56,553 bases of DNA from a virus (lineage: Duplodnaviria > Caudoviricetes): the IMG/VR virus record IMGVR_UViG_3300022074_000047, positions 1 to 56,553 of that record; one strand, written 5' to 3'. Of the stretch, positions 1 through 56,553 are shown in pieces. How positions within the stretch are numbered: position 1 is the stretch's first letter; the number at the start of each line of letters is the position of its first letter. Made by a program: the position numbers and the translations under genes. The notes beneath the pieces were generated by a model that was given only the letters and a program-made list of their open reading frames with translations, made no database searches and was not told the origin of the DNA.

Positions 1-2
1 TT

Positions 3-131
3 TCCATCTTTATAACGCTTAATAATTCAAACGCATTGATGTCTGTCCCTATGGATGAGGGTAATTCAGACTATCAAGAGATACTTAAACAAGTAAAGGA
101 AGGCACACTGACCATCAAGGACGCTGACTAA
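3..131 (+). CDS. C-terminal fragment of a small tail-fibre-associated protein (5' end outside window)
   Basis: Open frame SIFITLNNSNALMSVPMDEGNSDYQEILKQVKEGTLTIKDAD*; stop TAA overlaps next ATG (TAATG); VP.D..N.DY motif typical of small fibre-associated proteins. Confidence 0.6.
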   Translation, partial: SIFITLNNSNALMSVPMDEGNSDYQEILKQVKEGTLTIKDAD

Positions 132-487
132 TGCTTGGCTTTAGCTCCATATCAGAGGTAGCGTTTGCACAGCTACCGGGAGCTTTTGTTCCCTTATCAG
201 GAGTAAACGGAACATCAGCGGTAGGATCTGTTACAACAATAGGGGTAGGCGCAGTAGATGTTACAGGGTTAGCCGGTACAACAGGGTTGGGATCAATCTC
301 TGTGACAGGGGCGGCCAATGTGACATTAACAGGAATTTCTGCTACACTTTCTTTAACAAGTGTTATAGTATGGGGTAAAGTAATTCCTGCTCCGGGAACG
401 TCTTACACGGCTATAACGCCATCGAGCAGCCCAACATGGTCCGAAAAAACCACAGGCGTCTCGCAGACTTGGACAGAAGTAGCATAA
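131..487 (+). CDS. virion structural protein (G/S/T/V-rich)
   Basis: 118 aa beta-rich low-complexity composition, tail module context. Confidence 0.6.
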   Translation: MLGFSSISEVAFAQLPGAFVPLSGVNGTSAVGSVTTIGVGAVDVTGLAGTTGLGSISVTGAANVTLTGISATLSLTSVIVWGKVIPAPGTSYTAITPSSSPTWSEKTTGVSQTWTEVA

Positions 488-497
488 GAGGTAAGAT

Positions 498-1736
498 ATG
501 GGATCAACATACACAGATAATGGTGGCATAGAAAAGATCGGTCTTGGTGAACAAGCCGGTGCTTGGGGCACCACAACAAATAATAACTTTGATATTGTAG
601 ACAGACTTATAAACGGTGTGGGCACTATAACCCTGTCTGGTACAACACATACTTTAACCACGAGTGACGGTAGCTTGTCGGATGGTATGTTTAAGGTTTT
701 GGTATTAGCCGGATCGCCCTCTGGCACAAACACAATTACTATTAGCCCAAACAATGCAGACAAACTCTATTTTGTTAAGAACGGCACAAGTCAAACGGCG
801 ACTTTTACGCAAGGATCAGGCGCTGACGTTAGTGTGGCCGCGGGTAAGGGCGCTATTGTTTTCGCAGATGGTGCAGGTTCTGGAGCTGCCGTAACAGACC
901 TAACCGCTTTATTTGTAAACAGTCAGGCTATAGATGGTGCCGTGATTGGGGGTACAACACCGGCCGCAGGTACATTTACCACTGTAACAGCAAACACCTC
1001 TATTTTACCGGATACCTCTGGAGGTGCCGATATTGGATCTACCTCCGCAGAGTTTGGTGACATCTATATTGCTGACGATAAAAAAATACATTTCGGTAAC
1101 GATCAAGACGCTACTATTGAGTATGACGAGGATGGCACAGATAAGCTTGTTGTTACAGGTAGTGTAACGTTTGCCGATGGCTCTACTGATGTGGACATTG
1201 CCTCCCATGATACCTCAAATGGGTTGAAGCTTGGAGGCACATTGGTTACAGCCACCGCTGCTGAATTAAATATTATGGACGGTGTTACAGCCACGAAAGA
1301 TGAATTGAATCTTATGGATGGTGTTACGGCTACTACCGCCGAGTTAAATCACACCGATGGTGTAACCAGTAATATACAGACACAATTAAATGCAAGGTTG
1401 ACCTCGGTAGGAGCAACAGATCCTATAGAGTCTTCGGGAGGTACTACACCGACTATTTCTATAAAGAATGACTTTCTACAAAACTCGTCATCCGCAATAT
1501 CCTCTAGCACTGCCACAAGTTTTACGGCGAGCACCTACCCCACATTTATTTCGGGTAGAACTACAAGTTCCGGTGGGGGCGACTTTACCGTCACTATTGG
1601 AGGTTCCGCACACACTTTAAGTATGCGCGATGGTGATGGTGGCACCTTTGATGTTTTCGCTACTTTATTGCCCGCAGGTGCTACTATATCCGGCAATCAG
1701 TTTACTTACGTAGCTGTTCAACTAAGGCCCGGCTGA
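498..1736 (+). CDS. tail fibre/tail appendage protein
   Basis: 412 aa, G/T/S/A-rich, IGGTTPAAGTFTT and TATxAELNxxDGV fibre repeats; SD GAGG upstream. Confidence 0.7.
   Translation: MGSTYTDNGGIEKIGLGEQAGAWGTTTNNNFDIVDRLINGVGTITLSGTTHTLTTSDGSLSDGMFKVLVLAGSPSGTNTITISPNNADKLYFVKNGTSQTATFTQGSGADVSVAAGKGAIVFADGAGSGAAVTDLTALFVNSQAIDGAVIGGTTPAAGTFTTVTANTSILPDTSGGADIGSTSAEFGDIYIADDKKIHFGNDQDATIEYDEDGTDKLVVTGSVTFADGSTDVDIASHDTSNGLKLGGTLVTATAAELNIMDGVTATKDELNLMDGVTATTAELNHTDGVTSNIQTQLNARLTSVGATDPIESSGGTTPTISIKNDFLQNSSSAISSSTATSFTASTYPTFISGRTTSSGGGDFTVTIGGSAHTLSMRDGDGGTFDVFATLLPAGATISGNQFTYVAVQLRPG
1245..1361 (+). repeat. three tandem 39-bp (13-aa) coding repeats VTATxxELNxxDG
   Basis: Units start at 1245, 1284, 1323; related ELNLLDG units occur in 49406..50857. 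Confidence 0.85.
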
Positions 1737-4072
1737 TGCCCTTAACTGCGCTTAAATTTAAACCCGGTATCAATAGAGAATCAACGTCATATTCTAATGA
1801 GGGCGGTTGGTTTAATGGCGATAAGATACGTTTTCGGTTTGGTAATGTAGAAAAGATAGGCGGGTGGTCCACGTACAGTGACAACACGTTTTTAGGCACC
1901 TGTCGTGCATTGTTTAGTTGGGTGGCTTTGGATGCTACAAAATATCTAGGTATAGGCACAAATCTTAAATATTATATAGCCGATGGTGGTCAGTATAACG
2001 ATATCACACCTGTGCGTTCTACAACCGGTGCGGGGGATGTAACCTTTGCGGCAACAAATGGGAGTTCTGTTATTACGGTAACCGATGCGGCTCACGGCGC
2101 TAATCTAAATGATTTTGTTACGTTTTCTGCCGCTGCATCGTTGGGCGGTAATGTTACGGCAGCAATACTAAACGCTGAACATCAAATAACGGCTGTTACA
2201 AACAACAATATATACAGCATTACTGTAAGTGTTACAGCAAACGGATCGGACACAGGCAACGGTGGTAGCTCTACCGTAGGTGCCTATCAGGTAAACACGG
2301 GCCTCGATACAAACTTCTTTGGCACAGGTTGGGGTGCCGGTGTATGGAACGGTGTGGATACCAACGAGATTACAACAACTTTAAACGAAGATCTTGATGC
2401 GTCGGAAACAGGTGTAGATGTCACAAGTGCCACGGGTATGTCTACCTCTGACGTTATAGATGTTGGTGGCGAGCTCATGTTGATTAGTGGTATTTCGACC
2501 AACACACTTACCGTTACACGAGCTCATGGCGGTACAACTGCGGCGGTTCATTCTGACGGGGAGCTTGTACGCTTAGTTTTGGGCAACGCAACAACAGCCG
2601 ACGACACGGTAACTTTGATAAACGATGGTAGCGGCTTATCAGCAACAGCTACGACGGTGACGGTAGACTCCGCGGCAAACTTTACGGCCACCGGTTATAT
2701 CAAGATAAATGACGAGATTATTGAATACACAGGCAAGACCTCTACCACCTTTACGGGGTTGATACGGGGCTCGCTTAGTACAACAGCCGCAGCACACGTG
2801 GACAATGATGCTGTAATAGAAGCCGCTTTTGGTTGGGGTATGCCGGCAGAAGGCACAGTATCGGGGGCGGTGTTAACAAATTGGACGCACGATAACTTTG
2901 GTGAGGACTTATTATTAAATATCAAAAACGGCGGTATATTCTATTGGGACAGAACAGCGGGTACCTCATCACGGGCCGTGGCCCTTTCTTCATTATCAGG
3001 GTCTAATCTAGCGCCAACGGTTGCCAAACAAATTATGGTATCGGACCAAGACCGTCATGTTATAGCCTTTGGTTGTGACGGCGAGACATCAATCGGGACA
3101 CAAGACCCTCTACTTATACGCTTTGGTTCACAAGAAAGCTTACTTGATTTTCAAACATCGCCGACAAATACAGCGGGAGAGCTTCGAATATCCACCGGTT
3201 CGGAGATTGTGGTGGCCATACAGACCAAGCAGCAAATACTGGTATTTACCGATGTATCCCTTCACGGTATGCAGTTCTTGGGGCCACCCTTTACCTTTGG
3301 TCTGACCGAGATATCACGAAATATTACAATAGCCAGTCCAAACGCAGCGGTTGCTGTGAATGACTTTGTATTCTGGATGGGATCAAAAGAGTTCTATGTA
3401 TACGGCGGTACCGTGCAACGCCTACCCTGCACCGTGTTGGATTATGTGTTTAGTGATTTTAACCGGGACCAGATAGGTAAGGTATATTCGGGGCACAACA
3501 GTTCTTATGGTGAGGTATGGTGGTTTTATCCATCGAAGAGCAGCAACACAAATGACAGATATGTAATATATAATTATCAGGAGAAGCTCTGGTACTTTGG
3601 CACATTAAACCGCACCGCATGGGTGGATCGCGGTATTAATCAGTATCCGATAGCCGCGAGCACTGACAATAAATTATATTACCACGAGTTTGGGCAGGAT
3701 GACGGTAGCACTAATCCTCCTTCTGCTATATCGGCCAATGTAGAATCCAGTCAAATGGACATTGGTGACGGCGAAAAATTTACACTAGTTCGTCGTGTTC
3801 TGCCTGATATCACGTTTAGAGACAGCACAAATGAGACACCGCGTGTCAATATGGTTGTAAAAACCCGTAATTTTCCGGGGGTCACGTTTAACGAAACAGC
3901 CAGTAATCAAGTAGCGCAGTCTGTATCATCACCTGTCGAGCTCTTTACCGAGCAGCTTCATGTACGGTTACGCGGTCGTTCTTTTGCTTTTCGTGTTGAA
4001 AGTGACGTTACCGGTGTTATGTGGAGACTAGGCACACCAAGACTTGATGTAAGACCAGATGGACGTAGATAA
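1736..4072 (+). CDS. tail nozzle/tubular protein (P22 gp10/T7 gp12-like) with inserted beta-rich repeat domains
   Basis: 778 aa; propeller-like C-terminal half (VFWMG..FYVY.G.V..LPC.V, EVWWFYPS, YVIYNY..W); two RxxxxTTAAxH repeats; lies just before ejection genes. Confidence 0.7.
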   Translation: MPLTALKFKPGINRESTSYSNEGGWFNGDKIRFRFGNVEKIGGWSTYSDNTFLGTCRALFSWVALDATKYLGIGTNLKYYIADGGQYNDITPVRSTTGAGDVTFAATNGSSVITVTDAAHGANLNDFVTFSAAASLGGNVTAAILNAEHQITAVTNNNIYSITVSVTANGSDTGNGGSSTVGAYQVNTGLDTNFFGTGWGAGVWNGVDTNEITTTLNEDLDASETGVDVTSATGMSTSDVIDVGGELMLISGISTNTLTVTRAHGGTTAAVHSDGELVRLVLGNATTADDTVTLINDGSGLSATATTVTVDSAANFTATGYIKINDEIIEYTGKTSTTFTGLIRGSLSTTAAAHVDNDAVIEAAFGWGMPAEGTVSGAVLTNWTHDNFGEDLLLNIKNGGIFYWDRTAGTSSRAVALSSLSGSNLAPTVAKQIMVSDQDRHVIAFGCDGETSIGTQDPLLIRFGSQESLLDFQTSPTNTAGELRISTGSEIVVAIQTKQQILVFTDVSLHGMQFLGPPFTFGLTEISRNITIASPNAAVAVNDFVFWMGSKEFYVYGGTVQRLPCTVLDYVFSDFNRDQIGKVYSGHNSSYGEVWWFYPSKSSNTNDRYVIYNYQEKLWYFGTLNRTAWVDRGINQYPIAASTDNKLYYHEFGQDDGSTNPPSAISANVESSQMDIGDGEKFTLVRRVLPDITFRDSTNETPRVNMVVKTRNFPGVTFNETASNQVAQSVSSPVELFTEQLHVRLRGRSFAFRVESDVTGVMWRLGTPRLDVRPDGRR

Positions 4073-4374
4073 TGAGCACACGTAATATACCCGCACCGTT
4101 TTTTCCTTATCCACCACAACAATACGATGCGAATTACTTTTCGGATATAGTAAGATCTTTTGCTTTGTTTGTTGAGCAACAGCGCAATCCCGGCGAATCA
4201 CGGGCCACGAAACTGACCTTTACTAATTTACCGTCGGGCCATGACAAAGATTTAGAGAACGGCGCCTTGTTTGAAGTTGACGGATTTGTTAAGATAAGTA
4301 AGGTAGACCGACCACATTGCGCTAGTAATTCAGCGACAAGTGGGTTAGGATCAGTTACGGTAACCATAGGATAG
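4072..4374 (+). CDS. conserved hypothetical tail-associated protein
   Basis: 100 aa, TAATG-coupled to the nozzle gene. Confidence 0.6.
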   Translation: MSTRNIPAPFFPYPPQQYDANYFSDIVRSFALFVEQQRNPGESRATKLTFTNLPSGHDKDLENGALFEVDGFVKISKVDRPHCASNSATSGLGSVTVTIG

Positions 4375-4376
4375 AC

Positions 4377-5816
4377 ATGGCTGAAGCACTTAAAACCTTT
4401 TCATTTCCAGTCGGCGGTATCGCTGACTTCTATCTGGAAGACCACGAAAAAGAAGCTTTATATAAAGAGAAGGCCCAAGAAAACTTTGGCTCGGACGGCT
4501 TAGGCGCTATCCAAGATGTTGCAGTGCGCATGGCCTCCTACGGCCGCTACGGTGATGACAAGCTCGTTCATGCTGAAACAGGCGAGCTTGTTGTCCCGAA
4601 GGCACTTATAGATAAAAATCCAAAACTAAAAGACTCTATCTTTAATCACCTTAAAGATATGGGTATCGAAGACCCAGAAAGATATGTAGTGGGCACTAAT
4701 TCCAACTCTATAAACCCTGAGACGGGTTTACCTGAGTTTTTTCTAAAGGATATATTTGATAAGGTCGGCGATGTCATACGTAAAGTAGCCAAGCCTGTAT
4801 TGACGATAGCCGGTGCTTACTTTCTTGGTCCTGTTTATGGGTCTGCAATCGGCGCAGGTATTGGCGGTTTAATACAAGGTGAAAGTTTAGAAGAGGCTTT
4901 TGGTAGTGCTCTTACTGCCGGTGCGGTAGGCGGAGCAGGGTCGTTCCTAGCCGGAGGAGCGGAAGGTGCAAAAGCAGCATTCACAACAAATCCTTTTGGC
5001 GATCAAACAAAACTCGCTCAGATATTATCGCCGCCAAAAACGATGACAGATGTTACGGGAGCAACAAAAGTCAATGTTCCTACTAAAAAACCTACTGTTT
5101 TAGACCAAGTAAAAGCTGATGCAAAAATAACACAACAAGCAGATTCGGGTATATCTGACTTGATGAAAGATCCACGCTTTACAAATCCAACTACAGGAGA
5201 AAATATACCCGTTCAACAAACAGGGTTTGTGGAAAATTTAAAACAAGGTAACCTTCAAGAAGCTTTTTTTCCTTCAAAACAAGTTTCTGCACTTGACGTT
5301 ATGAATCAAAACCCCGGCATGAAAATAGAGGAGGCTACAAAACTTGCAAACGCTGCTAACACAAGAGGGTTTTTAAGTAGCAATGTCGGTAATATAGCGG
5401 CAGGGACTACCTTAGCCGCAGCAGGTGGTTTCTTTGATGCGCCTGAAGTAGATGAGCTTGAGGATTTTAAAACAGGTCAGGATCTTATAGATAAAAACAG
5501 AGGTAAGTATATCGTGCAGGGCACCGATATTGTAGGCGCACAACCCCCGTTCATGGTCCCGACACGATTTGGGTTTAGCCCGAGCCCACCAGTGCAGTAT
5601 GCGGCTGAGGGAGGAGAGGCTTTTCCACGACGCAACGGTGGCATAGGTATGGACGAAGGAACGCAGGGTAAAGACAGTGTAAGAGCCATGTTAATGCCCG
5701 GTGAGTTTGTAATGACAACGGATGCGGTAAACGGTGCCGGTGGCGGTAATAATGAAAAAGGTATACAAAATATGTATGCGATGATGCGTAACTTTGAAGC
5801 AAAGGCGAGGGCGTAA
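4377..5816 (+). CDS. internal virion/ejection protein
   Basis: 479 aa; two related motifs GDDKLVHAETGELVV and GKDSVRAMLMPGEFVM; glycine-zipper hydrophobic segment. Confidence 0.65.
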   Translation: MAEALKTFSFPVGGIADFYLEDHEKEALYKEKAQENFGSDGLGAIQDVAVRMASYGRYGDDKLVHAETGELVVPKALIDKNPKLKDSIFNHLKDMGIEDPERYVVGTNSNSINPETGLPEFFLKDIFDKVGDVIRKVAKPVLTIAGAYFLGPVYGSAIGAGIGGLIQGESLEEAFGSALTAGAVGGAGSFLAGGAEGAKAAFTTNPFGDQTKLAQILSPPKTMTDVTGATKVNVPTKKPTVLDQVKADAKITQQADSGISDLMKDPRFTNPTTGENIPVQQTGFVENLKQGNLQEAFFPSKQVSALDVMNQNPGMKIEEATKLANAANTRGFLSSNVGNIAAGTTLAAAGGFFDAPEVDELEDFKTGQDLIDKNRGKYIVQGTDIVGAQPPFMVPTRFGFSPSPPVQYAAEGGEAFPRRNGGIGMDEGTQGKDSVRAMLMPGEFVMTTDAVNGAGGGNNEKGIQNMYAMMRNFEAKARA

Positions 5817-6757
5817 TGGCGACTGAAACACAAACCCAGATTGCGAGAGAGGCCCCAGAAATAGAGGCCTATAAACTTGGTTTACTTGAAAGCGCAAAGA
5901 AACTAGCGGATCAAAGAATAACAGTGCCTAAACAGATGGTTGCGGGTATGTCCGGTCTACAGGACGCCGCGCTAACTGCCGCCTCACCGGCAAGCGGTGG
6001 TATTGGTGGCTATCAACAGTTTATTCAAGGCGCAAAAACAACCATGGACCAAGTACCGGGAATGGTGACAAGTGCTGTAGGTGATGCCGGCACTATGTAT
6101 AGAACAGGGGCCAGTGGTGTAACGGGCGATCAAATGTCTCAGTACATGAACCCTTACCAACAAGCTGTTTTTGATGAGATAAACCGGTCTTTTGATACAC
6201 AATCCGCGCAAGCCGGACTACAGGCCGCGCAAGCCGGTGCGTTTGGGGGCAGTCGAGCAGGCATCCAACAGACCGAAATAGGTAGAAACCGAGCGCAGGC
6301 GTTGGCACAAGCGCAAGCTCAAAACTTTTTACAGGCGCAACAGGCGTCAGAGCGTGAGAGAGCTAGGCAGCTACAGGCCGCACAGGGTATTGGTGCGTTA
6401 GGGCTACAAGGCGCAAGCACTCTTGGACAGCTTGGGGTACAAAGAGCCGGAATCGGTGAGTTAGCACAGCAAAGTGCGTTGAGAGATATACAAACACAGT
6501 TTCAACTTGGTAAACAGCAACAGTTGCAGCAACAGGCTGAGTTGGAAGCAAAGCGTAAGAGCGATATGGCACAGCTTTATGAGCCCTATCAACGTCTTGG
6601 TTTCTTGTCTGATATATACAAAGGGGCTCCAACATCACAAATGACACTATCTCAGGTACAACGTCCCGATGTATCTCCGGCGCAACAGTTGTTTGGTCTG
6701 GGTGTAGCAGGATTGTCCGCGTATGGCGGGGCTAAACAGGCGGGGTTATTCGGATGA
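5816..6757 (+). CDS. DNA transfer/pilot protein (Q/A-rich)
   Basis: 313 aa; YMNPYQQAV, GAFGGSR motifs; hydrophobic C-terminal tail. Confidence 0.65.
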   Translation: MATETQTQIAREAPEIEAYKLGLLESAKKLADQRITVPKQMVAGMSGLQDAALTAASPASGGIGGYQQFIQGAKTTMDQVPGMVTSAVGDAGTMYRTGASGVTGDQMSQYMNPYQQAVFDEINRSFDTQSAQAGLQAAQAGAFGGSRAGIQQTEIGRNRAQALAQAQAQNFLQAQQASERERARQLQAAQGIGALGLQGASTLGQLGVQRAGIGELAQQSALRDIQTQFQLGKQQQLQQQAELEAKRKSDMAQLYEPYQRLGFLSDIYKGAPTSQMTLSQVQRPDVSPAQQLFGLGVAGLSAYGGAKQAGLFG

Positions 6758-9700
6758 GCTCTCCTCCACCAATATTTATGGGCGATATGGACCAGTATAT
6801 GCGCGATAAAGCAAGCTACGAACTTGCTCAAGAACGGCATAGAAATTCCTTACCCTCCTTGGACACCCTTGGGAGTTTCTTTGGAAGAGAAAGACAACCT
6901 ATGGTAGCCACCCCTGCGGTAAACGATATGAGGATGGACGGAATTGGTATGATGCAGGCAGGGCAATCAGGTCCGTTGTCCGGGTTGGGTCAATATTTAA
7001 ACCAAGAGTTAGCACAAGAAAACCAAGGTGAGGTGAACGAATTTATAGGAGAGGTAGGCGATATGGCAAATCAACGATTTGGAGTGGATCTTGGCTCTGT
7101 GGGCCAACGTCCGATGTTTGATGTGGGCAGGCCCGTACAAGCTTATGCAGACGGAGGCGCAGCGTTTCCTGATCTTAGCGGTGACGGCAAGATAACCCAA
7201 AAAGATATACTAATGGGACGCGGTGTAATAGAGAAACAATACGGTGGACCAATAGGTATGGCCCAAGGTGGTGATATATTTGAGGCCGTGACAGGTATAC
7301 CTTTTTCTTCTTTAAATAACTTGCCTCCTGCACAAAGAGAGATCGCTCTACAAAAGTTTGAACAGTATCAGCTTTCTCAAGAAACAGAAAGAGCTATGCA
7401 ACAAGCACAAGCTCTTCAAAAAAACGTAGAGGGTAGAGGAGCACAGTTAGAAGGTCTAAATGAACAAATGCGGTTTTTGGATAGAGGTGTTCAAGATCTA
7501 CAAAACTTTCAAGAAGGGGGAATGGCTATGCCAATGCCGCCACAAGCGCCTCCGATGCCAATGCCTGCACCAGAACAAGCTCCCATGCCTATGGAAGCCC
7601 CACAAGATCAGCTTGATCCAAATGTTGTGCAGAGCGCTCTAGCACAGGCCGCCGGTGGTATAGGAGACTTAGATCAGGCACAGAACTACGAACAGGTTAT
7701 GAACACCATGCGTGGCGATCAGGCCACCCTTGAAGAAAGACGGCAGGAACTAGCCGGAGTTGTCGGGGCGGGTGACGCGGGACAGACACCAGAGTCCGTG
7801 TTGACCTTAGTGCAGCCCGTTATGATGTTGGCAAATGTAGATCAAGGTATTGGTCAGCTTGCACAGCAAGAGATGACGCAACCCATGGAGGGGCCGATGG
7901 CCGGGGGCATAATGTCCACGGTTCCCGAACCGCCGATGACGGAGGCCGGCGGGACTGCTCCCGTAAATTTTAACAAAGGCGGTGAAGTCCGCCCGATACA
8001 ATACCTTGCACCCGGTGGGGTTGCAGGGAATAAACCCTTTGCGAGTCTCAAAGGACAACCCATATCGCCCTTTATTCAGCAAGCTATGGCAGTAAGACAG
8101 CCTTTGTTAAGTGATCCTGCTTCCTTACAACGCCAGAAAGATTTAACTAAAGCACAAATATTATTTGACATTGCAAACACAGCTTTAGCTTTTGCTGCAC
8201 CTATGGAGGGAGAAAGACCCGGGTTGAGTCCGGCGGAAAGATTAGCTATGGCGGCTCGATCAACAAAACTTCCTCAAACTATTGGAGCCCGCGCGCAGGC
8301 TTTAGGCGATAAAGAGGCCGTGCAAGAAGCACAGGATAAGGCAATCATGGCTTCTGCTATAACCTCAGCAGAAACACGATTTGCAACTAAAGAGAAAGCG
8401 GATAGAGATGCTGCCGCTGCGACGGCAAAAGCAGCAGCGGATGCAAAAAAATTAGAAGAAGAAAATGCATTTAAATTAGCTTTTCTCAGAGAAGAAACAG
8501 AACTAGAGAGTAAAAAGAATTTAAAGCTTCAGGCAAATAAGTATGAATTGATTGCTAAAAATGATGTTTTAAATAATCAAATTAAGATTAAGCTTCAAGA
8601 CATGAAAAATGTGCAAAGCGAATCAAATATTAAACTTAAAGGTACATTAGAAGAGGAGTTAGCTAAAAATAATGCGGAAAGAGAAAAAGCTAAAATAGCT
8701 ATCTTAAATGACAATAAAAATGCCCTGTTATCAAAGGAGTTTGAACTTAAAGAAGCGCTTAAGACGGTTACTATAGGTCTTGAAAAAGACGCAAGCCTAG
8801 AATTACAGAATGCAAAATTTGCGCTTGACAAGAAGATAATTAATATTCGTGCTGATATAAAATTAAATGAGTTGGGTTTTAATGCAGAGTTAAATGAAAA
8901 ATCAGACTTAGCAAACCATGAGCGAACGTTACAACGTGATGCGATCAATAATAATTTAAAATCTGAAATAGAAAGTAATAGGCTTGCGCTTGAAAAAAAT
9001 AAATTAGAGCAGAAAACCGCTAATGATAAAGAGTTATTAGAGTTAAAGAAAAAAGAATCAGAGTTAGACGGAAAGAGATTTGAACTTGAAGCTGCGGCAA
9101 GTAAGATGCTTGATGTACCCGGAGAGGATGGAGCTTACGTAACATGGTTATCCAGTAACATAGGTCTAGCAGACGCTTACGCTAATGGCGATACAAACCG
9201 AACACAAAACAATACGATTGAATTAGTTCTTAATAACTTAACCGCCACAAAATCGTCTTGGAGCTCGGCTGACGGAAGTTTTGTAGACAGACCCGGAGGT
9301 CAAATTTCAGAAGATTGGCAAAATGCTATTAACGCAAGAAAAGCAAAGTTTGGAACAAGCCAAAGTTTGCCAAACTCTGCGCTTGAAAAAGAGGTGAATT
9401 TATTACCAAAAATCACGTTTACTGACGACGGTAAGCCCGATTATACAAAGTTTAAAGATAAAGATACCTTTATATTTAATGGAGAAGATTTATCCAAATC
9501 ATTTGGTTTTAATTCTGCTTTTACCCGATTTTTTAATAAAGTAGCCGGTCAAATTAAAGATATATCAGGGTATGGTAGTGGTTACGCCGGCCTTTCCGGT
9601 AAAAATTTATCAAATGCTGATCTAGCTTTGGATAGATTAGCAACAAAAATTATTGCAACCGCAAGAGATGAGTTGAACGGAAGAGTATTTGCCCTTGATC

Positions 9701-10044
9701 TAAATCTTCTACAACAAGATGTAGAAAAATTTACAGGCGCCGCCTTAAAATCAAGTGTGGGCGCCCGTGACGCTCTTATGGCTACAAGAAATAAAATTGC
9801 AATAAGTTATAACAAAGTGATTTCTATGATTAATAATCCAAAAGATTTTTTAAAACCGGATATTACAACAGCAAAACAAAGTAAAGCAGGACTAGAATCA
9901 ATATTAGGTGAACTAACCGGTGCTATAGCTTTATTTGAACGAGGCATAGACGGTAGTGCTGTGGGAGATGCTGAAACGCAAACTTTTCAACAACAACCTA
10001 CGGATAACCAAACTATTTATTTAGATGCAGATCGACCAAGGTAA
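6754..10044 (+). CDS. internal virion/ejection protein, low-complexity N-terminus plus long coiled coil
   Basis: 1096 aa; M/Q/P-rich N-terminal part with six xxxGG motifs and an EF-hand-like DLSGDGKITQKD; K/E/L heptads in the middle. Confidence 0.65.
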   Translation: MSSPPPIFMGDMDQYMRDKASYELAQERHRNSLPSLDTLGSFFGRERQPMVATPAVNDMRMDGIGMMQAGQSGPLSGLGQYLNQELAQENQGEVNEFIGEVGDMANQRFGVDLGSVGQRPMFDVGRPVQAYADGGAAFPDLSGDGKITQKDILMGRGVIEKQYGGPIGMAQGGDIFEAVTGIPFSSLNNLPPAQREIALQKFEQYQLSQETERAMQQAQALQKNVEGRGAQLEGLNEQMRFLDRGVQDLQNFQEGGMAMPMPPQAPPMPMPAPEQAPMPMEAPQDQLDPNVVQSALAQAAGGIGDLDQAQNYEQVMNTMRGDQATLEERRQELAGVVGAGDAGQTPESVLTLVQPVMMLANVDQGIGQLAQQEMTQPMEGPMAGGIMSTVPEPPMTEAGGTAPVNFNKGGEVRPIQYLAPGGVAGNKPFASLKGQPISPFIQQAMAVRQPLLSDPASLQRQKDLTKAQILFDIANTALAFAAPMEGERPGLSPAERLAMAARSTKLPQTIGARAQALGDKEAVQEAQDKAIMASAITSAETRFATKEKADRDAAAATAKAAADAKKLEEENAFKLAFLREETELESKKNLKLQANKYELIAKNDVLNNQIKIKLQDMKNVQSESNIKLKGTLEEELAKNNAEREKAKIAILNDNKNALLSKEFELKEALKTVTIGLEKDASLELQNAKFALDKKIINIRADIKLNELGFNAELNEKSDLANHERTLQRDAINNNLKSEIESNRLALEKNKLEQKTANDKELLELKKKESELDGKRFELEAAASKMLDVPGEDGAYVTWLSSNIGLADAYANGDTNRTQNNTIELVLNNLTATKSSWSSADGSFVDRPGGQISEDWQNAINARKAKFGTSQSLPNSALEKEVNLLPKITFTDDGKPDYTKFKDKDTFIFNGEDLSKSFGFNSAFTRFFNKVAGQIKDISGYGSGYAGLSGKNLSNADLALDRLATKIIATARDELNGRVFALDLNLLQQDVEKFTGAALKSSVGARDALMATRNKIAISYNKVISMINNPKDFLKPDITTAKQSKAGLESILGELTGAIALFERGIDGSAVGDAETQTFQQQPTDNQTIYLDADRPR

Positions 10045-10049
10045 TAATA

Positions 10050-13000
10050 ATGGCTGAAGAAACTCCAACTTTCACTAATCTTAGACCAGATGCCACAATA
10101 GGTATTCAACCTTACATCTTGAGACAAGAAGATGTTGATAAAATAATTAAAACAGAAGCGACTAAGGGGGAAAAAGGGGATGCCCCAAGAGCTTTAGCTA
10201 CGGATTTGGTAAATGTTTTTAGTGCTTCTGATTTTAAGGAAGAAATACAACAAGATCCAAACTTCTTGTCTTACGAGCTGCTTCGATCCGGTAAAGCAAA
10301 AATACTAGATTACATACCGGCGTATGCGGGTAAAAAACCAGTAGATCGTCAACTTACAGACCAAGACATAAACATTCTTTTTTCTAATGCTAAACAGGCG
10401 GATTTTGCTCGACCTTTTTTTACAGAGCTTGCTAAATCAGCACCGGCAACGTATGCAGGAGTAAAAACAGCAGGCATAGTTGGCTCAAGATTAATACCCG
10501 CAGCGGCGGCCTCCGGACCTTTGGCTCCTATTGCCGTCCCTGCGGCGTTTCTTGCAACAGGTGCTGCTTCTCTAGCATCGGCCGGAATAACTTATTATGC
10601 AGGAGAAAAAATTGAAGATGCTTTTTTAGGGCCTAAAGATCCAATAACACCAACCTCTAAAGCGGCACACGAAGCGTATCGCACACTGGGTGCTTTTACA
10701 GGATCTATTTTTGCACCGTGGATGTTTAAGGATACTGTGGATTTAGGTTACAACGCGGCTGTTTCTAAGTTAGCAGAGGGCGCTTCGCCTGCCTTTCAGA
10801 CTAGAATGCTAAAAGTTTTTGAGGATATGATATCTGGAACGGGAACCTTAGCGAAAAAATCACCGATACCATTGGCCGGTGCAGAACTTACGTCAGGAGC
10901 AGGCGCCTCTCTTGGTGCGTATTATTCGGAGTCGATGTTTCCGGGCTCGATAGGTCCTCGTCTATTTAGTGAGTTTTTAGGGGCTAATACCTTTTACTCT
11001 ACCTTTTTACGGGTGGTTCCAAATGCCTTGAAAAATTTACAAAAAACAGACGTTACAGGCGCTATCGTAGATAAATCTCAGGAAAACCTATTTACCAAAA
11101 TAAACGAGACATATAAGCTGTATGGAACCGATGAGGGCTATGATCAACTTATAAGAAATCTAACAGATGAAACGTTTATAAAAGAACTTGAGGATGCTTT
11201 TCCCGGTATCAAGTTTACCGCCGCCCAACAAAGTGGCGATCCACTTATCATGGCTATCGAATCTGTTAAAGCTAAACAAAACCAAACGTTAGATGCCACA
11301 CGAAAACAAAATGCAACCAAAGCAGAAGCGTTTTTATTAGGTTTAACAAAAGCTCTCGAAGATAAAGGCGACGATCAAAGTCTTAAAGCAGCGGCTGAAA
11401 TTAGAGAGTCAATGTTTCAAAATACATTACAAATGTCCTATGAAGAAAAGCTTGAGAATTTTTTAAAAGCTGCGGAAAAATTAAAAGCGCAACCCGGTCA
11501 GGCGGGGTCTAAATCAAAAGCGGACATATCTGTTCAAATGTTTTCTCTCTTAGAGGACACGTTAAACAGTGTTAAAAAGAAAGAAAGCGATTTTTGGGAT
11601 AAGGTTGGGTCGGTGCCCTTGATACAACCTATAGGTCCAAATGCCAAAAGTGATGACTTACCAAATTTTTTAAAAACTTGGAACAAAATTTTACCAAAAG
11701 ACGCAGCGGTACGACAAGATTTTGAGAAAAAAGTTAAGGTTCTTACTGATTTTATTGCAAATGCACGAGAGGATCTTGGTTTAAAACCTTTAGTAAATTT
11801 CACTAAAGAAGAACAAAAAACCATAAATAAGTTTCAAAAAACAGCAGAAAATTTTCAAATAAAATTAGCAGGTTTTGAAGAGGAGAGTGCTTTAAAACAA
11901 GCTCTGCGTGAATCTAAAGGTTTAGATGACGATGCAAAAGTAGACTTTTTTAGAACATACGCTTATAGAAATTTGGGCTTGACCGGAGATGAAGCAACAA
12001 AAGAAGAAAGAATGCTGTTAAGTGCCTTAAACGCTTACGGTGATTTATCGGCATCAAAAGTAACCGCAACGCAACGTGCACGCACTCGAGCACAATCTCC
12101 CTTGGTTGATGCACAAGCTATCTCCGCAGCACGTTTGGTTGAGGTACGATCGACAGCTCTTTCTTTAGCAAGAGGATTTGCAGCAGAACCCTCAACCGCT
12201 CACCTCGCTAAACGAGTAGGTAAGTTTGCTGAAGCTTTGCTTGATGATTTAGATGTTGATGGTTTTGGCGATGCCTACAACACCGCGCGGGCGTTTTCAA
12301 GAGCTAAAAATGATGTTTACACTCGTGCTATACTTGGAAAAGCTTTTCAAAAAGATAAAGCAGGAGGAGAGGTTTTACCTGCCGAGGTTACCTTTGAGTT
12401 GTTTGTAAAAAAGAACCCCTCTTTAACCTTAAACAGACTTAGGCAATTAAACACGTTAAGTGAATTTTTAGATGAGCAAGACATAAAGGTGAGCGAAACA
12501 TTAAGACGCGATACTGATTTTGTTGAGATGGATGATGATGAACCCATATTTACTACCATGAATAAACTAACCGATAATTTCTTACGGCGCATGGAAGAAA
12601 CGGTGGGACGCGAGGTCTTTGATCCCGAAACAGGAACCATGACTCTGGTGTTAGACGCTAACAAATTAGAAAAATTTAAAAAAGACAACGCGCAGGTATT
12701 AGAACAGCTTCCCGGTTTAATTATTGATTTAGACAATGTTGTTTCCGCTAAAAATACCTTAGAAAGCTTTAAGTTTGGACGGAAAAAAGTTTTAGAAGAA
12801 CATAAAAAACAAACTATTTTATCATCTCTTCTTAACGGTGCGTCCCCGACGGTTGCTTTAGCAGAAGCAGTCAATGGGTCAAATCCAGTTAAATCTCTAA
12901 ATCAATATTTTAGTTTAAGCACTGCTCCCAAAGAAACCGCGCAAAAGGTAGGTATAAGTTTACCTCAATTTAAACCTTTCAATGCTGCCGGTAGAAAAGC

Positions 13001-13934
13001 AAAAAACGTTGCAGATGCCGATTTAAATTTAGAAGATATTAATGATGGTTTTAAAAGATCAATCATACAACACGCTCTTATGAAATCGGGAGGTGAGGGA
13101 GACTTTGATATTGAATCTTTTGCTAAAGTTTTGTACGGCCCTCTAAAAAAAGACCCTAATTACTCCCTAATGGATATTGTAAAAACTTACGACATATTTT
13201 CTAAAACAGAGTTTGACAGAATACGTTTGATGACCAGTCAGTTACTTAAAATAAAAGCGGCGGAAAAAGCAGGAAATATAAATGACCCTGATTTCGTAGA
13301 GAAAGCCGGGCCGCTCTTGGGTTTTTATTTTGGTATTGGTGGTTCAGCTCTTGGTACGAAAACGTACCAAACATTAACAGGTGGTGCCGGTGGGCCGGGT
13401 TCAATCACAGCCGCAGGTATTGGTAAAAATGCTGTGACAGATTTTCTTTTGAAAATACCGCAAGTTAAAAATTTAGAAAAAATATCTACAATTTTTCTTG
13501 AGCCTGATACGGTTGCACAACTGTTGAAAAAACCAAAAACAGAACGTGATAAAAAAAGAGTTATAGATACTATTATTGAGAACCTTTCGAAAACATTTGG
13601 CAACATTGCGCGTCAGGGTATTCCTATATCTGTTCCAAAAGTTGGAGAGGCTATTACTCCAGAGGGCGACGCAGAGCGTGAACGATTTTTATTAAAACAA
13701 AGACAATTAGAAGAAATGAAGAAAAAAGGGGCACCTATGATACCACCTAGACAAGGGCCAATTAATCAAAACACGGCTCCTGTCAATCAGAACACGCTAC
13801 CCTCTAATGAGTCTTTAATAAATGTAAATCTTTCCCCGCCTGCGCAAAATCAAAAAGTTGACAGGCGCCGATTTGCTGCTTTATTTCCAGAAGATGCCGA
13901 TTTGATACAAGGAATAGGCAGCTTACGTGCATGA
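10050..13934 (+). CDS. large internal virion/ejection protein
   Basis: 1294 aa, helical composition with hydrophobic A/G segments, last large gene of the ejection cluster. Confidence 0.65.
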   Translation: MAEETPTFTNLRPDATIGIQPYILRQEDVDKIIKTEATKGEKGDAPRALATDLVNVFSASDFKEEIQQDPNFLSYELLRSGKAKILDYIPAYAGKKPVDRQLTDQDINILFSNAKQADFARPFFTELAKSAPATYAGVKTAGIVGSRLIPAAAASGPLAPIAVPAAFLATGAASLASAGITYYAGEKIEDAFLGPKDPITPTSKAAHEAYRTLGAFTGSIFAPWMFKDTVDLGYNAAVSKLAEGASPAFQTRMLKVFEDMISGTGTLAKKSPIPLAGAELTSGAGASLGAYYSESMFPGSIGPRLFSEFLGANTFYSTFLRVVPNALKNLQKTDVTGAIVDKSQENLFTKINETYKLYGTDEGYDQLIRNLTDETFIKELEDAFPGIKFTAAQQSGDPLIMAIESVKAKQNQTLDATRKQNATKAEAFLLGLTKALEDKGDDQSLKAAAEIRESMFQNTLQMSYEEKLENFLKAAEKLKAQPGQAGSKSKADISVQMFSLLEDTLNSVKKKESDFWDKVGSVPLIQPIGPNAKSDDLPNFLKTWNKILPKDAAVRQDFEKKVKVLTDFIANAREDLGLKPLVNFTKEEQKTINKFQKTAENFQIKLAGFEEESALKQALRESKGLDDDAKVDFFRTYAYRNLGLTGDEATKEERMLLSALNAYGDLSASKVTATQRARTRAQSPLVDAQAISAARLVEVRSTALSLARGFAAEPSTAHLAKRVGKFAEALLDDLDVDGFGDAYNTARAFSRAKNDVYTRAILGKAFQKDKAGGEVLPAEVTFELFVKKNPSLTLNRLRQLNTLSEFLDEQDIKVSETLRRDTDFVEMDDDEPIFTTMNKLTDNFLRRMEETVGREVFDPETGTMTLVLDANKLEKFKKDNAQVLEQLPGLIIDLDNVVSAKNTLESFKFGRKKVLEEHKKQTILSSLLNGASPTVALAEAVNGSNPVKSLNQYFSLSTAPKETAQKVGISLPQFKPFNAAGRKAKNVADADLNLEDINDGFKRSIIQHALMKSGGEGDFDIESFAKVLYGPLKKDPNYSLMDIVKTYDIFSKTEFDRIRLMTSQLLKIKAAEKAGNINDPDFVEKAGPLLGFYFGIGGSALGTKTYQTLTGGAGGPGSITAAGIGKNAVTDFLLKIPQVKNLEKISTIFLEPDTVAQLLKKPKTERDKKRVIDTIIENLSKTFGNIARQGIPISVPKVGEAITPEGDAERERFLLKQRQLEEMKKKGAPMIPPRQGPINQNTAPVNQNTLPSNESLINVNLSPPAQNQKVDRRRFAALFPEDADLIQGIGSLRA

Positions 13935-14227
13935 GCAAGGACCCCCTAAAAGGCACTGGAAAGAAACCAAAAGGGTCAGGAAGGAGATTATATACCGATG
14001 AAAACCCCAAAGACACCGTCTCTATTAAATTTGCCACTGTGGCAGATGCCGAAGCAACTGTTCGCAAAGTTAAAAGAGTTAATAAACCGTTTGCTAGGAA
14101 GATCCAAATCCTCACCGTCCTCGAACAACGAGCCAAAGTTCAAAACAAAAACAGACAAGCTCAAATCGCGAGGAAGGCCAAAGAAGATCTCCGAGCCAAA
14201 AATAAAACGAAAAAGAGGACGGCCTAG
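13931..14227 (+). CDS. small basic hypothetical protein
   Basis: 98 aa K/R-rich, ATGA overlap; GTGKKPKGSGRRLYTDENP motif. Confidence 0.7.
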   Translation: MSKDPLKGTGKKPKGSGRRLYTDENPKDTVSIKFATVADAEATVRKVKRVNKPFARKIQILTVLEQRAKVQNKNRQAQIARKAKEDLRAKNKTKKRTA

Positions 14228-14232
14228 AAAAA

Positions 14233-14358
14233 ATGAAAAAAAATAATCAAAAAAAGCTAAAGAAAGTAGTCAAAGGCCTAAACAAAGCTTCTAAGCTACA
14301 CGCAAAGCAAGCCAAAACTATCCGGTCTGTACTAAAGACTAAGAAATCCAAGACCTAG
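14233..14358 (+). CDS. 41-aa basic peptide (below ORF-track cutoff)
   Basis: MKKNNQKKLKKVVKGLNKASKLHAKQAKTIRSVLKTKKSKT*; overlaps the 3' end of the convergent helicase by 20 bp. Confidence 0.55.
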   Translation: MKKNNQKKLKKVVKGLNKASKLHAKQAKTIRSVLKTKKSKT

Positions 14359-15787
14359 CGTCTTCGCCCAACACTTGTTGTGCAAGGTTTATCTTTTCTC
14401 TCAGGGCCTGTAGTATCTTTTCATCGATAGTTTCTGGCGCTACTAAATCTACATAAGTAACCTTGTTCGTCTGACCAATACGGTGCGCTCTGTCTTCAGA
14501 CTGCAAACGTATTTCTAAATCATAACTGTTGCTATAATACACCACCGTGCTTGCGGCGGTCAAAGTAATACCATACCCACCCGTTCTTGGTTGCCCCACA
14601 AAGAAACGTAGGGGATCTTCAAGGTCTTGATAACGTTGTACAATCTCTTGACGCTCCTCTTGTGGGGTTTCACCATAGTAGGTTGCAACCGCTTCGGGCC
14701 CAAAGCGGTCGCGCAGGGCCTTCGCTATCTGTTGGATGTCGTAGGTATATGTCGCCCAAATGATAGCTTTTCCCTGTACTTCTTCACATATATCGAGCAG
14801 TTCTTTCAACCGCCCGTTTGCGAAACTCACTGTATTACCCTCATCATCTTGTATATGACCACAGCATATCTGTTGCAGACGCATGATCTGTGTCAGCACG
14901 CTCTGTGTCGTGGCTAATTCGCCATTGTCAAGCTTGGTAAGGGCCAAACGTTTCATCTCCGTGTACGACCGTTTCTGCTCCTCGGATAATGGAACAAGAC
15001 GGCGTACATACATTTTATCCGGCAGATCCAGACAATCTTCTTTCAACACACGATTACTAAACGCCTCGAGCTTTTCGTTGAGCTCATCTAATCGTCTGTA
15101 TCCTACCACTTCATTAAAGGATCGCGGTCCCATAAAACGCTTTTGCAACACCGCATAGCGGTTTTGAAACGCATAAAAACTCTGAAAGTTTAGTGCCAAA
15201 GTAGATAAGAACATACATTGGCTAAACAAATCCATAGGACTACGGGTCACGGGAGAGCCGGTAAGTATACGTCTATACTTAGACAGTCCCTTCATCTCTA
15301 ATATATTCTTTGTACGGTTTGCACTTCTATTCTTAATAGTCGTGCTTTCATCTACTATCACTATGTTCTCATCATTAGCCTCAAGAAACGTAAGTGCCGC
15401 CTGCGTCCCGCGAGGCGTGGACAACGCTTCGGTGTTCATCACAAATATTTTAAGGCCATCAAACTTTTCATATACCAACGTTTTCATTTGTTTCTGAAAC
15501 CATTGCGCACTGGAGGGTTGCCATCGCACCATATTAATGGGTATGTCCTCCGACAAGTGTGTCGGTATCTCGCCTTGCACCCAGTTATCGTATACCCCCT
15601 TGGGCGATATAATAAGTGCTGCGTTTATTTTGCCCTCTGTATATAAGGCCCCCATCGTATCTATAGCCACCTTAGATTTACCTGTACCCATCTCCATAAA
15701 CAGTGCATAATACTTTGCGTCCCACGAATCACGGAGCGCTGTCATCTGATGATCGAAGGGTTTCGTTTTAAATTTATATTTTTTCAT
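14339..15787 (-). CDS. SNF2-family (SF2) helicase
   Basis: MEMGTGKS, VDEST, LTGSP, GGYGITL, QSEDRAHRIGQ motifs. Confidence 0.92.
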   Translation of the reverse strand: MKKYKFKTKPFDHQMTALRDSWDAKYYALFMEMGTGKSKVAIDTMGALYTEGKINAALIISPKGVYDNWVQGEIPTHLSEDIPINMVRWQPSSAQWFQKQMKTLVYEKFDGLKIFVMNTEALSTPRGTQAALTFLEANDENIVIVDESTTIKNRSANRTKNILEMKGLSKYRRILTGSPVTRSPMDLFSQCMFLSTLALNFQSFYAFQNRYAVLQKRFMGPRSFNEVVGYRRLDELNEKLEAFSNRVLKEDCLDLPDKMYVRRLVPLSEEQKRSYTEMKRLALTKLDNGELATTQSVLTQIMRLQQICCGHIQDDEGNTVSFANGRLKELLDICEEVQGKAIIWATYTYDIQQIAKALRDRFGPEAVATYYGETPQEERQEIVQRYQDLEDPLRFFVGQPRTGGYGITLTAASTVVYYSNSYDLEIRLQSEDRAHRIGQTNKVTYVDLVAPETIDEKILQALREKINLAQQVLGEDARSWIS

Positions 15788-15796
15788 TTTTACCTC

Positions 15797-15837
15797 TTGA
15801 CTATAAGAACTTATACGCTTATATATGGAATTGTCAA
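15797..15837. promoter_or_regulatory. overlapping divergent sigma70-type promoters
   Basis: + strand TTGACT-N17-TATATA; - strand TTGACA-N16-TATAAG; lies between divergent genes. Confidence 0.55.
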
Positions 15838-15879
15838 GACCTGAAAAGGTTTTTAATCGCGAAAGAGAAAGGACGATAC

Positions 15880-16470
15880 ATGGACATAATGAAGAAACTA
15901 AAAGAGGATGCCAATCAGGGCTCCTTATTTTCCAAGCATACGTTAGATAATGAAGACTTATCCACGCTTACTGGATTCGCCGAAGCCATTATTAAGCAAG
16001 ATGCTTTTGTGAAAGAACTAGACGAAAAGCTCAAAGAAGAGAAAAAGAAGCTGTTAAAGATGACGGATGAAGACTTACCCGCATTGATGACAGAAGCTAA
16101 CTCTATGGAGTTTACTCTACTAGACGGATCAAAAGTAACTATAAAGCCACAGTATGGGGCCTCTATCAAGGTAGACAACCGTCCTGCGGCTTATGAATGG
16201 CTAAGGGAGCATGGGCATGACGACATTATTAAAAACACAGTATCTTGTCAGTTTGGACGCGGAGAAGACGATCTTGCATCTTCGTTCAAGGCGTTTGCCG
16301 AAAAGGAAGGCTACGTCCCGAACCAAACCGAAAAGATCGAACCCATGTCACTACGGGCTTTTGTCAAAGAACGTGTTGAAAATGGGGACGAGTTCCCCAT
16401 GGACTTATTTGGGGCGTATGTTGGTCAACGAGCCGTCATTACTAAAGCGAAAGGAGCAAAGAATGGCTGA
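15880..16470 (+). CDS. conserved replication-module protein
   Basis: 196 aa; LPALM..A....FTL.DG..V, AYEWLREHGHDDIIKN pattern common upstream of phage SSBs. Confidence 0.7.
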   Translation: MDIMKKLKEDANQGSLFSKHTLDNEDLSTLTGFAEAIIKQDAFVKELDEKLKEEKKKLLKMTDEDLPALMTEANSMEFTLLDGSKVTIKPQYGASIKVDNRPAAYEWLREHGHDDIIKNTVSCQFGRGEDDLASSFKAFAEKEGYVPNQTEKIEPMSLRAFVKERVENGDEFPMDLFGAYVGQRAVITKAKGAKNG

Positions 16471-17272
16471 AGCAAGCAAATCAGTAGCTGAAAAGAAAGC
16501 TACAGAGGTTGTCGCATTTGATTTTGCACAACTTCAAAAAGACGCGGGAAAGGGTAACGAGAACGTTGGTAAAGACGATCTTGCCTTACCGTTTATCAAG
16601 ATACTATCGGGTGTCGATCCAATGATGGACAAGCTCGATGGTAAAAAGGGTGACATATACAATAGTGTTACCGAAGCGCTATACAGCGGCAAGGAAGGCA
16701 TTGTAGTCGTTCCGGTTGCTTATCAGCGTGAATTTCTACGATGGGCCCCCAGAGGCCAAGGTAGCGGCGCTCCTACGGTCTACAAGACACGAGCAGAGTG
16801 TCCCGCCGTAAAACGGTCAGAGGATGACAATAAGGAGTATTGCACCGACGGCAGTGGGGATTACATCGAGGAAACGCATCAGCACTTTGTGTTAGTGATT
16901 GGTGCGGACGGTAAAGGCGAAACAGCGCTTATACCCATGAAGTCTACACAGCTAAAAAAGTCACGCAAATTTAACAGCATGATTATGGCGCAGTGTGACA
17001 GAGATGGGTTTGCACGGTTCGCGTATAAGTTCCGTATGAAAACCCTTGGTGAGTCTAATGACAAGGGCTCATGGCACGGTTGGGAAATGCAACTTGAAGG
17101 ACCGCTTCTTGATGAGGACACTCAGAAGAAAGATCCTACTCAGTTTGCAAAAAACTTAGCGACATATGAACAGGCAAAAGCATTCTCCGAGAGTGTCCAA
17201 TCGGGCAACGTTGAAGTAAAACGTGAGAATGAAGATGTTAAGAGCGGCGAAAAAGATCAGATACCGTTCTAA
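16463..17272 (+). CDS. probable single-stranded DNA-binding protein
   Basis: Start moved to ATG 16463 (SD AAGGAG); C-terminal DQIPF tail; sits before the primase. Confidence 0.6.
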   Translation: MAEASKSVAEKKATEVVAFDFAQLQKDAGKGNENVGKDDLALPFIKILSGVDPMMDKLDGKKGDIYNSVTEALYSGKEGIVVVPVAYQREFLRWAPRGQGSGAPTVYKTRAECPAVKRSEDDNKEYCTDGSGDYIEETHQHFVLVIGADGKGETALIPMKSTQLKKSRKFNSMIMAQCDRDGFARFAYKFRMKTLGESNDKGSWHGWEMQLEGPLLDEDTQKKDPTQFAKNLATYEQAKAFSESVQSGNVEVKRENEDVKSGEKDQIPF

Positions 17273-17274
17273 TT

Positions 17275-18819
17275 ATGTCATCAGTAGAAAAATTTGCCGC
17301 AATCTTTGACGGTCTGCAACTAGCCTACGGCACGTTCAAGATTGATAAGAAGCAATTAAATGGTAAGAGCACGGGCCGTGCCGCGATAGTTCGCGAGCCA
17401 CGGTCCACAGAGCTATGGGAAGGTCACATATCAGGCAAAGGTCGTGGTATCGGTATCATACCCATAAACGAAGAAAACAAATGTGTCTGGGGGTGTATTG
17501 ATGTGGATCAATATCCCCTTGACCACAAGAAACTAATAGAACAAATACGTAAGCTAAAACTGCCTTTGGTCATTTGTCGCTCCAAATCAGGTGGAGCACA
17601 CTGTTTTCTGTTTGCTACAGAATGGATAGAAGCCAAGGATATGCAAGCAACGCTACAACAAATGTCTGCCGCGCTCGGTTACGGCGGTAGTGAGATATTC
17701 CCAAAGCAAATAAAACTACACTTAGACCGCGATGATGTAGGAAATTTTCTTAACCTACCGTACTTTGATGCAGAAGACGGCCTGCGGTATGCCATCAAGG
17801 ACGACGGCACAAGCGCCACGCTTGACGAATTTATAAAGCTATATGAGGAATACAAACAAACACCGGAACAAATAACACGCCTACAAGTAGGCGAGCCTAA
17901 AGTACAAGAGCCCATGATGGACGGTCCGCCCTGTCTACAAATACTGGCCAGTAAAAAGATAGGTGAGGGGGGTAGAAACAATGGGTTATTTAATCTTGGC
18001 GTATACCTACGCAAGGCCTACCCTGACAGTTGGGAGACAGAGATACTTACCTATAATATGCAGTATCTTGAGCCCCCTCTTCCTCTTAGTGAGGTAAACA
18101 TCGTAGCCAAACAGCTTGAGCGTAAGGAGTATGCCTACAAATGTAGCGATGCACCAATCAACGCCTATTGCAACAAAACCTTGTGTCTTACACGAAAGCA
18201 CGGTGTAGGAGCGGCTGTACAGGGCGCTGTAATAGCAAACTTACGTAAATACAACTCAATACCGCCCGTATGGTTTGTCGATGTAAACGGGGAGCCCTTG
18301 GAAATGGATACGGATGCTCTGTTGAACCAAGCCATATTTCAGAGATCGTGCATGGAGCAACTGAACTTTATGCCGCGCTCTGTATCCCGAATAATATGGG
18401 AAAACCGTATTGGATCCCTGATGCAAGAGATGAAAGAAAACGAAAGCGCTATCATAGATGTATCACAGGACGCTAGTGTCAGCGGACAGTTCTATGACCA
18501 TCTTGAGGAGTTCTGTCAAAGTATGCAACAGGCCGACGATAAAGAAGAGATACTGCTGAAGCGTCCATGGACGGATGAAGACGAAAAGATGACATATTTT
18601 AGACTGAAAGACTTTGACGCACACTTAAAACGCAACAAGTTTTTTGAATACAAAAGTCATAAGATAGCACAACGTCTACGGGACAAAGGTGGCGAAAGCT
18701 CACAAATATCAATAAGAGGACGCCCTGTGCGTGTATGGAAGATACCGTCGTTTGATGCGGTAGAGGTGGAGCTGTCCGCTCCTGAGTTTGGTGGTAACGA
18801 AAGCAAAGAGGTATTTTAA
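17275..18819 (+). CDS. AEP-superfamily primase with PriCT-like domain
   Basis: WGCIDVD, RSKSGGAH, NFLNLPY, PPCL, GEGGRNNGLF motifs. Confidence 0.8.
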   Translation: MSSVEKFAAIFDGLQLAYGTFKIDKKQLNGKSTGRAAIVREPRSTELWEGHISGKGRGIGIIPINEENKCVWGCIDVDQYPLDHKKLIEQIRKLKLPLVICRSKSGGAHCFLFATEWIEAKDMQATLQQMSAALGYGGSEIFPKQIKLHLDRDDVGNFLNLPYFDAEDGLRYAIKDDGTSATLDEFIKLYEEYKQTPEQITRLQVGEPKVQEPMMDGPPCLQILASKKIGEGGRNNGLFNLGVYLRKAYPDSWETEILTYNMQYLEPPLPLSEVNIVAKQLERKEYAYKCSDAPINAYCNKTLCLTRKHGVGAAVQGAVIANLRKYNSIPPVWFVDVNGEPLEMDTDALLNQAIFQRSCMEQLNFMPRSVSRIIWENRIGSLMQEMKENESAIIDVSQDASVSGQFYDHLEEFCQSMQQADDKEEILLKRPWTDEDEKMTYFRLKDFDAHLKRNKFFEYKSHKIAQRLRDKGGESSQISIRGRPVRVWKIPSFDAVEVELSAPEFGGNESKEVF

Positions 18820-19067
18820 TGTTAAAAGCAGACGGATTTGATGAAGCATTTTTAGGCGTAGCATCGCGATTTAATATGGAGGATGTATTTGCCTACGATA
18901 AGGATGAATGCATAGCTATACTATGTCGGCGTGATAATATGTCCTATGACGACGCCGTTGAGTTCTTTAATTATAATGTATTAGGATCATGGGTAGGCGA
19001 AAAGACGCCCCTCTTTTTAAAAAAGTATGGCAGTATAAAGGATGCAGTAGATGACCTCGATTTATAA
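18819..19067 (+). CDS. conserved hypothetical protein
   Basis: ADGFDEAFLG...DAVEFFNYNVLGSWVGEKTP, a widespread phage small-protein pattern. Confidence 0.7.
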   Translation: MLKADGFDEAFLGVASRFNMEDVFAYDKDECIAILCRRDNMSYDDAVEFFNYNVLGSWVGEKTPLFLKKYGSIKDAVDDLDL

Positions 19068-19260
19068 AGAACGGAACCTTGAAATGCACAGATTACGGAC
19101 CGAAAGAGCCATGACACTCACGGCTATCGGTAAGAAGTATGGTGTAACACGCGAAAGAGTGCGTGTAATAGTTAATAAAATAGAAGAGCAGAATGCAAAC
19201 AAAGATATTCAGGATATACGGACCTCCGGGGACGGGGAAAACAACAGCACTACTGAATAA
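19051..19260 (+). CDS. sigma70 region-4-like HTH protein
   Basis: MTLTAIGKKYGVTRERVRVI matches the TLxEIGxxxGVTRERVRQI signature. Confidence 0.75.
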   Translation: MTSIYKERNLEMHRLRTERAMTLTAIGKKYGVTRERVRVIVNKIEEQNANKDIQDIRTSGDGENNSTTE

Positions 19261-20713
19261 AGTTGACGAGGCATTACGTCAAGGCATACCGCCCTCAAAG
19301 ATAGGATACTTTGCCTTTACCCGCCAAGCGGCTTATGAAGCAGTGGATCGTGCGTGTCAGCGGTTTGGTCTTGATGAAAATCAACTACCATGGTTCCGTA
19401 CACTACACAGCTTTGCTTTGCGCTTGTCAGGCATACGTTCCGAACAAGTCATGCAGAACGAGCATTACAAAGAACTGTCCGATACTATTGGCATAAAGCT
19501 CGTGCCTGACAATGGCGGTGGCGATAATATGTTTGAATCTAGTGCCAACGCGGACCCTTACCTCAGTATCATAAACTTAGCCCGTTTAAAAAAAATACCT
19601 TTGCGCAAGCAATATAATCTATCGGATAGCAATATAGACTGGATGACCCTGTCCTACGTCGCACGGTCCATACAAAGCTACAAAAACAGACTGAAACTCT
19701 ATGACTTTACCGATATGCTAGAGATATTTGTAAACGAAAGCTCTCGCTTCTGCCCAAACCTAAGCGTCAGCTTTATAGACGAAGCACAAGACCTATCCCC
19801 GCTGCAATGGGATGTGGCCCACATTATAGAAAAACATTCTGATAGAATATACTGCGCGGGGGACGATGACCAAGCTATATACAAGTGGGCGGGGGCCGAT
19901 GTCGAGCACTTTATAGGACTCAACGGAGGGTACGAGGTACTCGAGCAGTCCTATCGCGTACCACAGAACATACATCCTCTGGCCTCGCGTATATCAAAAC
20001 GCATACACAAGCGTGTCCCAAAAACATATCTGCCCAGACCAGAAGATGGATTAATAAAACGTATTAATGATGTATCGCACATAGATTTATCAGAAGGAAC
20101 ATGGCTCGTACTCGCGCAAGCTAATTACTTCCTACACAACCTTATAGATAGTTTACGCAGTCGCGGTCACTTATTTGCGTACCACGGTCAACGATCTATA
20201 TCGCAAAAGATAAGCGAAGCGGTGAACGGATGGGAACAAATGCGTAAAGGACGGGAGATAACCGCCCCTGTGGCCCGTGTTATCTACAGCTATATGTCTG
20301 TGGGCAACCGTGTAAAGCGAGGCTATAAAAAAATACCGCACCTTATGGACGATGAAACCGTAACACTTGAAGCGCTACGGAGCGATCATGGCCTGTTTGC
20401 CACCAATGATATGATATGGCACGAAGCTATGGATAAGATACCCGACAGCGAAAGAGCCTACATCACCGCTCTACTCCGTCGCGGAGAGAAGTTTAATGGC
20501 ACGCCTCGTATAACACTATCCACGATCCACGGATCGAAGGGTGGGGAAGCAGAGAACGTCGTGCTATTTACTGATGTGTCCCCCGCCGCGTCCAAAGCGG
20601 CGGAACAGGACCCTGACGAACTGCACCGTGTATTCTATGTCGGTGTAACACGAACTAAAAAAAATCTATATTTAATCGAGCCAGAAGACGCATTGAGGAG
20701 TTACAGCATATGA
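19193..20713 (+). CDS. UvrD/Rep-like SF1 helicase
   Basis: GPPGTGKT, IDEAQD, GDDDQAIY, QSYR, STIHGSKGGE, FYVGVTR. Confidence 0.92.
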   Translation: MQTKIFRIYGPPGTGKTTALLNKVDEALRQGIPPSKIGYFAFTRQAAYEAVDRACQRFGLDENQLPWFRTLHSFALRLSGIRSEQVMQNEHYKELSDTIGIKLVPDNGGGDNMFESSANADPYLSIINLARLKKIPLRKQYNLSDSNIDWMTLSYVARSIQSYKNRLKLYDFTDMLEIFVNESSRFCPNLSVSFIDEAQDLSPLQWDVAHIIEKHSDRIYCAGDDDQAIYKWAGADVEHFIGLNGGYEVLEQSYRVPQNIHPLASRISKRIHKRVPKTYLPRPEDGLIKRINDVSHIDLSEGTWLVLAQANYFLHNLIDSLRSRGHLFAYHGQRSISQKISEAVNGWEQMRKGREITAPVARVIYSYMSVGNRVKRGYKKIPHLMDDETVTLEALRSDHGLFATNDMIWHEAMDKIPDSERAYITALLRRGEKFNGTPRITLSTIHGSKGGEAENVVLFTDVSPAASKAAEQDPDELHRVFYVGVTRTKKNLYLIEPEDALRSYSI

Positions 20714-20964
20714 ATAGGAAAGACATACTAGCAAAAGCCGAGAAGATGATTAACGGTCCACGGGCCAAAGCCTACGGCGATGCTCACGAAAACCACAAAC
20801 GTATTGCCAAGATGTGGTCAGTTATACTGGAGAAAGAGGTAACCGTATCGCAAGTCTATCAATGCATGATAGCGGTCAAGCTGTCCCGCCTGATAGAAAC
20901 ACCAGACCATGAAGACAGTTGGCTCGATGTCTGTGGCTACGGCGCCCTTGGGGGAGAAAAATAA
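20710..20964 (+). CDS. DUF6378-like protein
   Basis: I.GPRA..YGD...N..RIA..WS...M..VK.SR...H.DSW.D..GY. Confidence 0.75.
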   Translation: MNRKDILAKAEKMINGPRAKAYGDAHENHKRIAKMWSVILEKEVTVSQVYQCMIAVKLSRLIETPDHEDSWLDVCGYGALGGEK

Positions 20965-22856
20965 TGGCTTTGCAACTCGCGTTTGATACGCCGAAGTCGG
21001 AATGGCTACCGCCAACCGAGCTCCCCAACATCTTTGAAGCCAAACAAATAGCCATAGATGTTGAAACACGCGATCCCAATATCAAAACACTCGGGCCGGG
21101 GTGGGCACGAAACGATGGCGAAGTGGTAGGTTACGCTGTTGCCGTCAGCGATTGGTCAGGATATATACCCATCCGTCATAAATACGGCGGTAATCTGGAC
21201 GAGCGCATTGTTAACAAATGGCTGAAGAAAGTCTTTGAGTGCCCCGCCGATAAAATCATGCACAATGCGCAGTACGATGCGGGATGGATACGGCGCATGG
21301 GCTTCACGCTCAACGGTCGGATCATCGATACCATGCTTATCGCGGCTCTACTGGACGAAAACCGCTTTAGCTACAGCCTGAACGCTCTGGCCTACGATCA
21401 TCTCGGTAAAGTAAAATCCGAAAAAGGACTGACAGAAGCCGCAAGAGGATTTGGACTGGACCCAAAAGCCGAGCTCTGGAAAATGCCTGCAATGTATGTG
21501 GGACCGTATGCCGAGGGAGATGCCGAGTTAACACTCGAACTTTGGAACTATCTATCAGGACAACTGGGCAAAGAGGACCTATGGCCCATCGCTAATCTCG
21601 AGCTCGATCTACTCCCGTGCCTGATTGATATGACATGGCGCGGTGTTCGGGTAGATCAGGAAAAAGTAGAGCGTACACGGAACTCTCTACTCAAGCGCGA
21701 GAAAGAGGTACTTAGCAACATTAAGAAACGTGTTGGCCATGACATCGAAATATGGGCTGCCGCCTCCATAGCGAAGGCCTTTGAGGCTCTCAGCATCGAA
21801 TACCCACGGACCGAGAAGGGCGCACCATCGTTCACGAAACAATTCCTGAGCGATCACAGTCACGAACTCCCGCAGTTAATTGTCCAAGCCCGTAACCTAA
21901 ACAAGACCTCGGGGACCTTTATCAATACAATTATGAAACATTGTCACTCCGATGGGCGCATACACAGCCACATAAACCAAATACGATCCGACGACGGCGG
22001 GACCGTATCAGGACGTATCTCCATGAATAACCCGAACCTACAACAGATCCCCGCAAGGGATCCTGAACTTGGTCCTATGATTCGCTCTCTGTTCCTCCCC
22101 GAAGAGGGCGAAAAATGGGCTGCGATTGACTTCTCGCAACAGGAACCACGGATCTTGGTTCACTATGCGTATGTCTATGGCAAAAGTAAGGGGCTTACTT
22201 TGGACGGTGTAGAAGAGTTTGTCCACGGCTATCGGAACAATCCCGACATGGACTTTCACACAATGGTTGCAGAAATGGCAAAGATACCACGTAAGCAAGC
22301 GAAAACAATAAACTTGGGCCTGATGTACGGTATGGGGGTCGGTAAAATGTCTGACCAACTAGATATCACGCTTGACGAAGCCAAGGACTTGGTCCGTCAA
22401 TACCATACACGGGTACCTTTTGTTAAGATGCTGATGACAGGCGTGCAAAACAGACTCAACGACAAGAGCAGTAGCGGTTCTATTCGGTCCCTGTTAGGAC
22501 GTAAGTGTCGGTTTGATCTGTGGGAGCCCGATACATTCGAGATGAACAAAGCGCTCCCGTACCGCGAAGCGGTGCAAGAGTATGGCGATACGACACGCCT
22601 AAAGCGTGCGTATACCTACAAGGCCCTGAATAGATTAATTCAGGCGTCAGCCGCTGATATGACCAAAAAAGCCATGATAGATATATATAAAACAGGCCGT
22701 ATACCGCTCATACAAATCCACGATGAGATAGCTATGTCGGTCAAAGACATGAAAGATGCAGAAACTGTTTCGCAGATGATGGAAACTGCGGTACAATTAG
22801 AAATACCGAGCAAGTGTGACATTGAAGTTGGCCCCGACTGGGGAACTGCTAAATAA
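20964..22856 (+). CDS. polA: DNA polymerase family A with 3'-5' exonuclease
   Basis: Exo motifs DVET, HNAQYD, YAEGD; polymerase motifs DFSQQEPR, KTINLGLMYG, IHDE; start moved to ATG 20964 (SD GGAG). Confidence 0.95.
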   Translation: MALQLAFDTPKSEWLPPTELPNIFEAKQIAIDVETRDPNIKTLGPGWARNDGEVVGYAVAVSDWSGYIPIRHKYGGNLDERIVNKWLKKVFECPADKIMHNAQYDAGWIRRMGFTLNGRIIDTMLIAALLDENRFSYSLNALAYDHLGKVKSEKGLTEAARGFGLDPKAELWKMPAMYVGPYAEGDAELTLELWNYLSGQLGKEDLWPIANLELDLLPCLIDMTWRGVRVDQEKVERTRNSLLKREKEVLSNIKKRVGHDIEIWAAASIAKAFEALSIEYPRTEKGAPSFTKQFLSDHSHELPQLIVQARNLNKTSGTFINTIMKHCHSDGRIHSHINQIRSDDGGTVSGRISMNNPNLQQIPARDPELGPMIRSLFLPEEGEKWAAIDFSQQEPRILVHYAYVYGKSKGLTLDGVEEFVHGYRNNPDMDFHTMVAEMAKIPRKQAKTINLGLMYGMGVGKMSDQLDITLDEAKDLVRQYHTRVPFVKMLMTGVQNRLNDKSSSGSIRSLLGRKCRFDLWEPDTFEMNKALPYREAVQEYGDTTRLKRAYTYKALNRLIQASAADMTKKAMIDIYKTGRIPLIQIHDEIAMSVKDMKDAETVSQMMETAVQLEIPSKCDIEVGPDWGTAK

Positions 22857-22899
22857 TTTTTTACTGCTAACACTTGCTCTGGTTCTTTCCTCCCACCCT

Positions 22900-22924
22900 A
22901 GCCCCGCCAAGCGGGGCTTTTTTT
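22900..22924 (+). terminator. intrinsic terminator
   Basis: GCCCCGC-CAA-GCGGGGC followed by T7. Confidence 0.85.
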
Positions 22925-22925
22925 C

Positions 22926-22964
22926 TTGCATCTTTACATATTATCTTATATAGTCCTGTAAGAT
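22926..22964 (+). promoter_or_regulatory. promoter with overlapping inverted-repeat operator
   Basis: TTGCAT-N17-TATAGT; ATCTTATA-N6-TGTAAGAT inverted repeat across the -10. Confidence 0.7.
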
Positions 22965-22982
22965 ACTATATAAGGACACCTT

Positions 22983-23141
22983 ATGGACACAGAAAAATGG
23001 AAATCAGTACTCGTTCCCAAGGAAGTTTACGAGGAAATCAAGCGAACAAGCTCGGATCGCGGACGAACAATCAGCGGTCAGCTAAAAATTATTTGGCAAA
23101 TTTATAATAAATTAAAAGAAAAGCTTGATCCTAAGCCTTGA
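22983..23141 (+). CDS. 52-aa ribbon-helix-helix (Arc/CopG-like) DNA-binding protein, not in ORF track
   Basis: MDTEKWKSVLVPKEVYEEIKRTSSDRGRTISGQLKIIWQIYNKLKEKLDPKP*; strand-helix-GRTIS-helix pattern; SD AAGGA. Confidence 0.7.
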   Translation: MDTEKWKSVLVPKEVYEEIKRTSSDRGRTISGQLKIIWQIYNKLKEKLDPKP

Positions 23142-23169
23142 CTAAAAAAAATTTGGGCTTAGTATGGGA
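23138..23169 (+). promoter_or_regulatory. sigma70-type promoter with TATGGGA box
   Basis: TTGACT-N16-TAGTAT. Confidence 0.55.
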
Positions 23170-23200
23170 TAAATTGCATATATTACCATAGGAGAGAGAT

Positions 23201-23434
23201 ATGACACCTGATATTGTTTACTTTATTTTGTACCTGATAACCGTACCCGACATTGAGAGCGATCAACGGGCCATGCACCGTATTTACTTTCAAAGTGCGG
23301 ACCAATGCGAACATTACGCAGAAATGTTAGGCCAACAAAACGATCCTATTGTCGGAAAGAAAAACTGTGTTAAAGTAGATACATATCTCCCCGAGATTAG
23401 AATACCCTTACCCAAGCCCGAGTTTATGAAATGA
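23201..23434 (+). CDS. hypothetical protein with hydrophobic N-terminus and two Cys
   Basis: 77 aa, SD AGGAG. Confidence 0.6.
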   Translation: MTPDIVYFILYLITVPDIESDQRAMHRIYFQSADQCEHYAEMLGQQNDPIVGKKNCVKVDTYLPEIRIPLPKPEFMK

Positions 23435-23631
23435 AGTTAGAAGAGCTGTTTAACATTAATAATTTTCTTAAAAAACCAAACACGGACCACCAAATACGGC
23501 ACTTTAGTAGGGACATAATAGAAAAATTTCATCGAATGATACGCCGCAAAAAGAAGAAAGATATCGATTTTTCTAAAATTTTTGATGACGAAGAAACAAT
23601 TAAACGCATAAAACGAAAAAAAGACTTGTAA
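23431..23631 (+). CDS. basic hypothetical protein
   Basis: 66 aa, ATGA overlap. Confidence 0.45.
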   Translation: MKLEELFNINNFLKKPNTDHQIRHFSRDIIEKFHRMIRRKKKKDIDFSKIFDDEETIKRIKRKKDL

Positions 23632-23654
23632 AGTCTTATATAGTCGCGTATAAC
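23626..23654 (+). promoter_or_regulatory. candidate promoter of small RNA
   Basis: TTGTAA-N17-TATAAC with TCTTATA box in the spacer. Confidence 0.5.
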
Positions 23655-23659
23655 TACAT

Positions 23660-23729
23660 ACTGAGGGAAGTCATAGGCCCTCTCCCGTAGTTAAAGAAGA
23701 GCCCTCCAGAGATCTGGGGGGCTTTTTTT
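23660..23729 (+). ncRNA. candidate ~70-nt trans-acting small RNA
   Basis: No ORF between promoter and terminator; GAGGG/CCCTC hairpin, linker TCTCCCGTAGTTAAA, then terminator. Confidence 0.5.
23700..23729 (+). terminator. intrinsic terminator
   Basis: AGCCCTCCAG-AGAT-CTGGGGGGCT followed by T run. Confidence 0.85.
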
Positions 23730-23732
23730 GTG

Positions 23733-23774
23733 TTGACAGGCCATTTTATCTGTGATTATATGGGATTATGTCAA
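23733..23774 (+). promoter_or_regulatory. promoter with 16-bp box
   Basis: TTGACA-N17/18-(T)TATAT(G); TATGGGATTATGTCAA at 23759. Confidence 0.6.
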
Positions 23775-23790
23775 CTACAGGAGAAAACAT

Positions 23791-24141
23791 ATGACTAAAG
23801 TATGGATATTTAAATTTAGGGAAAGCGGTGACGAGGATGATGTGGTCGTGTTTGACTCTAAGCCGTCCCGAGAACAAATGGATGAGGTATTGTTAGATAA
23901 TCTCGATCAGTTGTTCTTTGATAACAAAACGCACCCCGATCAAGAACGGGCTAGAGAAAATGACGATGACTTTGAGTATCTCTATTACGAGGATCTTTGG
24001 GAGAGAGAAGTTCTTAGTGGTTCCGACGATAAAAAATGTCTGCAAGAAAAACTAGCGGAGGTGTATGAGATGGCCGCTAAGATAGAGCTTGATACAGCAC
24101 GGCTAATTAGTATGGCCGAAGATACATTGAGGAAAAGCTAA
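23791..24141 (+). CDS. acidic early hypothetical protein
   Basis: Start moved to ATG 23791 (SD AGGAG); very D/E-rich. Confidence 0.65.
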   Translation: MTKVWIFKFRESGDEDDVVVFDSKPSREQMDEVLLDNLDQLFFDNKTHPDQERARENDDDFEYLYYEDLWEREVLSGSDDKKCLQEKLAEVYEMAAKIELDTARLISMAEDTLRKS

Positions 24142-24299
24142 TGAAGTATCGCGTAGAAGGTGTGCAGACTACCGTCTTATTTATAGAAGCCGATAGCCCC
24201 GAAGAAGCGCAAGATATAGCAACAAATGATTATATTTGGGACGAGGCTCAAACCGCCCCTGATAGATATGGCGTTCATTTTAACGTAGAGGAGCTTTGA
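24141..24299 (+). CDS. 52-aa acidic protein (IEAxSxEEA motif), not in ORF track
   Basis: MKYRVEGVQTTVLFIEADSPEEAQDIATNDYIWDEAQTAPDRYGVHFNVEEL*; TAATG coupling, SD GAGGA. Confidence 0.65.
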   Translation: MKYRVEGVQTTVLFIEADSPEEAQDIATNDYIWDEAQTAPDRYGVHFNVEEL

Positions 24300-24301
24300 A
24301 C

Positions 24302-24454
24302 ATGATTACGAATAAAGATGATTGCGAGCCAACAAATGTAGAAGACGATAGAAAATGTTTTAATTGTGGGGATACTGCATACCCTGAAACAGGCTTCATA
24401 TTTGAAGATGAGTTATATTGTGAAGATTGTTGTCCCGAAGAGTATGGAGAGTGA
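24302..24454 (+). CDS. 50-aa acidic zinc-finger protein, not in ORF track
   Basis: CFNC-x17-CEDC; SD GAGGAG. Confidence 0.65.
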   Translation: MITNKDDCEPTNVEDDRKCFNCGDTAYPETGFIFEDELYCEDCCPEEYGE

Positions 24455-24455
24455 A

Positions 24456-24623
24456 ATGACAGTACGTGTGCATCTACAAAGCAAAACGGGCTCTTGGTCC
24501 GAGGAAATCGCAACGTTTACGTGCGAAGAGTATTACGAGGTCTGCATCACGGCCCTCGAAACATGGGCCAAGAAAAAAGGCTGTATAATAACTGAAAGCG
24601 TAGAGGAAGACGATGATAGCTAA
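24456..24623 (+). CDS. hypothetical protein
   Basis: Start moved to ATG 24456 (SD GGAG): MTVRVHLQSKTGSWSEEIATF... Confidence 0.6.
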   Translation: MTVRVHLQSKTGSWSEEIATFTCEEYYEVCITALETWAKKKGCIITESVEEDDDS

Positions 24624-25056
24624 ACTAAAAACACGCCTCCAAAGGGAAATAAAACAACACTCTGTGCCTAGATTAGGGTTGCATGACGATAGCAGTTTTA
24701 TGGAAATACACAAGGATGGCGAAATTACGGGTAGACTAGATCTTGCAAAAGAGTTGTTAAAGATGCTTTCTAAAATAACCGAACCAAAAAAATATACTGC
24801 TATTGAGTTAAATCTAGAAATAGAAAAAAACATACCTATGTGGGAAAATAGTAAATCTAAGTATTATTTCTTAATAGAGATGGAAGTAGGAGATAGCGTT
24901 CTTATTAAAAACAAAAAACATTTTGACTTTGTAAATGCCACTATAACTAATTGGAAGGGCAAGAAGCATCTACAATATTACGATGCAATGAAAGACAGAA
25001 AATACTCTCATCGAAGATTGAAAGACAACTCGTATAGAATATGGAGAGTGAGATGA
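24613..25056 (+). CDS. hypothetical protein with IEKNIP...MEVGDS...RIWR domain
   Basis: 147 aa; C-terminal motif recurrent in small phage DNA-binding-like proteins. Confidence 0.6.
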   Translation: MIAKLKTRLQREIKQHSVPRLGLHDDSSFMEIHKDGEITGRLDLAKELLKMLSKITEPKKYTAIELNLEIEKNIPMWENSKSKYYFLIEMEVGDSVLIKNKKHFDFVNATITNWKGKKHLQYYDAMKDRKYSHRRLKDNSYRIWRVR

Positions 25057-25247
25057 GGATTAAAGAACTCCGCATCGCCAAGAAAGTTCTACTGAGCTTG
25101 ATAGATGACTCTTACGACACGCTCCGTAATTGTCCAGAAGCTCGACAAGATCCGTCAAACATACACGCCACCGTTAAAGAACTAAAAGGCGCGATTGACG
25201 AAATCGATAGACATATAAGCATAGAAGAGGAGAACGATAATGACTAA
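25053..25247 (+). CDS. hypothetical protein
   Basis: ATGA overlap, SD GGAG. Confidence 0.55.
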   Translation: MRIKELRIAKKVLLSLIDDSYDTLRNCPEARQDPSNIHATVKELKGAIDEIDRHISIEEENDND

Positions 25248-25509
25248 ACAAGCAAGCATAACCAAAGCATGGACCATAAGCCACGAACAACGGGTCAAGA
25301 TATCTCAAAATATGCAATGCATCATAAATATTGAATTAGCCACAGCAGAACATTGCCCAATAGATTACAACGATATCTGCAATCTCATGTCCCTAAAATG
25401 GGACTTGTTCAATATACTGGGGATTGACCACCAAAAAAATGAAGAGGGGCATCGTAGTATTTATAATAAATTAGTGCTAAAATCTGAGGACGATGGAGCA
25501 GATACTTAA
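25240..25509 (+). CDS. hypothetical protein
   Basis: 89 aa, SD GAGGAG. Confidence 0.6.
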   Translation: MTKQASITKAWTISHEQRVKISQNMQCIINIELATAEHCPIDYNDICNLMSLKWDLFNILGIDHQKNEEGHRSIYNKLVLKSEDDGADT

Positions 25510-25684
25510 TTATATTATCGAGTACGGGGAGCGCGGACTGCTCCCCGATGACGTTGAAACACAGAAAATTATAAAAATAGCCAAGTATATAAAATACACA
25601 AACCTAGTTTATATCGCGCAAGACTTTGAAAACCTCGCCGATATGATCTTACACGAGGATCGGGATGGACATAAAAAACATTAA
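25493..25684 (+). CDS. hypothetical protein
   Basis: 63 aa, SD GAGGA. Confidence 0.55.
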   Translation: MEQILNYIIEYGERGLLPDDVETQKIIKIAKYIKYTNLVYIAQDFENLADMILHEDRDGHKKH

Positions 25685-25913
25685 TACAAAAGTCGTGGGC
25701 AACCATACACAGGCCATGAAGCATATGGGACAGCTCAGTTTGAAGATCGAAACTATCACAGATCAGGTAGAAAAGATGATACTGGATCATAAACAGATCA
25801 ATATTCATAGTCCGCAGATCTCGGCTCACGAAGCGTCCTACAATGTCGGGGCCGTAGAAGCCCTAGAAAAAGTTTTAGAAAATTTAAAAAAAGATTGTAA
25901 GGACTTTGCCTGA
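25665..25913 (+). CDS. hypothetical protein
   Basis: 82 aa, SD GAGGA. Confidence 0.55.
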   Translation: MDIKNINTKVVGNHTQAMKHMGQLSLKIETITDQVEKMILDHKQINIHSPQISAHEASYNVGAVEALEKVLENLKKDCKDFA

Positions 25914-26100
25914 CGTATACGTCATCAAAGAAGTAGTCGGGCCTGACAAAAAGGTTCAGTACTATATAGAAGGGGCGGGCCACCCTATCACAAACAAGGT
26001 CGATAATATAAAAGACGCGGAGCAAATGCTCAAGAGACAAATTGAGTTCGGAGATGGCCGTTTCCGTAATTACTGGCATTTGTTGATCCCACCTATATGA
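25906..26100 (+). CDS. hypothetical protein
   Basis: 64 aa, TTG start with SD AAGGA. Confidence 0.5.
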   Translation: MPDVYVIKEVVGPDKKVQYYIEGAGHPITNKVDNIKDAEQMLKRQIEFGDGRFRNYWHLLIPPI

Positions 26101-26335
26101 CGTTCAGATATTTTTTTTTCTTAAACTTTTATAATATTGGCGGGATAGGCGGGATGGCGGGATAAACGGCCTGAAGTGCCTTATTTATATATAGAAGATC
26201 TATACCACTACTATAACGTTAGTGAAAACGGGGGTGGTATAGCTAGTTAATCGTCAAAATCTCTTATAGGGGTCTGAGAATTTTTTTTATAATTTTTTTT
26301 AGCTGAGTATATATAAGGGCTGAATAAACAATTAG
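26101..26335. other. non-coding origin-like region
   Basis: Three T tracts of 8-9 nt, three tandem GGCGGGAT(A), inverted repeat CTATACCAC/GTGGTATAG. Confidence 0.4.
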
Positions 26336-26337
26336 GG

Positions 26338-26367
26338 TTGACAGCCTTGCATAAACTCCCATATAGT
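26338..26367 (+). promoter_or_regulatory. sigma70-type promoter
   Basis: TTGACA-N18-TATAGT with TCCCATA box. Confidence 0.65.
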
Positions 26368-26396
26368 TGTCCGTATAACTACAATGGAGAAAGACT

Positions 26397-26729
26397 ATGG
26401 ACGAGATACGAAAAAAATATGACGAGGGAAAACTTTCCTTGGGAATGTGGGATTGTAGCTTTTATTTTGTTGATGGCGATGGAAATCAGCTATTGGATAA
26501 AAATGGAAAGGTTAGACTTTTTACCGCTGATGACCATGATTTTAGTTACATGGCGGATGGGGTGGAGTTTGATGAGCTCTCGGAAGCTGAACGTAACCCC
26601 GCTGAGGAAATTACTTCACTACTTAGTGATTTGAAAGATTGGTACGGCCGAGCAGATCAGGATCACCTTGGTCAGGGCGCCGATATAATTGAAGATATCC
26701 TTACGTTTTTTGAAAAAGGAGAGCAATAA
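26397..26729 (+). CDS. acidic early hypothetical protein
   Basis: 110 aa D/E-rich, SD GGAG. Confidence 0.65.
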   Translation: MDEIRKKYDEGKLSLGMWDCSFYFVDGDGNQLLDKNGKVRLFTADDHDFSYMADGVEFDELSEAERNPAEEITSLLSDLKDWYGRADQDHLGQGADIIEDILTFFEKGEQ

Positions 26730-26968
26730 TGAAATTTCTTGATAATAAACGTTTATGGCGCCAAAGTTTTGGGCACGAGGTTAAGCTTAAAAAGCTTTTG
26801 GAAAAGATAGAAATGTATTGTTTCTTTTCTATAGAGGATGCAGAACAATTTCTAAAAGATTTTCCTAATCATCCTGATAAGCTTGAGAGTAAAGCGCGGT
26901 TAGAGATCTGCCGAGGAATTTTGTCTATTATTGATAAGGAGAAATTAGATGGTAAAATACCTAACTAA
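26729..26968 (+). CDS. hypothetical protein
   Basis: 79 aa, TAATG coupling, SD AGGAG. Confidence 0.6.
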   Translation: MKFLDNKRLWRQSFGHEVKLKKLLEKIEMYCFFSIEDAEQFLKDFPNHPDKLESKARLEICRGILSIIDKEKLDGKIPN

Positions 26969-27233
26969 AGATTTAATCTTAAGACTTAATGAAAAAGCGG
27001 TGCGTTTAAATAAGAACCGCTCTATTCATCCTAATCATTATTCTGATCTTAATCTTAAAGAAGATATTAAATACCCCGTGGGAATGACGTTGCCTACGGG
27101 GCATATGGATCGGGAAATGAGAACGCAGATATATCTAGGCGAGGACAAGGGTAGTATTTGGCTTGATATTGAAATGAAAGATTTCACCAAATTGCCTAGT
27201 CAGGAGATAGATAATGAGAAAGGGGGTGAGTAG
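26949..27233 (+). CDS. hypothetical protein
   Basis: 94 aa, SD AAGGAG. Confidence 0.6.
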   Translation: MVKYLTKDLILRLNEKAVRLNKNRSIHPNHYSDLNLKEDIKYPVGMTLPTGHMDREMRTQIYLGEDKGSIWLDIEMKDFTKLPSQEIDNEKGGE

Positions 27234-27333
27234 ATATTTTTATTTTTAGAATTATAGGGTGGTTGCTTTACGGCAAAGATTATGATCGATTGCAGAGAAA
27301 AGTAAATGAGCCGAAGCGCCGACGCTGAGAATG

Positions 27334-27364
27334 AGCCCCGCCACTTGACGGGGCTTTTTCTTTT
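27334..27364 (+). terminator. intrinsic terminator containing the next -35
   Basis: AGCCCCG-CCACTTGA-CGGGGCT plus T run. Confidence 0.8.
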
Positions 27365-27386
27365 GTCTAGTATGGGATATTGTCAA
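27345..27386 (+). promoter_or_regulatory. promoter with 16-bp box
   Basis: TTGACG-N17-TAGTAT; TATGGGATATTGTCAA at 27371. Confidence 0.65.
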
Positions 27387-27408
27387 TTAACTACATAGGA
27401 GAAAAATT

Positions 27409-27666
27409 ATGAAACGTAGTACATATAACAAACCGCACAACAAATTGCGATTTATTACCCCCGATCAAGTAGCAGAAACATGGGATGGAGTTAACAAAGA
27501 TCTTTATTCCGCTCTTTGGCGTAAAGGCGTTAAGGCTATGCGACAACCTAACGAGTTTGATCACAGAGCCGAATACCTTTTTGAAAACTCTGTGGCGTCT
27601 TTATGGGATGAATTTTCAAAAGACGAAAAATTTGAATTAAATAAACTATGTCAGGCGGGTCATTAA
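27409..27666 (+). CDS. early hypothetical protein
   Basis: 85 aa, SD AGGAG. Confidence 0.65.
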   Translation: MKRSTYNKPHNKLRFITPDQVAETWDGVNKDLYSALWRKGVKAMRQPNEFDHRAEYLFENSVASLWDEFSKDEKFELNKLCQAGH

Positions 27667-27667
27667 A

Positions 27668-27970
27668 ATGAAAAACATTAAACAAAAAGTTTTTATGATA
27701 CCCTTTAGCAAAGATGACATTTTAGTAATGTTATCTGTTATAGCGGAATTTAACACGGCCGTCGCGCGGGGCGAAGCGCAACATAATATAACCCATGAAA
27801 AAGAAACAATACGGGGCTTAGTAAATAGGTTATTCCCGTATCAGCGGGCTTTAGTTGAAGATGATCTTGATCTTTTAATTGATGCACAGCTAATGCATAC
27901 AGCGGGCACCGACGAATGGGCCAAGAACTTTTTCAAAGGGCAAGCGCGCAAAAAAGTAAAGCAGAGTTGA
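27668..27970 (+). CDS. early hypothetical protein
   Basis: 100 aa directly after the previous gene. Confidence 0.55.
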   Translation: MKNIKQKVFMIPFSKDDILVMLSVIAEFNTAVARGEAQHNITHEKETIRGLVNRLFPYQRALVEDDLDLLIDAQLMHTAGTDEWAKNFFKGQARKKVKQS

Positions 27971-27994
27971 CTTTATCTTATATAAATGTATTCT
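27967..27994 (+). promoter_or_regulatory. sigma70-type promoter with inverted 16-bp box
   Basis: TTGACT-N16-TATTCT; TTGACTTTATCTTATA. Confidence 0.6.
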
Positions 27995-28049
27995 TATGGG
28001 GCGGGGCAATTCCGCCCCGTTTTATTTTAACTACAAATAAGGAAAAACT

Positions 28050-29177
28050 ATGACAATAGATAACAATGAAATGAAGCTTACCCAGTTGATGAAAAGGGTT
28101 CAGGAAGAAGCAAGCCGCAAGGCCGATTATATTGTTCCCGCTAATCATATGCAGAAAAGAACAATAGAAGACAATGACGGGAAGATGAAGCCCCAGTTGA
28201 TAGTCGAACAGCGGGGCGGAGAACCTACCCTTGTTATGGATTTTAACGACGTTTCATTTAATCAATACGCGGTTTACAATGGTATTGAGAGCCGTACAGC
28301 GCGACGCCTACAAGATCAAGCCCCGAGTGAATTTGACGCGCTGTTAAATAGGTTGCATTCTCAAGACAATAATAACCGAATGCTTAGAACGTTTGACAAT
28401 GGCCCGTCTTCTACTCTTAGAGCTAATTTATCTGACAAATTTAAAACGTTTGATAATTACGATTTTTTAGAAGCTTCTATTCCCGCGCTTTTAGATAACG
28501 ATCAAGCCCCCGAGATTATGCAAGCCGATTACACCGAAAAAAGAATGTATATGCGCTTCAAGTTTAACAAGCAAACGGGAGAGGGTGCTAACGTCGGTGA
28601 TTTAATGGCAAATGGTATTGGTTTTTCTAATAGTGAAACGGGGCACGGGTCGATTGCTGTATGGCAGAATTTTTGGACTTTGGCGTGCACAAATGGAATG
28701 CAGACCGATAACAGAAGCAGAAGCGCGCATATAACAAGCGCCCGTGAGAGCGACGTTTACGGCGTTTTATCGCAAGAAGCAAAAGACGCTGATAACAAGG
28801 CTATGGCCCTAAAGCTTCGCGATCTAGTAAGAAGCTACTCAAGCCGTGAAAGCTTCGATGACGTATTGCAAAAAATGCGGTTAGCGGGTGCGGACGTTGC
28901 CGAGGGCATAGAGCCCGTTGAGCTTGCCAGTAACGCGGGCCGAGTTTTAGCCCTTACCAAACAGGAAACAAGCGGGCTGTTAAATGGTCTTATTTCAACA
29001 ATAGGGCAAGCGGGGTATGAACGCGATAAACCATTGACCCGCGCGACGTTAATAAACGCCGTGACGGCGTGCCAACACAAGGCCGAAAAAGATGACGTTG
29101 ATTTATGGCAACGGCGCGGGGGGCAAGTTTTAAATATGCGGTCGTCGGATTGGTCGCGGGTTAAGGCCGTCGCGTAA
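28050..29177 (+). CDS. DUF932-family (phage/plasmid) protein
   Basis: GIGFSNSETGHGSIAV....TLACTNGM signature followed by RSAH. Confidence 0.75.
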   Translation: MTIDNNEMKLTQLMKRVQEEASRKADYIVPANHMQKRTIEDNDGKMKPQLIVEQRGGEPTLVMDFNDVSFNQYAVYNGIESRTARRLQDQAPSEFDALLNRLHSQDNNNRMLRTFDNGPSSTLRANLSDKFKTFDNYDFLEASIPALLDNDQAPEIMQADYTEKRMYMRFKFNKQTGEGANVGDLMANGIGFSNSETGHGSIAVWQNFWTLACTNGMQTDNRSRSAHITSARESDVYGVLSQEAKDADNKAMALKLRDLVRSYSSRESFDDVLQKMRLAGADVAEGIEPVELASNAGRVLALTKQETSGLLNGLISTIGQAGYERDKPLTRATLINAVTACQHKAEKDDVDLWQRRGGQVLNMRSSDWSRVKAVA

Positions 29178-29231
29178 ATTCCAGACCCGCCACGCGGGCG
29201 GGCTGGCCTATTGTAAAAATATCACTAAATC

Positions 29232-29259
29232 GGGCGGGTGTTTACATCCGCCCTTTTTT
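29232..29259 (+). terminator. intrinsic terminator containing the next -35 (TTTACA)
   Basis: GGGCGGGTG-TTTA-CATCCGCCC-T6; followed by TATATA and TATAAGATAATGTCAA. Confidence 0.8.
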
Positions 29260-29304
29260 ATGTATATATATAAGATAATGTCAATAATACGGGAATTTTA
29301 AAAA

Positions 29305-30024
29305 ATGGTTTTATTAGTTAATGAAATGTCTACGGGCAAAAAAACGCGGGGGCTTGCGATAACATATAGGGCGGGCGGGGGCAATAAGTTTGGATCTTGC
29401 CCCGCATCTTGCAAGCTTAATGCAAGCGGGCGCGGATCGGAAAAGATCGATCTAGAATATACCCGCGTTTTATATGGGTTTAAACCCGTCGGCGGGTTTG
29501 CGTTTACGTTTTCGCATTTCGACCCGTCGCAATGGTTTAATTTGATAGCCCCCGAGAAAAAAAAGGCCGTGATAAATTATAGCGCCGATCTATGGTCTAA
29601 GGCCGTGAAAGCTTTTAAAAATAATATTCCAACTGTTTTTGTCGTTGCCCAAAGTTATTGGAGTGAAAACGCCTTTAAAAATAAGGAACGCGACGGCGTT
29701 TTGGTTGTTCGGTGCCCTGAAGAATATAATAGTGATAAAGTAAGCTGTTTAAATTGTGGCGGTGAAAAGGGGCCGTTATGCGCCCGCCCTGATCGCAATT
29801 TTATTATAGCCTTTACGGCGCACGGGAACCAAAAAAAGAAAATAAACAACGGCGCGCGCGGGGGCTGTTATGCCGACGGGGGTAACGTCAATATACATTG
29901 GAAGCGCTTGGCCGATAAACCGCAAGAAAAAACAGACTCGGAAACATTGCGTAAATTTATCAAAACTATTTCGCCCCGCCGTATTCTTCGCCATCATATC
30001 GCGGGCGATATCGGGCAAGAATAA
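29305..30024 (+). CDS. gp88/DUF7227-like Cys-rich protein, apparently permuted
   Basis: KKTRG, CPASC, FTFSH, RCP..SCLNC..LC..R..IIAFTAHG, GCYA, RHHIAGD. Confidence 0.65.
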   Translation: MVLLVNEMSTGKKTRGLAITYRAGGGNKFGSCPASCKLNASGRGSEKIDLEYTRVLYGFKPVGGFAFTFSHFDPSQWFNLIAPEKKKAVINYSADLWSKAVKAFKNNIPTVFVVAQSYWSENAFKNKERDGVLVVRCPEEYNSDKVSCLNCGGEKGPLCARPDRNFIIAFTAHGNQKKKINNGARGGCYADGGNVNIHWKRLADKPQEKTDSETLRKFIKTISPRRILRHHIAGDIGQE

Positions 30025-30046
30025 AGCCCGCCCATAGCGACCAAAT

Positions 30047-30071
30047 AAAGCCCGCTCACGCGGGCTTTTTT
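30047..30071 (+). terminator. intrinsic terminator
   Basis: AAAGCCCGC-TCAC-GCGGGCTTTTTT. Confidence 0.85.
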
Positions 30072-30079
30072 ATTTTGGG

Positions 30080-30107
30080 TTGTTTATATCTCATTTTTTC
30101 TTATACT
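30080..30107 (+). promoter_or_regulatory. sigma70-type promoter
   Basis: TTGTTT-N16-TATACT with TCTTATA box. Confidence 0.55.
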
Positions 30108-30155
30108 AGGGCAAGCGGTGCAATGAAGCCCGCTTTTTAACTATAGGAAAAAACT

Positions 30156-30341
30156 ATGAATGAAGATCTTTTATCAAAATATTTTTATAAAGAATTTGCG
30201 GAGTATGCCAATTTGGATATTCCGACGTATTCAAAGCTTTTATTGCACGCGGGCGTTGTTGACGCCTTGGCCGATAAAGATATGGAACGTTGCAAGGTTC
30301 TTGTGGATGAATTTAAAAGGGGGGCTAATTATGCGACTTAA
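30156..30341 (+). CDS. early hypothetical protein
   Basis: 61 aa, SD AGGA. Confidence 0.6.
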   Translation: MNEDLLSKYFYKEFAEYANLDIPTYSKLLLHAGVVDALADKDMERCKVLVDEFKRGANYAT

Positions 30342-30555
30342 TAAGATCCAATTAAACGCCTTGAAAAGGTTATACGATAGAGAAAAGCCCGCTTTAAATA
30401 TTTACGTTGCAGGTATTCTTAAAGACCGCGTTTCAATAAGCTTTTTAAATTTTCGGCGGGAATGCTACCCCGAAATTGGCGCCCGTGATACGGCCTTAAT
30501 AGTTCATAGGGGCGTCACGTTTGGAATAGAGCCCGACGGCCATATCCATACATAG
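30331..30555 (+). CDS. early hypothetical protein
   Basis: Start moved to ATG 30331; SFLNFRR...GIEPDGHIHT C-terminal motif seen in small phage early proteins. Confidence 0.65.
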   Translation: MRLNKIQLNALKRLYDREKPALNIYVAGILKDRVSISFLNFRRECYPEIGARDTALIVHRGVTFGIEPDGHIHT

Positions 30556-30576
30556 AGCCCGCCCATGGCCGAGATT

Positions 30577-30603
30577 AAGCCCGCTTCGCGCGGGCTTTTT
30601 TTT
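30577..30603 (+). terminator. intrinsic terminator ending the early region
   Basis: AAGCCCGC-TTCGC-GCGGGC plus T8. Confidence 0.85.
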
Positions 30604-30682
30604 GTTCGCTATTTCCAGTTAAATCCGCAACGGCCCGCCGTCCGCGTGCGATCGTAAACCTACGAGCCCCGCGACCCATGGC

Positions 30683-30722
30683 CCGAGATCCGCCGAGATC
30701 CGCCGAGATCCGCCGAGATCCA
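30683..30722. repeat. tandem 10-bp repeat CCGAGATCCG x4
   Basis: Units at 30683, 30693, 30703, 30713 (last ends in A); dispersed copies at 30783 and 30887. Confidence 0.95.
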
Positions 30723-30988
30723 CGGCCCGCGATCCTAGACCCGCCACGTGACGCGGCTGCACCCTTTTTTAAGATCCGCGACCCGAGATCCGCGACGGCT
30801 GCAGCGGATCCGCGAACCATGGCCCCCCGCCCAAGGTTAAAAATTTTCTTCTAGGGGCCCCCGCATATCGGGTCAATTAACGGGGCCCGAGATCCAAAAA
30901 TCGCGATAAAATGACAACGGCCCGGTGTTTTGCAAGCGTTAGCTTGCGCCATGTTTTTCACGAATAATCATACAAAAAATCGTATGAA

Positions 30989-31004
30989 TGTTTCACGTGA
31001 AACA
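30989..31004. promoter_or_regulatory. parS: parS site (chromosomal ParB consensus)
   Basis: TGTTTCACGTGAAACA, exact 16-bp consensus; palindrome extends to 20 bp (30987-31006). Confidence 0.85.
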
Positions 31005-31098
31005 TTGCCTAATTATTGTGCAGAAAAAAGGTTCTTGTTAACTGCCTAAAAAACGTGCATATTATTCGTGTTTGTTAACCATCAACCGAGGTCCGAGA

Positions 31099-31719
31099 AT
31101 GAGGAAGCGCAGAGTAGGCAAAACGGGAATACGCCAAGAGACTCGTGGTCGAAAACCCGCCACCATAAAAACCCCTTTGACACGAAAGCAGGAGCTGTTT
31201 GTCCGCGAGCTTGTCAGCAAGGATGGGCAGATAACTATGCGCGAAGCGGCAGAGAATGCCGGGTATAGTGCAACGAGTGCCCATACGCGAGCGTATGAGT
31301 TAACGAACCAACATATCTCGCCTCATGTGGTTCATGCGATAAGAGAGTACCGTCGTGCTTTGGATGAGAAATATAGTATTACGTTCTCACGACACGTGCG
31401 GGATTTGCAGCGTATTCGGGACGAGGCATTAGCGAATGGTGCGTACTCGGCAGCGGTGCAGGCGGAGTTTCGCCGTGGTATGGCGCAGGGTGATATATAT
31501 GTAAGTAAATCGGAGATACGACACGGGAGCATAGACAGTATGTCTAAGGAAGAAGTTATGAAAGCATTGAAAGAGATAAAGGAGAGTTATGCCCCAGTCA
31601 CAATCGACATCACCCCAGAAGAGGATAACGATAGCCGTGAAGAAGGAGAGCGGCTTTTACAAACAAGTGAAGGAAGCGGCACAGAGAGTAAGTCGAAAGC
31701 TGTCGCTAACGCGAATTGA
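31099..31719 (+). CDS. terS: terminase small subunit
   Basis: LTRKQELFV...AAENAGYS..SA...AYEL HTH signature; upstream of TerL; start taken at ATG 31099. Confidence 0.85.
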   Translation: MRKRRVGKTGIRQETRGRKPATIKTPLTRKQELFVRELVSKDGQITMREAAENAGYSATSAHTRAYELTNQHISPHVVHAIREYRRALDEKYSITFSRHVRDLQRIRDEALANGAYSAAVQAEFRRGMAQGDIYVSKSEIRHGSIDSMSKEEVMKALKEIKESYAPVTIDITPEEDNDSREEGERLLQTSEGSGTESKSKAVANAN

Positions 31720-32047
31720 AAACTGGGTCGGAGCAGGAATCCCAGACGTCTTGCTCTGTGATATCCATGGTTGTTTTCATTTTGTTGAGCTCAAGTTTAC
31801 GACGACGAATAAAGTAGATCTGCGCCCGTCGCAGGTAGCGTGGCTCACGAAACACAAACACGCTTCGTGTTGGATATTAATTAAGAAACAGGCAAAGCCG
31901 TCCGAGCGAGCAGAATTATTTTTGTTTAAGGCGGAAGATGCGATAGATTTGAAGATGGATGGGTTGAAAGATAAGAAGCCGGAGTTTCATTGTATGCAGC
32001 CGTTTCGTTGGGACGATATGTTTTTTAAAATCGCAGGGGCCCCCTGA
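31589..32047 (+). CDS. PD-(D/E)xK nuclease (Holliday junction resolvase/VRR-NUC-like)
   Basis: RIEN...GIPD.....FVELK...LRPSQVAW; true start may be GTG 31637. Confidence 0.8.
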   Translation: MPQSQSTSPQKRITIAVKKESGFYKQVKEAAQRVSRKLSLTRIENWVGAGIPDVLLCDIHGCFHFVELKFTTTNKVDLRPSQVAWLTKHKHASCWILIKKQAKPSERAELFLFKAEDAIDLKMDGLKDKKPEFHCMQPFRWDDMFFKIAGAP

Positions 32048-33492
32048 TGGATGTTTCGGAGCAGGAGGCCAAGCTTACGCTGCGACTGGCACAATTAGAA
32101 AAACACGAAAGGTGTCAGGAAGATTTTTTAATTTTTGTAAAAAATATGTGGCCGGATTTTATTGCCGGTCGGCACCATAAGATTATTGCCGAGAAGTTAG
32201 AGCGTGTGGCCAAGGGCGAGCTGAAGCGTTTGATTATCAATATGGCGCCAAGACATACGAAGTCGGAGTTTGCAAGCTTCTTGTTTCCGGCGTGGATGAT
32301 GGGCCGTAATCCAAAGATGAAGATTATTCAGGCGACGCACACCACGGAGTTGGCCGTGAACTTTGGACGTAAGACCAAGAACCTTATTGATAGTGATGAG
32401 TACAAGGATATCTTTCCGACGGTGAATTTGTCCGCCGACAGTAAAGCATCCGGTCGTTGGGACACGACATCGGGGGGTATGTACTATGCGGTGGGGGTTG
32501 GTTCCAACTTAGCGGGTCGTGGTGGAGACTTGGTGATTATAGATGACCCGCACTCGGAGCAGACGGCGATGTCTAATTCGGGTTTTGATGATGCGTGGGA
32601 CTGGTATACTGGGGGCCCCCGACAGAGACTACAGCCGGGAGGTAGTATTGTTTTGGTACAGACCCGGTGGTCCGAGAAGGATATGACGGGACAGTTGATG
32701 CGTGCGATGGCGAAGGATGAATTAGCGGACCAGTGGGAAGTTGTAGAGTTACCGGCGATCTTTACGGATGGCAGTCCCTGTTGGCCGGAGTTCTGGAGCC
32801 TCGAGGATTTAACGGCGGTGAAGGCGTCGATACCCCCTAGTAAATGGAATGCGCAGTATCAGCAGAATCCGACGGGTGAGGAGAACGCAATTATACCGCG
32901 TGAGTGGTGGCAGAAGTGGGAGAAGGAGAGTATTCCCAATCTGGAGTATGTTATTCAGAGTTACGATACGGCGTTCACGAAGAAGGAGACATCGGACTAT
33001 AGCGCGATTACTACATGGGGTGTTTTTTATCCCGAAGAAGCGGGGGGTCCCCCGGCGTTGATCCTTCTTGATAGTCAGAAGGATAGGTGGGACTTTCCTG
33101 AGTTGAAGCAGGTAGCGTTGGAGCAATATAAGTACTGGGAGCCGGATACGATTATAATAGAGGCGAAGGCGACGGGGCTGCCCTTGACCCACGAACTACG
33201 GAACATGGGTATACCTGTTGTCAACTTTACACCGAGTAAGGGTAATGATAAGGTGACGCGCGTGCACTCTGTATCGGTTCTTTTTGAAGCAGGCATGGTG
33301 TACGCACCAGACACGAAGTTTGCGGATGAGATGATAGAGGAGGTTGCGGCTTTTCCAAATGGGGAGTATGATGACCTTGTGGATAGTATGACACAGGCTT
33401 TGATGCGGTATCGTCAGGGCAACTTTGTGCAGCTACCAAGTGACGATTGGGAAGAAGAGGATAACAACGTGCAAGTAAAAGCGTACTACTGA
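32047..33492 (+). CDS. terL: terminase large subunit
   Basis: APRHTKS Walker A variant, IIDDP Walker B, QTRW, SYDTA, DDLVDS nuclease motifs. Confidence 0.95.
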   Translation: MDVSEQEAKLTLRLAQLEKHERCQEDFLIFVKNMWPDFIAGRHHKIIAEKLERVAKGELKRLIINMAPRHTKSEFASFLFPAWMMGRNPKMKIIQATHTTELAVNFGRKTKNLIDSDEYKDIFPTVNLSADSKASGRWDTTSGGMYYAVGVGSNLAGRGGDLVIIDDPHSEQTAMSNSGFDDAWDWYTGGPRQRLQPGGSIVLVQTRWSEKDMTGQLMRAMAKDELADQWEVVELPAIFTDGSPCWPEFWSLEDLTAVKASIPPSKWNAQYQQNPTGEENAIIPREWWQKWEKESIPNLEYVIQSYDTAFTKKETSDYSAITTWGVFYPEEAGGPPALILLDSQKDRWDFPELKQVALEQYKYWEPDTIIIEAKATGLPLTHELRNMGIPVVNFTPSKGNDKVTRVHSVSVLFEAGMVYAPDTKFADEMIEEVAAFPNGEYDDLVDSMTQALMRYRQGNFVQLPSDDWEEEDNNVQVKAYY

Positions 33493-35105
33493 TGACGGAT
33501 CTGTTTACGGAACGCGATAAGAAAAAAGCCAAGGCTTTTGTAAAAGGAGCAAATACGGGGATTGCTAATCTTTTAGGTTTTCCTGTTGACATGGTTAACA
33601 TGGCGCCTCTTCTTGTAAATCTTTTACCGGGCAAGCAGGGCATGAAGCCTTTTTCTGAAGATCCGGTTGGTGGGTCCCAGACGTTTAAGAATTTAATGGC
33701 AGCGGGTAATGTGGGCACGTATAAAGATGTGCAATCAATTCCTGAAGATGAGTATGGGGCGGGTGTTGCGGGTATGTTATCGAGTGAAGCTTTGCTATCT
33801 TTAGTTCCTGCCAGTAAGTTGATACAACAGTTGACCAAAGGGAAAAAGGTTAATTTACCGCAACCCAGTGCGGGTGGCGTAGATTTATCAAAGAGAGATT
33901 TTCTTAAAAAAGCTCCTGTTGCTGTAGCGGGGGCAGCCATGGTTCCCTCTGTTTTAAGAGAAATTGGTGAGGTCATACCTACGACAGCCACAACTAAAGC
34001 GGCAAAAGTTGGTTTAAAAGGCGTTATAGGTAGTGCCGCAGCAAAAGCAAACAAGTTACGTGATTTGTATTTTGGCACAGAGAAGGCCTTAAAAGGCAAA
34101 GGCGATCCGGTAGATCAATTATCGCAATCTTTGAAACGTAGTGAAGAGATGGACGCTGTAACTACGTCAATGAATAAAGAGCTTTCAGATTTTGTAAAAG
34201 GCAAAAATTACGATGATTTTATGAAATTAAAAGATGAAGAGCTTATTGCATTAGGGGAGATACAGCAAGACATAACACACGTTATGCGCACAGGGACTAC
34301 TCCAAAGGATGTAATATATTCTGGAGCTCCTCTAAGGGAAAAAACTGTTTCCGAGGCTTTAGGCAAGGCAATAGATAATCGTGGACTAAGGGGCAAGATC
34401 ACGGACCTTAGTAGGGCAAGAATGTTTGAATCAATTGCGGCTAAAAGAGAGGTGCGAAAAAGAGCCGGTTTCGTTGGTAAGAGCGGGATTGATTTGCCCT
34501 CAAGCATTATTCCAAAAATGTTCCCCTCTGGCACTACAGCGAAAACGACAAGTCTTTTTCCAACAGAGGCTAAGAAGGGTAAGCAGTTATTGATTGTGTC
34601 CTGTGGTAGTACTAAATGCCCGGACGTTGGTAACATGAAAGCATTAGATAGATATTTAGGCCCTATATTTCAATCAATAAAAAAGGCGGGGGTGCCTGAA
34701 AACGTAGATGTCGCTATATTGTCCGCGAAACACGGACTTATACGTGCTGACACTCCGATAGAGAACTACGATCAATTAATGACAAAAGATAAAGTAAAGG
34801 ATTTTTTAAGTAATCCGGACGAGATAAGTAAGATTGCGGAAACCATGCAGGGCTACGATAAGGTATTAGTGCAGGGTGGTGATAATTACAAAAACGTGAT
34901 TAAGTCCGCAGCCGGAGATATACCTTTTACAGAAGTGCCCAAGGGTCGTGGGATTGGAGATCAACGTAGTTTTGTCGCACAATTTTTAAAAGATCAGGCG
35001 AAACCCATGGCTAAAGGCGGTATCGCAGGCTTGTCTGACATAGCACGCGATATGTTCAAGGGTCCAAAAGGTATTGGCGCTTATCAATCGTTTATGGTAG
35101 GGTAA
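33492..35105 (+). CDS. multidomain protein with C-terminal DUF6884/YaaA-like domain, probably virion-associated
   Basis: LLIVSCGSTK...ALDRYLG..F...ILSAKHGLI...IENYDQLM; internal SKRDFLK plus hydrophobic stretch; MAKGGI tail. Confidence 0.6.
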   Translation: MTDLFTERDKKKAKAFVKGANTGIANLLGFPVDMVNMAPLLVNLLPGKQGMKPFSEDPVGGSQTFKNLMAAGNVGTYKDVQSIPEDEYGAGVAGMLSSEALLSLVPASKLIQQLTKGKKVNLPQPSAGGVDLSKRDFLKKAPVAVAGAAMVPSVLREIGEVIPTTATTKAAKVGLKGVIGSAAAKANKLRDLYFGTEKALKGKGDPVDQLSQSLKRSEEMDAVTTSMNKELSDFVKGKNYDDFMKLKDEELIALGEIQQDITHVMRTGTTPKDVIYSGAPLREKTVSEALGKAIDNRGLRGKITDLSRARMFESIAAKREVRKRAGFVGKSGIDLPSSIIPKMFPSGTTAKTTSLFPTEAKKGKQLLIVSCGSTKCPDVGNMKALDRYLGPIFQSIKKAGVPENVDVAILSAKHGLIRADTPIENYDQLMTKDKVKDFLSNPDEISKIAETMQGYDKVLVQGGDNYKNVIKSAAGDIPFTEVPKGRGIGDQRSFVAQFLKDQAKPMAKGGIAGLSDIARDMFKGPKGIGAYQSFMVG

Positions 35106-35120
35106 CCAAAAGGAGTCACT

Positions 35121-37526
35121 ATGGCTATAGAAAAAGGAATACCATCACAGCTTGATCCAGAAGATCTGGCAGCAGAAGTAGAGCTAGAGGTCCCCGGTAG
35201 TATGGAGCCGATAGCGATGGTCGATATGGATGTTGAAGCGGAGAACATGGACATAGAGATTACCGCCGAGGACGACGGTGGTGTGACCGTGGACTTTGAG
35301 CCGACCGATCAAAGAGGCACAAGTGATGATTTTTATTCTAATTTAGCCGAAGAAATGCCCGATAGAGAGCTTGGACGTATAGCAGGCGAGCTTTTGGGGG
35401 AGTATGACGCGAATAAAGCGGGTCGGCAGGAGTGGGAAGATGCCTATGCTAATGGTTTAGAGCTGTTAGGCTTTAGTTATGAAGAGAGAACACAGCCGTT
35501 TAGGGGTTCTTCTGGTGTAACACACCCGTTATTGGCCGAAGCGGCAACACAATTTCAGGCACAGGCCTTTAATGAGCTACTTCCGTCGTCGGGTCCCGTC
35601 AGAACTACGATAGTTGGTGCCGAAACACGCGATAAACAGCAGCAATCACAGCGTGTACGCCAGTTTATGAACTATTACATCACAAATGTAATGGAAGAGT
35701 ACACACCAGAGCTCGATCAGATGCTTTTTTATCTACCGTTGGCCGGTTCAACGTTTAAAAAAGTGTATTATGATGAAAATATGGGCAGAGCGGTGTCTAA
35801 ATTTATACCGGCAGAGCATTTGGTGGTGCCTTATGAGACTTCGGACCTTGAAACGTGCCCAAATATTACGCAAACGCTGCGAATATCGCTAAATGAGCTC
35901 AGAAAGAAACAAATATCGGGCTTTTATCTCGATATTCCGGTACTTCCGGGGCAGGCAGAAGGTGATTCTGTAACCGATGAAATTAATAAAATAGACGGAA
36001 TGTCGCCAAATCAGATAGATTATGACTGTACTTTGCTCGAATGTCATGTCGATTTAGACATTGAGGGCTATGAAGAAACAGACGAGGATGGGGAGCCCAC
36101 AGGTATAAAAGTACCGTATGTGGTTACAATTAGTCAGGATAACGGGCAGATATTGTCCATACGCCGTAATTATCGTGAAGATGATGATATGAAGCGCAAG
36201 ATACAATATTTTGTGCACTATAAGTTTCTACCCGGTTTTGGTTTCTATGGGTTGGGACTTATTCACACGATTGGCGGGTTGTCACGAACCGCCACAGCGG
36301 CTCTGAGGCAGCTAATCGACGCCGGTACGTTGTCCAACCTTCCTGCGGGTTTCAAGGCCCGTGGACTACGGATCCGAGACGACGATGATCCGCTTCAGCC
36401 CGGTGAGTTCCGCGATGTGGATGCTCCCGGAGGGGCTATTCGTGACAGCCTTATGCCGCTGCCATTTAAAGGTCCCGATCAAACCTTATTCCAGTTATTG
36501 GGATTTGTTGTTGATGCAGGACGTAGGTTTGCCACGATTACGGATATGAAGGTTGGCGATGGTAATCAGCAGGCGGCTGTCGGTACGACTATAGCGTTGT
36601 TGGAACAGGGCTCACGGGTGATGAGTGCGGTGCATAAGAGACTGCATTATGCGATGCGGTTGGAGTTTAAGATCCTGTCACGAGTGATGAGCGAGAGTTT
36701 ACCCGGTGAATACCCTTATGCGGTAGAGGGTGAGGACAGTGCTATAAAAGCGACTGACTTTGACGATAGAGTAGATGTTGTGCCTGTATCGGACCCAAAT
36801 GTCTTTTCACAGGCACAAAGGATTGCGTTGGCGCAAACGAAGCTACAGTTAGCGGGTGCTGCACCTGATTTACATAATATGTATGAAGTGTACCGTGATA
36901 TGTATGATGCGCTTGGGGTTAAGGATACCGATAGAATTATGAAGCGTGTGCCCGATGAGGAGCCTACACCCAAAGATCCGGCGCAGGAGAATATAGATGT
37001 TATGGATATGGTGACGTTGAAGGCGTTTCAGGGGCAGGACCATGAGTCCCACATTATGGCGCATTTAGTGTTTGGAGCGTCACCTATGATTGGTGGTATG
37101 CCGGCTTTAGCTATGGCTCTACAGAAGCACTGTATTGAACACGTGCAGATACAAGCAGAAGAAATGGCGATGATGGAGATGCGTAAGCAGGGACCGATGG
37201 CGCCGGAACAGCAGGAGATGCTGATGGAAAGTATTAAGGCTAAGTTTGTAGCGCAAGGTATGCAGCAGTTGAGACAACTATCACAACAGGCCTCGGGTCA
37301 GGGACCAGATCCTCTGGTGCAGCTCAAGGAGAAGGAGTTGCAGCTTAGAGCACAGGCAGAACAGAACGATGCGCAGAACGATCAGGCAAAACTTAATCTT
37401 GATGCACAGAATCAGAGATTACGTGCCGATCAGTTCCAACAGCGGTTGTCGAGTCAGGAACGACAGACAAGTGCACGTATAGATGCAGCGATGCAAAGAG
37501 AATTTATTAAAAGCAAAAGTAAGTAA
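35121..37526 (+). CDS. portal protein
   Basis: 801 aa after TerL; HPLLAEA..FQA, FYGLG, P22-like Q-rich C-terminal coiled coil. Confidence 0.85.
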   Translation: MAIEKGIPSQLDPEDLAAEVELEVPGSMEPIAMVDMDVEAENMDIEITAEDDGGVTVDFEPTDQRGTSDDFYSNLAEEMPDRELGRIAGELLGEYDANKAGRQEWEDAYANGLELLGFSYEERTQPFRGSSGVTHPLLAEAATQFQAQAFNELLPSSGPVRTTIVGAETRDKQQQSQRVRQFMNYYITNVMEEYTPELDQMLFYLPLAGSTFKKVYYDENMGRAVSKFIPAEHLVVPYETSDLETCPNITQTLRISLNELRKKQISGFYLDIPVLPGQAEGDSVTDEINKIDGMSPNQIDYDCTLLECHVDLDIEGYEETDEDGEPTGIKVPYVVTISQDNGQILSIRRNYREDDDMKRKIQYFVHYKFLPGFGFYGLGLIHTIGGLSRTATAALRQLIDAGTLSNLPAGFKARGLRIRDDDDPLQPGEFRDVDAPGGAIRDSLMPLPFKGPDQTLFQLLGFVVDAGRRFATITDMKVGDGNQQAAVGTTIALLEQGSRVMSAVHKRLHYAMRLEFKILSRVMSESLPGEYPYAVEGEDSAIKATDFDDRVDVVPVSDPNVFSQAQRIALAQTKLQLAGAAPDLHNMYEVYRDMYDALGVKDTDRIMKRVPDEEPTPKDPAQENIDVMDMVTLKAFQGQDHESHIMAHLVFGASPMIGGMPALAMALQKHCIEHVQIQAEEMAMMEMRKQGPMAPEQQEMLMESIKAKFVAQGMQQLRQLSQQASGQGPDPLVQLKEKELQLRAQAEQNDAQNDQAKLNLDAQNQRLRADQFQQRLSSQERQTSARIDAAMQREFIKSKSK

Positions 37527-37549
37527 CCTATGAAACTACGGGAAAAACT

Positions 37550-38053
37550 ATGTTCGATCCAGTCACTATTTCTGCGGCTGTAGCTACCGCAAGCACGGCG
37601 TTCTCGGGAATTAAGCGTGCCTTTCAGGCAGGCCGCGATCTTGAGAGTATGTCACAGGATCTGTCAAGATGGATGGGGGCTGTGTCTGATGTGGATGCGG
37701 TCCATAAATCGGCAAAGAACCCTACTATGTTTCGTAAAGTGTTTGGTGGGGGCACGGTAGAACAAGAGGCAATCGAGGCGTTCGCAGCAAAAAAGAAGCT
37801 AGAAGAGCAGCGATATGAGTTACAACAGTTTATTAAGTTTACGCATGGAACGGCTGCTTGGGACGAATTATTACGTATGGAAGGCCAAATACGCAAACGT
37901 AGACAGCAGGAGATATATGATAAAAAGATATTTAGAGAGAAGGTCATTGGGATTGTGGTGCTTATTGTGGTGCTTACTGTTGGCTTGGCTGTTCTTGGTC
38001 TTTTCGTTTACTCCCTCATGGGACTCGACAGAGGGTGGTGGCTATCAGACTAG
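37550..38053 (+). CDS. conserved membrane protein (C-terminal TM)
   Basis: MFDPVTI..A...A N-terminus, coiled coil, hydrophobic C-terminal helix. Confidence 0.7.
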   Translation: MFDPVTISAAVATASTAFSGIKRAFQAGRDLESMSQDLSRWMGAVSDVDAVHKSAKNPTMFRKVFGGGTVEQEAIEAFAAKKKLEEQRYELQQFIKFTHGTAAWDELLRMEGQIRKRRQQEIYDKKIFREKVIGIVVLIVVLTVGLAVLGLFVYSLMGLDRGWWLSD

Positions 38054-38435
38054 GGATCAATGTGTCCGTAAACAAGGCGGTCAAGAAACGTTTGAGTGGC
38101 TTTGCACTGATGGTTATGTGATATATTTAGCACAATCAGAAAATATTATTCAGTGCTTTAGTTGTTTTTTAAAAAAATTTAGTGACTGGACTTGGGAACA
38201 AGAGATTAGACGGGGGGTTCGTGAGGACCCAAAATATATAACGTGCCGTCGTTACAAAAGAAAGAAGGCGCGAAATGGTCAGGAAGTTTGTCTATACAAA
38301 GGGGCGAATGACACATATTCTCTTGTTGTTGAGGGCCAATGTCCTATAGAATACAGCTGTAAATATGAGCCCGGTGGTACAGAACCAAATATTGACAGTG
38401 TTGTCGATTCGTTGAATGATAGTTTTAAAAAATGA
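37953..38435 (+). CDS. Cys-rich exported protein overlapping the previous gene
   Basis: Probable TTG start at 37953 gives a hydrophobic signal-like N-terminus; TCR..CLYKGAN..CP..CKY pattern; start uncertain. Confidence 0.5.
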   Translation: MWCLLWCLLLAWLFLVFSFTPSWDSTEGGGYQTRDQCVRKQGGQETFEWLCTDGYVIYLAQSENIIQCFSCFLKKFSDWTWEQEIRRGVREDPKYITCRRYKRKKARNGQEVCLYKGANDTYSLVVEGQCPIEYSCKYEPGGTEPNIDSVVDSLNDSFKK

Positions 38436-38620
38436 AGGTATTACTGTTTGTGTTAGTTATTCTTGAAGGTACTGAAATTTACGATGACTCCATAGAATAT
38501 GGTAGTATTGATAAGTGTAACTGGTATGCGGAGAAAATAAACTTTTACAATGAGCGACAAACAAGAAATACTTTTTCTGCATATTGCAAACCAAAAGTAG
38601 CGGAAAGAAAAAAAGAATGA
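38432..38620 (+). CDS. small exported protein with two Cys
   Basis: 62 aa, ATGA overlap, hydrophobic N-terminus. Confidence 0.6.
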   Translation: MKVLLFVLVILEGTEIYDDSIEYGSIDKCNWYAEKINFYNERQTRNTFSAYCKPKVAERKKE

Positions 38621-38964
38621 CACAAAAGAAGTTAGAAAAAGGCTCTGTGTGGGAGAAAGCTGACGCAAACGGCGATGGGGTTGTTAGCGATCAAGAAATG
38701 GCTATGCGTGAGCGCATGGTCCTTTTAGAGAACAGAGACAAGAAAGAGGACCAACAACGTCATCTTGTGTGGTTTTCAGCACTAACTGTAACAGCGTTTA
38801 TAGTTGTGTTGATGACGCCCTTAGTTCCTGTGGATAGAATTTCCCACCTCTCAGGAATCGCTGAAATTTGGGTATTATCAAACATGGGCGTTTTGGCAAG
38901 CTTTATCGGATTTAATCAATTAGCTAAAAGAGGAGAGAAAAAGAATGACCATATCGAGAGGTAG
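38617..38964 (+). CDS. membrane protein with EF-hand-like loop (holin/antiholin-like)
   Basis: DANGDGVVSDQE followed by two TM segments; start moved to ATG 38617. Confidence 0.6.
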   Translation: MTQKKLEKGSVWEKADANGDGVVSDQEMAMRERMVLLENRDKKEDQQRHLVWFSALTVTAFIVVLMTPLVPVDRISHLSGIAEIWVLSNMGVLASFIGFNQLAKRGEKKNDHIER

Positions 38965-39112
38965 TGTACCGACACTTGTTGATCGGGGCCGACAGAAAAA
39001 GAAAAGTAGTGCCGGCGATCAAGAGTTAAGTGAATTGGAAAAACTTGCGTATCCAAAAATGCCCACAATTATTAGTGAGGGCAAGAAAAAGAAGAAGAAG
39101 GTAGTGGTATAA
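38945..39112 (+). CDS. 55-aa basic peptide, not in ORF track
   Basis: MTISRGSVPTLVDRGRQ...GKKKKKKVVV*; SD GAGGAG; TAATG-coupled to the holin. Confidence 0.55.
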   Translation: MTISRGSVPTLVDRGRQKKKSSAGDQELSELEKLAYPKMPTIISEGKKKKKKVVV

Positions 39113-39507
39113 TGTTACAATCTCTTATAGGTCCTGTAAGTGGTCTTCTTGATAAATTTATAGAAGATAAGGACGAAAAAGCAAAGTTGGCACACGAAAT
39201 AGCCACGATGGGGCAGAAACACGCTCAGGAGCTTGCGCTTTCTCAGGTAGAGGTAAATAAAGCCGAAGCGGCGTCAGGCTCATTGTTTAAGGGCGGATGG
39301 CGCCCGGCTGTGGGTTGGTGCTGTGCGTTTGCCTTCCTATATCATTTTATCCTCAAAGACTTAATTATCTTTGGTTGTGCGATTGCGGGAGTAGCTCTTC
39401 CCGAGCTTCCTGAATTTGACATGGGTACGCTTCTAACGGTTTTGGGCGGTATGCTCGGAATCGGGGGACTCCGCACGTATGAGAAGCAAAAAGGATTAAC
39501 CAAATAA
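39112..39507 (+). CDS. holin (3TM GTA-type family)
   Basis: QVEVNKAEA..S.F..GWRPAVGW...LGGMLGIGGLRTYEKQKG. Confidence 0.85.
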   Translation: MLQSLIGPVSGLLDKFIEDKDEKAKLAHEIATMGQKHAQELALSQVEVNKAEAASGSLFKGGWRPAVGWCCAFAFLYHFILKDLIIFGCAIAGVALPELPEFDMGTLLTVLGGMLGIGGLRTYEKQKGLTK

Positions 39508-39728
39508 CATCCACTAAGTGTGATGTTTGTGGCCACGATATGGAAAACGTAGACGGAAGTTTGCGTTGTAAATATTGTCAATACTTCTATGATATGAATA
39601 AAGAGTGGGTAGATTTTGTCCACAAAAAGCAGGAGAAACAAGATGGCATTCAAATTATCAAACAGGAGTCTGGGAAAACTGGAGGGCGTGAGCGAGGATC
39701 TGGTAGAAACAGTAAAGAAGGCGATTGA
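39504..39728 (+). CDS. zinc-ribbon protein, non-canonical ATA start or decayed start
   Basis: In-frame CDVC...CKYC; the first CxxC lies upstream of the only ATG. Confidence 0.4.
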   Translation: MTSTKCDVCGHDMENVDGSLRCKYCQYFYDMNKEWVDFVHKKQEKQDGIQIIKQESGKTGGRERGSGRNSKEGD

Positions 39729-40110
39729 GCTGACATCCGTCGATTTTGGCGTGATTTATGGGGTTCGTTCTTTAGCCGAACAGGAGAAGCTTTTCAAATC
39801 GGGCCGATCCCAAACGATGAAATCAAAACATTTGTTGCAAGACGATGGCACAGCACACGCTGTCGATTTAATGGCGTACCAAGACGGACAGCCCTGTTGG
39901 GAAATTCAGGTTTATGATGAAATAGCGGATGCTATGAAAGAAGCAGCAGTGCGAGAAGGCGTTAAAATTAGGTGGGGCGCCGCATGGCAAATAGATGACC
40001 TTCGTGACTGGGACGGCACGGCCGAAGAAGCGATGAACGCTTATATCGATTTACGTCGCTCGCAATCACGCAGGCCCTTTATCGATGGTCCTCATTTTGA
40101 AAAGAACTAG
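39643..40110 (+). CDS. endolysin, peptidase M15 (L-Ala-D-Glu type)
   Basis: FKLSNRS..KLEGV, R...EQ, SKH, HAVD, WG, DGPHFE; start moved to ATG 39643. Confidence 0.9.
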   Translation: MAFKLSNRSLGKLEGVSEDLVETVKKAIELTSVDFGVIYGVRSLAEQEKLFKSGRSQTMKSKHLLQDDGTAHAVDLMAYQDGQPCWEIQVYDEIADAMKEAAVREGVKIRWGAAWQIDDLRDWDGTAEEAMNAYIDLRRSQSRRPFIDGPHFEKN

Positions 40111-40165
40111 ACAAGCCTTATATTTTCGCATAATACTAGATTAAGTCTTATCTGGAGTAGAAGTT

Positions 40166-40363
40166 TTGGACGGAGTACAACTGGCACAAGCCATTTATCG
40201 AATCATAGATGACCGAAAATCTTTTGTGCAGGAACAATTACTTTTTGACCAGATAAAAAATATGGAGCAATATCGTGAGATGATGGGTAATCTTTCAGCC
40301 CTCAATCATGTGGAACAGGAACTCAAGGGCCTGCTAGATAAACAGGAGCGTTTAAATGACTAA
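40166..40363 (+). CDS. conserved head-module small protein
   Basis: 65 aa, TTG start with SD GGAG, precedes GroES. Confidence 0.65.
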   Translation: MDGVQLAQAIYRIIDDRKSFVQEQLLFDQIKNMEQYREMMGNLSALNHVEQELKGLLDKQERLND

Positions 40364-40772
40364 TGCAGAATCCGTCGCTGAGGCGTATGTGGAAACAAAA
40401 GAAAAAGTTTTGAATCCAGAAGCTCTTAGCGCAACACTTTTAGAAAGAATGCCAACCCCGACAGGTTGGCGACTTTTAATACTACCCTACAAAGGCAAAG
40501 GTAAAACAGAAGGCGGAATATATCTGCCGGAAAACGTTGTTGAAGAAAATACCGTGTCTACACAGGTTGGGTATGTATTAAAGGTTGGTGATCTTGCTTT
40601 TAAAGATAAGGACAAGTTTCCTACCGGGGCGTGGTGTGAAGCGGGTAATTGGGTAATGTTTGCCCGTTACGCGGGATCGCGTTTTAAAATAGATGGGGGC
40701 GAGGTAAGAATACTTAATGACGATGAGGTTCTTGCACGAATACTTGAACCCGAAGACATTTTGCATTTCTAG
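40356..40772 (+). CDS. groES: co-chaperonin GroES homologue
   Basis: PTGWRLLI...KTEGGIYLP...VLKVG...FARYAGSRFKIDG.E.RILNDDEVLA. Confidence 0.9.
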   Translation: MTNAESVAEAYVETKEKVLNPEALSATLLERMPTPTGWRLLILPYKGKGKTEGGIYLPENVVEENTVSTQVGYVLKVGDLAFKDKDKFPTGAWCEAGNWVMFARYAGSRFKIDGGEVRILNDDEVLARILEPEDILHF

Positions 40773-40781
40773 GAGTAAATA

Positions 40782-41645
40782 ATGGCAGAACAACAAATAG
40801 AACTTGAGCTCGAAGAAGAGCAGGACACTGAGGTTGAGGTAAAGACTGAAGCCAAGGAAGAGGACAAAGTAGAAACTGTCGAGGTCGAGAAGCCCGATAA
40901 TTTTGAAAAAGCCGAGTCCGCAACACAGAAACGTATTGATCGTTTGACTAAAAAGATGCGGGAAGCCGAGCGTCAGAGAGAAGAAGCGATTACATATGCA
41001 CAGAAAGTGCAGGCTGAATCTACTGAATTACGCAACCGTATGAATACTTTGGATACTAATTATGTAACGGAGTATAGCACACGGGTAGAATCACAGATGA
41101 CGGCTGCCGAGCAAGACATGGCAAAAGCCATGGAAGTCGGTGACACAAATGCTGTTGTAGAAGCACAGCGTAAGATTACCGCTTTGGCTATTGAGAATGA
41201 TAGAGCCCAACAAGCAAAGCAACAGCAGGAACGGTTGGCTAAACAAGTACAAGAGCAGCCCCAACCGCAACAGCAGCAAGTGCAACAGCCGGCCCGAAAA
41301 CCGTCACCCAAGGCGGAAGCATGGGCCTCAAAGAATAACTGGTTTGGTCAGGACGAAGCCATGACGTATGCGGCTTTTGGTATTCATAAAAAATTAATTG
41401 AGGAAGAAGGGTTTGACCCGAACTCCGATGAGTACTATACTGAACTGGATAGACGAGTGCAGACAGAATTTCCGCATAAGTTTAACGGAGGAAGCAAACG
41501 ACCCGCTCAGACGGTAGCTTCTGTATCCCGCACAACTTCTGGGCGCAGTAGTAATAAAAAGGTTAGACTCACCCCTAGCCAAGTTGCAATAGCTAAAAAA
41601 TTGGGTGTGCCACTTGAAGAATACGCGAAATACGTGAAGGAGTAA
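40782..41645 (+). CDS. capsid scaffolding protein
   Basis: Acidic N-terminus, coiled coil, W...N.WFG, C-terminal IAKKLGVPLEEYAK. Confidence 0.7.
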   Translation: MAEQQIELELEEEQDTEVEVKTEAKEEDKVETVEVEKPDNFEKAESATQKRIDRLTKKMREAERQREEAITYAQKVQAESTELRNRMNTLDTNYVTEYSTRVESQMTAAEQDMAKAMEVGDTNAVVEAQRKITALAIENDRAQQAKQQQERLAKQVQEQPQPQQQQVQQPARKPSPKAEAWASKNNWFGQDEAMTYAAFGIHKKLIEEEGFDPNSDEYYTELDRRVQTEFPHKFNGGSKRPAQTVASVSRTTSGRSSNKKVRLTPSQVAIAKKLGVPLEEYAKYVKE

Positions 41646-41650
41646 GTTAA

Positions 41651-42139
41651 ATGGCTGAAGAACAAAATGAAATGTTTGAGAATACTGTGAAGCGAACTTC
41701 TCGCGCTGAACAAACTAGGGAGAAAACGGTTAGGCGTAAACCATGGGCTCCCCCATCTATGTTAGACGCACCACCTGCGCCTGATGGTTTTAAGCATCGT
41801 TGGATCAGAGCGGAAACCCGTGGATACAATGATACAAAGAATATCAGTGCAAAAATGAGAGAGGGTTGGGAATTAGTTCGTAAGGACGAATTTCCTGATT
41901 TTGAAGCCCCTGTTGTAGACTCAGGTAAATATGAGGGTGTATTTGGTGTAGGCGGATTGCTTCTTGCTCGGATACCTGTTGAAACTGTAGCAGAAAGAAC
42001 GGATTACTTTTCACAAAGGAATGCGGACCAGATGACAGCAGTGGATCAGGACATGATGAGAGAGAATGCACATTCAACTATGACAATCAGTAAACCTGAT
42101 CGTCAGTCTCGCGTGACCTTTGGAGGTTCACAGAAATGA
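41651..42139 (+). CDS. conserved head-module protein
   Basis: W.PPS.LDAP..P.G..HRWIR...REGWE. Confidence 0.7.
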   Translation: MAEEQNEMFENTVKRTSRAEQTREKTVRRKPWAPPSMLDAPPAPDGFKHRWIRAETRGYNDTKNISAKMREGWELVRKDEFPDFEAPVVDSGKYEGVFGVGGLLLARIPVETVAERTDYFSQRNADQMTAVDQDMMRENAHSTMTISKPDRQSRVTFGGSQK

Positions 42140-42163
42140 AACTTAAATTAATAGGAGGCCTAA

Positions 42164-42796
42164 ATGGCTAATAGTCTTACTGGAGGTTATGGTCTACGTC
42201 CTATTGGAATAACAGGTAGCGGTTACAATACAACGGGTACAACCATGTATGAAATCGCTAGTAACTATACTACTGCGATTTATCAAGGTGGGATTGTTAT
42301 TCCATTAGCGGGTGGAACCATAGCCATAACGGATCAAGCCGTTGCTCCCCTCGGTGTTTTTTATGGTGTGGAATTTGTTGACTCAGGAACAAAGAAAACA
42401 ACTTTTAAAAACTACTGGCCGGGTAGTAACAATGTAAGCGTCGATACAAACTTTCCTGTAAAGGCATTTGTATACGACAATCCAATGCAGCTATATAGCG
42501 TAGTTGCGGATGGAACAAACACTGATCGAGCGACCGCGCTCGCTGATACTTTTGCTAACTGCGATATGGCAAGTGTTAACAACGGTTCTACTAATACAGG
42601 TAGATCCTCTGATATGCTTGACATCAGCACAGCCGCAACAACTGCCGGACTAGATTTACGTATCTGTGGTCTTTATGAAGATGAAGGCAACACGGATTAC
42701 TCTGCCGTCGGACATCAGTACATAGTGCGATTAAACGCTCCATTTAACTCAGGTTTTGCTGCTGCCGTAGGCACCGCAGCGAATACCGGTATATAA
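42164..42796 (+). CDS. capsid decoration/minor capsid protein
   Basis: 210 aa, MAN....YGLRPI start, immediately upstream of the MCP. Confidence 0.6.
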   Translation: MANSLTGGYGLRPIGITGSGYNTTGTTMYEIASNYTTAIYQGGIVIPLAGGTIAITDQAVAPLGVFYGVEFVDSGTKKTTFKNYWPGSNNVSVDTNFPVKAFVYDNPMQLYSVVADGTNTDRATALADTFANCDMASVNNGSTNTGRSSDMLDISTAATTAGLDLRICGLYEDEGNTDYSAVGHQYIVRLNAPFNSGFAAAVGTAANTGI

Positions 42797-42808
42797 GGAG
42801 GTTAAGTA

Positions 42809-43717
42809 ATGTCTGCAATTAGTAGAGCCCAACTAGCAAAAGAGCTAGAACCCGGACTTAACGCCTTATTTGGTCTTGAGTACGATAGATACGAAAATGA
42901 GCACGCAGAAATCTTTGATGAAGAGACTTCAGACAGAGCGTTTGAAGAGGAAGTCATGCTTGCAGGTTTCAGTACTGCGCCAACAAAAGAGGAAGGGGGC
43001 ACTGTGTCCTTTGACTCTGCGCAGGAAACTTTCACAGCACGCTATACTCACGAGACAATCGCTCTAGCTTTCGCTATTACAGAGGAAGCTATTGAAGATA
43101 ATCTTTACGATAGGTTAGCGTCCCGATACACAAAAGCACTGGCTAGATCCATGGCTCAGACAAAGCAGATTAAAGCTGCTTCTATTCTGAATAATGCGTT
43201 TAGTTCTACCAATGCGATTGGTGACGGAGCTGCGTTGTGTTCATCTTCTCACCCTTCATTAAACGGCAACCAGAGAAACCTTCTTTCTGTGGCTGCTGAC
43301 TTAAATGAAACATCATTGGAACAGATGTTGATTGACATCGCCGGTCTAACCGACGAGAGAGGTCTAAAGATTGCTGTTAGAGGTACAAAGCTAATCATAC
43401 CGAAAGAGCTTCAGTTTGTTGCGGAAAGAGTGTTGAACTCTAATCTAAGACCGGGAACATCCGACAATGACGCAAACGCCATCAATAACATGGGTATGCT
43501 ACCGCAAGGCGCTGTAGTAAACCATTTCTTGACGGATACGGATGCGTTTTTCATTAAGACAGATGCACCGAATGGCTTTAAATATTTTAATCGTGCACCG
43601 ATTAAGACAGCCATGGAAGGTGACTTTGACACTGGTAATATGAGATTCAAAGCTAGAGAACGTTATAGCTTTGGTGTTTCAGATTGGCGTTGTGTGTTCG
43701 GTACGCCGGGCGCATAA
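42809..43717 (+). CDS. major capsid protein
   Basis: AISRAQLAFamily start AISRAQLAKELEPGLNALFGLEY and end KARERYSFG.SDWR; strong SD AAGGAGG; terminator follows. Confidence 0.85.
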   Translation: MSAISRAQLAKELEPGLNALFGLEYDRYENEHAEIFDEETSDRAFEEEVMLAGFSTAPTKEEGGTVSFDSAQETFTARYTHETIALAFAITEEAIEDNLYDRLASRYTKALARSMAQTKQIKAASILNNAFSSTNAIGDGAALCSSSHPSLNGNQRNLLSVAADLNETSLEQMLIDIAGLTDERGLKIAVRGTKLIIPKELQFVAERVLNSNLRPGTSDNDANAINNMGMLPQGAVVNHFLTDTDAFFIKTDAPNGFKYFNRAPIKTAMEGDFDTGNMRFKARERYSFGVSDWRCVFGTPGA

Positions 43718-43742
43718 TATTTCCTTCAAAACCTAAATAATC

Positions 43743-43772
43743 GAGGGCGGCTCTTGTCGCCCTCTTTTTTTT
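43743..43772 (+). terminator. intrinsic terminator after MCP, overlapping a promoter
   Basis: GAGGGCGGC-TCTT-GTCGCCCTC-T8; TTGTCG-N16-TATAAT starts inside it. Confidence 0.85.
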
Positions 43773-43788
43773 GTGTATAATTAAACTA

Positions 43789-43832
43789 CCTTGACAGTCA
43801 CATGGTGTGACTGACATTGCCAAGACAAGGAG
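43789..43832 (+). promoter_or_regulatory. structured 5' leader occluding an RBS
   Basis: CCTTG/CAAGG outer stem, CAGTCACA/TGTGACTG inner stem; SD AGGAG overlaps the 3' arm. Confidence 0.5.
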
Positions 43833-43838
43833 ATAAAC

Positions 43839-44459
43839 ATGGGCAACTCAACTTTTTCCGGTCCAGTACGTGCGACCGGAGGTTTCAAAGCAGTAAATAA
43901 AGCAAGTGCTACGGGTGCTTTTACAGAAACAGGTTTTTCTATAAATTCAACTGGACAGCTTATTTCTTTAGGGACCAGAAAAATACAAACATTTGTAGGT
44001 ACTCTAGCCGCAACAGATACAAGTTCAGCGTATGGTGACGGTGATGTTCTAGTTGAATTAGGAACTCTTAACACAGACCATCCTGACGATCTTGTAACAG
44101 CCACTAAGTTTTTTATACATAAGGCTGTTGTGGGTATTACTACTGCCGCAGGTCAAACACTTGTTGGATCACTTCAACTGAGTGCTACCTCTGGCACAGC
44201 TACTAACGCAGCGGTATCTTCTGGCACAGAAATTGTTGGTGCAGGTGTGGCTGCTTTTTCTCCCACACTATCAGCAGCTCTATCTGTTACAGAGGTTGAT
44301 ATAAACTTCAATAATTCTGCCGGTAATTTTCACGTGTTTGAACCAAATGTTACGGCACCGATTGCAAGTAAACATCTGTACGCAGCCGCTACAACAACAC
44401 TTAATGCAGATGCAACTGCGGGAAGATTTACAGTAGAATTAGAATACTCAGTATTCTAG
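43839..44459 (+). CDS. virion structural protein (head fibre/decoration-like)
   Basis: MGNSTFSGPVR start, beta-rich, follows the MCP. Confidence 0.6.
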   Translation: MGNSTFSGPVRATGGFKAVNKASATGAFTETGFSINSTGQLISLGTRKIQTFVGTLAATDTSSAYGDGDVLVELGTLNTDHPDDLVTATKFFIHKAVVGITTAAGQTLVGSLQLSATSGTATNAAVSSGTEIVGAGVAAFSPTLSAALSVTEVDINFNNSAGNFHVFEPNVTAPIASKHLYAAATTTLNADATAGRFTVELEYSVF

Positions 44460-44468
44460 GAGGGTAAC

Positions 44469-44873
44469 ATGGCTGATGCAGTAACCTCACAAACGCTTGT
44501 CGATAACGACAAAACCCTTGTGATGAAGTTTACGAACATTTCAGATGGAACCGGTGAATCTGCGGTAAAAAAGGTCGATGTTAGCGCCTTAAACACTAAC
44601 GGGCATGGTCAAACCTGCACAAATGTCACTATAGATAAGATATGGTGGCAGTGTATTGGCATGAAGGTTAGGATGTTTTTTGATGCTTCATCGGATGCTT
44701 TTATCATAGAGCTAGGCGAAAACCAAAGTGGTCATCACGACTACAGTGAGTTTGGTGGTCTTAAAAACAATGCGGGGTCCGGCGTGACTGGAGACATTGA
44801 TTTTACAACAGTTGGACACTCTAGTGCAGATACGTATACCGTCATCTTGATGATGCGTAAGAATTATGACTAA
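44469..44873 (+). CDS. virion structural protein
   Basis: MADAVTSQT...FTNISDGTGESAVKKVDVS. Confidence 0.6.
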   Translation: MADAVTSQTLVDNDKTLVMKFTNISDGTGESAVKKVDVSALNTNGHGQTCTNVTIDKIWWQCIGMKVRMFFDASSDAFIIELGENQSGHHDYSEFGGLKNNAGSGVTGDIDFTTVGHSSADTYTVILMMRKNYD

Positions 44874-45153
44874 AACTAGGCGAGACAAGCAACCGCCTAA
44901 AACCAAAAAGTATTTCCGCTCCACTAAATCTGGGGCGGGAATGACTAAAGCCGGGGTTGCTAAATTCAGACGCGACAATCCGGGAAGTAAGTTAAAAACG
45001 GCTGTTACAAAGAAGAAGAACCTGACAGCTAAAGATAAAGCAAGGCGTAAGTCATTTTGTGCACGAAGCGCCGGACAGATGAAGAAGTTTCCAAAAGCGG
45101 CTAAAAATCCAAATAGTCGTTTAAGACAGGCAAGGAGAAGATGGCGGTGTTAA
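44866..45153 (+). CDS. small basic protein (DUF6321-like)
   Basis: RRKSFCARS.G...PNSR...ARRRWRC. Confidence 0.7.
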   Translation: MTKTRRDKQPPKTKKYFRSTKSGAGMTKAGVAKFRRDNPGSKLKTAVTKKKNLTAKDKARRKSFCARSAGQMKKFPKAAKNPNSRLRQARRRWRC

Positions 45154-45353
45154 TTAAACAAGCTTTTGTTGGTGGTATTACCACAATGTCTCTAGGCGCA
45201 ATCACATGGATGACTGTGACCCTTATTAATGTAGATAAGGAAATAGCTGTGATGTCTGTCAAGATTGAACAAAACAACGCAATGTTAAAACCTTTATGGG
45301 AAGACTTTATTAAAAGGAGTGCAAAGTATGAACAGGCCGCAATCAAGAAGTAA
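45141..45353 (+). CDS. small membrane/coiled-coil protein
   Basis: 70 aa, SD AAGGAG, N-terminal hydrophobic helix. Confidence 0.55.
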   Translation: MAVLIKQAFVGGITTMSLGAITWMTVTLINVDKEIAVMSVKIEQNNAMLKPLWEDFIKRSAKYEQAAIKK

Positions 45354-45573
45354 GGTAAATCTAGGGCGTGGAGCTTGTCCTGTGGTAAAGATGGCCAAGG
45401 GTGGTGTTGTCAAAATGAAAAAGGGCGGTAAGATTTGTCCCGAAGGTAAAGCATGGGCAAAGCGCACTTTTGATACATACCCAAGCGCTTATGCAAATTT
45501 AGCCGCAAGTAAATATTGCAAAGATCCAAATTATGCTAAGAAATCAAAAGGCGGAAAAAGAAAGGGTCGCTAA
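45328..45573 (+). CDS. small basic protein
   Basis: MAKGG/MKKGG motifs then AKRTFDTYPSAYAN; start moved to ATG 45328. Confidence 0.65.
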   Translation: MNRPQSRSKVNLGRGACPVVKMAKGGVVKMKKGGKICPEGKAWAKRTFDTYPSAYANLAASKYCKDPNYAKKSKGGKRKGR

Positions 45574-45833
45574 TGGGCGAACTTAAAAAATGGCTTAAAC
45601 AAGACTGGGTTCGTATTGGTACGGACGGAAGTATCAAAGGGAAATGTGGTACGTCTAAAGATAAAAAGAATCCAGACAGATGTTTGCCTCGTAGCAAAGC
45701 ACAATCTTTAAGTAAGAAGGAGCGTGCGGCTACTGCCAAGAAAAAGAAAAAAGCAGGGGCAAAAGGCAAGACAGTAGTTAAGAATACAAAACAGGCCGTA
45801 GTGCGTTTGGGTAATGGAGGTTTTGTGAGATAA
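45573..45833 (+). CDS. small basic protein (DUF5872-like)
   Basis: LKKWLKQDW...CG...CLP..KA..LS..ERA. Confidence 0.65.
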   Translation: MGELKKWLKQDWVRIGTDGSIKGKCGTSKDKKNPDRCLPRSKAQSLSKKERAATAKKKKKAGAKGKTVVKNTKQAVVRLGNGGFVR

Positions 45834-46135
45834 TGGGAGCGGGACAAGCATACACTGGAGATGAAAGAAAATACATCAAAGCTATTGATGATTTTACCTC
45901 TAAAAAAATAAGTTATTCACAGTTTTTAGATAGAACAATACCCCTTAAAGATGTAAGCAGGAGAGTTAGAGACACTTTTACTGTGACAGGAAAAAAGTCT
46001 CAAGGGCTGCCTTTAGGATACGATAAGGGTGGTAAAGTTGAAGGAAATGAAGTAAATTTAAAAGGTAAACGTTTTATTGCACGAGGCTGTGGGGCAGTCA
46101 TGTCTGACAGGCGTAAGAAAACTTTGTATACTTAG
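45833..46135 (+). CDS. small basic protein
   Basis: YDKGGKV and C-terminal ARGCGAVMSDRRKKT. Confidence 0.65.
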   Translation: MGAGQAYTGDERKYIKAIDDFTSKKISYSQFLDRTIPLKDVSRRVRDTFTVTGKKSQGLPLGYDKGGKVEGNEVNLKGKRFIARGCGAVMSDRRKKTLYT

Positions 46136-46144
46136 GAGAAACTT

Positions 46145-46396
46145 ATGAGAAAAAAGAAAACATATGCAATGAAAAGAGGCGGAGGTGTAAAGCCTCGTAT
46201 GATGAAAAAGGGTGGTAACGTAAAGCCAAGAATGATGAAGAAGGGCGGAAATGTAAAACCACGTATGATGAAAAAAGGTGGCAACATTAAAATGATGAAA
46301 AATGGTGGTGCTGCTAAAACTATGACGATTGCACAACTACGGGCCGAAGCGAAGAAAAAAGGAATGAAATTAGTTAAGGATACTAAAAAGGCCTAA
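46145..46396 (+). CDS. basic repeat protein
   Basis: PRMMKKGGN(V/I)K x3 plus two variants; SD AGGAG. Confidence 0.7.
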   Translation: MRKKKTYAMKRGGGVKPRMMKKGGNVKPRMMKKGGNVKPRMMKKGGNIKMMKNGGAAKTMTIAQLRAEAKKKGMKLVKDTKKA

Positions 46397-46398
46397 AT

Positions 46399-47076
46399 TT
46401 GCCGTATTTACAGAGTAACATCCCGCATTTTAAATGTTGGGTGCGTCGAGAATATACACACAACCATGAAAAATATCATGGTGAGTTTTTGCACGCGATG
46501 GCTATTGCCGTCACGACAATGCCGAATAGGTGTTTGTCTTTTCAAGTAATATTTACTGGGTGTGAGAATGATGACGATGAGCCTAATGTGCACGGTGGTG
46601 CTATGTGGGCTCGTATGCCTATTACAGCGCTTGTTGGCGATTTTGATTTTGAAGGTTGGCCCGACCCTATGGAGACATATTTAGCACAGCCTTGGGACTG
46701 TGCCTCGCACCATCATGCTGTTTATACGTTAGATAGAGCAACTCCTTGTCCGTGGATGGCAAAGATAGGAGGGGAGTTTTATCCTGCTAAATATCATTTT
46801 ACTGTAGATTATACAGGCAGCGAGATAGCGGATGACCCTGCACAGCATAAACAAAGTCATGTTCTTACCTTATTAGATGCCGGCGACTACACCGGTAATA
46901 TTGTAGCCTTGCCAAACAACCGTGTTCGTGTTACTCATCCCGCATGGTTTGAGACGGGGGAGGGTCCGCCGGACTTTAAACCATCGCAGCATATACATTA
47001 CTCAAAGTCTGATTTAGATTATGTGTTGGACGTAAACCAAATTTTTGATAATATGTATGCAAACAAGGATGAGTAA
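46399..47076 (+). CDS. conserved hypothetical protein (H/C/W-rich)
   Basis: 225 aa, TTG start; HGGAMWARMPI, QPWDC, FTVDY, HKQSH, ALPNNR. Confidence 0.75.
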   Translation: MPYLQSNIPHFKCWVRREYTHNHEKYHGEFLHAMAIAVTTMPNRCLSFQVIFTGCENDDDEPNVHGGAMWARMPITALVGDFDFEGWPDPMETYLAQPWDCASHHHAVYTLDRATPCPWMAKIGGEFYPAKYHFTVDYTGSEIADDPAQHKQSHVLTLLDAGDYTGNIVALPNNRVRVTHPAWFETGEGPPDFKPSQHIHYSKSDLDYVLDVNQIFDNMYANKDE

Positions 47077-47745
47077 ATGGCCGTATCAGATAGCACAGAC
47101 TTCGAACTCGACGTTGCAGAGTACATCGAAGAGGCGTTTGAACGTTGTGGTTTAGAGGTCAGAACGGGTTACGATCTTAAATCTGCCAAGCGTTCTTTGA
47201 ATCTTATGTTAGCCGAGTGGGCCAACCGTGGTCTTAATCAGTGGACCATAACACAGACCACACAGGCGCTTACCTCCGGTACATCTACGTACAACCTGAA
47301 TACGAATGTGATTGATATACTTTCTGTTGTTGTAAGGCGTAGTAGCACAGACTTTGCTATGGAACGCATAAGCCGATCCACATATTTGGGCATACCAACC
47401 AAAAGTACAACAGGACGACCTAATCAATTCTTTTTGGATAGACAGATAACGCCGGTGTTAAAGATTTGGCCGACACCAGAGAATAGCACAGATACTATTA
47501 TATTTGACGCTCTTACACGTATGGACGATGCTGATACTTATATAAATACTATGGATATGCCTTTTCGATTTTTTCCATGTTTAGCAGCGGGACTCGCCTA
47601 TTACATAAGCATGAAGAGAGCGCCAAACAGAACACAGATGTTAAAAGCAGTGTACGAAGAGGAGTTTCAACGCGCGATGACTGAGGACAGAGACAGAGCT
47701 TCGTTTAATGTGGTGCCTCAGTATGAGTATTTTAGGAGTTCCTGA
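47077..47745 (+). CDS. head-tail adaptor (P22 gp4/T7 gp11-like)
   Basis: IEEAFERCG...RSLNL...W.N.G...GRP.Q...GLAYY. Confidence 0.7.
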   Translation: MAVSDSTDFELDVAEYIEEAFERCGLEVRTGYDLKSAKRSLNLMLAEWANRGLNQWTITQTTQALTSGTSTYNLNTNVIDILSVVVRRSSTDFAMERISRSTYLGIPTKSTTGRPNQFFLDRQITPVLKIWPTPENSTDTIIFDALTRMDDADTYINTMDMPFRFFPCLAAGLAYYISMKRAPNRTQMLKAVYEEEFQRAMTEDRDRASFNVVPQYEYFRSS

Positions 47746-48044
47746 TGGCTCGATTTGCACAAGGTAAACACGCTTACGCCATATCAGATAGATCCGGATT
47801 TCGTTATAGATATAAAGATATGCGTAAAGAGTGGAATGGCTCTCTTGTTGGCAAAGATGAGTTTGAGGCAAAACAGCCACAACTTGAGCCTTTTCCGACA
47901 GTGGTTGACTCCCAAGCCTTGAAAGATGCACGCCCCGATAGAAAAGAACCCAGAACCGTTCCGGTAGGGGCAGGGGGCTTTCCTAATAGAGGGGTGGAGA
48001 TTAGGGCATCTGCTCTACTTGGAGAGGTTACGGTAACAACATGA
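47745..48044 (+). CDS. conserved hypothetical protein
   Basis: GKHAYAISDRSGF...EWNG..V...E.KQPQL. Confidence 0.65.
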   Translation: MARFAQGKHAYAISDRSGFRYRYKDMRKEWNGSLVGKDEFEAKQPQLEPFPTVVDSQALKDARPDRKEPRTVPVGAGGFPNRGVEIRASALLGEVTVTT

Positions 48045-48691
48045 GCTTTACTTTTACACAATTAAAATCAGCTATACAGGACTATTCAGAAAACACCGAA
48101 ACAACTTTTGTTAGTAATTTATCTAATTTTATAAAGATAGCCGAAGAGCGTATATTAAAAAACGTACAGCTTAGTGTTTTTAGAAAAAATGCAACAGCCG
48201 CTTTTACGTCTAGTAACCAATTTCTAGCTTGTCCTGATGACTTTTTAACCCCTTTCTCGCTTAGTTTTACAGACAGTAGTAGCAATATAAACTTTTTAGA
48301 TTTCAAGGACGTTAATTTTGTACAAACGTTTACTCCAAACTCTTCTACCACGGGGTCGCCCCGGTTTTATGCTTTGTTCGATACCGATAACTTTATTGTA
48401 GCACCTACGCCTAGTAGCAGCTTTGCCGTAGAGTTGCATTATTACTACAGGCCAAACAGTCTTACTGCCGGTAGTGATTCGGGCACAACGTGGCTAAGTA
48501 CAAATGCGCCAAATGCCTTATTGTATGGTAGTTTATTGGAGGCGTATACGTTTATGAAAGGTGAGCCGGATGTGATGCAAAATTATGCACAAAGGTTTAC
48601 TGAAGCGGTGCAATCGCTTAAACTTTATGGCGAAGCAAAAGAGGTAACAGATTATTACAGAACCGGCATGGTTATGAGGGATAAACAATAA
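48041..48691 (+). CDS. second adaptor-like tail protein
   Basis: FIKIAEERI, TGSPRFYA, APTP, WLSTNAP..LLYGSL.EA. Confidence 0.7.
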   Translation: MSFTFTQLKSAIQDYSENTETTFVSNLSNFIKIAEERILKNVQLSVFRKNATAAFTSSNQFLACPDDFLTPFSLSFTDSSSNINFLDFKDVNFVQTFTPNSSTTGSPRFYALFDTDNFIVAPTPSSSFAVELHYYYRPNSLTAGSDSGTTWLSTNAPNALLYGSLLEAYTFMKGEPDVMQNYAQRFTEAVQSLKLYGEAKEVTDYYRTGMVMRDKQ

Positions 48692-48975
48692 TGTTAATGG
48701 AACTACCAAAAACACCTATTGTTGATATACACACTACAAATAATAGGGGATTTACTCCTGAAGAGGTAGCAACAAGATGTGTAGATAAAATTGTTGAGAT
48801 AGGAGATAATGCCGCCCCTGAAATAAGGGACCAAGCGCGAGCGTTTAAAGAACATCTCCATAAAGTAATTACGCATTATATGAAAGAGGCTATTAAATCG
48901 GATCGAACCACTGTATATAATGCTATTAAAGATGCAGGGCATGAAAAACTTGCAGAATATATAAGGAGAATGTAA
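48691..48975 (+). CDS. conserved hypothetical protein
   Basis: 94 aa, TAATG coupling on both sides. Confidence 0.65.
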   Translation: MLMELPKTPIVDIHTTNNRGFTPEEVATRCVDKIVEIGDNAAPEIRDQARAFKEHLHKVITHYMKEAIKSDRTTVYNAIKDAGHEKLAEYIRRM

Positions 48976-49406
48976 TGGCTATATCGCAAGCAATGTGTAC
49001 GTCTTTTAAAGTTGAGCTTCTTAAAGGAGTACATAATTTTACAAACAGCTCGGGTAATACTTTTAACATAGCATTGTATACTTCAAGTGCCAGTCTTGGG
49101 GCCGATACTACGGCTTATACAACAAGCAATGAAGTGTCGGGTACAAACTATACTGCTAAGGGTGGAGCCTTAACAAACGTTACGCCTACGGCGTCAAGCA
49201 CCACCGCGTTAACAGATTTTACCGACGAAACCTTTAGTAATGTAACCCTTACTGCAAGGGGAGCCTTGATATTTAATGATAGTGCTTCTGGTGATCCGGC
49301 GGTGTGTGTATTAGATTTTGGTTCTGACAAATCAGCGTCGTCAGGAGATTTTACCGTTGTCTTTCCGGCGGCTGACGCGAGTAACGCAATTATAAGGATA
49401 GCGTAA
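48975..49406 (+). CDS. virion structural protein
   Basis: MAISQAMCTSFK.ELL...ARGALI.N...VLDFG.DK. Confidence 0.65.
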   Translation: MAISQAMCTSFKVELLKGVHNFTNSSGNTFNIALYTSSASLGADTTAYTTSNEVSGTNYTAKGGALTNVTPTASSTTALTDFTDETFSNVTLTARGALIFNDSASGDPAVCVLDFGSDKSASSGDFTVVFPAADASNAIIRIA

Positions 49407-50857
49407 TGGCCTTTGTAGTAGCAGATAGAGTTCGTGAAACAACCACAACAACAGGCACAGGCACAATCACCTTAGCAGGAGCTGTTGCTAATTTTGAAAC
49501 GTTTACTGCTAATTTATCTAATTCTGATACAACCTATTATGCTATTGTAGATAGCACCAATAATGCTTTTGAGGTTGGTTTAGGAACATTTACATCCTCT
49601 GGCACGACACTGGCACGCTCCGTCATTGCAAGCTCAAACAGTAATAACTTAGTTGATTTTAGTGCAGGAACCAAAGATGTATTTATTACAGTGCCTGCCA
49701 GTAAGATTGTTGTTGAGGACGGTAGTAACAATGTTGCTATAGGAGGCACAGTAACAGCTACAGCTTTTAGCGGTAGTGGTGCAAGTCTTACAGGTGTTGA
49801 TGTAGTAAACGATACGAGTCCTCAGTTAGGAGGTAATTTAGATTTAAACGGCAACGATATTGTTACCACATCCAATGCAGATTTAGAGTTAGCTCCAAAT
49901 GGAACGGGACACGTTACAGTCAAAGGCAACGATAATCAGGGAGCAATACAGTTTAACTGTGAGAATAACAGTCATGGTCAGATACTAAATGCAGCCCCTC
50001 ATTCAGAGAGTGCATCAAACACTCTAACTTTACCTAGCACAGGGGGTAACGCTCGTTTAGTGTCAACATCCTCAACGGCTACGCTTACAAACAAAACCTT
50101 TGGCGATAACGTAAGTTTTGGTGACAACAATATCACTAATGTGGGCGATATAGCTGTAGACTCTATCAGTCCAGACGGAACGGATATAAACGTAGCCGTA
50201 TCCGACAACTCAGCTACAGCGTTTACAATAAAGCAAGGATCAGATAATTATCTTGTGGTAGATACAGGAAACAGTGGTGAGTCTGTAGCGATAGGTACAG
50301 GTGTATCAGGAACTGCTATATCTATAGGTCATACCACCTCAGAGACAACGGTAAACGATAACCTTACAGTCACAGGTAATCTCACAGTAAGCGGTACAAC
50401 TACAACAGTAGACAGCACAACTATAAATGTTCAGAACACTTTAGTGTTTGAGGGTTCTACTCCTGACGCACACGAGACAACACTTACAACGGTCGATCCT
50501 ACAGCCGATAGAACAATAAGTCTGCCAAACCAGTCAGGTACTTTGCCTGTTCTTGCAGCAGCGAGTGCCACACAGATTACATCTACGCCAGAAGAACTAA
50601 ACTTGCTTGATGGTGTATCAGGATTAGTACAGGCTGATTTCACCAAACTCGCTGCCGTTGATTCTACAGCAGCAGAGTTAAACTTGCTTGATGGTTCAGC
50701 TAAATCCACATCATCTATTACAGTAGCAGACTCAGATGCGATAATAATAATTGATGGCACAACCACAAAGCAGATACCTGCATCGGATATAAAGACATAC
50801 GCATCGGCAGACTCAGCAAGTAAAGGCTTTGCTACAGCGATGGCGATAGCATTGTAA
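49406..50857 (+). CDS. tail fibre protein
   Basis: ADRVRETTTTTGTGT N-terminus, DTSPQLGGNLDLNG, GNLTVSGTTTTV, ELNLLDG, C-terminal AMAIAL. Confidence 0.75.
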   Translation: MAFVVADRVRETTTTTGTGTITLAGAVANFETFTANLSNSDTTYYAIVDSTNNAFEVGLGTFTSSGTTLARSVIASSNSNNLVDFSAGTKDVFITVPASKIVVEDGSNNVAIGGTVTATAFSGSGASLTGVDVVNDTSPQLGGNLDLNGNDIVTTSNADLELAPNGTGHVTVKGNDNQGAIQFNCENNSHGQILNAAPHSESASNTLTLPSTGGNARLVSTSSTATLTNKTFGDNVSFGDNNITNVGDIAVDSISPDGTDINVAVSDNSATAFTIKQGSDNYLVVDTGNSGESVAIGTGVSGTAISIGHTTSETTVNDNLTVTGNLTVSGTTTTVDSTTINVQNTLVFEGSTPDAHETTLTTVDPTADRTISLPNQSGTLPVLAAASATQITSTPEELNLLDGVSGLVQADFTKLAAVDSTAAELNLLDGSAKSTSSITVADSDAIIIIDGTTTKQIPASDIKTYASADSASKGFATAMAIAL

Positions 50858-50867
50858 AGGAGAATAG

Positions 50868-51194
50868 ATGGCACAAGATTTTGAACGAAATACAGCCAAT
50901 GGTGTAGGCACAAGTGCCGTAACTTTACGAACAGCAAACTCCGATGACGCTATAGTTGGGATAATGGTAGCAAACGTAACCTCATCGCAGATTACAGTAG
51001 AGGTATATATAAACGATAGTTCTAACGATATTCATCTAATTAAGGATGCACCCATACCTGCAGGATCAGCACTACAAATATTAGACGGTGGAGCAAAGGT
51101 TGTAATGCAGTCTGGTGATGCACTAAAAGTAAAAAGTAATACGGCAAGCAGTGCAGATGTTTGGGTTTCTGTGGTGGATGCCATTAGCACATAG
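50868..51194 (+). CDS. tail-fibre-associated structural protein
   Basis: 108 aa beta-rich. Confidence 0.6.
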   Translation: MAQDFERNTANGVGTSAVTLRTANSDDAIVGIMVANVTSSQITVEVYINDSSNDIHLIKDAPIPAGSALQILDGGAKVVMQSGDALKVKSNTASSADVWVSVVDAIST

Positions 51195-51202
51195 GAGGAG
51201 TT

Positions 51203-51652
51203 ATGCCATATATTGGTAGTCAAGTTGGTTCTAGTTTTTCATCAAGACCTGCTACGCAGGAGTTTAACGGAGATAACTCTACAACCGTCTTTACGTTAAA
51301 TCAGACTGTTGCTCAAGAGGACATCATAGTAAGCGTTGACGGTGTAATACAGGAGAGTGTAGACGCATTCACAGTGCCGAATGGTACAAGCCTTACGTTT
51401 ACAGAAGCTCCATCAAGTGGCACAGGAAATATCTTTGTTATCTATCTTGGTGCTACGGATACAAGTATCACAATACCAACACAGAACAAAGGCACATTTA
51501 AGAATGGTGGTATGTTTAGAACCAACGCTCAGACACTTGATGTGAATACAACAATAGAAGCTACAGAAAACGCTAATGTCACAGGTCCATTGACAATAGC
51601 AAGTGGCATCACACTGACGATTAACTCAGGAGGAAACGTAGCAATACTATGA
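51203..51652 (+). CDS. tail fibre anchor/adaptor A (MPYIG family)
   Basis: MPYIG start; C-terminal RTNAQT...NA..TGPLT..IL; paralogue of 54547. Confidence 0.65.
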   Translation: MPYIGSQVGSSFSSRPATQEFNGDNSTTVFTLNQTVAQEDIIVSVDGVIQESVDAFTVPNGTSLTFTEAPSSGTGNIFVIYLGATDTSITIPTQNKGTFKNGGMFRTNAQTLDVNTTIEATENANVTGPLTIASGITLTINSGGNVAIL

Positions 51653-52074
51653 GCAATCTTCTAGTACAAAACATAAAACATACGAATAATACTACGGCTA
51701 TCACCGTTGACTCTTCTGCTCAAATGACGGTTAAAAGTGATGGTGGTGCTACAACCACAAGTTTACAGCAAGGACTGACTAAGGCTTGGTCAAATCTTGA
51801 TGGCTCTGGTACTGCTGCAAATAGAGATAGTTTTAATATGTCTGGTGTAACAGATAACGCTGTAGGTAAGTATAGACTTACTTTTTCAAACAACATGAGT
51901 AATAATGACTTTAGTGTTTCTGGCTCTTGTCGTAACAATATAGATGATTTAATAATGTGTGTTGGTAATGACGATGCTATAGCAACATCTCACGTAGAAG
52001 TTACTTCAAACACTACTAGTAACTTTGGAGATAACAATTTAATTAGCAGTTCTATGCATGGAGACTTGGCATAA
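51649..52074 (+). CDS. tail fibre tip paralogue A1
   Basis: TTTSLQQGLTKAW ... HGDLA*. Confidence 0.7.
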   Translation: MSNLLVQNIKHTNNTTAITVDSSAQMTVKSDGGATTTSLQQGLTKAWSNLDGSGTAANRDSFNMSGVTDNAVGKYRLTFSNNMSNNDFSVSGSCRNNIDDLIMCVGNDDAIATSHVEVTSNTTSNFGDNNLISSSMHGDLA

Positions 52075-52490
52075 TGGCAACACTCAAAACAAACACACTC
52101 ACAGGCACAACAACAGCAGGGTCTATTGCCGTCACAGGAGAGGGTAACTCTACAACTACCAACTTACAGCAGGGGTTGTGTAAGGTATGGTGTCATTGGA
52201 ATGGTGCGTCAACACCTTCCATTGATGATTCCTTAAACACAGCGAGTATTACTGATACTGCTACTGGTAGAGCTTCATTAAACTTCTCAAATAATTTTGG
52301 AAATGGTAATTATGTAGGTCATGGTACAACAGGAAATGACGGAACAACAGGAACAGGTAGGTCAGTAATGGTTGATGATACTCCTACTACAAGTGCTTTT
52401 GCTGTTAGAAATGTTCTTAATCAAAGTGATGCTGATACTATACGAGATGACACAAATAATTTGTACACGTTACACGGAGACTTGGCATGA
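52074..52490 (+). CDS. tail fibre tip paralogue A2
   Basis: TTTNLQQGLCKVW ... HGDLA*. Confidence 0.7.
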   Translation: MATLKTNTLTGTTTAGSIAVTGEGNSTTTNLQQGLCKVWCHWNGASTPSIDDSLNTASITDTATGRASLNFSNNFGNGNYVGHGTTGNDGTTGTGRSVMVDDTPTTSAFAVRNVLNQSDADTIRDDTNNLYTLHGDLA

Positions 52491-52906
52491 GTACACTAAG
52501 AACAAATGCCCTAGAGGGAGTAGACGCAAAGAACAGCATCACTATTGTTGCAGGTGCAGGGAATGTTACCACTACGAATGTGCAAGATGGATTAGCTAAA
52601 GTGTTTTCGTCTGTTGCTCATAGCAGTGGCACACCAACTGCACAAGAAACATTAAATATATCCTCATACGGAGATTCAGGAACAGGAAATATTACGCATA
52701 ACTACACAAACAATATGAGTGTTGCAAATCATTGTGTTGCTTCAATGGCTAACTATAGAGAAAGTTCGGCACAAGTTAAAAATATTTGTAGGAATGAAAA
52801 CTCGTCTTTTAGCACTAGCTCTCATGCTACCATTACAGTTGAGCAAGACTTTACGACTAAAGACAGTGAAAACACAAGTTCTGTAGCATTTGGAGAATTA
52901 GCATGA
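52487..52906 (+). CDS. tail fibre tip paralogue A3
   Basis: TTTNVQDGLAKVF ... FGELA*. Confidence 0.7.
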   Translation: MSTLRTNALEGVDAKNSITIVAGAGNVTTTNVQDGLAKVFSSVAHSSGTPTAQETLNISSYGDSGTGNITHNYTNNMSVANHCVASMANYRESSAQVKNICRNENSSFSTSSHATITVEQDFTTKDSENTSSVAFGELA

Positions 52907-53364
52907 AGACACCAGAATTTCAAGGAACACATTTATGGGATAGACTAGGGTGGGCAAAGCAAAACCTAGAGCCATACAGAAGTGAGTATTGCATTGTATG
53001 GGAAGACCCTGACAACCTAGATGAACCTGCAAAGATTACACACCCTGACCCTAATTGGATGGCGTGTGCATTGAATGGTGGCATACTACCACCTGTGTGG
53101 GTCTACTGGGAACTCAAGAAGGACGAAGCAAAGCCTGACTTTGTGAAGCATACACGAGGGTATTTACTCCATAATACAAAGCCAGTAGACTCAATGACAG
53201 AGGAACAGGCAATAGAATACTTGATTATGAAAGACATACCTGAGAAAGTGTGGAAAGATTATGAGCAAGCAAATAGAAAACGTTTGCTTATAGTAAAGAA
53301 GGAGCAGTTACCGTCACATCGAACATGGCGTAACGCTTGGAAAATAGATCAACAAGTGGCATAG
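52903..53364 (+). CDS. tail-fibre assembly-like protein
   Basis: MTEEQAIEYLIMKDIP...LPSHRTWRNAW. Confidence 0.55.
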   Translation: MKTPEFQGTHLWDRLGWAKQNLEPYRSEYCIVWEDPDNLDEPAKITHPDPNWMACALNGGILPPVWVYWELKKDEAKPDFVKHTRGYLLHNTKPVDSMTEEQAIEYLIMKDIPEKVWKDYEQANRKRLLIVKKEQLPSHRTWRNAWKIDQQVA

Positions 53365-53372
53365 GAGATACG

Positions 53373-53744
53373 ATGACCAAAACATTTATAACAGATAAGG
53401 ATGGGGCAACCATAGATGCGTCTACTGCAACTGTGCCATCTGACAGACATTTTAGAAACGCATGGAAGCTCAGTGGTTCTGTGATATCCGAAGACATGAC
53501 GGAGGCTAAAAAGATATTTAAAGACAAGATCAGAGAAGTCAGAAAGCCTTTGTTAGAAGCTGAAGATGTAACCTACATGAAAGCATTAGAAGCTGATGAC
53601 GCATCGGCTAAAACAGCATCTGTAAACAAGAAGAAAGCATTGAGAGATGCCCCTGCTGCAAAAGCTATAGATGATGCAGACACGATAGCTAAACTAAAAG
53701 CTGCTTGGGATACAAGCACATTGGGTACAAGCCCTTACGCATGA
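53373..53744 (+). CDS. tail-fibre assembly chaperone-like protein
   Basis: VPSDRHFRNAW, IREVRKPLL..ED, KKALRDAP; start moved to ATG 53373 (SD AGGAG). Confidence 0.6.
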   Translation: MTKTFITDKDGATIDASTATVPSDRHFRNAWKLSGSVISEDMTEAKKIFKDKIREVRKPLLEAEDVTYMKALEADDASAKTASVNKKKALRDAPAAKAIDDADTIAKLKAAWDTSTLGTSPYA

Positions 53745-53753
53745 GGTAAATAA

Positions 53754-54281
53754 ATGGCTTTAACTAAAGTTAGAGGTCTAGGTCTAGGCACACTAGATGA
53801 CAACCTTACATTTAGCACGGCAGGTAAAGGTGTGCATTTAGGTGTTACCTCTGCTACATCTTCTAATTTACTTGATGATTATGAGGAGGGTACATTTACA
53901 CCTGCTTTTGCTCAATCAGGTGCTACCATAGGTTATTCAACACAAGCAGGTAATTATACAAAAGTCGGTAGGTTAGTTCATGCTACAGCTAGACTTATTG
54001 TTTCATCTGTTTCTGGTGGAAGTGGAGCTATTACTATAACAGGACTTCCTTTTACTTCACTGTCAAGCCACGACCACTCTCCAGTTCTTTTTGCAACGGT
54101 GTTTAGTGGTTGGAGTTCAACAAATGCACCAAAGGCAGGATATATAAGTAATGGTTCAAGCACTATACAGGTAGTCACAAATGATTCATCTGATGCACGA
54201 GATGCACTAGATAGCTCTGTTACAAGTTTTGGTGACGGCTCTGTTGGTCTAATATTTGGTGCAATATATCCATCAGCATAA
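53754..54281 (+). CDS. tail fibre tip protein
   Basis: MALTKV start, LDDYEEGTFTP, GNYTKVGRLV, ITGLPF. Confidence 0.7.
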   Translation: MALTKVRGLGLGTLDDNLTFSTAGKGVHLGVTSATSSNLLDDYEEGTFTPAFAQSGATIGYSTQAGNYTKVGRLVHATARLIVSSVSGGSGAITITGLPFTSLSSHDHSPVLFATVFSGWSSTNAPKAGYISNGSSTIQVVTNDSSDARDALDSSVTSFGDGSVGLIFGAIYPSA

Positions 54282-54293
54282 AGGACATAAAAA

Positions 54294-54542
54294 ATGGCAA
54301 TAACAAAAGAAACAGTACAAGACAAAATAGAAGTCGTAGGTGACTTTAAAATGATACAAGTGCGAACAGCAACAGTGATAAAAGAAGATGGTGTTGAAAT
54401 ATCACGTTCTTACCATCGCCATGTTGTAGCACCAGACGCAGACATTACAAACGAGAGTGCTGATGTAAAAGCAATGGTGGCACAGTTTCATACAGATGCA
54501 GTAAAGAAAGCATACGCTGACCACTTAGTAAAGGCAGGATAA
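54294..54542 (+). CDS. small fibre-associated chaperone-like protein
   Basis: QVRTATVIKEDGVEISRSYHRHVV. Confidence 0.6.
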   Translation: MAITKETVQDKIEVVGDFKMIQVRTATVIKEDGVEISRSYHRHVVAPDADITNESADVKAMVAQFHTDAVKKAYADHLVKAG

Positions 54543-54546
54543 TTAA

Positions 54547-55011
54547 ATGCCCTACATAGGAAAAGCACCCAATCAAGGCGTTAGAACACGCTTTATATAC
54601 CAAGCCACAGCAGGGCAGACATCTTTCTCTGGTTCCGATGCTAATTCCAATACGCTCACATATTCAGATGGTGAGTATGTCGATGTATATCAGAATGGTA
54701 TATTATTAAAACCTGCCACTGACTATACAGCCACATCAGGTACAACAGTCGTGTTGGTCACAGGAGCATCAGCTAACGATGTAGTAGAGATAATAGTGTA
54801 CGACACCTTCAGCATAGCCAATAGTTATACCAAGGCAGAAGCAGACACACGGTATCCTTTCTTAGGTAACGACAGCATCATACGAACCAATGGTCAGACA
54901 ATCAGTGCTGACATAACAATTAGTAGCACAACCAACGCACTGTCAGCAGGACCTATTACAGTCGGTGCATCAGCAACGCTAACAGTTAATGGATTTTATA
55001 CAATATTATGA
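54547..55011 (+). CDS. tail fibre anchor/adaptor B (MPYIG family)
   Basis: MPYIG start; ATAGQTSF, DVYQNG..L...DYTA; C-terminal RTNGQT...NA.SAGPIT..IL. Confidence 0.65.
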   Translation: MPYIGKAPNQGVRTRFIYQATAGQTSFSGSDANSNTLTYSDGEYVDVYQNGILLKPATDYTATSGTTVVLVTGASANDVVEIIVYDTFSIANSYTKAEADTRYPFLGNDSIIRTNGQTISADITISSTTNALSAGPITVGASATLTVNGFYTIL

Positions 55012-55412
55012 CCAGTGAACTTAGAGTAGATAATTTAAAAGGTAGCACCACAGGTGGCAGTATAAATGTCTTGGGTGAAGGTACATCTGCGACTACCAAC
55101 TTACAGCAGGGGTTGGCGAAGGCTTGGGTGAACTTCAATGGCACTGGGACTGCTGCTATCAACGACAGCATGAATGTTGCCAGCTTAACCGATAATGGCA
55201 CTGGAGAATTTACATTTGCTTTTTCCAATTCCATGAACAATTCAACTTACTCAATTACTTCAACATCTGGTAGTTCTAATTCATGGTCATCCACAGAGTT
55301 TATCGGAGCATATGCTACTGGCAGTTTTAAGATAGAGACAGGAGCAACAAATAATTCTGCAAGGCATGATTGGAGCAGCAATAATGGTGCAATTCACGGA
55401 GATTTAGCATAA
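55008..55412 (+). CDS. tail fibre tip paralogue B1
   Basis: ATTNLQQGLAKAW ... HGDLA*. Confidence 0.7.
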   Translation: MTSELRVDNLKGSTTGGSINVLGEGTSATTNLQQGLAKAWVNFNGTGTAAINDSMNVASLTDNGTGEFTFAFSNSMNNSTYSITSTSGSSNSWSSTEFIGAYATGSFKIETGATNNSARHDWSSNNGAIHGDLA

Positions 55413-55906
55413 TGGCAAGTGAAATTAAAGTAGATACAATCGTCAATGCAGGGGGAGATAACGATACTGGGATTGACCTTGCGACTAATGACCAGATATT
55501 GCTGAAGGTAGCCAATGCTACAAAGCTAACCATGAACTCCACAGGACAGACCACTATCGTTGGAGAGGGTGGTACAACTACTACGAGTGTACAGCAGGGG
55601 TTGGCTAAACATTGGGTAAAATTTGCACCAGATGCTGCTGCTGATGACAGCTTAAACAATAGTAGCATTACAGATACTGCTGTTGGTAGATTTACTGTAA
55701 CTAGAACTAATAACATGGGAAATACTAATTACGTTGGACAAGTAAATGGTGAGTGGACGCATGGGTCAGATGCAGGTCTTGCTATTAACTCAGGAGATAA
55801 TAACACCCTTACAACTTCTGCTTATGGATGTATTTTTTACAATTCTAGTTTTGCTGAATATGACGTTGACGGTATGGCAGCATTATTTCACGGAGACTTA
55901 GCATAA
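55412..55906 (+). CDS. tail fibre tip paralogue B2
   Basis: TTTSVQQGLAKHW ... HGDLA*. Confidence 0.7.
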   Translation: MASEIKVDTIVNAGGDNDTGIDLATNDQILLKVANATKLTMNSTGQTTIVGEGGTTTTSVQQGLAKHWVKFAPDAAADDSLNNSSITDTAVGRFTVTRTNNMGNTNYVGQVNGEWTHGSDAGLAINSGDNNTLTTSAYGCIFYNSSFAEYDVDGMAALFHGDLA

Positions 55907-56304
55907 TGGCATCAACACTAAAAATTAATACATTAACAGGTGTCACCACAGCAGGGTCAATCGCTGTGACAGGCGAAGGGAATAGCACCACGACTAATCT
56001 GCAACAGGGGTTGTGCAAGGCTTGGTGTAGGTTTGACGATGGGTCTAGCTCGGATAGTTTCAATATTGCTTCTGTAACTGACCACGGAACTGGAGATTAT
56101 CAAGTGTTCATAGCCAATGATATGGCAAATGCTACTTACACAGCTTCATTAATGTTTGGAGAAAATGGAGGTTCAGGTATATTGAGAATAGGAAATAGAG
56201 ATTTAGCAGCAGGTAGTGTTGGGGTAGTGGGGACTAATGCAGCTATGGATTCTGCCCAAGATGTTAATCGTATTGGCATAGACGTAGCAGGAGATTTAGC
56301 ATGA
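55906..56304 (+). CDS. tail fibre tip paralogue B3
   Basis: TTTNLQQGLCKAW ... AGDLA*. Confidence 0.7.
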   Translation: MASTLKINTLTGVTTAGSIAVTGEGNSTTTNLQQGLCKAWCRFDDGSSSDSFNIASVTDHGTGDYQVFIANDMANATYTASLMFGENGGSGILRIGNRDLAAGSVGVVGTNAAMDSAQDVNRIGIDVAGDLA

Positions 56305-56553
56305 GCAAAGCAGCAGAATTAGCAAACCTTATAGGCAACATCAACGCAGGGGGTGGTGGAGTAAACAGGAATGTTATCATCAATGGTGCAATGAATGTAG
56401 CACAGAGAGGAACGTCAAGCACAGGCATTGGTGCATCTAGTGGGTATTTTGCTTGTGACAGATGGAAGATAACAACAGGCAATACAGCAGGACGTTTAAC
56501 CATGACACAGGACAGTTCTGCTCCTAGTGGATTTGCTAACAGCACAAAGTTAG
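56301..56553 (+). CDS. tail fibre/carbohydrate-binding protein, truncated by window end
   Basis: MSKAAELANLIG...NRNVIINGAMNVAQRGTS...DRW; open to the end of the window. Confidence 0.65.
   Translation, partial: MSKAAELANLIGNINAGGGGVNRNVIINGAMNVAQRGTSSTGIGASSGYFACDRWKITTGNTAGRLTMTQDSSAPSGFANSTKL

What the first reader, a model, noticed from the sequence alone, without database searches (positions are those of the whole stretch)
23626..23729. Candidate phage sRNA antisense to a shared RBS leader motif of many phage genes
Seen: a promoter-to-terminator unit with no ORF, made of a hairpin, the linker TCTCCCGTAGTTAAA (23681-23695) and a terminator. The linker's reverse complement, TTTAACTACGGGAGA, resembles a motif whose AACTA begins 16-21 nt before the ATG of six genes: AACTACaGGAGA (23773, 11/12), TAACTAC-aat-GGAGA (26376), TTAACTAC-ata-GGAGA (27387), TTTAACTAC-aaataa-GGA (28026), TTTAACTAtaGGA (30136, one G:U and one mismatch) and AACTACGGGA (37534, 10/10). 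There is a partial TACGGGA at 29288. The motif keeps its distance from the start codon even when a hairpin leader intervenes, which points to an RNA-level role. Read-through transcripts include AACTAC at 23652, which can pair with and mask the seed; the short transcript would not. Inference: one sRNA shuts off translation of a whole early-gene set, a multi-target regulon I do not recognise as described.
Basis: partly seen in the sequence, partly recalled or inferred. Interest (0 to 1): 0.85.

Follow-up and report, generated by a model that had tools for sequence, protein, structure and literature searches.

The report
Phage small RNA antisense to gene leaders
A widespread group of uncultured marine phages carries a conserved ~70-base non-coding RNA gene whose exposed stretch is the mirror image of the ribosome-binding leader of several of the phage's own genes, so it probably switches those genes down together.

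Summary
Window 23626-23729 holds a promoter-to-terminator unit with no ORF. It recurs in at least 104 marine viral or metagenomic stretches and in none of the 185,579 bacterial and archaeal genomes scanned. Its 5' hairpin and terminator show compensatory changes. The exposed stretch UCCCGUAGUUA does not vary.

The leader pattern AACTAY-N0-6-GGA-N5-12-ATG occurs 7 times against 0.84 expected. The seventh is the reverse complement of the RNA core itself.

Relatives with only 76-82% DNA-polymerase identity have units at the same genomic place. Their hairpins differ but the seed is the same. Seed and leader motif change together: UCCCGUA seeds go with 24 UACGGGAG leaders, CUCCGUA seeds with 3 UACGGAG leaders, and there are no crossed cases.

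The best reading is a trans-acting antisense small RNA that covers the Shine-Dalgarno region of several phage mRNAs (confidence 0.6). It sits inside a mobile promoter-leader cassette.

Not shown: expression, direction of the effect, timing, or host targets. No Rfam family matches.

The parts
23626..23631 (+). -35 hexamer TTGTAA of the small-RNA promoter, preceded by an A-rich tract
   Evidence: Read. CTTGTAA is present in all 66 distinct cassette versions printed. It was not listed by the consensus scan.
23649..23654 (+). -10 hexamer TATAAC, 17 nt after the -35
   Evidence: Read. Relatives have TATAAC, TATATT, TATCTT, TATGTT, TATTTT or TATAAA at the same place. That this is the -10 is inference, and the transcription start near 23660 is not mapped.
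23660..23729 (+). Predicted small RNA of about 70 nt
   Evidence: Fold. No ORF of 20 aa or more. The covariance model R1 finds one copy in the window at 93.5 bits. No Rfam family matches.
23663..23682 (+). 5' hairpin P1 (GAGGG / CCCTC) with a 10-nt loop that contains the invariant UCAUAGG
   Evidence: Compensatory changes: pair 11:28 is AU 29, CG 4, other 2; pair 12:27 is GC 29, AU 4, CG 2. Other lineages have a different hairpin at this position.
23683..23693 (+). Single-stranded seed UCCCGUAGUUA
   Evidence: Invariant in 35 of 35 distinct versions. The core YCCGUAGU is kept in diverged units with other scaffolds.
23701..23729 (+). Intrinsic terminator: 9-bp stem, loop AGAU, U7
   Evidence: Fold. 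99.7% of cells are paired. Pair 55:64 is CG 28 and UA 7.
23733..23761 (+). Next promoter, TTGACA-17-TTATAT, directly after the terminator
   Evidence: Read. TTGAC follows the terminator in 66 of 66 distinct versions.
23773..23793 (+). Leader AACUAC-a-GGAGA...AUG of the adjacent gene (116 aa)
   Evidence: Duplex -15.1 kcal/mol. Cofold gain -12.0, rank 2 of 76.
26376..26399 (+). Leader UAACUAC-aau-GGAGA...AUG (110-aa gene)
   Evidence: Duplex -14.6. Cofold rank 19 of 76.
27387..27411 (+). Leader UUAACUAC-aua-GGAGA...AUG (85-aa gene)
   Evidence: Duplex -15.5. Cofold rank 3 of 76.
28026..28052 (+). Leader UUUAACUAC-aaauaa-GGA...AUG (375-aa gene), after a terminator-like hairpin
   Evidence: Cofold rank 10 of 76.
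29288..29307 (+). Leader UACGGGA...AUG of the DUF7227 gene (239 aa)
   Evidence: Orthologous leaders in 14 distinct versions keep some complement to the seed. Cofold rank 11 of 76.
30136..30162 (+). Leader UUUAACUAU-a-GGA...AUG (61- or 131-aa ORF)
   Evidence: Cofold ranks 16 and 18 of 76.
37534..37552 (+). Best site: AACUACGGGA, 10 of 10 complementary to the seed, covering the SD of the 167-aa gene after the portal gene
   Evidence: Duplex -17.0. Cofold rank 1 of 76. The site is kept in G001-G003 and in 19 of 80 loci encoding this protein, with several different upstream contexts.

Best explanation
Window 23660-23729 encodes a trans-acting small RNA of about 70 nt. It has its own sigma-70-type promoter, a 5' scaffold hairpin, an exposed seed UCCCGUAGUUA and an intrinsic terminator. 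The seed pairs with a leader motif, (A)ACUAY followed by the Shine-Dalgarno purines. This motif stands 16-21 nt before the start codon of several phage mRNAs: 23791, 26397, 27409, 28050, 29305, 30156 and 37550. Pairing would cover the ribosome-binding site and lower translation of this gene set in a coordinated way.

The RNA gene, the promoter after it and the leader form one mobile regulatory cassette. Different genes are recombined in behind it, so a newly acquired gene inherits both the promoter and the small-RNA control.

Shown here: the anatomy, conservation, structural covariation, excess complementarity at start regions, and change of seed and leader together between lineages. Inferred: that the RNA is made as a discrete species, that pairing occurs in the cell, that the effect is repression, and its timing.
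For: 1. The gene is real.
- The unit recurs in 23 viral contigs by an exact 22-mer and in 59 metagenome stretches by a degenerate core. It is absent from bacterial and archaeal genomes.
- Searches anchored on the promoter or the terminator, not on the core, returned units whose flanking invariant blocks UCAUAGG and UCCCGUAGUUA were intact while the middle of the core varied.
- Covariation: 90.1% of cells are paired against 31-68% in slid controls. The covariation score is 0.163 against 0.097 +/- 0.007, and 0 of 500 shuffles reach it. Three pairs show double changes.

2. The seed matches the leaders.
- Pattern count is 7 against 0.84 expected. One of the seven hits is the reverse complement of the RNA core.
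- 6 of 37 sites with 7 or more complementary bases lie in start-region windows (p = 0.007).
- With the anti-SD part fixed and GUAGUUA permuted 209 ways, the real seed gives 7, 8, 7 and 7 start regions at -13 kcal/mol or better, against control means of 3.6, 2.9, 2.7 and 2.3. The fraction of permutations that do as well is 0.024, 0, 0.005 and 0 in the window, G001, G002 and G003.
- Full-length cofold ranks the six leaders 1, 2, 3, 10, 18 and 19 of 76.

3. Deep conservation of seed plus target.
- Among 49 loci with at least 2 kb after a related DNA polymerase, 33 carry a unit 0.4-2.5 kb downstream (31, plus L245 and L247).
- The scaffolds differ but YCCGUAGU is kept.
- In 28 such loci, 39 of 335 start regions have 8 or more contiguous pairs with the locus's own seed.

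4. Seed and leader change together.
- UCCCGUA seeds (21 loci) go with 24 distinct UACGGGAG leaders and 0 UACGGAG leaders.
- CUCCGUA seeds (9 loci) go with 0 UACGGGAG and 3 UACGGAG leaders. Fisher p = 3.4e-4, not corrected for phylogeny.
- A third seed, GUGCUCCGUAGG, faces CUUACGGAGUGC and forms 12 contiguous pairs, 3 of them G-U.
- L259 has seed GUAA facing leader UUAC.

5. The motif tracks the start codon, not the promoter. It follows the -10 at variable distance, follows a hairpin at 28026 and 30136, and has no promoter before it at 37534.

6. Co-occurrence. The AACTA leader word ranks among the top 5-mers before starts in the four genomes with the RNA (index 5-47). It ranks far lower (index 125-152) in three near-complete relatives without it.
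Against: - There is no expression evidence. Three short contigs from RNA-labelled libraries do not span the unit.
- The promoter is sub-consensus and was not found by the scan.
- In-window statistics are modest, and the six leaders were picked for complementarity.
- Other start regions (20964, 23201, 5816, 7063) rank among the leaders.
- In 14 of 66 window-clade versions the anti-SD part is broken (CUC changed to CUA, GUA or GGA). The duplex with the adjacent leader then falls to -10.4 kcal/mol.
- 2 of 66 adjacent leaders in the window clade lack the motif. The adjacent leaders of L257, L264 and L315 also lack it.
- Own-seed versus other-seed pairing energies do not differ significantly (-13.5 against -13.1, permutation p = 0.18).
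- The test of G-U against A-C tolerance is not significant (17 against 10, with 11 ties, p = 0.12).
- Pairing of the hairpin loop with the AUG region is not above chance.
- The covariation counts are not phylogenetically independent. A protein that binds the same double-stranded DNA motif would also predict them.
- The host is unknown, so host targets could not be examined.
Confidence: 0.6

Rival explanations
1. The small RNA is real, but its selected targets are host transcripts or another RNA. The resemblance to phage leaders would then be incidental, or a relic of the RNA gene having arisen as an inverted copy of a leader.
For: Such deep conservation of the seed across different scaffolds is what an invariant host target would give. 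The RNA core is an in-register antisense image of a whole leader, 18 of 23 bases paired (read; pattern hit). It differs from that leader mostly by A/G transitions: runs reach 16-17 if A-C is allowed. This fits origin by inverted duplication. Some adjacent leaders lack the motif. Known phage small RNAs such as lambda PreS act on host genes (abstract of bioRxiv 10.1101/2024.10.31.621285).
Against: Seed and leader motifs change together between lineages. Lineage-specific extensions of the helix are not expected from a relic. No bacterial genome holds the core, although that search tests identity, not targets.
Confidence: 0.13
2. The unit is mainly a cis-acting transcribed leader or attenuator of the downstream gene. 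The short terminated RNA would be a by-product, as with short promoter-proximal transcripts of lambdoid late operons.
For: In one diverged lineage (L263, L265, L276, L277, L279, L281, L286, L288) the terminator is followed directly by an SD and ATG with no promoter between them. The gene can then be reached only by read-through. A short terminated phage transcript acting as a small RNA is on record (PMC7547250; only the title and the start of the abstract were seen, in the listing).
Against: In the window clade a TTGAC promoter follows the terminator in 66 of 66 versions, so the downstream gene does not depend on read-through. Motif copies far from the unit (26376-37534) cannot be reached in cis.
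Confidence: 0.1
3. The shared motif is a double-stranded DNA site for a phage or host regulator. It would lie near the start of several transcription units, with one copy lying inverted inside a small transcription unit.
For: All copies of a protein site would co-vary between lineages, as was seen. The G-U against A-C test does not favour RNA pairing significantly (p = 0.12).
Against: - The motif keeps its distance to the start codon and overlaps the SD, not the promoter. It also occurs at 37534, where there is no promoter.
- The inverted copy always lies in the single-stranded stretch between two covarying hairpins of an ORF-free, terminator-bounded unit.
- Helices of 12-15 pairs that need 3 or more G-U pairs occur in types II and VI.
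Confidence: 0.07
4. AACUAY before the SD is only a translational enhancer or an inherited piece of a duplicated leader cassette, like the enhancer upstream of the SD in the T7 gene 10 leader. The small RNA would be unrelated to it.
For: - The motif lies directly 5' of the SD, as the T7 enhancer does (passages of PMC8748333).
- Upstream AACTAY and ACT before the ATG occur in the same leaders (4 of 7 and 5; Fisher p = 1.4e-4). This shows the leaders are copies of one module.
- The cassettes are mobile, like PeSLs (abstract of PMC4122927).
Against: This does not explain the exact antisense copy in a conserved non-coding RNA, the joint change of seed and leader, or orthologous leaders that keep complementarity through different parts of the seed (UACGGGA against UAACUAUGGAG).
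Confidence: 0.07

Closest known systems
c4 antisense RNA of phages P1 and P7
   Same: A small structured phage RNA, encoded upstream of its target, whose exposed short stretches pair around a ribosome-binding site and block translation (passages of the review PMC12197685).
   Different: c4 belongs to temperate phages and serves immunity by controlling a single operon (ant). Here the phage has a lytic-type gene set. The RNA has its own promoter and terminator, and one seed faces several dispersed leaders. No Rfam family, including any for c4, reached even E = 10 at this locus apart from terminator-like matches. That an Rfam c4 family exists is recalled, not checked.
Trans-acting enterobacterial-type small RNAs (5' hairpin, single-stranded seed, Rho-independent terminator), including phage-encoded ones such as lambda PreS
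   Same: The same modular anatomy and multi-target logic through a short conserved seed at ribosome-binding sites. PreS is a phage-encoded small RNA (abstract of bioRxiv 10.1101/2024.10.31.621285).
   Different: The predicted targets here are the phage's own mRNAs, through a motif carried by a mobile leader cassette. PreS regulates host genes. Dependence on Hfq cannot be tested here.
PeSL composite terminator/promoter cassettes of T4-like phages
   Same: Short conserved terminator-plus-promoter modules in hyperplastic regions that act as recombination points for unrelated genes (abstract of PMC4122927; PMC2839356 was seen only in the listing). Here the cassette is followed by about 14 different genes, and terminator-promoter composites recur at 22900, 27333, 27967, 29232 and 30047.
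   Different: No sequence homology was tested. PeSLs are not described, in what I read, as carrying a small-RNA gene or a leader motif matched to one.
T7 gene 10 translational enhancer upstream of the SD
   Same: A short element directly 5' of the SD in phage leaders (passages of PMC8748333).
   Different: That element is A/U-rich, acts on the ribosome, and has no antisense partner RNA.

Membership tests
Trans-acting base-pairing small RNA (generic class) | Independent transcription unit: own promoter and Rho-independent terminator, no ORF | tested here: met
   The promoter hexamers are conserved in 66 of 66 versions, but the consensus scan did not find them. The terminator is 99.7% paired with one covarying pair. 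No ORF of 20 aa or more.
Trans-acting base-pairing small RNA (generic class) | Conserved single-stranded seed between structured modules | tested here: met
   UCCCGUAGUUA is invariant in 35 of 35 distinct versions. The core YCCGUAGU is kept with at least four other scaffolds.
Trans-acting base-pairing small RNA (generic class) | Complementarity to target mRNAs at or near the ribosome-binding site, above chance and maintained in evolution | tested here: met
   Caveats: the counts are not corrected for phylogeny, and searches were not significant.
Trans-acting base-pairing small RNA (generic class) | Detected as a discrete RNA; effect on targets shown by compensatory mutation | not testable with these tools
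   Only assembled contigs of RNA-labelled runs were available, and none spans the unit.
Any curated Rfam family (including phage antisense RNAs) | Covariance-model score at or above the family's gathering threshold | tested here: not met
   The only window hit is Mu-gpT-DE at 43789-43841. At 23550-23850 the best matches are 12.7-22.5 bits against thresholds of 46.9-90.
PeSL-like mobile regulatory cassette (analogy, not homology) | Conserved terminator-plus-promoter module flanking unrelated genes in a variable region | tested here: met
   TTGAC follows the terminator in 66 of 66 versions. There are 25 different N-terminal hexapeptides downstream, about 14 gene kinds by my reading. The early region is mosaic between G001-G003 and the window.
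P1/P7 c4-type immunity RNA | Processed from the same operon transcript as its target; two loops pair with two target sites; temperate phage immunity | tested here: not met
   The unit has its own promoter and terminator, and a promoter separates it from the next gene. Pairing of the second site (loop with AUG) is not above chance. No integrase or repressor turned up among the 29 proteins scanned; the phage encodes a polymerase, a primase and helicases.

The most novel reading that the evidence does not exclude
The small RNA and the leader motif together form a portable regulon. The cassette (small-RNA gene, terminator, promoter, seed-matched leader) and its leader-only copies act as recombination joints. 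Any gene captured behind them is then wired automatically into one RNA-controlled expression programme. Because seed and leader are shared across co-circulating relatives and change together between lineages, the same RNA could also give lineage-specific cross-immunity, silencing the early genes of a superinfecting relative. That would be an RNA-based exclusion system in virulent marine phages.
Probability: 0.25. Interest if true: 0.85.

Novelty: new variant of a known kind. Interest (0 to 1): 0.7.

Why it matters
Almost all characterised phage small RNAs come from temperate coliphages and prophages. They act on one phage operon or on host genes. Here a conserved small-RNA family is found in an abundant, uncultured marine phage group: 599 or more contigs share the polymerase, and the unit is present in 33 of 49 loci with enough sequence to judge.

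The predicted targets are several of the phage's own ribosome-binding leaders, and seed and leaders change together. If this holds, it gives a simple RNA mechanism for coordinated control of the variable, promoter-proximal gene set of a lytic phage. It would also link gene shuffling by regulatory cassettes to post-transcriptional control. It offers compact parts that can be tested with reporters: a seed of about 11 nt and a leader of about 12 nt.

Tried and rejected
- Known RNA families. Rfam at gathering thresholds over the whole window and at E up to 10 over 23550-23850 gave nothing relevant. There are no tRNA or tmRNA genes.
- Close phage records. Megablast against the phage collection found nothing. 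The nearest records by polymerase (DSL-LC04, 023Pt_psg01, HTVC023P; 50-56% identity) have no unit and no such leader motif in the stretches examined.
- RNA evidence. One search for sequencing runs and one laying of reads gave three short contigs from RNA-labelled libraries: 23428-23644, 23690-23827 and 23852-24104. None spans the unit, so this gives no verdict.
- Mini-ORF in the 5' part. An ATG-AAA-GGG-TTG-TCA-TAG frame appears in some variants but is not kept in the window. A minus-strand ORF from the antisense ATG is 6 codons long in the window. Both readings are rejected.
The upstream hexamer varies among relatives (AACTGG, AACTAT, ATTAGT, ATTAAC, AACTTT). Rejected as a conserved feature.
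- Loop UCAUAG pairing with CUAUGA at start codons. The flank combination ranks 13 of 256 for exact matches and 42 of 256 for 3 or more of 4 flank positions in the window. This is not above chance and is kept only as a possibility.
- 16S rRNA as target. The seed complement shares 9 bases (CTACGGGAG, positions 342-350) with E. coli rrsH, but 4.9% of shuffled seeds do as well. The family-wide conserved GUAGU does not fit the rRNA sequence beyond CUAC. This is set aside; I give it roughly 0.03.
- Own-seed versus other-seed pairing energies (p = 0.18) and the G-U against A-C tolerance test (p = 0.12) are not significant.
- An invertible segment between the seed and the adjacent leader. All 66 versions have the same orientation, and no recombinase turned up among the 29 proteins scanned.
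- Literature. Searches found no report of such a small-RNA family in marine or lytic phages. These were full-text term searches of the held library only, and supplements were not consulted.
Full report
WHAT THE WINDOW IS. The window is a whole IMG/VR virus record of 56,553 bp, estimated 97% complete. Nearly all genes lie on the plus strand. PHROG hits give helicases, a primase, a family-A DNA polymerase (20919-22856), a small and a large terminase, a portal, a major head protein and a holin-like protein. The nearest phage records by polymerase share only 50-56% amino-acid identity: DSL-LC04 and the HTVC023P-type marine phages. The stretch 22.9-31 kb, between the polymerase and the small terminase, holds small genes of unknown function. 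They are separated by terminator-like hairpins (31 found against 17.8 +/- 4.0 expected) and sigma-70-like promoters.

THE OBSERVATION.
- TTGTAA at 23626-31, a 17-nt spacer, then TATAAC at 23649-54.
- A short hairpin GAGGG/CCCTC at 23663-82.
- The linker TCTCCCGTAGTTAAA at 23681-95.
- A 9-bp GC-rich stem at 23701-22 and T7 at 23723-29.
- Directly afterwards, TTGACA-17-TTATAT and the leader AACTACAGGAGAAAACATATG of a 116-aa gene.

No ORF of 20 aa or more lies in the unit. The RNA folds at -33.5 kcal/mol (z = -3.86). The simple consensus scan listed neither the promoter nor the terminator, so their status rests on what follows. No Rfam family matches.

THE UNIT IS A CONSERVED, STRUCTURED RNA GENE. 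An exact 22-mer of the core occurs in 23 viral contigs. A degenerate core occurs in 59 marine metagenome stretches and in none of the 185,579 bacterial and archaeal genomes scanned. Searches anchored on the promoter or on the terminator plus next promoter, not on the core, brought in variant cores.

In all there are 104 units, 66 distinct 220-nt versions and 35 distinct RNA sequences. On that alignment the hairpin and terminator are 90.1% paired, against 31-68% when partners are slid. The covariation score is 0.163 against 0.097 +/- 0.007, and 0 of 500 shuffles reach it. Double changes occur at three pairs:
- 11:28 is AU 29 and CG 4.
- 12:27 is GC 29, AU 4 and CG 2.
- 55:64 is CG 28 and UA 7.

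The loop UCAUAGG and the stretch UCCCGUAGUUA never vary. This is partly by construction in the metagenome search, but not in the anchor searches. Model R1 finds one copy in the window at 93.5 bits.

THE UNIT IS PART OF A MOBILE CASSETTE. In 66 of 66 versions a TTGAC promoter follows the terminator. In 64 of 66 the leader is AACTA[C/T/A], then 0-1 nt, then GGAG or GGAA. The gene behind it differs: there are 25 N-terminal hexapeptides, about 14 kinds by my reading. The early region is mosaic between the window and three relatives of 82-92% nucleotide identity. This resembles the PeSL terminator/promoter cassettes of T4-like phages (abstract of PMC4122927).

SEED AND LEADERS WITHIN THE WINDOW.
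- The six leaders and the partial site at 29288 are real.
- AACTAY-N0-6-GGA-N5-12-ATG occurs 7 times against 0.84 +/- 1.0 expected, and 0 of 100 shuffles reach 7. The seventh hit is the reverse complement of the RNA core itself, at 23672-23692. The core is therefore an antisense image of a whole leader including the ATG: 18 of 23 bases align in register with 23773-23795.
- Of 37 plus-strand sites with 7 or more contiguous complementary bases, 6 lie in start-region windows covering 4.6% of the sequence (p = 0.007). The best, 10 of 10 at 37534, covers the SD of the gene after the portal.
- With the anti-SD part of the linker fixed and only GUAGUUA permuted (209 orders), the real order gives 7-8 start regions at -13 kcal/mol or better, against 2.3-3.6 in controls. 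This holds in each of four genomes; the fraction of permutations doing as well is 0.024, 0, 0.005 and 0.
- Full-length cofolding, which charges for opening the RNA's own structure, ranks the leaders 1, 2, 3, 10, 18 and 19 of 76.

Weaker points:
- AACTAC as a hexamer is only nominally enriched.
- Pairing of the loop with the AUG region is not above chance.
- The start regions at 20964, 23201, 5816 and 7063 score as well as some of the leaders.

THE 37534 SITE. AACTACGGGAAAA(A/T)CTATG is kept in G001-G003 although the sequence just upstream differs. It is present in 19 of 80 loci encoding this protein, with at least four upstream contexts. Ten records without the site, two of them 100% complete, have no small-RNA match. 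The two weak hits (15.6 and 9.9 bits) align to the terminator only. The leader word AACTA ranks at index 5-47 among 5-mers before starts in the four RNA-bearing genomes and at 125-152 in three relatives without the RNA. These co-occurrences are confounded by relatedness.

DEEPER RELATIVES. This result decided my reading. Among the 80 best loci with a related polymerase (99-76% identity), R1 gave 8 strong hits and about 20 weaker plus-strand hits at the same genomic position. A seed-plus-terminator screen found a unit in 39 of 80 loci. Among loci with at least 2 kb after the polymerase, 31 of 49 have one, or 33 counting L245 and L247.

The scaffolds differ. I saw at least four other 5' hairpins, and one form with none. 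The exposed YCCGUAGU is always kept. In these genomes the leaders are closer to the perfect complement, for example cttatatAACTACGGGAGataaaaATG. In 28 loci, 39 of 335 start regions have 8 or more contiguous pairs with the locus's own seed.

Seed and leader change together:
- Loci with UCCCGUA seeds (21) have 24 distinct UACGGGAG leaders and no UACGGAG leader.
- Loci with CUCCGUA seeds (9) have 3 UACGGAG leaders and no UACGGGAG leader. Fisher p = 3.4e-4, uncorrected for phylogeny and for leader duplication. That amounts to two adjacent positions exchanged on both partners.
- A third seed, GUGCUCCGUAGG, faces CUUACGGAGUGC or UUUACGGAGUAC, forming 12 contiguous pairs with three G-U.
- L259 has GUAA in the seed facing UUAC in two leaders.
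- Orthologous leaders of the DUF7227 gene keep complementarity through different parts of the seed: UACGGGA, AACACGGGAG, UAACUAUGGAG and AACUACGGAG.

WHAT SPEAKS AGAINST THIS READING OR REMAINS OPEN.
- There is no expression evidence.
- Own-seed versus other-seed energies are not significant (p = 0.18).
- A test meant to separate RNA pairing from a shared DNA site (G-U against A-C tolerance) is not significant (17 against 10 against 11 ties, p = 0.12).
- 14 of 66 window-clade versions have a broken anti-SD part.
- A few adjacent leaders lack the motif.
- In one lineage no promoter separates the terminator from the next gene, so there the unit could act in cis.
- The direction of the effect, its timing, any need for Hfq, and host targets are unknown.

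MECHANISM. Most likely (0.6) this is a trans-acting antisense small RNA. Its seed covers the AACUAY-SD stretch of several phage mRNAs and lowers their translation. Those mRNAs are mostly the first cistron after a promoter in the variable region, plus one gene after the portal. The rivals are host targets (0.13), a cis attenuator (0.10), a DNA operator (0.07) and an enhancer or relic only (0.07).

COMPARISON WITH WHAT IS KNOWN. The unit works like the P1/P7 c4 RNA (passages of PMC12197685) and like seed-type enterobacterial small RNAs. It is not a member of any curated family that I could test. It differs in four ways:
- It sits in a lytic-type marine phage.
- It is built into a mobile promoter-leader cassette.
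- It faces a dispersed set of the phage's own leaders.
- Its seed and those leaders change together.

Literature searches found no description of such a family. I therefore rate it a new variant of a known kind, with interest 0.7.

Noticed in passing
window 43789-43841 (+): Rfam Mu-gpT-DE RNA, 65.9 bits against a gathering score of 49. It lies between the major-head-protein gene (42809-43717) and the next gene (43839-44459). AACTAC at 43784 stands just before it.
   Followed up: no
window 26100-26337: A non-coding stretch of about 240 nt with three direct repeats of GGCGGGAT (26140-26165), followed by AT-rich runs. It lies upstream of the TTGACA-18-TATAGT promoter at 26338. This is a possible origin or regulator-binding site.
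   Followed up: no
window 30560-30920: A GC-rich repeat field with CCGAGATCCG four times in tandem (30683-30721) and related 20-nt repeats. It lies just upstream of the small-terminase gene (31099-31719). This is a possible packaging or replication site.
   Followed up: no
window 22900-22975, 27333-27373, 27967-28020, 29232-29284, 30047-30107: Composite terminator-plus-promoter modules. In some of them the promoter's -10 lies 1-3 nt before the hairpin. Transcripts from that promoter would then lack the full stem, while read-through transcripts from upstream would terminate.
   Followed up: partly
loci L263, L265, L276, L277, L279, L281, L286, L288 (units found): In one diverged lineage the unit (hairpin GAACAUG...CAUGUUC, seed UCUCCGUAGUU, terminator) is followed directly by an SD and AACUAUG of a conserved gene (N-terminus MADMIFVNGL or MENQKVFVDGL) with no promoter between. 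The seed could pair with the start codon region there.
   Followed up: partly
window 23680-23688 against E. coli rrsH 342-350 (L318): The seed is complementary to 9 bases of a universally conserved 16S rRNA stretch (duplex -17.7 kcal/mol). 4.9% of shuffled seeds match as well.
   Followed up: yes
window 51200-56553: A run of about ten small genes (78-175 aa) whose junctions repeat nearly the same start region (cacGGAGActtggcataATG at 52074, 52487, 55412 and 55906). This looks like a paralogous tandem family at the end of the record.
   Followed up: no
window 37550-38053: The gene with the best seed site encodes a 167-aa protein with a C-terminal membrane helix (phrog_32327, function unknown). 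A holin-like gene lies about 1 kb downstream (39112-39507, phrog_3427). Homologues of the 167-aa protein occur in 599 or more viral contigs behind at least five different upstream genes.
   Followed up: partly
window 5189-5203: An exact 15-mer copy of the leader AACTACAGGAGAAAA lies inside the 479-aa gene (4377-5816), with no start codon after it.
   Followed up: no

Follow-up and report, generated by a model that had tools for sequence, protein, structure and literature searches.

A ParB dimer recognizes a 16-mer, parS, and closes as a CTP-dependent clamp. ParB shows specific binding to parS, requires CTP for release from the site and slides onto the adjoining DNA (10.1101/816959). The chromosomal parS consensus is given as TGTTTCAC-GTGAAACA (PMC7383237), and a single parS suffices for segregation in P. 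aeruginosa according to PMC4368675.

The closest phage precedents are phi29 and Nf. The genome of phi29 contains five parS sites that are used through host Spo0J, and Nf likewise has host-type sites (PMC2731898, citing Meijer et al. 2005). These are virulent-looking phages that have a chromosomal-type parS and no ParB of their own, and use of the site by the host ParB homologue is reported there as shown in Bacillus phages. In the literature that we found, a host-type parS on a phage without ParB is a known kind, documented for phi29 and Nf only. A related strategy is described for SGI1, an integrative element whose parS mimics hijack the ParABS of IncC helper plasmids (PMC10954446). SGI1 lacks its own ParB, carries copies of parS and uses the ParB of another replicon for its own stability while destabilizing that replicon. 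In the account of that element, binding and function are shown by experiment, and the mimicked site is a plasmid rather than a chromosomal parS.

P1-type phage-plasmids also have a parS-type centromere on a phage genome, but encode ParA and ParB of their own and have their own site sequence. N15 is a further phage-plasmid with a self-contained partition cassette. The ParB of P1 is mentioned in PMC12704722.

Here we analyze a 56,553-nucleotide viral sequence (the window, i.e., the whole stretch of DNA under study) that carries one exact copy of the chromosomal parS. Like phi29 and Nf, it has a host-type parS and no ParB. The phi29 genome is described as linear, protein-primed and 19 kb long, with five sites, and it is entrapped in the spore of its sporulating host. 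By contrast, the window phage has one site (two in one clade of its relatives), belongs to podoviruses of about 57 kb with PolA and primase, and comes from seawater samples. The several dispersed sites of phi29 have no counterpart in the window, and five-site arrays appear in distant phages only. Throughout the window family, parS precedes the packaging genes. The host is probably not a spore-former, and a spore-related use is unlikely. The sequence is identical to that of the chromosomal ParABS centromere, but the window site is on a virus and not beside oriC and parAB, and its reader would come in trans from another replicon. No ParA or ParB of the P1 kind is present in the window. A partial literature search returned no report of an orphan parS in a marine or HTVC023P-type phage, and the main text of the HTVC023P-type genome paper contains neither "parS" nor "ParB".

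A single consensus parS in a marine podovirus

The window comprises an entire IMG/VR virus record, which is linear and 97% complete. Its TerL is 63% identical to that of Pelagibacter phage HTVC027P and 56% identical to that of HTVC023P, and the phage is a marine podovirus related to the HTVC023P/027P pelagiphages. The public runs that contain window DNA are seawater and viral metagenomes. Nearly all genes lie on one strand and encode virion and ejection proteins, an SNF2 helicase, a primase, a UvrD-type helicase, PolA and a run of small unannotated ORFs. The late block comprises terS, an HNH-like ORF, terL and the portal, holin, endolysin, capsid and adaptor genes. Pfam and PHROGs searches detected no integrase or repressor families among the window ORFs, and tRNA genes are absent from the window. 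A megablast search of named phages with the 6 kb surrounding parS was negative, and NCBIfam gave no match for seven neighboring proteins. Two large proteins of the virion/ejection block, with 1096 aa (6754-10044) and 1294 aa (10050-13934), had no Pfam or PHROG family and share only 22-49% identity between relatives.

Positions 30989-31004 read TGTTTCACGTGAAACA and match the parS consensus TGTTNCACGTGAAACA at 16 of 16 positions. As originally predicted, the 16-mer lies within a perfect 20-bp palindrome, AATGTTTCACGTGAAACATT (30987-31006, inverted repeat I3), and occupies its center. Base composition predicts 1.7e-5 exact matches in the window, which bears out the earlier view that a chance match is very unlikely. 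A search of all 56,553 b allowing up to three mismatches found no second site. The site is non-coding and was correctly placed by the same prediction in an intergenic region about 95 bp before terS and beside a repeat block: 95 b separate its end from the terS ATG at 31099, which is in frame with an ORF spanning 31072-31719. The elements of this region are as follows.

30577..30597, + strand: terminator-like hairpin that ends the upstream gene block (terminator-like call)
~30620..30910, no strand: block of GC-rich short direct repeats with four tandem CCGAGATCCG at 30683-30722 (repeat search)
30949..30968, + strand: conserved box CCATGTTTTTCACGAATAAT, shared by parS-bearing and parS-less relatives, 13 of 20 columns invariant
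30987..31006, no strand: perfect 20-bp palindrome around parS (inverted repeat I3; weak RNA hairpin)
30989..31004, no strand: exact consensus chromosomal parS TGTTTCACGTGAAACA (consensus as given in PMC7383237), 16 invariant columns
31006..31022, + strand: TGCCTAATTATTGTGCA, copy of the late-promoter spacer (alignment of the window, L011 and L041)
31035..31065, + strand: promoter-like element TTGTTAACTG ... GCATATT, family-wide, 14 of 35 columns invariant (consensus match only)
31099..31719, + strand: terS, small terminase (phrog_51; Terminase_2 at E 4.2e-5, below the cut-off)
31589..32047, + strand: HNH/endonuclease-like ORF that travels with terS (phrog_2165, phrog_93)
32047..33492, + strand: terL, large terminase, which opens the conserved late block (phrog_38, 1.5e-107)

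The ORF just upstream of parS (30160-30555) occurs in the window only, as judged against the five genomes compared. As RNA, the palindrome would form a weak 8-bp hairpin (-7.1 kcal/mol, z -1.44) without a U-tract, and it is missing from the terminator-like calls for the window. No Rfam family reached the gathering score, none lies at the site, and the weak sub-threshold matches all overlap the upstream hairpin at 30577-30597.

The site is conserved and has been placed more than once

We gathered 80 related viral loci via TerL (84-98% identity). The exact 16-mer is present in 55 of them, two carry one mismatch (L029 and L063), 14 lack it and nine are too short to judge. It is therefore found in 55 of the 71 assessable relatives, although such counts overstate the independent observations because the 80 loci include numerous near-copies (44 unique among the 53 sequences with enough flank for alignment). 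Absence from relatives had been named at the outset as grounds for abandoning the idea, and the survey found the opposite. The 14 site-less loci retain their intergenic region.

Among the 35 unique rows of the window type, all 16 parS columns are invariant versus 11 of 30 in the left flank and 6 of 30 in the right flank. In public runs, contigs from co-occurring relatives align to the window over 30984-31024 only and diverge on both sides. The invariant columns amid variable flanks, the retention in most assessable relatives and the enrichment over control palindromes in viral contigs (see below) together indicate that parS is kept by selection and not by chance. The site is dispensable, as 14 of the 71 assessable relatives do without it, including one 100%-complete genome.

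The cultured relatives HTVC023P, 023Pt_psg01 and DSL-LC04 have no parS. A one-mismatch site with an exact 14-bp core occurs in HTVC027P (16412-16427; L229 1500-1516). It is probably not a functional parS, because the stretch, although annotated as intergenic, forms an open frame that includes a PD-(D/E)XK-like G-x-PD ... ELK motif. The sequence is probably coding, as part of a nuclease gene that lacks annotation.

Three arrangements of parS were distinguished against site-less L041 and L049, which keep the box and the promoter. In the window type, parS arrived in an insertion of about 47 b between the box and the promoter. In a clade of eight rows, the insertion is about 64 b long, lies downstream of the promoter and holds two sites 24 b apart, TGTTCCACGTGGAACA and the consensus, so that parS occupies the place of an operator, flanked by the -10 element and the ribosome site. 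In L022, L078 and L079, parS directly follows the upstream ORF, and neither the box nor that promoter is present. TGTTCCACGTGGAACA differs from the consensus by symmetric changes in both arms, and it is the sequence listed as parS2/parS3 of P. aeruginosa (PMC4368675, Table 1). According to the alignments, parS was acquired on at least two occasions, at differing points within one intergenic region. Because its position relative to the promoter varies by clade, no single regulatory geometry is supported.

Rows without parS occupy at least five positions in a 76-row TerL tree, with the caveat that TerL and the intergenic region may differ in history. L041, L042, L053 and L055 are nested within site-bearing rows, which points to loss of parS there.

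The TGCCTAATTATTGTGCA copy at 31006-31022 is part of the ~47-b insertion that distinguishes parS-bearing from parS-less relatives. The right part of the insertion copies the promoter spacer and the site occupies the TTGTTAAC position of the copy, so we speculate that duplication of the promoter may have given rise to parS. The conserved box (ATGTTT..) and the promoter GTTAAC look like half-arms of parS. By this likeness, the palindrome may be of local origin and readable by whatever protein reads the box and promoter.

CACGTG is the core of parS (30994-30999 in the window) and is listed as the Eco72I site (PMC4368675, Table 1), and restriction avoidance may thereby forbid parS in the clade of site-less G005, G006 and G007 (the contigs behind L049, L067 and L071). 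These three contain zero CACGTG in 58.6, 49.9 and 33.6 kb, respectively, and the control GTGCAC occurs 2, 7 and 0 times in them. Short loci of the same clade have no CACGTG in 57.9 kb, but derive from the same or near-identical contigs and so are not independent. CACGTG numbers 1-10 per record in the 13 site-bearing records and is also found in the L041 clade and L032, which lack parS.

parS tracks the start of the late block rather than terS

In the window clade, the promoter is followed by terS, the HNH-like ORF and then terL. The terS/HNH pair lies 4-5 kb upstream in G001-G004, where parS is found 107-306 b before terL. Complete G005 has parS nowhere at up to one mismatch, yet keeps TerS at 65% identity. 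From these two observations, parS tracks the start of the late block and not terS. A pac or TerS site, expected within or next to terS and tracking it, is not the pattern observed.

The HNH-like ORF adjoins terS in all five genomes compared. The two genes shift together as a cassette, placed directly before terL in the window clade and 4-7 kb upstream in other relatives (G001-G006). In public runs, contigs from co-occurring strains omit this cassette, with joints from 31017 to 32037 and 32125.

Orphan parS in other viral contigs

Exact copies of the 16-mer occur in at least 137 viral contig stretches and the P. aeruginosa-type variant in at least 121, some of which may derive from host sequence flanking a provirus. 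For two control palindromes of matched composition, viral contigs yielded 2 and 4 matches, and the enrichment of the exact 16-mer over these controls is at least 30-fold. ParB_N (E<=0.001) was found in none of the 50 contigs searched among 69 that bear the site, 11 of the 50 being at least 90% complete. The enrichment of two variants in viral contigs without ParB suggests that the phenomenon is general.

Among more distant TerL relatives, parS lies beside terL in L092 (76% identity) and L109 (65%), and L151 (59%) also has the site. Arrays of five exact parS are next to terL in L105 (32%) and L145 (28%). A PHROG scan covered 150 of the 203 ORFs of at least 110 codons in 53 loci outside the family. 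Fourteen of these loci are phi29-like (protein-primed polymerase, phi29-type ATPase or capsid), two are microvirus-like and three are tailed phages with parS just upstream of terS or terL (L113, L117 and L134). Proximity to terminase is not clearly enriched: a terminase match lies within 1.5 kb in 8 of the 53 loci, five of which are phi29-like small genomes.

The small, complete microvirus-like contigs (L090 and L118) encode a replication initiator and a capsid protein and carry an exact parS. The approximately 14 phi29-like contigs (L087, L094, L112, L130 and others) are 10-18 kb long, and several have 2-4 sites and inverted terminal repeats. ParB_N was found in neither group.

Candidate readers of the site

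No ParA or ParB families were detected in 60 window ORFs with Pfam (E<=0.01) or in 46 ORFs with PHROGs (E<=0.001). Six-frame searches for ParB_N and HTH_ParB found neither in the window nor in four near-complete site-bearing relatives. The window had been described as free of parA and parB, with a caveat about its missing segment. The searches uphold the description, and the caveat is addressed by G001, a 100%-complete relative that has parS and lacks both ParB domains. The parA and parB on the same replicon that define a self-encoded ParABS cassette are absent.

We compared window ORFs with site-bearing G001-G003 and site-less G005 and G006. Only an 84-aa ORF of the DUF6378 family is present in all of G001-G003 and in neither G005 nor G006. 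DUF6378 was rejected as the reader, as site-less G007 has it and site-bearing G009 (81% complete) lacks it. No phage gene co-varies with parS.

We interpret the palindrome as a genuine chromosomal-type parS that is under selection and serves as a cis-acting loading site for the ParB of a marine host, with a probability of about 0.7. The sequence identity of the site, its conservation, its repeated placement, the lack of a phage-encoded reader and the viral enrichment all point this way. On comparative grounds, borrowing of host ParB, as in the original prediction, is the best-supported reading. The single parS in the window counts against it.

The palindrome could also be an operator or pac landmark of a phage protein, TerS or an unannotated regulator, that came to match parS by convergence or descent. 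Such a reader is conceivable, since parS is always located in the intergenic region that contains the late promoter and what may be a pac or terminal-repeat block, adjoining the packaging genes. The operator position in one clade, the ATGTTT that the neighboring box has in common with the arms, the many small ORFs without annotation and the DNA-binding N-terminal region of TerS (Terminase_2) fit the same idea. We nevertheless consider it unlikely, given that these genomes encode neither ParB_N nor HTH_ParB, nor any gene that co-varies with the site. TerS in particular persists in a complete site-less genome and is encoded kilobases away from the site in G001-G004. A phage-specific reader would also not explain the identical 16-mer in phages with TerL of 28-32% identity and in phi29-like and microvirus-like contigs, and both variants are natural bacterial parS sequences.

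Another host protein, such as a transcription factor that recognizes a CACGTG-centered palindrome, might drive or repress the late promoter. In the window type, the center of the site is about 73 b upstream of the predicted start, a usual activator position, but this position is not conserved relative to the promoter. The full match to parS and a symmetric variant equal to another known parS fit the specificity of ParB, and we know of no other protein with this site, which leaves this explanation distinctly improbable. A palindrome without a function of its own (chance, hitch-hiking, an RNA hairpin or a terminator) would suit its dispensability in 14 relatives and the 8-bp hairpin that can form, but it is very improbable for a sequence that does not vary although its flanks do, was placed on at least two occasions, exceeds control palindromes at least 30-fold and folds only into a weak hairpin with no U-tract, terminator call or Rfam family at gathering score.

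Hosts and possible uses of the site

TerL relatives were found binned in metagenome-assembled genomes (MAGs) of Verrucomicrobia (2), Planctomycetes (3) and Maricaulis (1), binning being weak evidence of host. All five MAGs searched encode a ParB of canonical size and three of the five have the identical 16-mer on the parB contig, indicating that bacteria of this habitat use exactly this site, without thereby identifying the host. The phage contigs of the window's family that were binned into bacterial MAGs are L219-L223, besides L224. The "chromosome" of L224 (CP070790.1) was rejected as a prophage, because its terL portion is a 222-b fragment next to a run of N and so reflects a scaffolding artefact.

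If the palindrome is a loading site for host ParB, the protein would load on the phage parS and slide over the late promoter and packaging genes. Most likely, host ParA and ParB would then position or transmit the phage genome during a slow or carrier-state infection, as proposed by analogy with phi29 and Spo0J. As a second possibility, multiplying phage DNA would titrate ParB off the host origin, similar to the effect of SGI1 on its helper plasmid. Third, ParB may modulate the adjacent late promoter.

A more far-reaching version takes orphan-parS borrowing of host ParB as a widespread phage strategy, in which the clamp beside the late promoter and terminase of this abundant marine podovirus group does more than partition. 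Its role could be that of a copy-number timer, in which ParB keeps the late operon silent until it is titrated by replicating genomes, or that of a host-supplied landmark or SMC-loading point for packaging. The strategy would be traded off against restriction, the parS-less clade having purged CACGTG from its genomes. We regard this version as rather doubtful.

Loading of host ParB would mean that a common marine phage group exploits the chromosome-segregation machinery of its host. parS would then serve host prediction as a simple cis-marker, as phages of this kind would depend on a host with ParB, and would be an entry point to carrier-state biology in the sea. The natural presence/absence variants with shifted sites are ready-made experimental material.

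Genome ends and a repeated element before terL

The GC-rich repeat block at 30620-30910 is a possible terminal repeat, ori or pac region. In G001 (the contig behind L017), a 301-b direct terminal repeat corresponds to the block homologous to window positions ~30620-30948. It stops exactly at the conserved box, about 60 b ahead of parS. At 301 b it exceeds usual assembly overlaps and may be a real terminal repeat of a linear genome. The terminal repeat of G005 is 77 b long and lies at another place. In the probable source run of the window, contig depth over 30692-31011 is 114 versus ~205-212 alongside, and the doubling expected of a collapsed terminal repeat is thus not supported.

The element AGGGGCCCC has exactly two copies in the window, one intergenic at 30853-30861, before ATATCGGGTC, and one at 32035-32043, directly preceding the terL ATG. 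Nearly all relatives keep the copy before terL (TAGGGGCCCCCnATG), even with terS and the HNH-like ORF inserted upstream. This element may combine a ribosome site with a palindrome that acts as an operator or cleavage signal.
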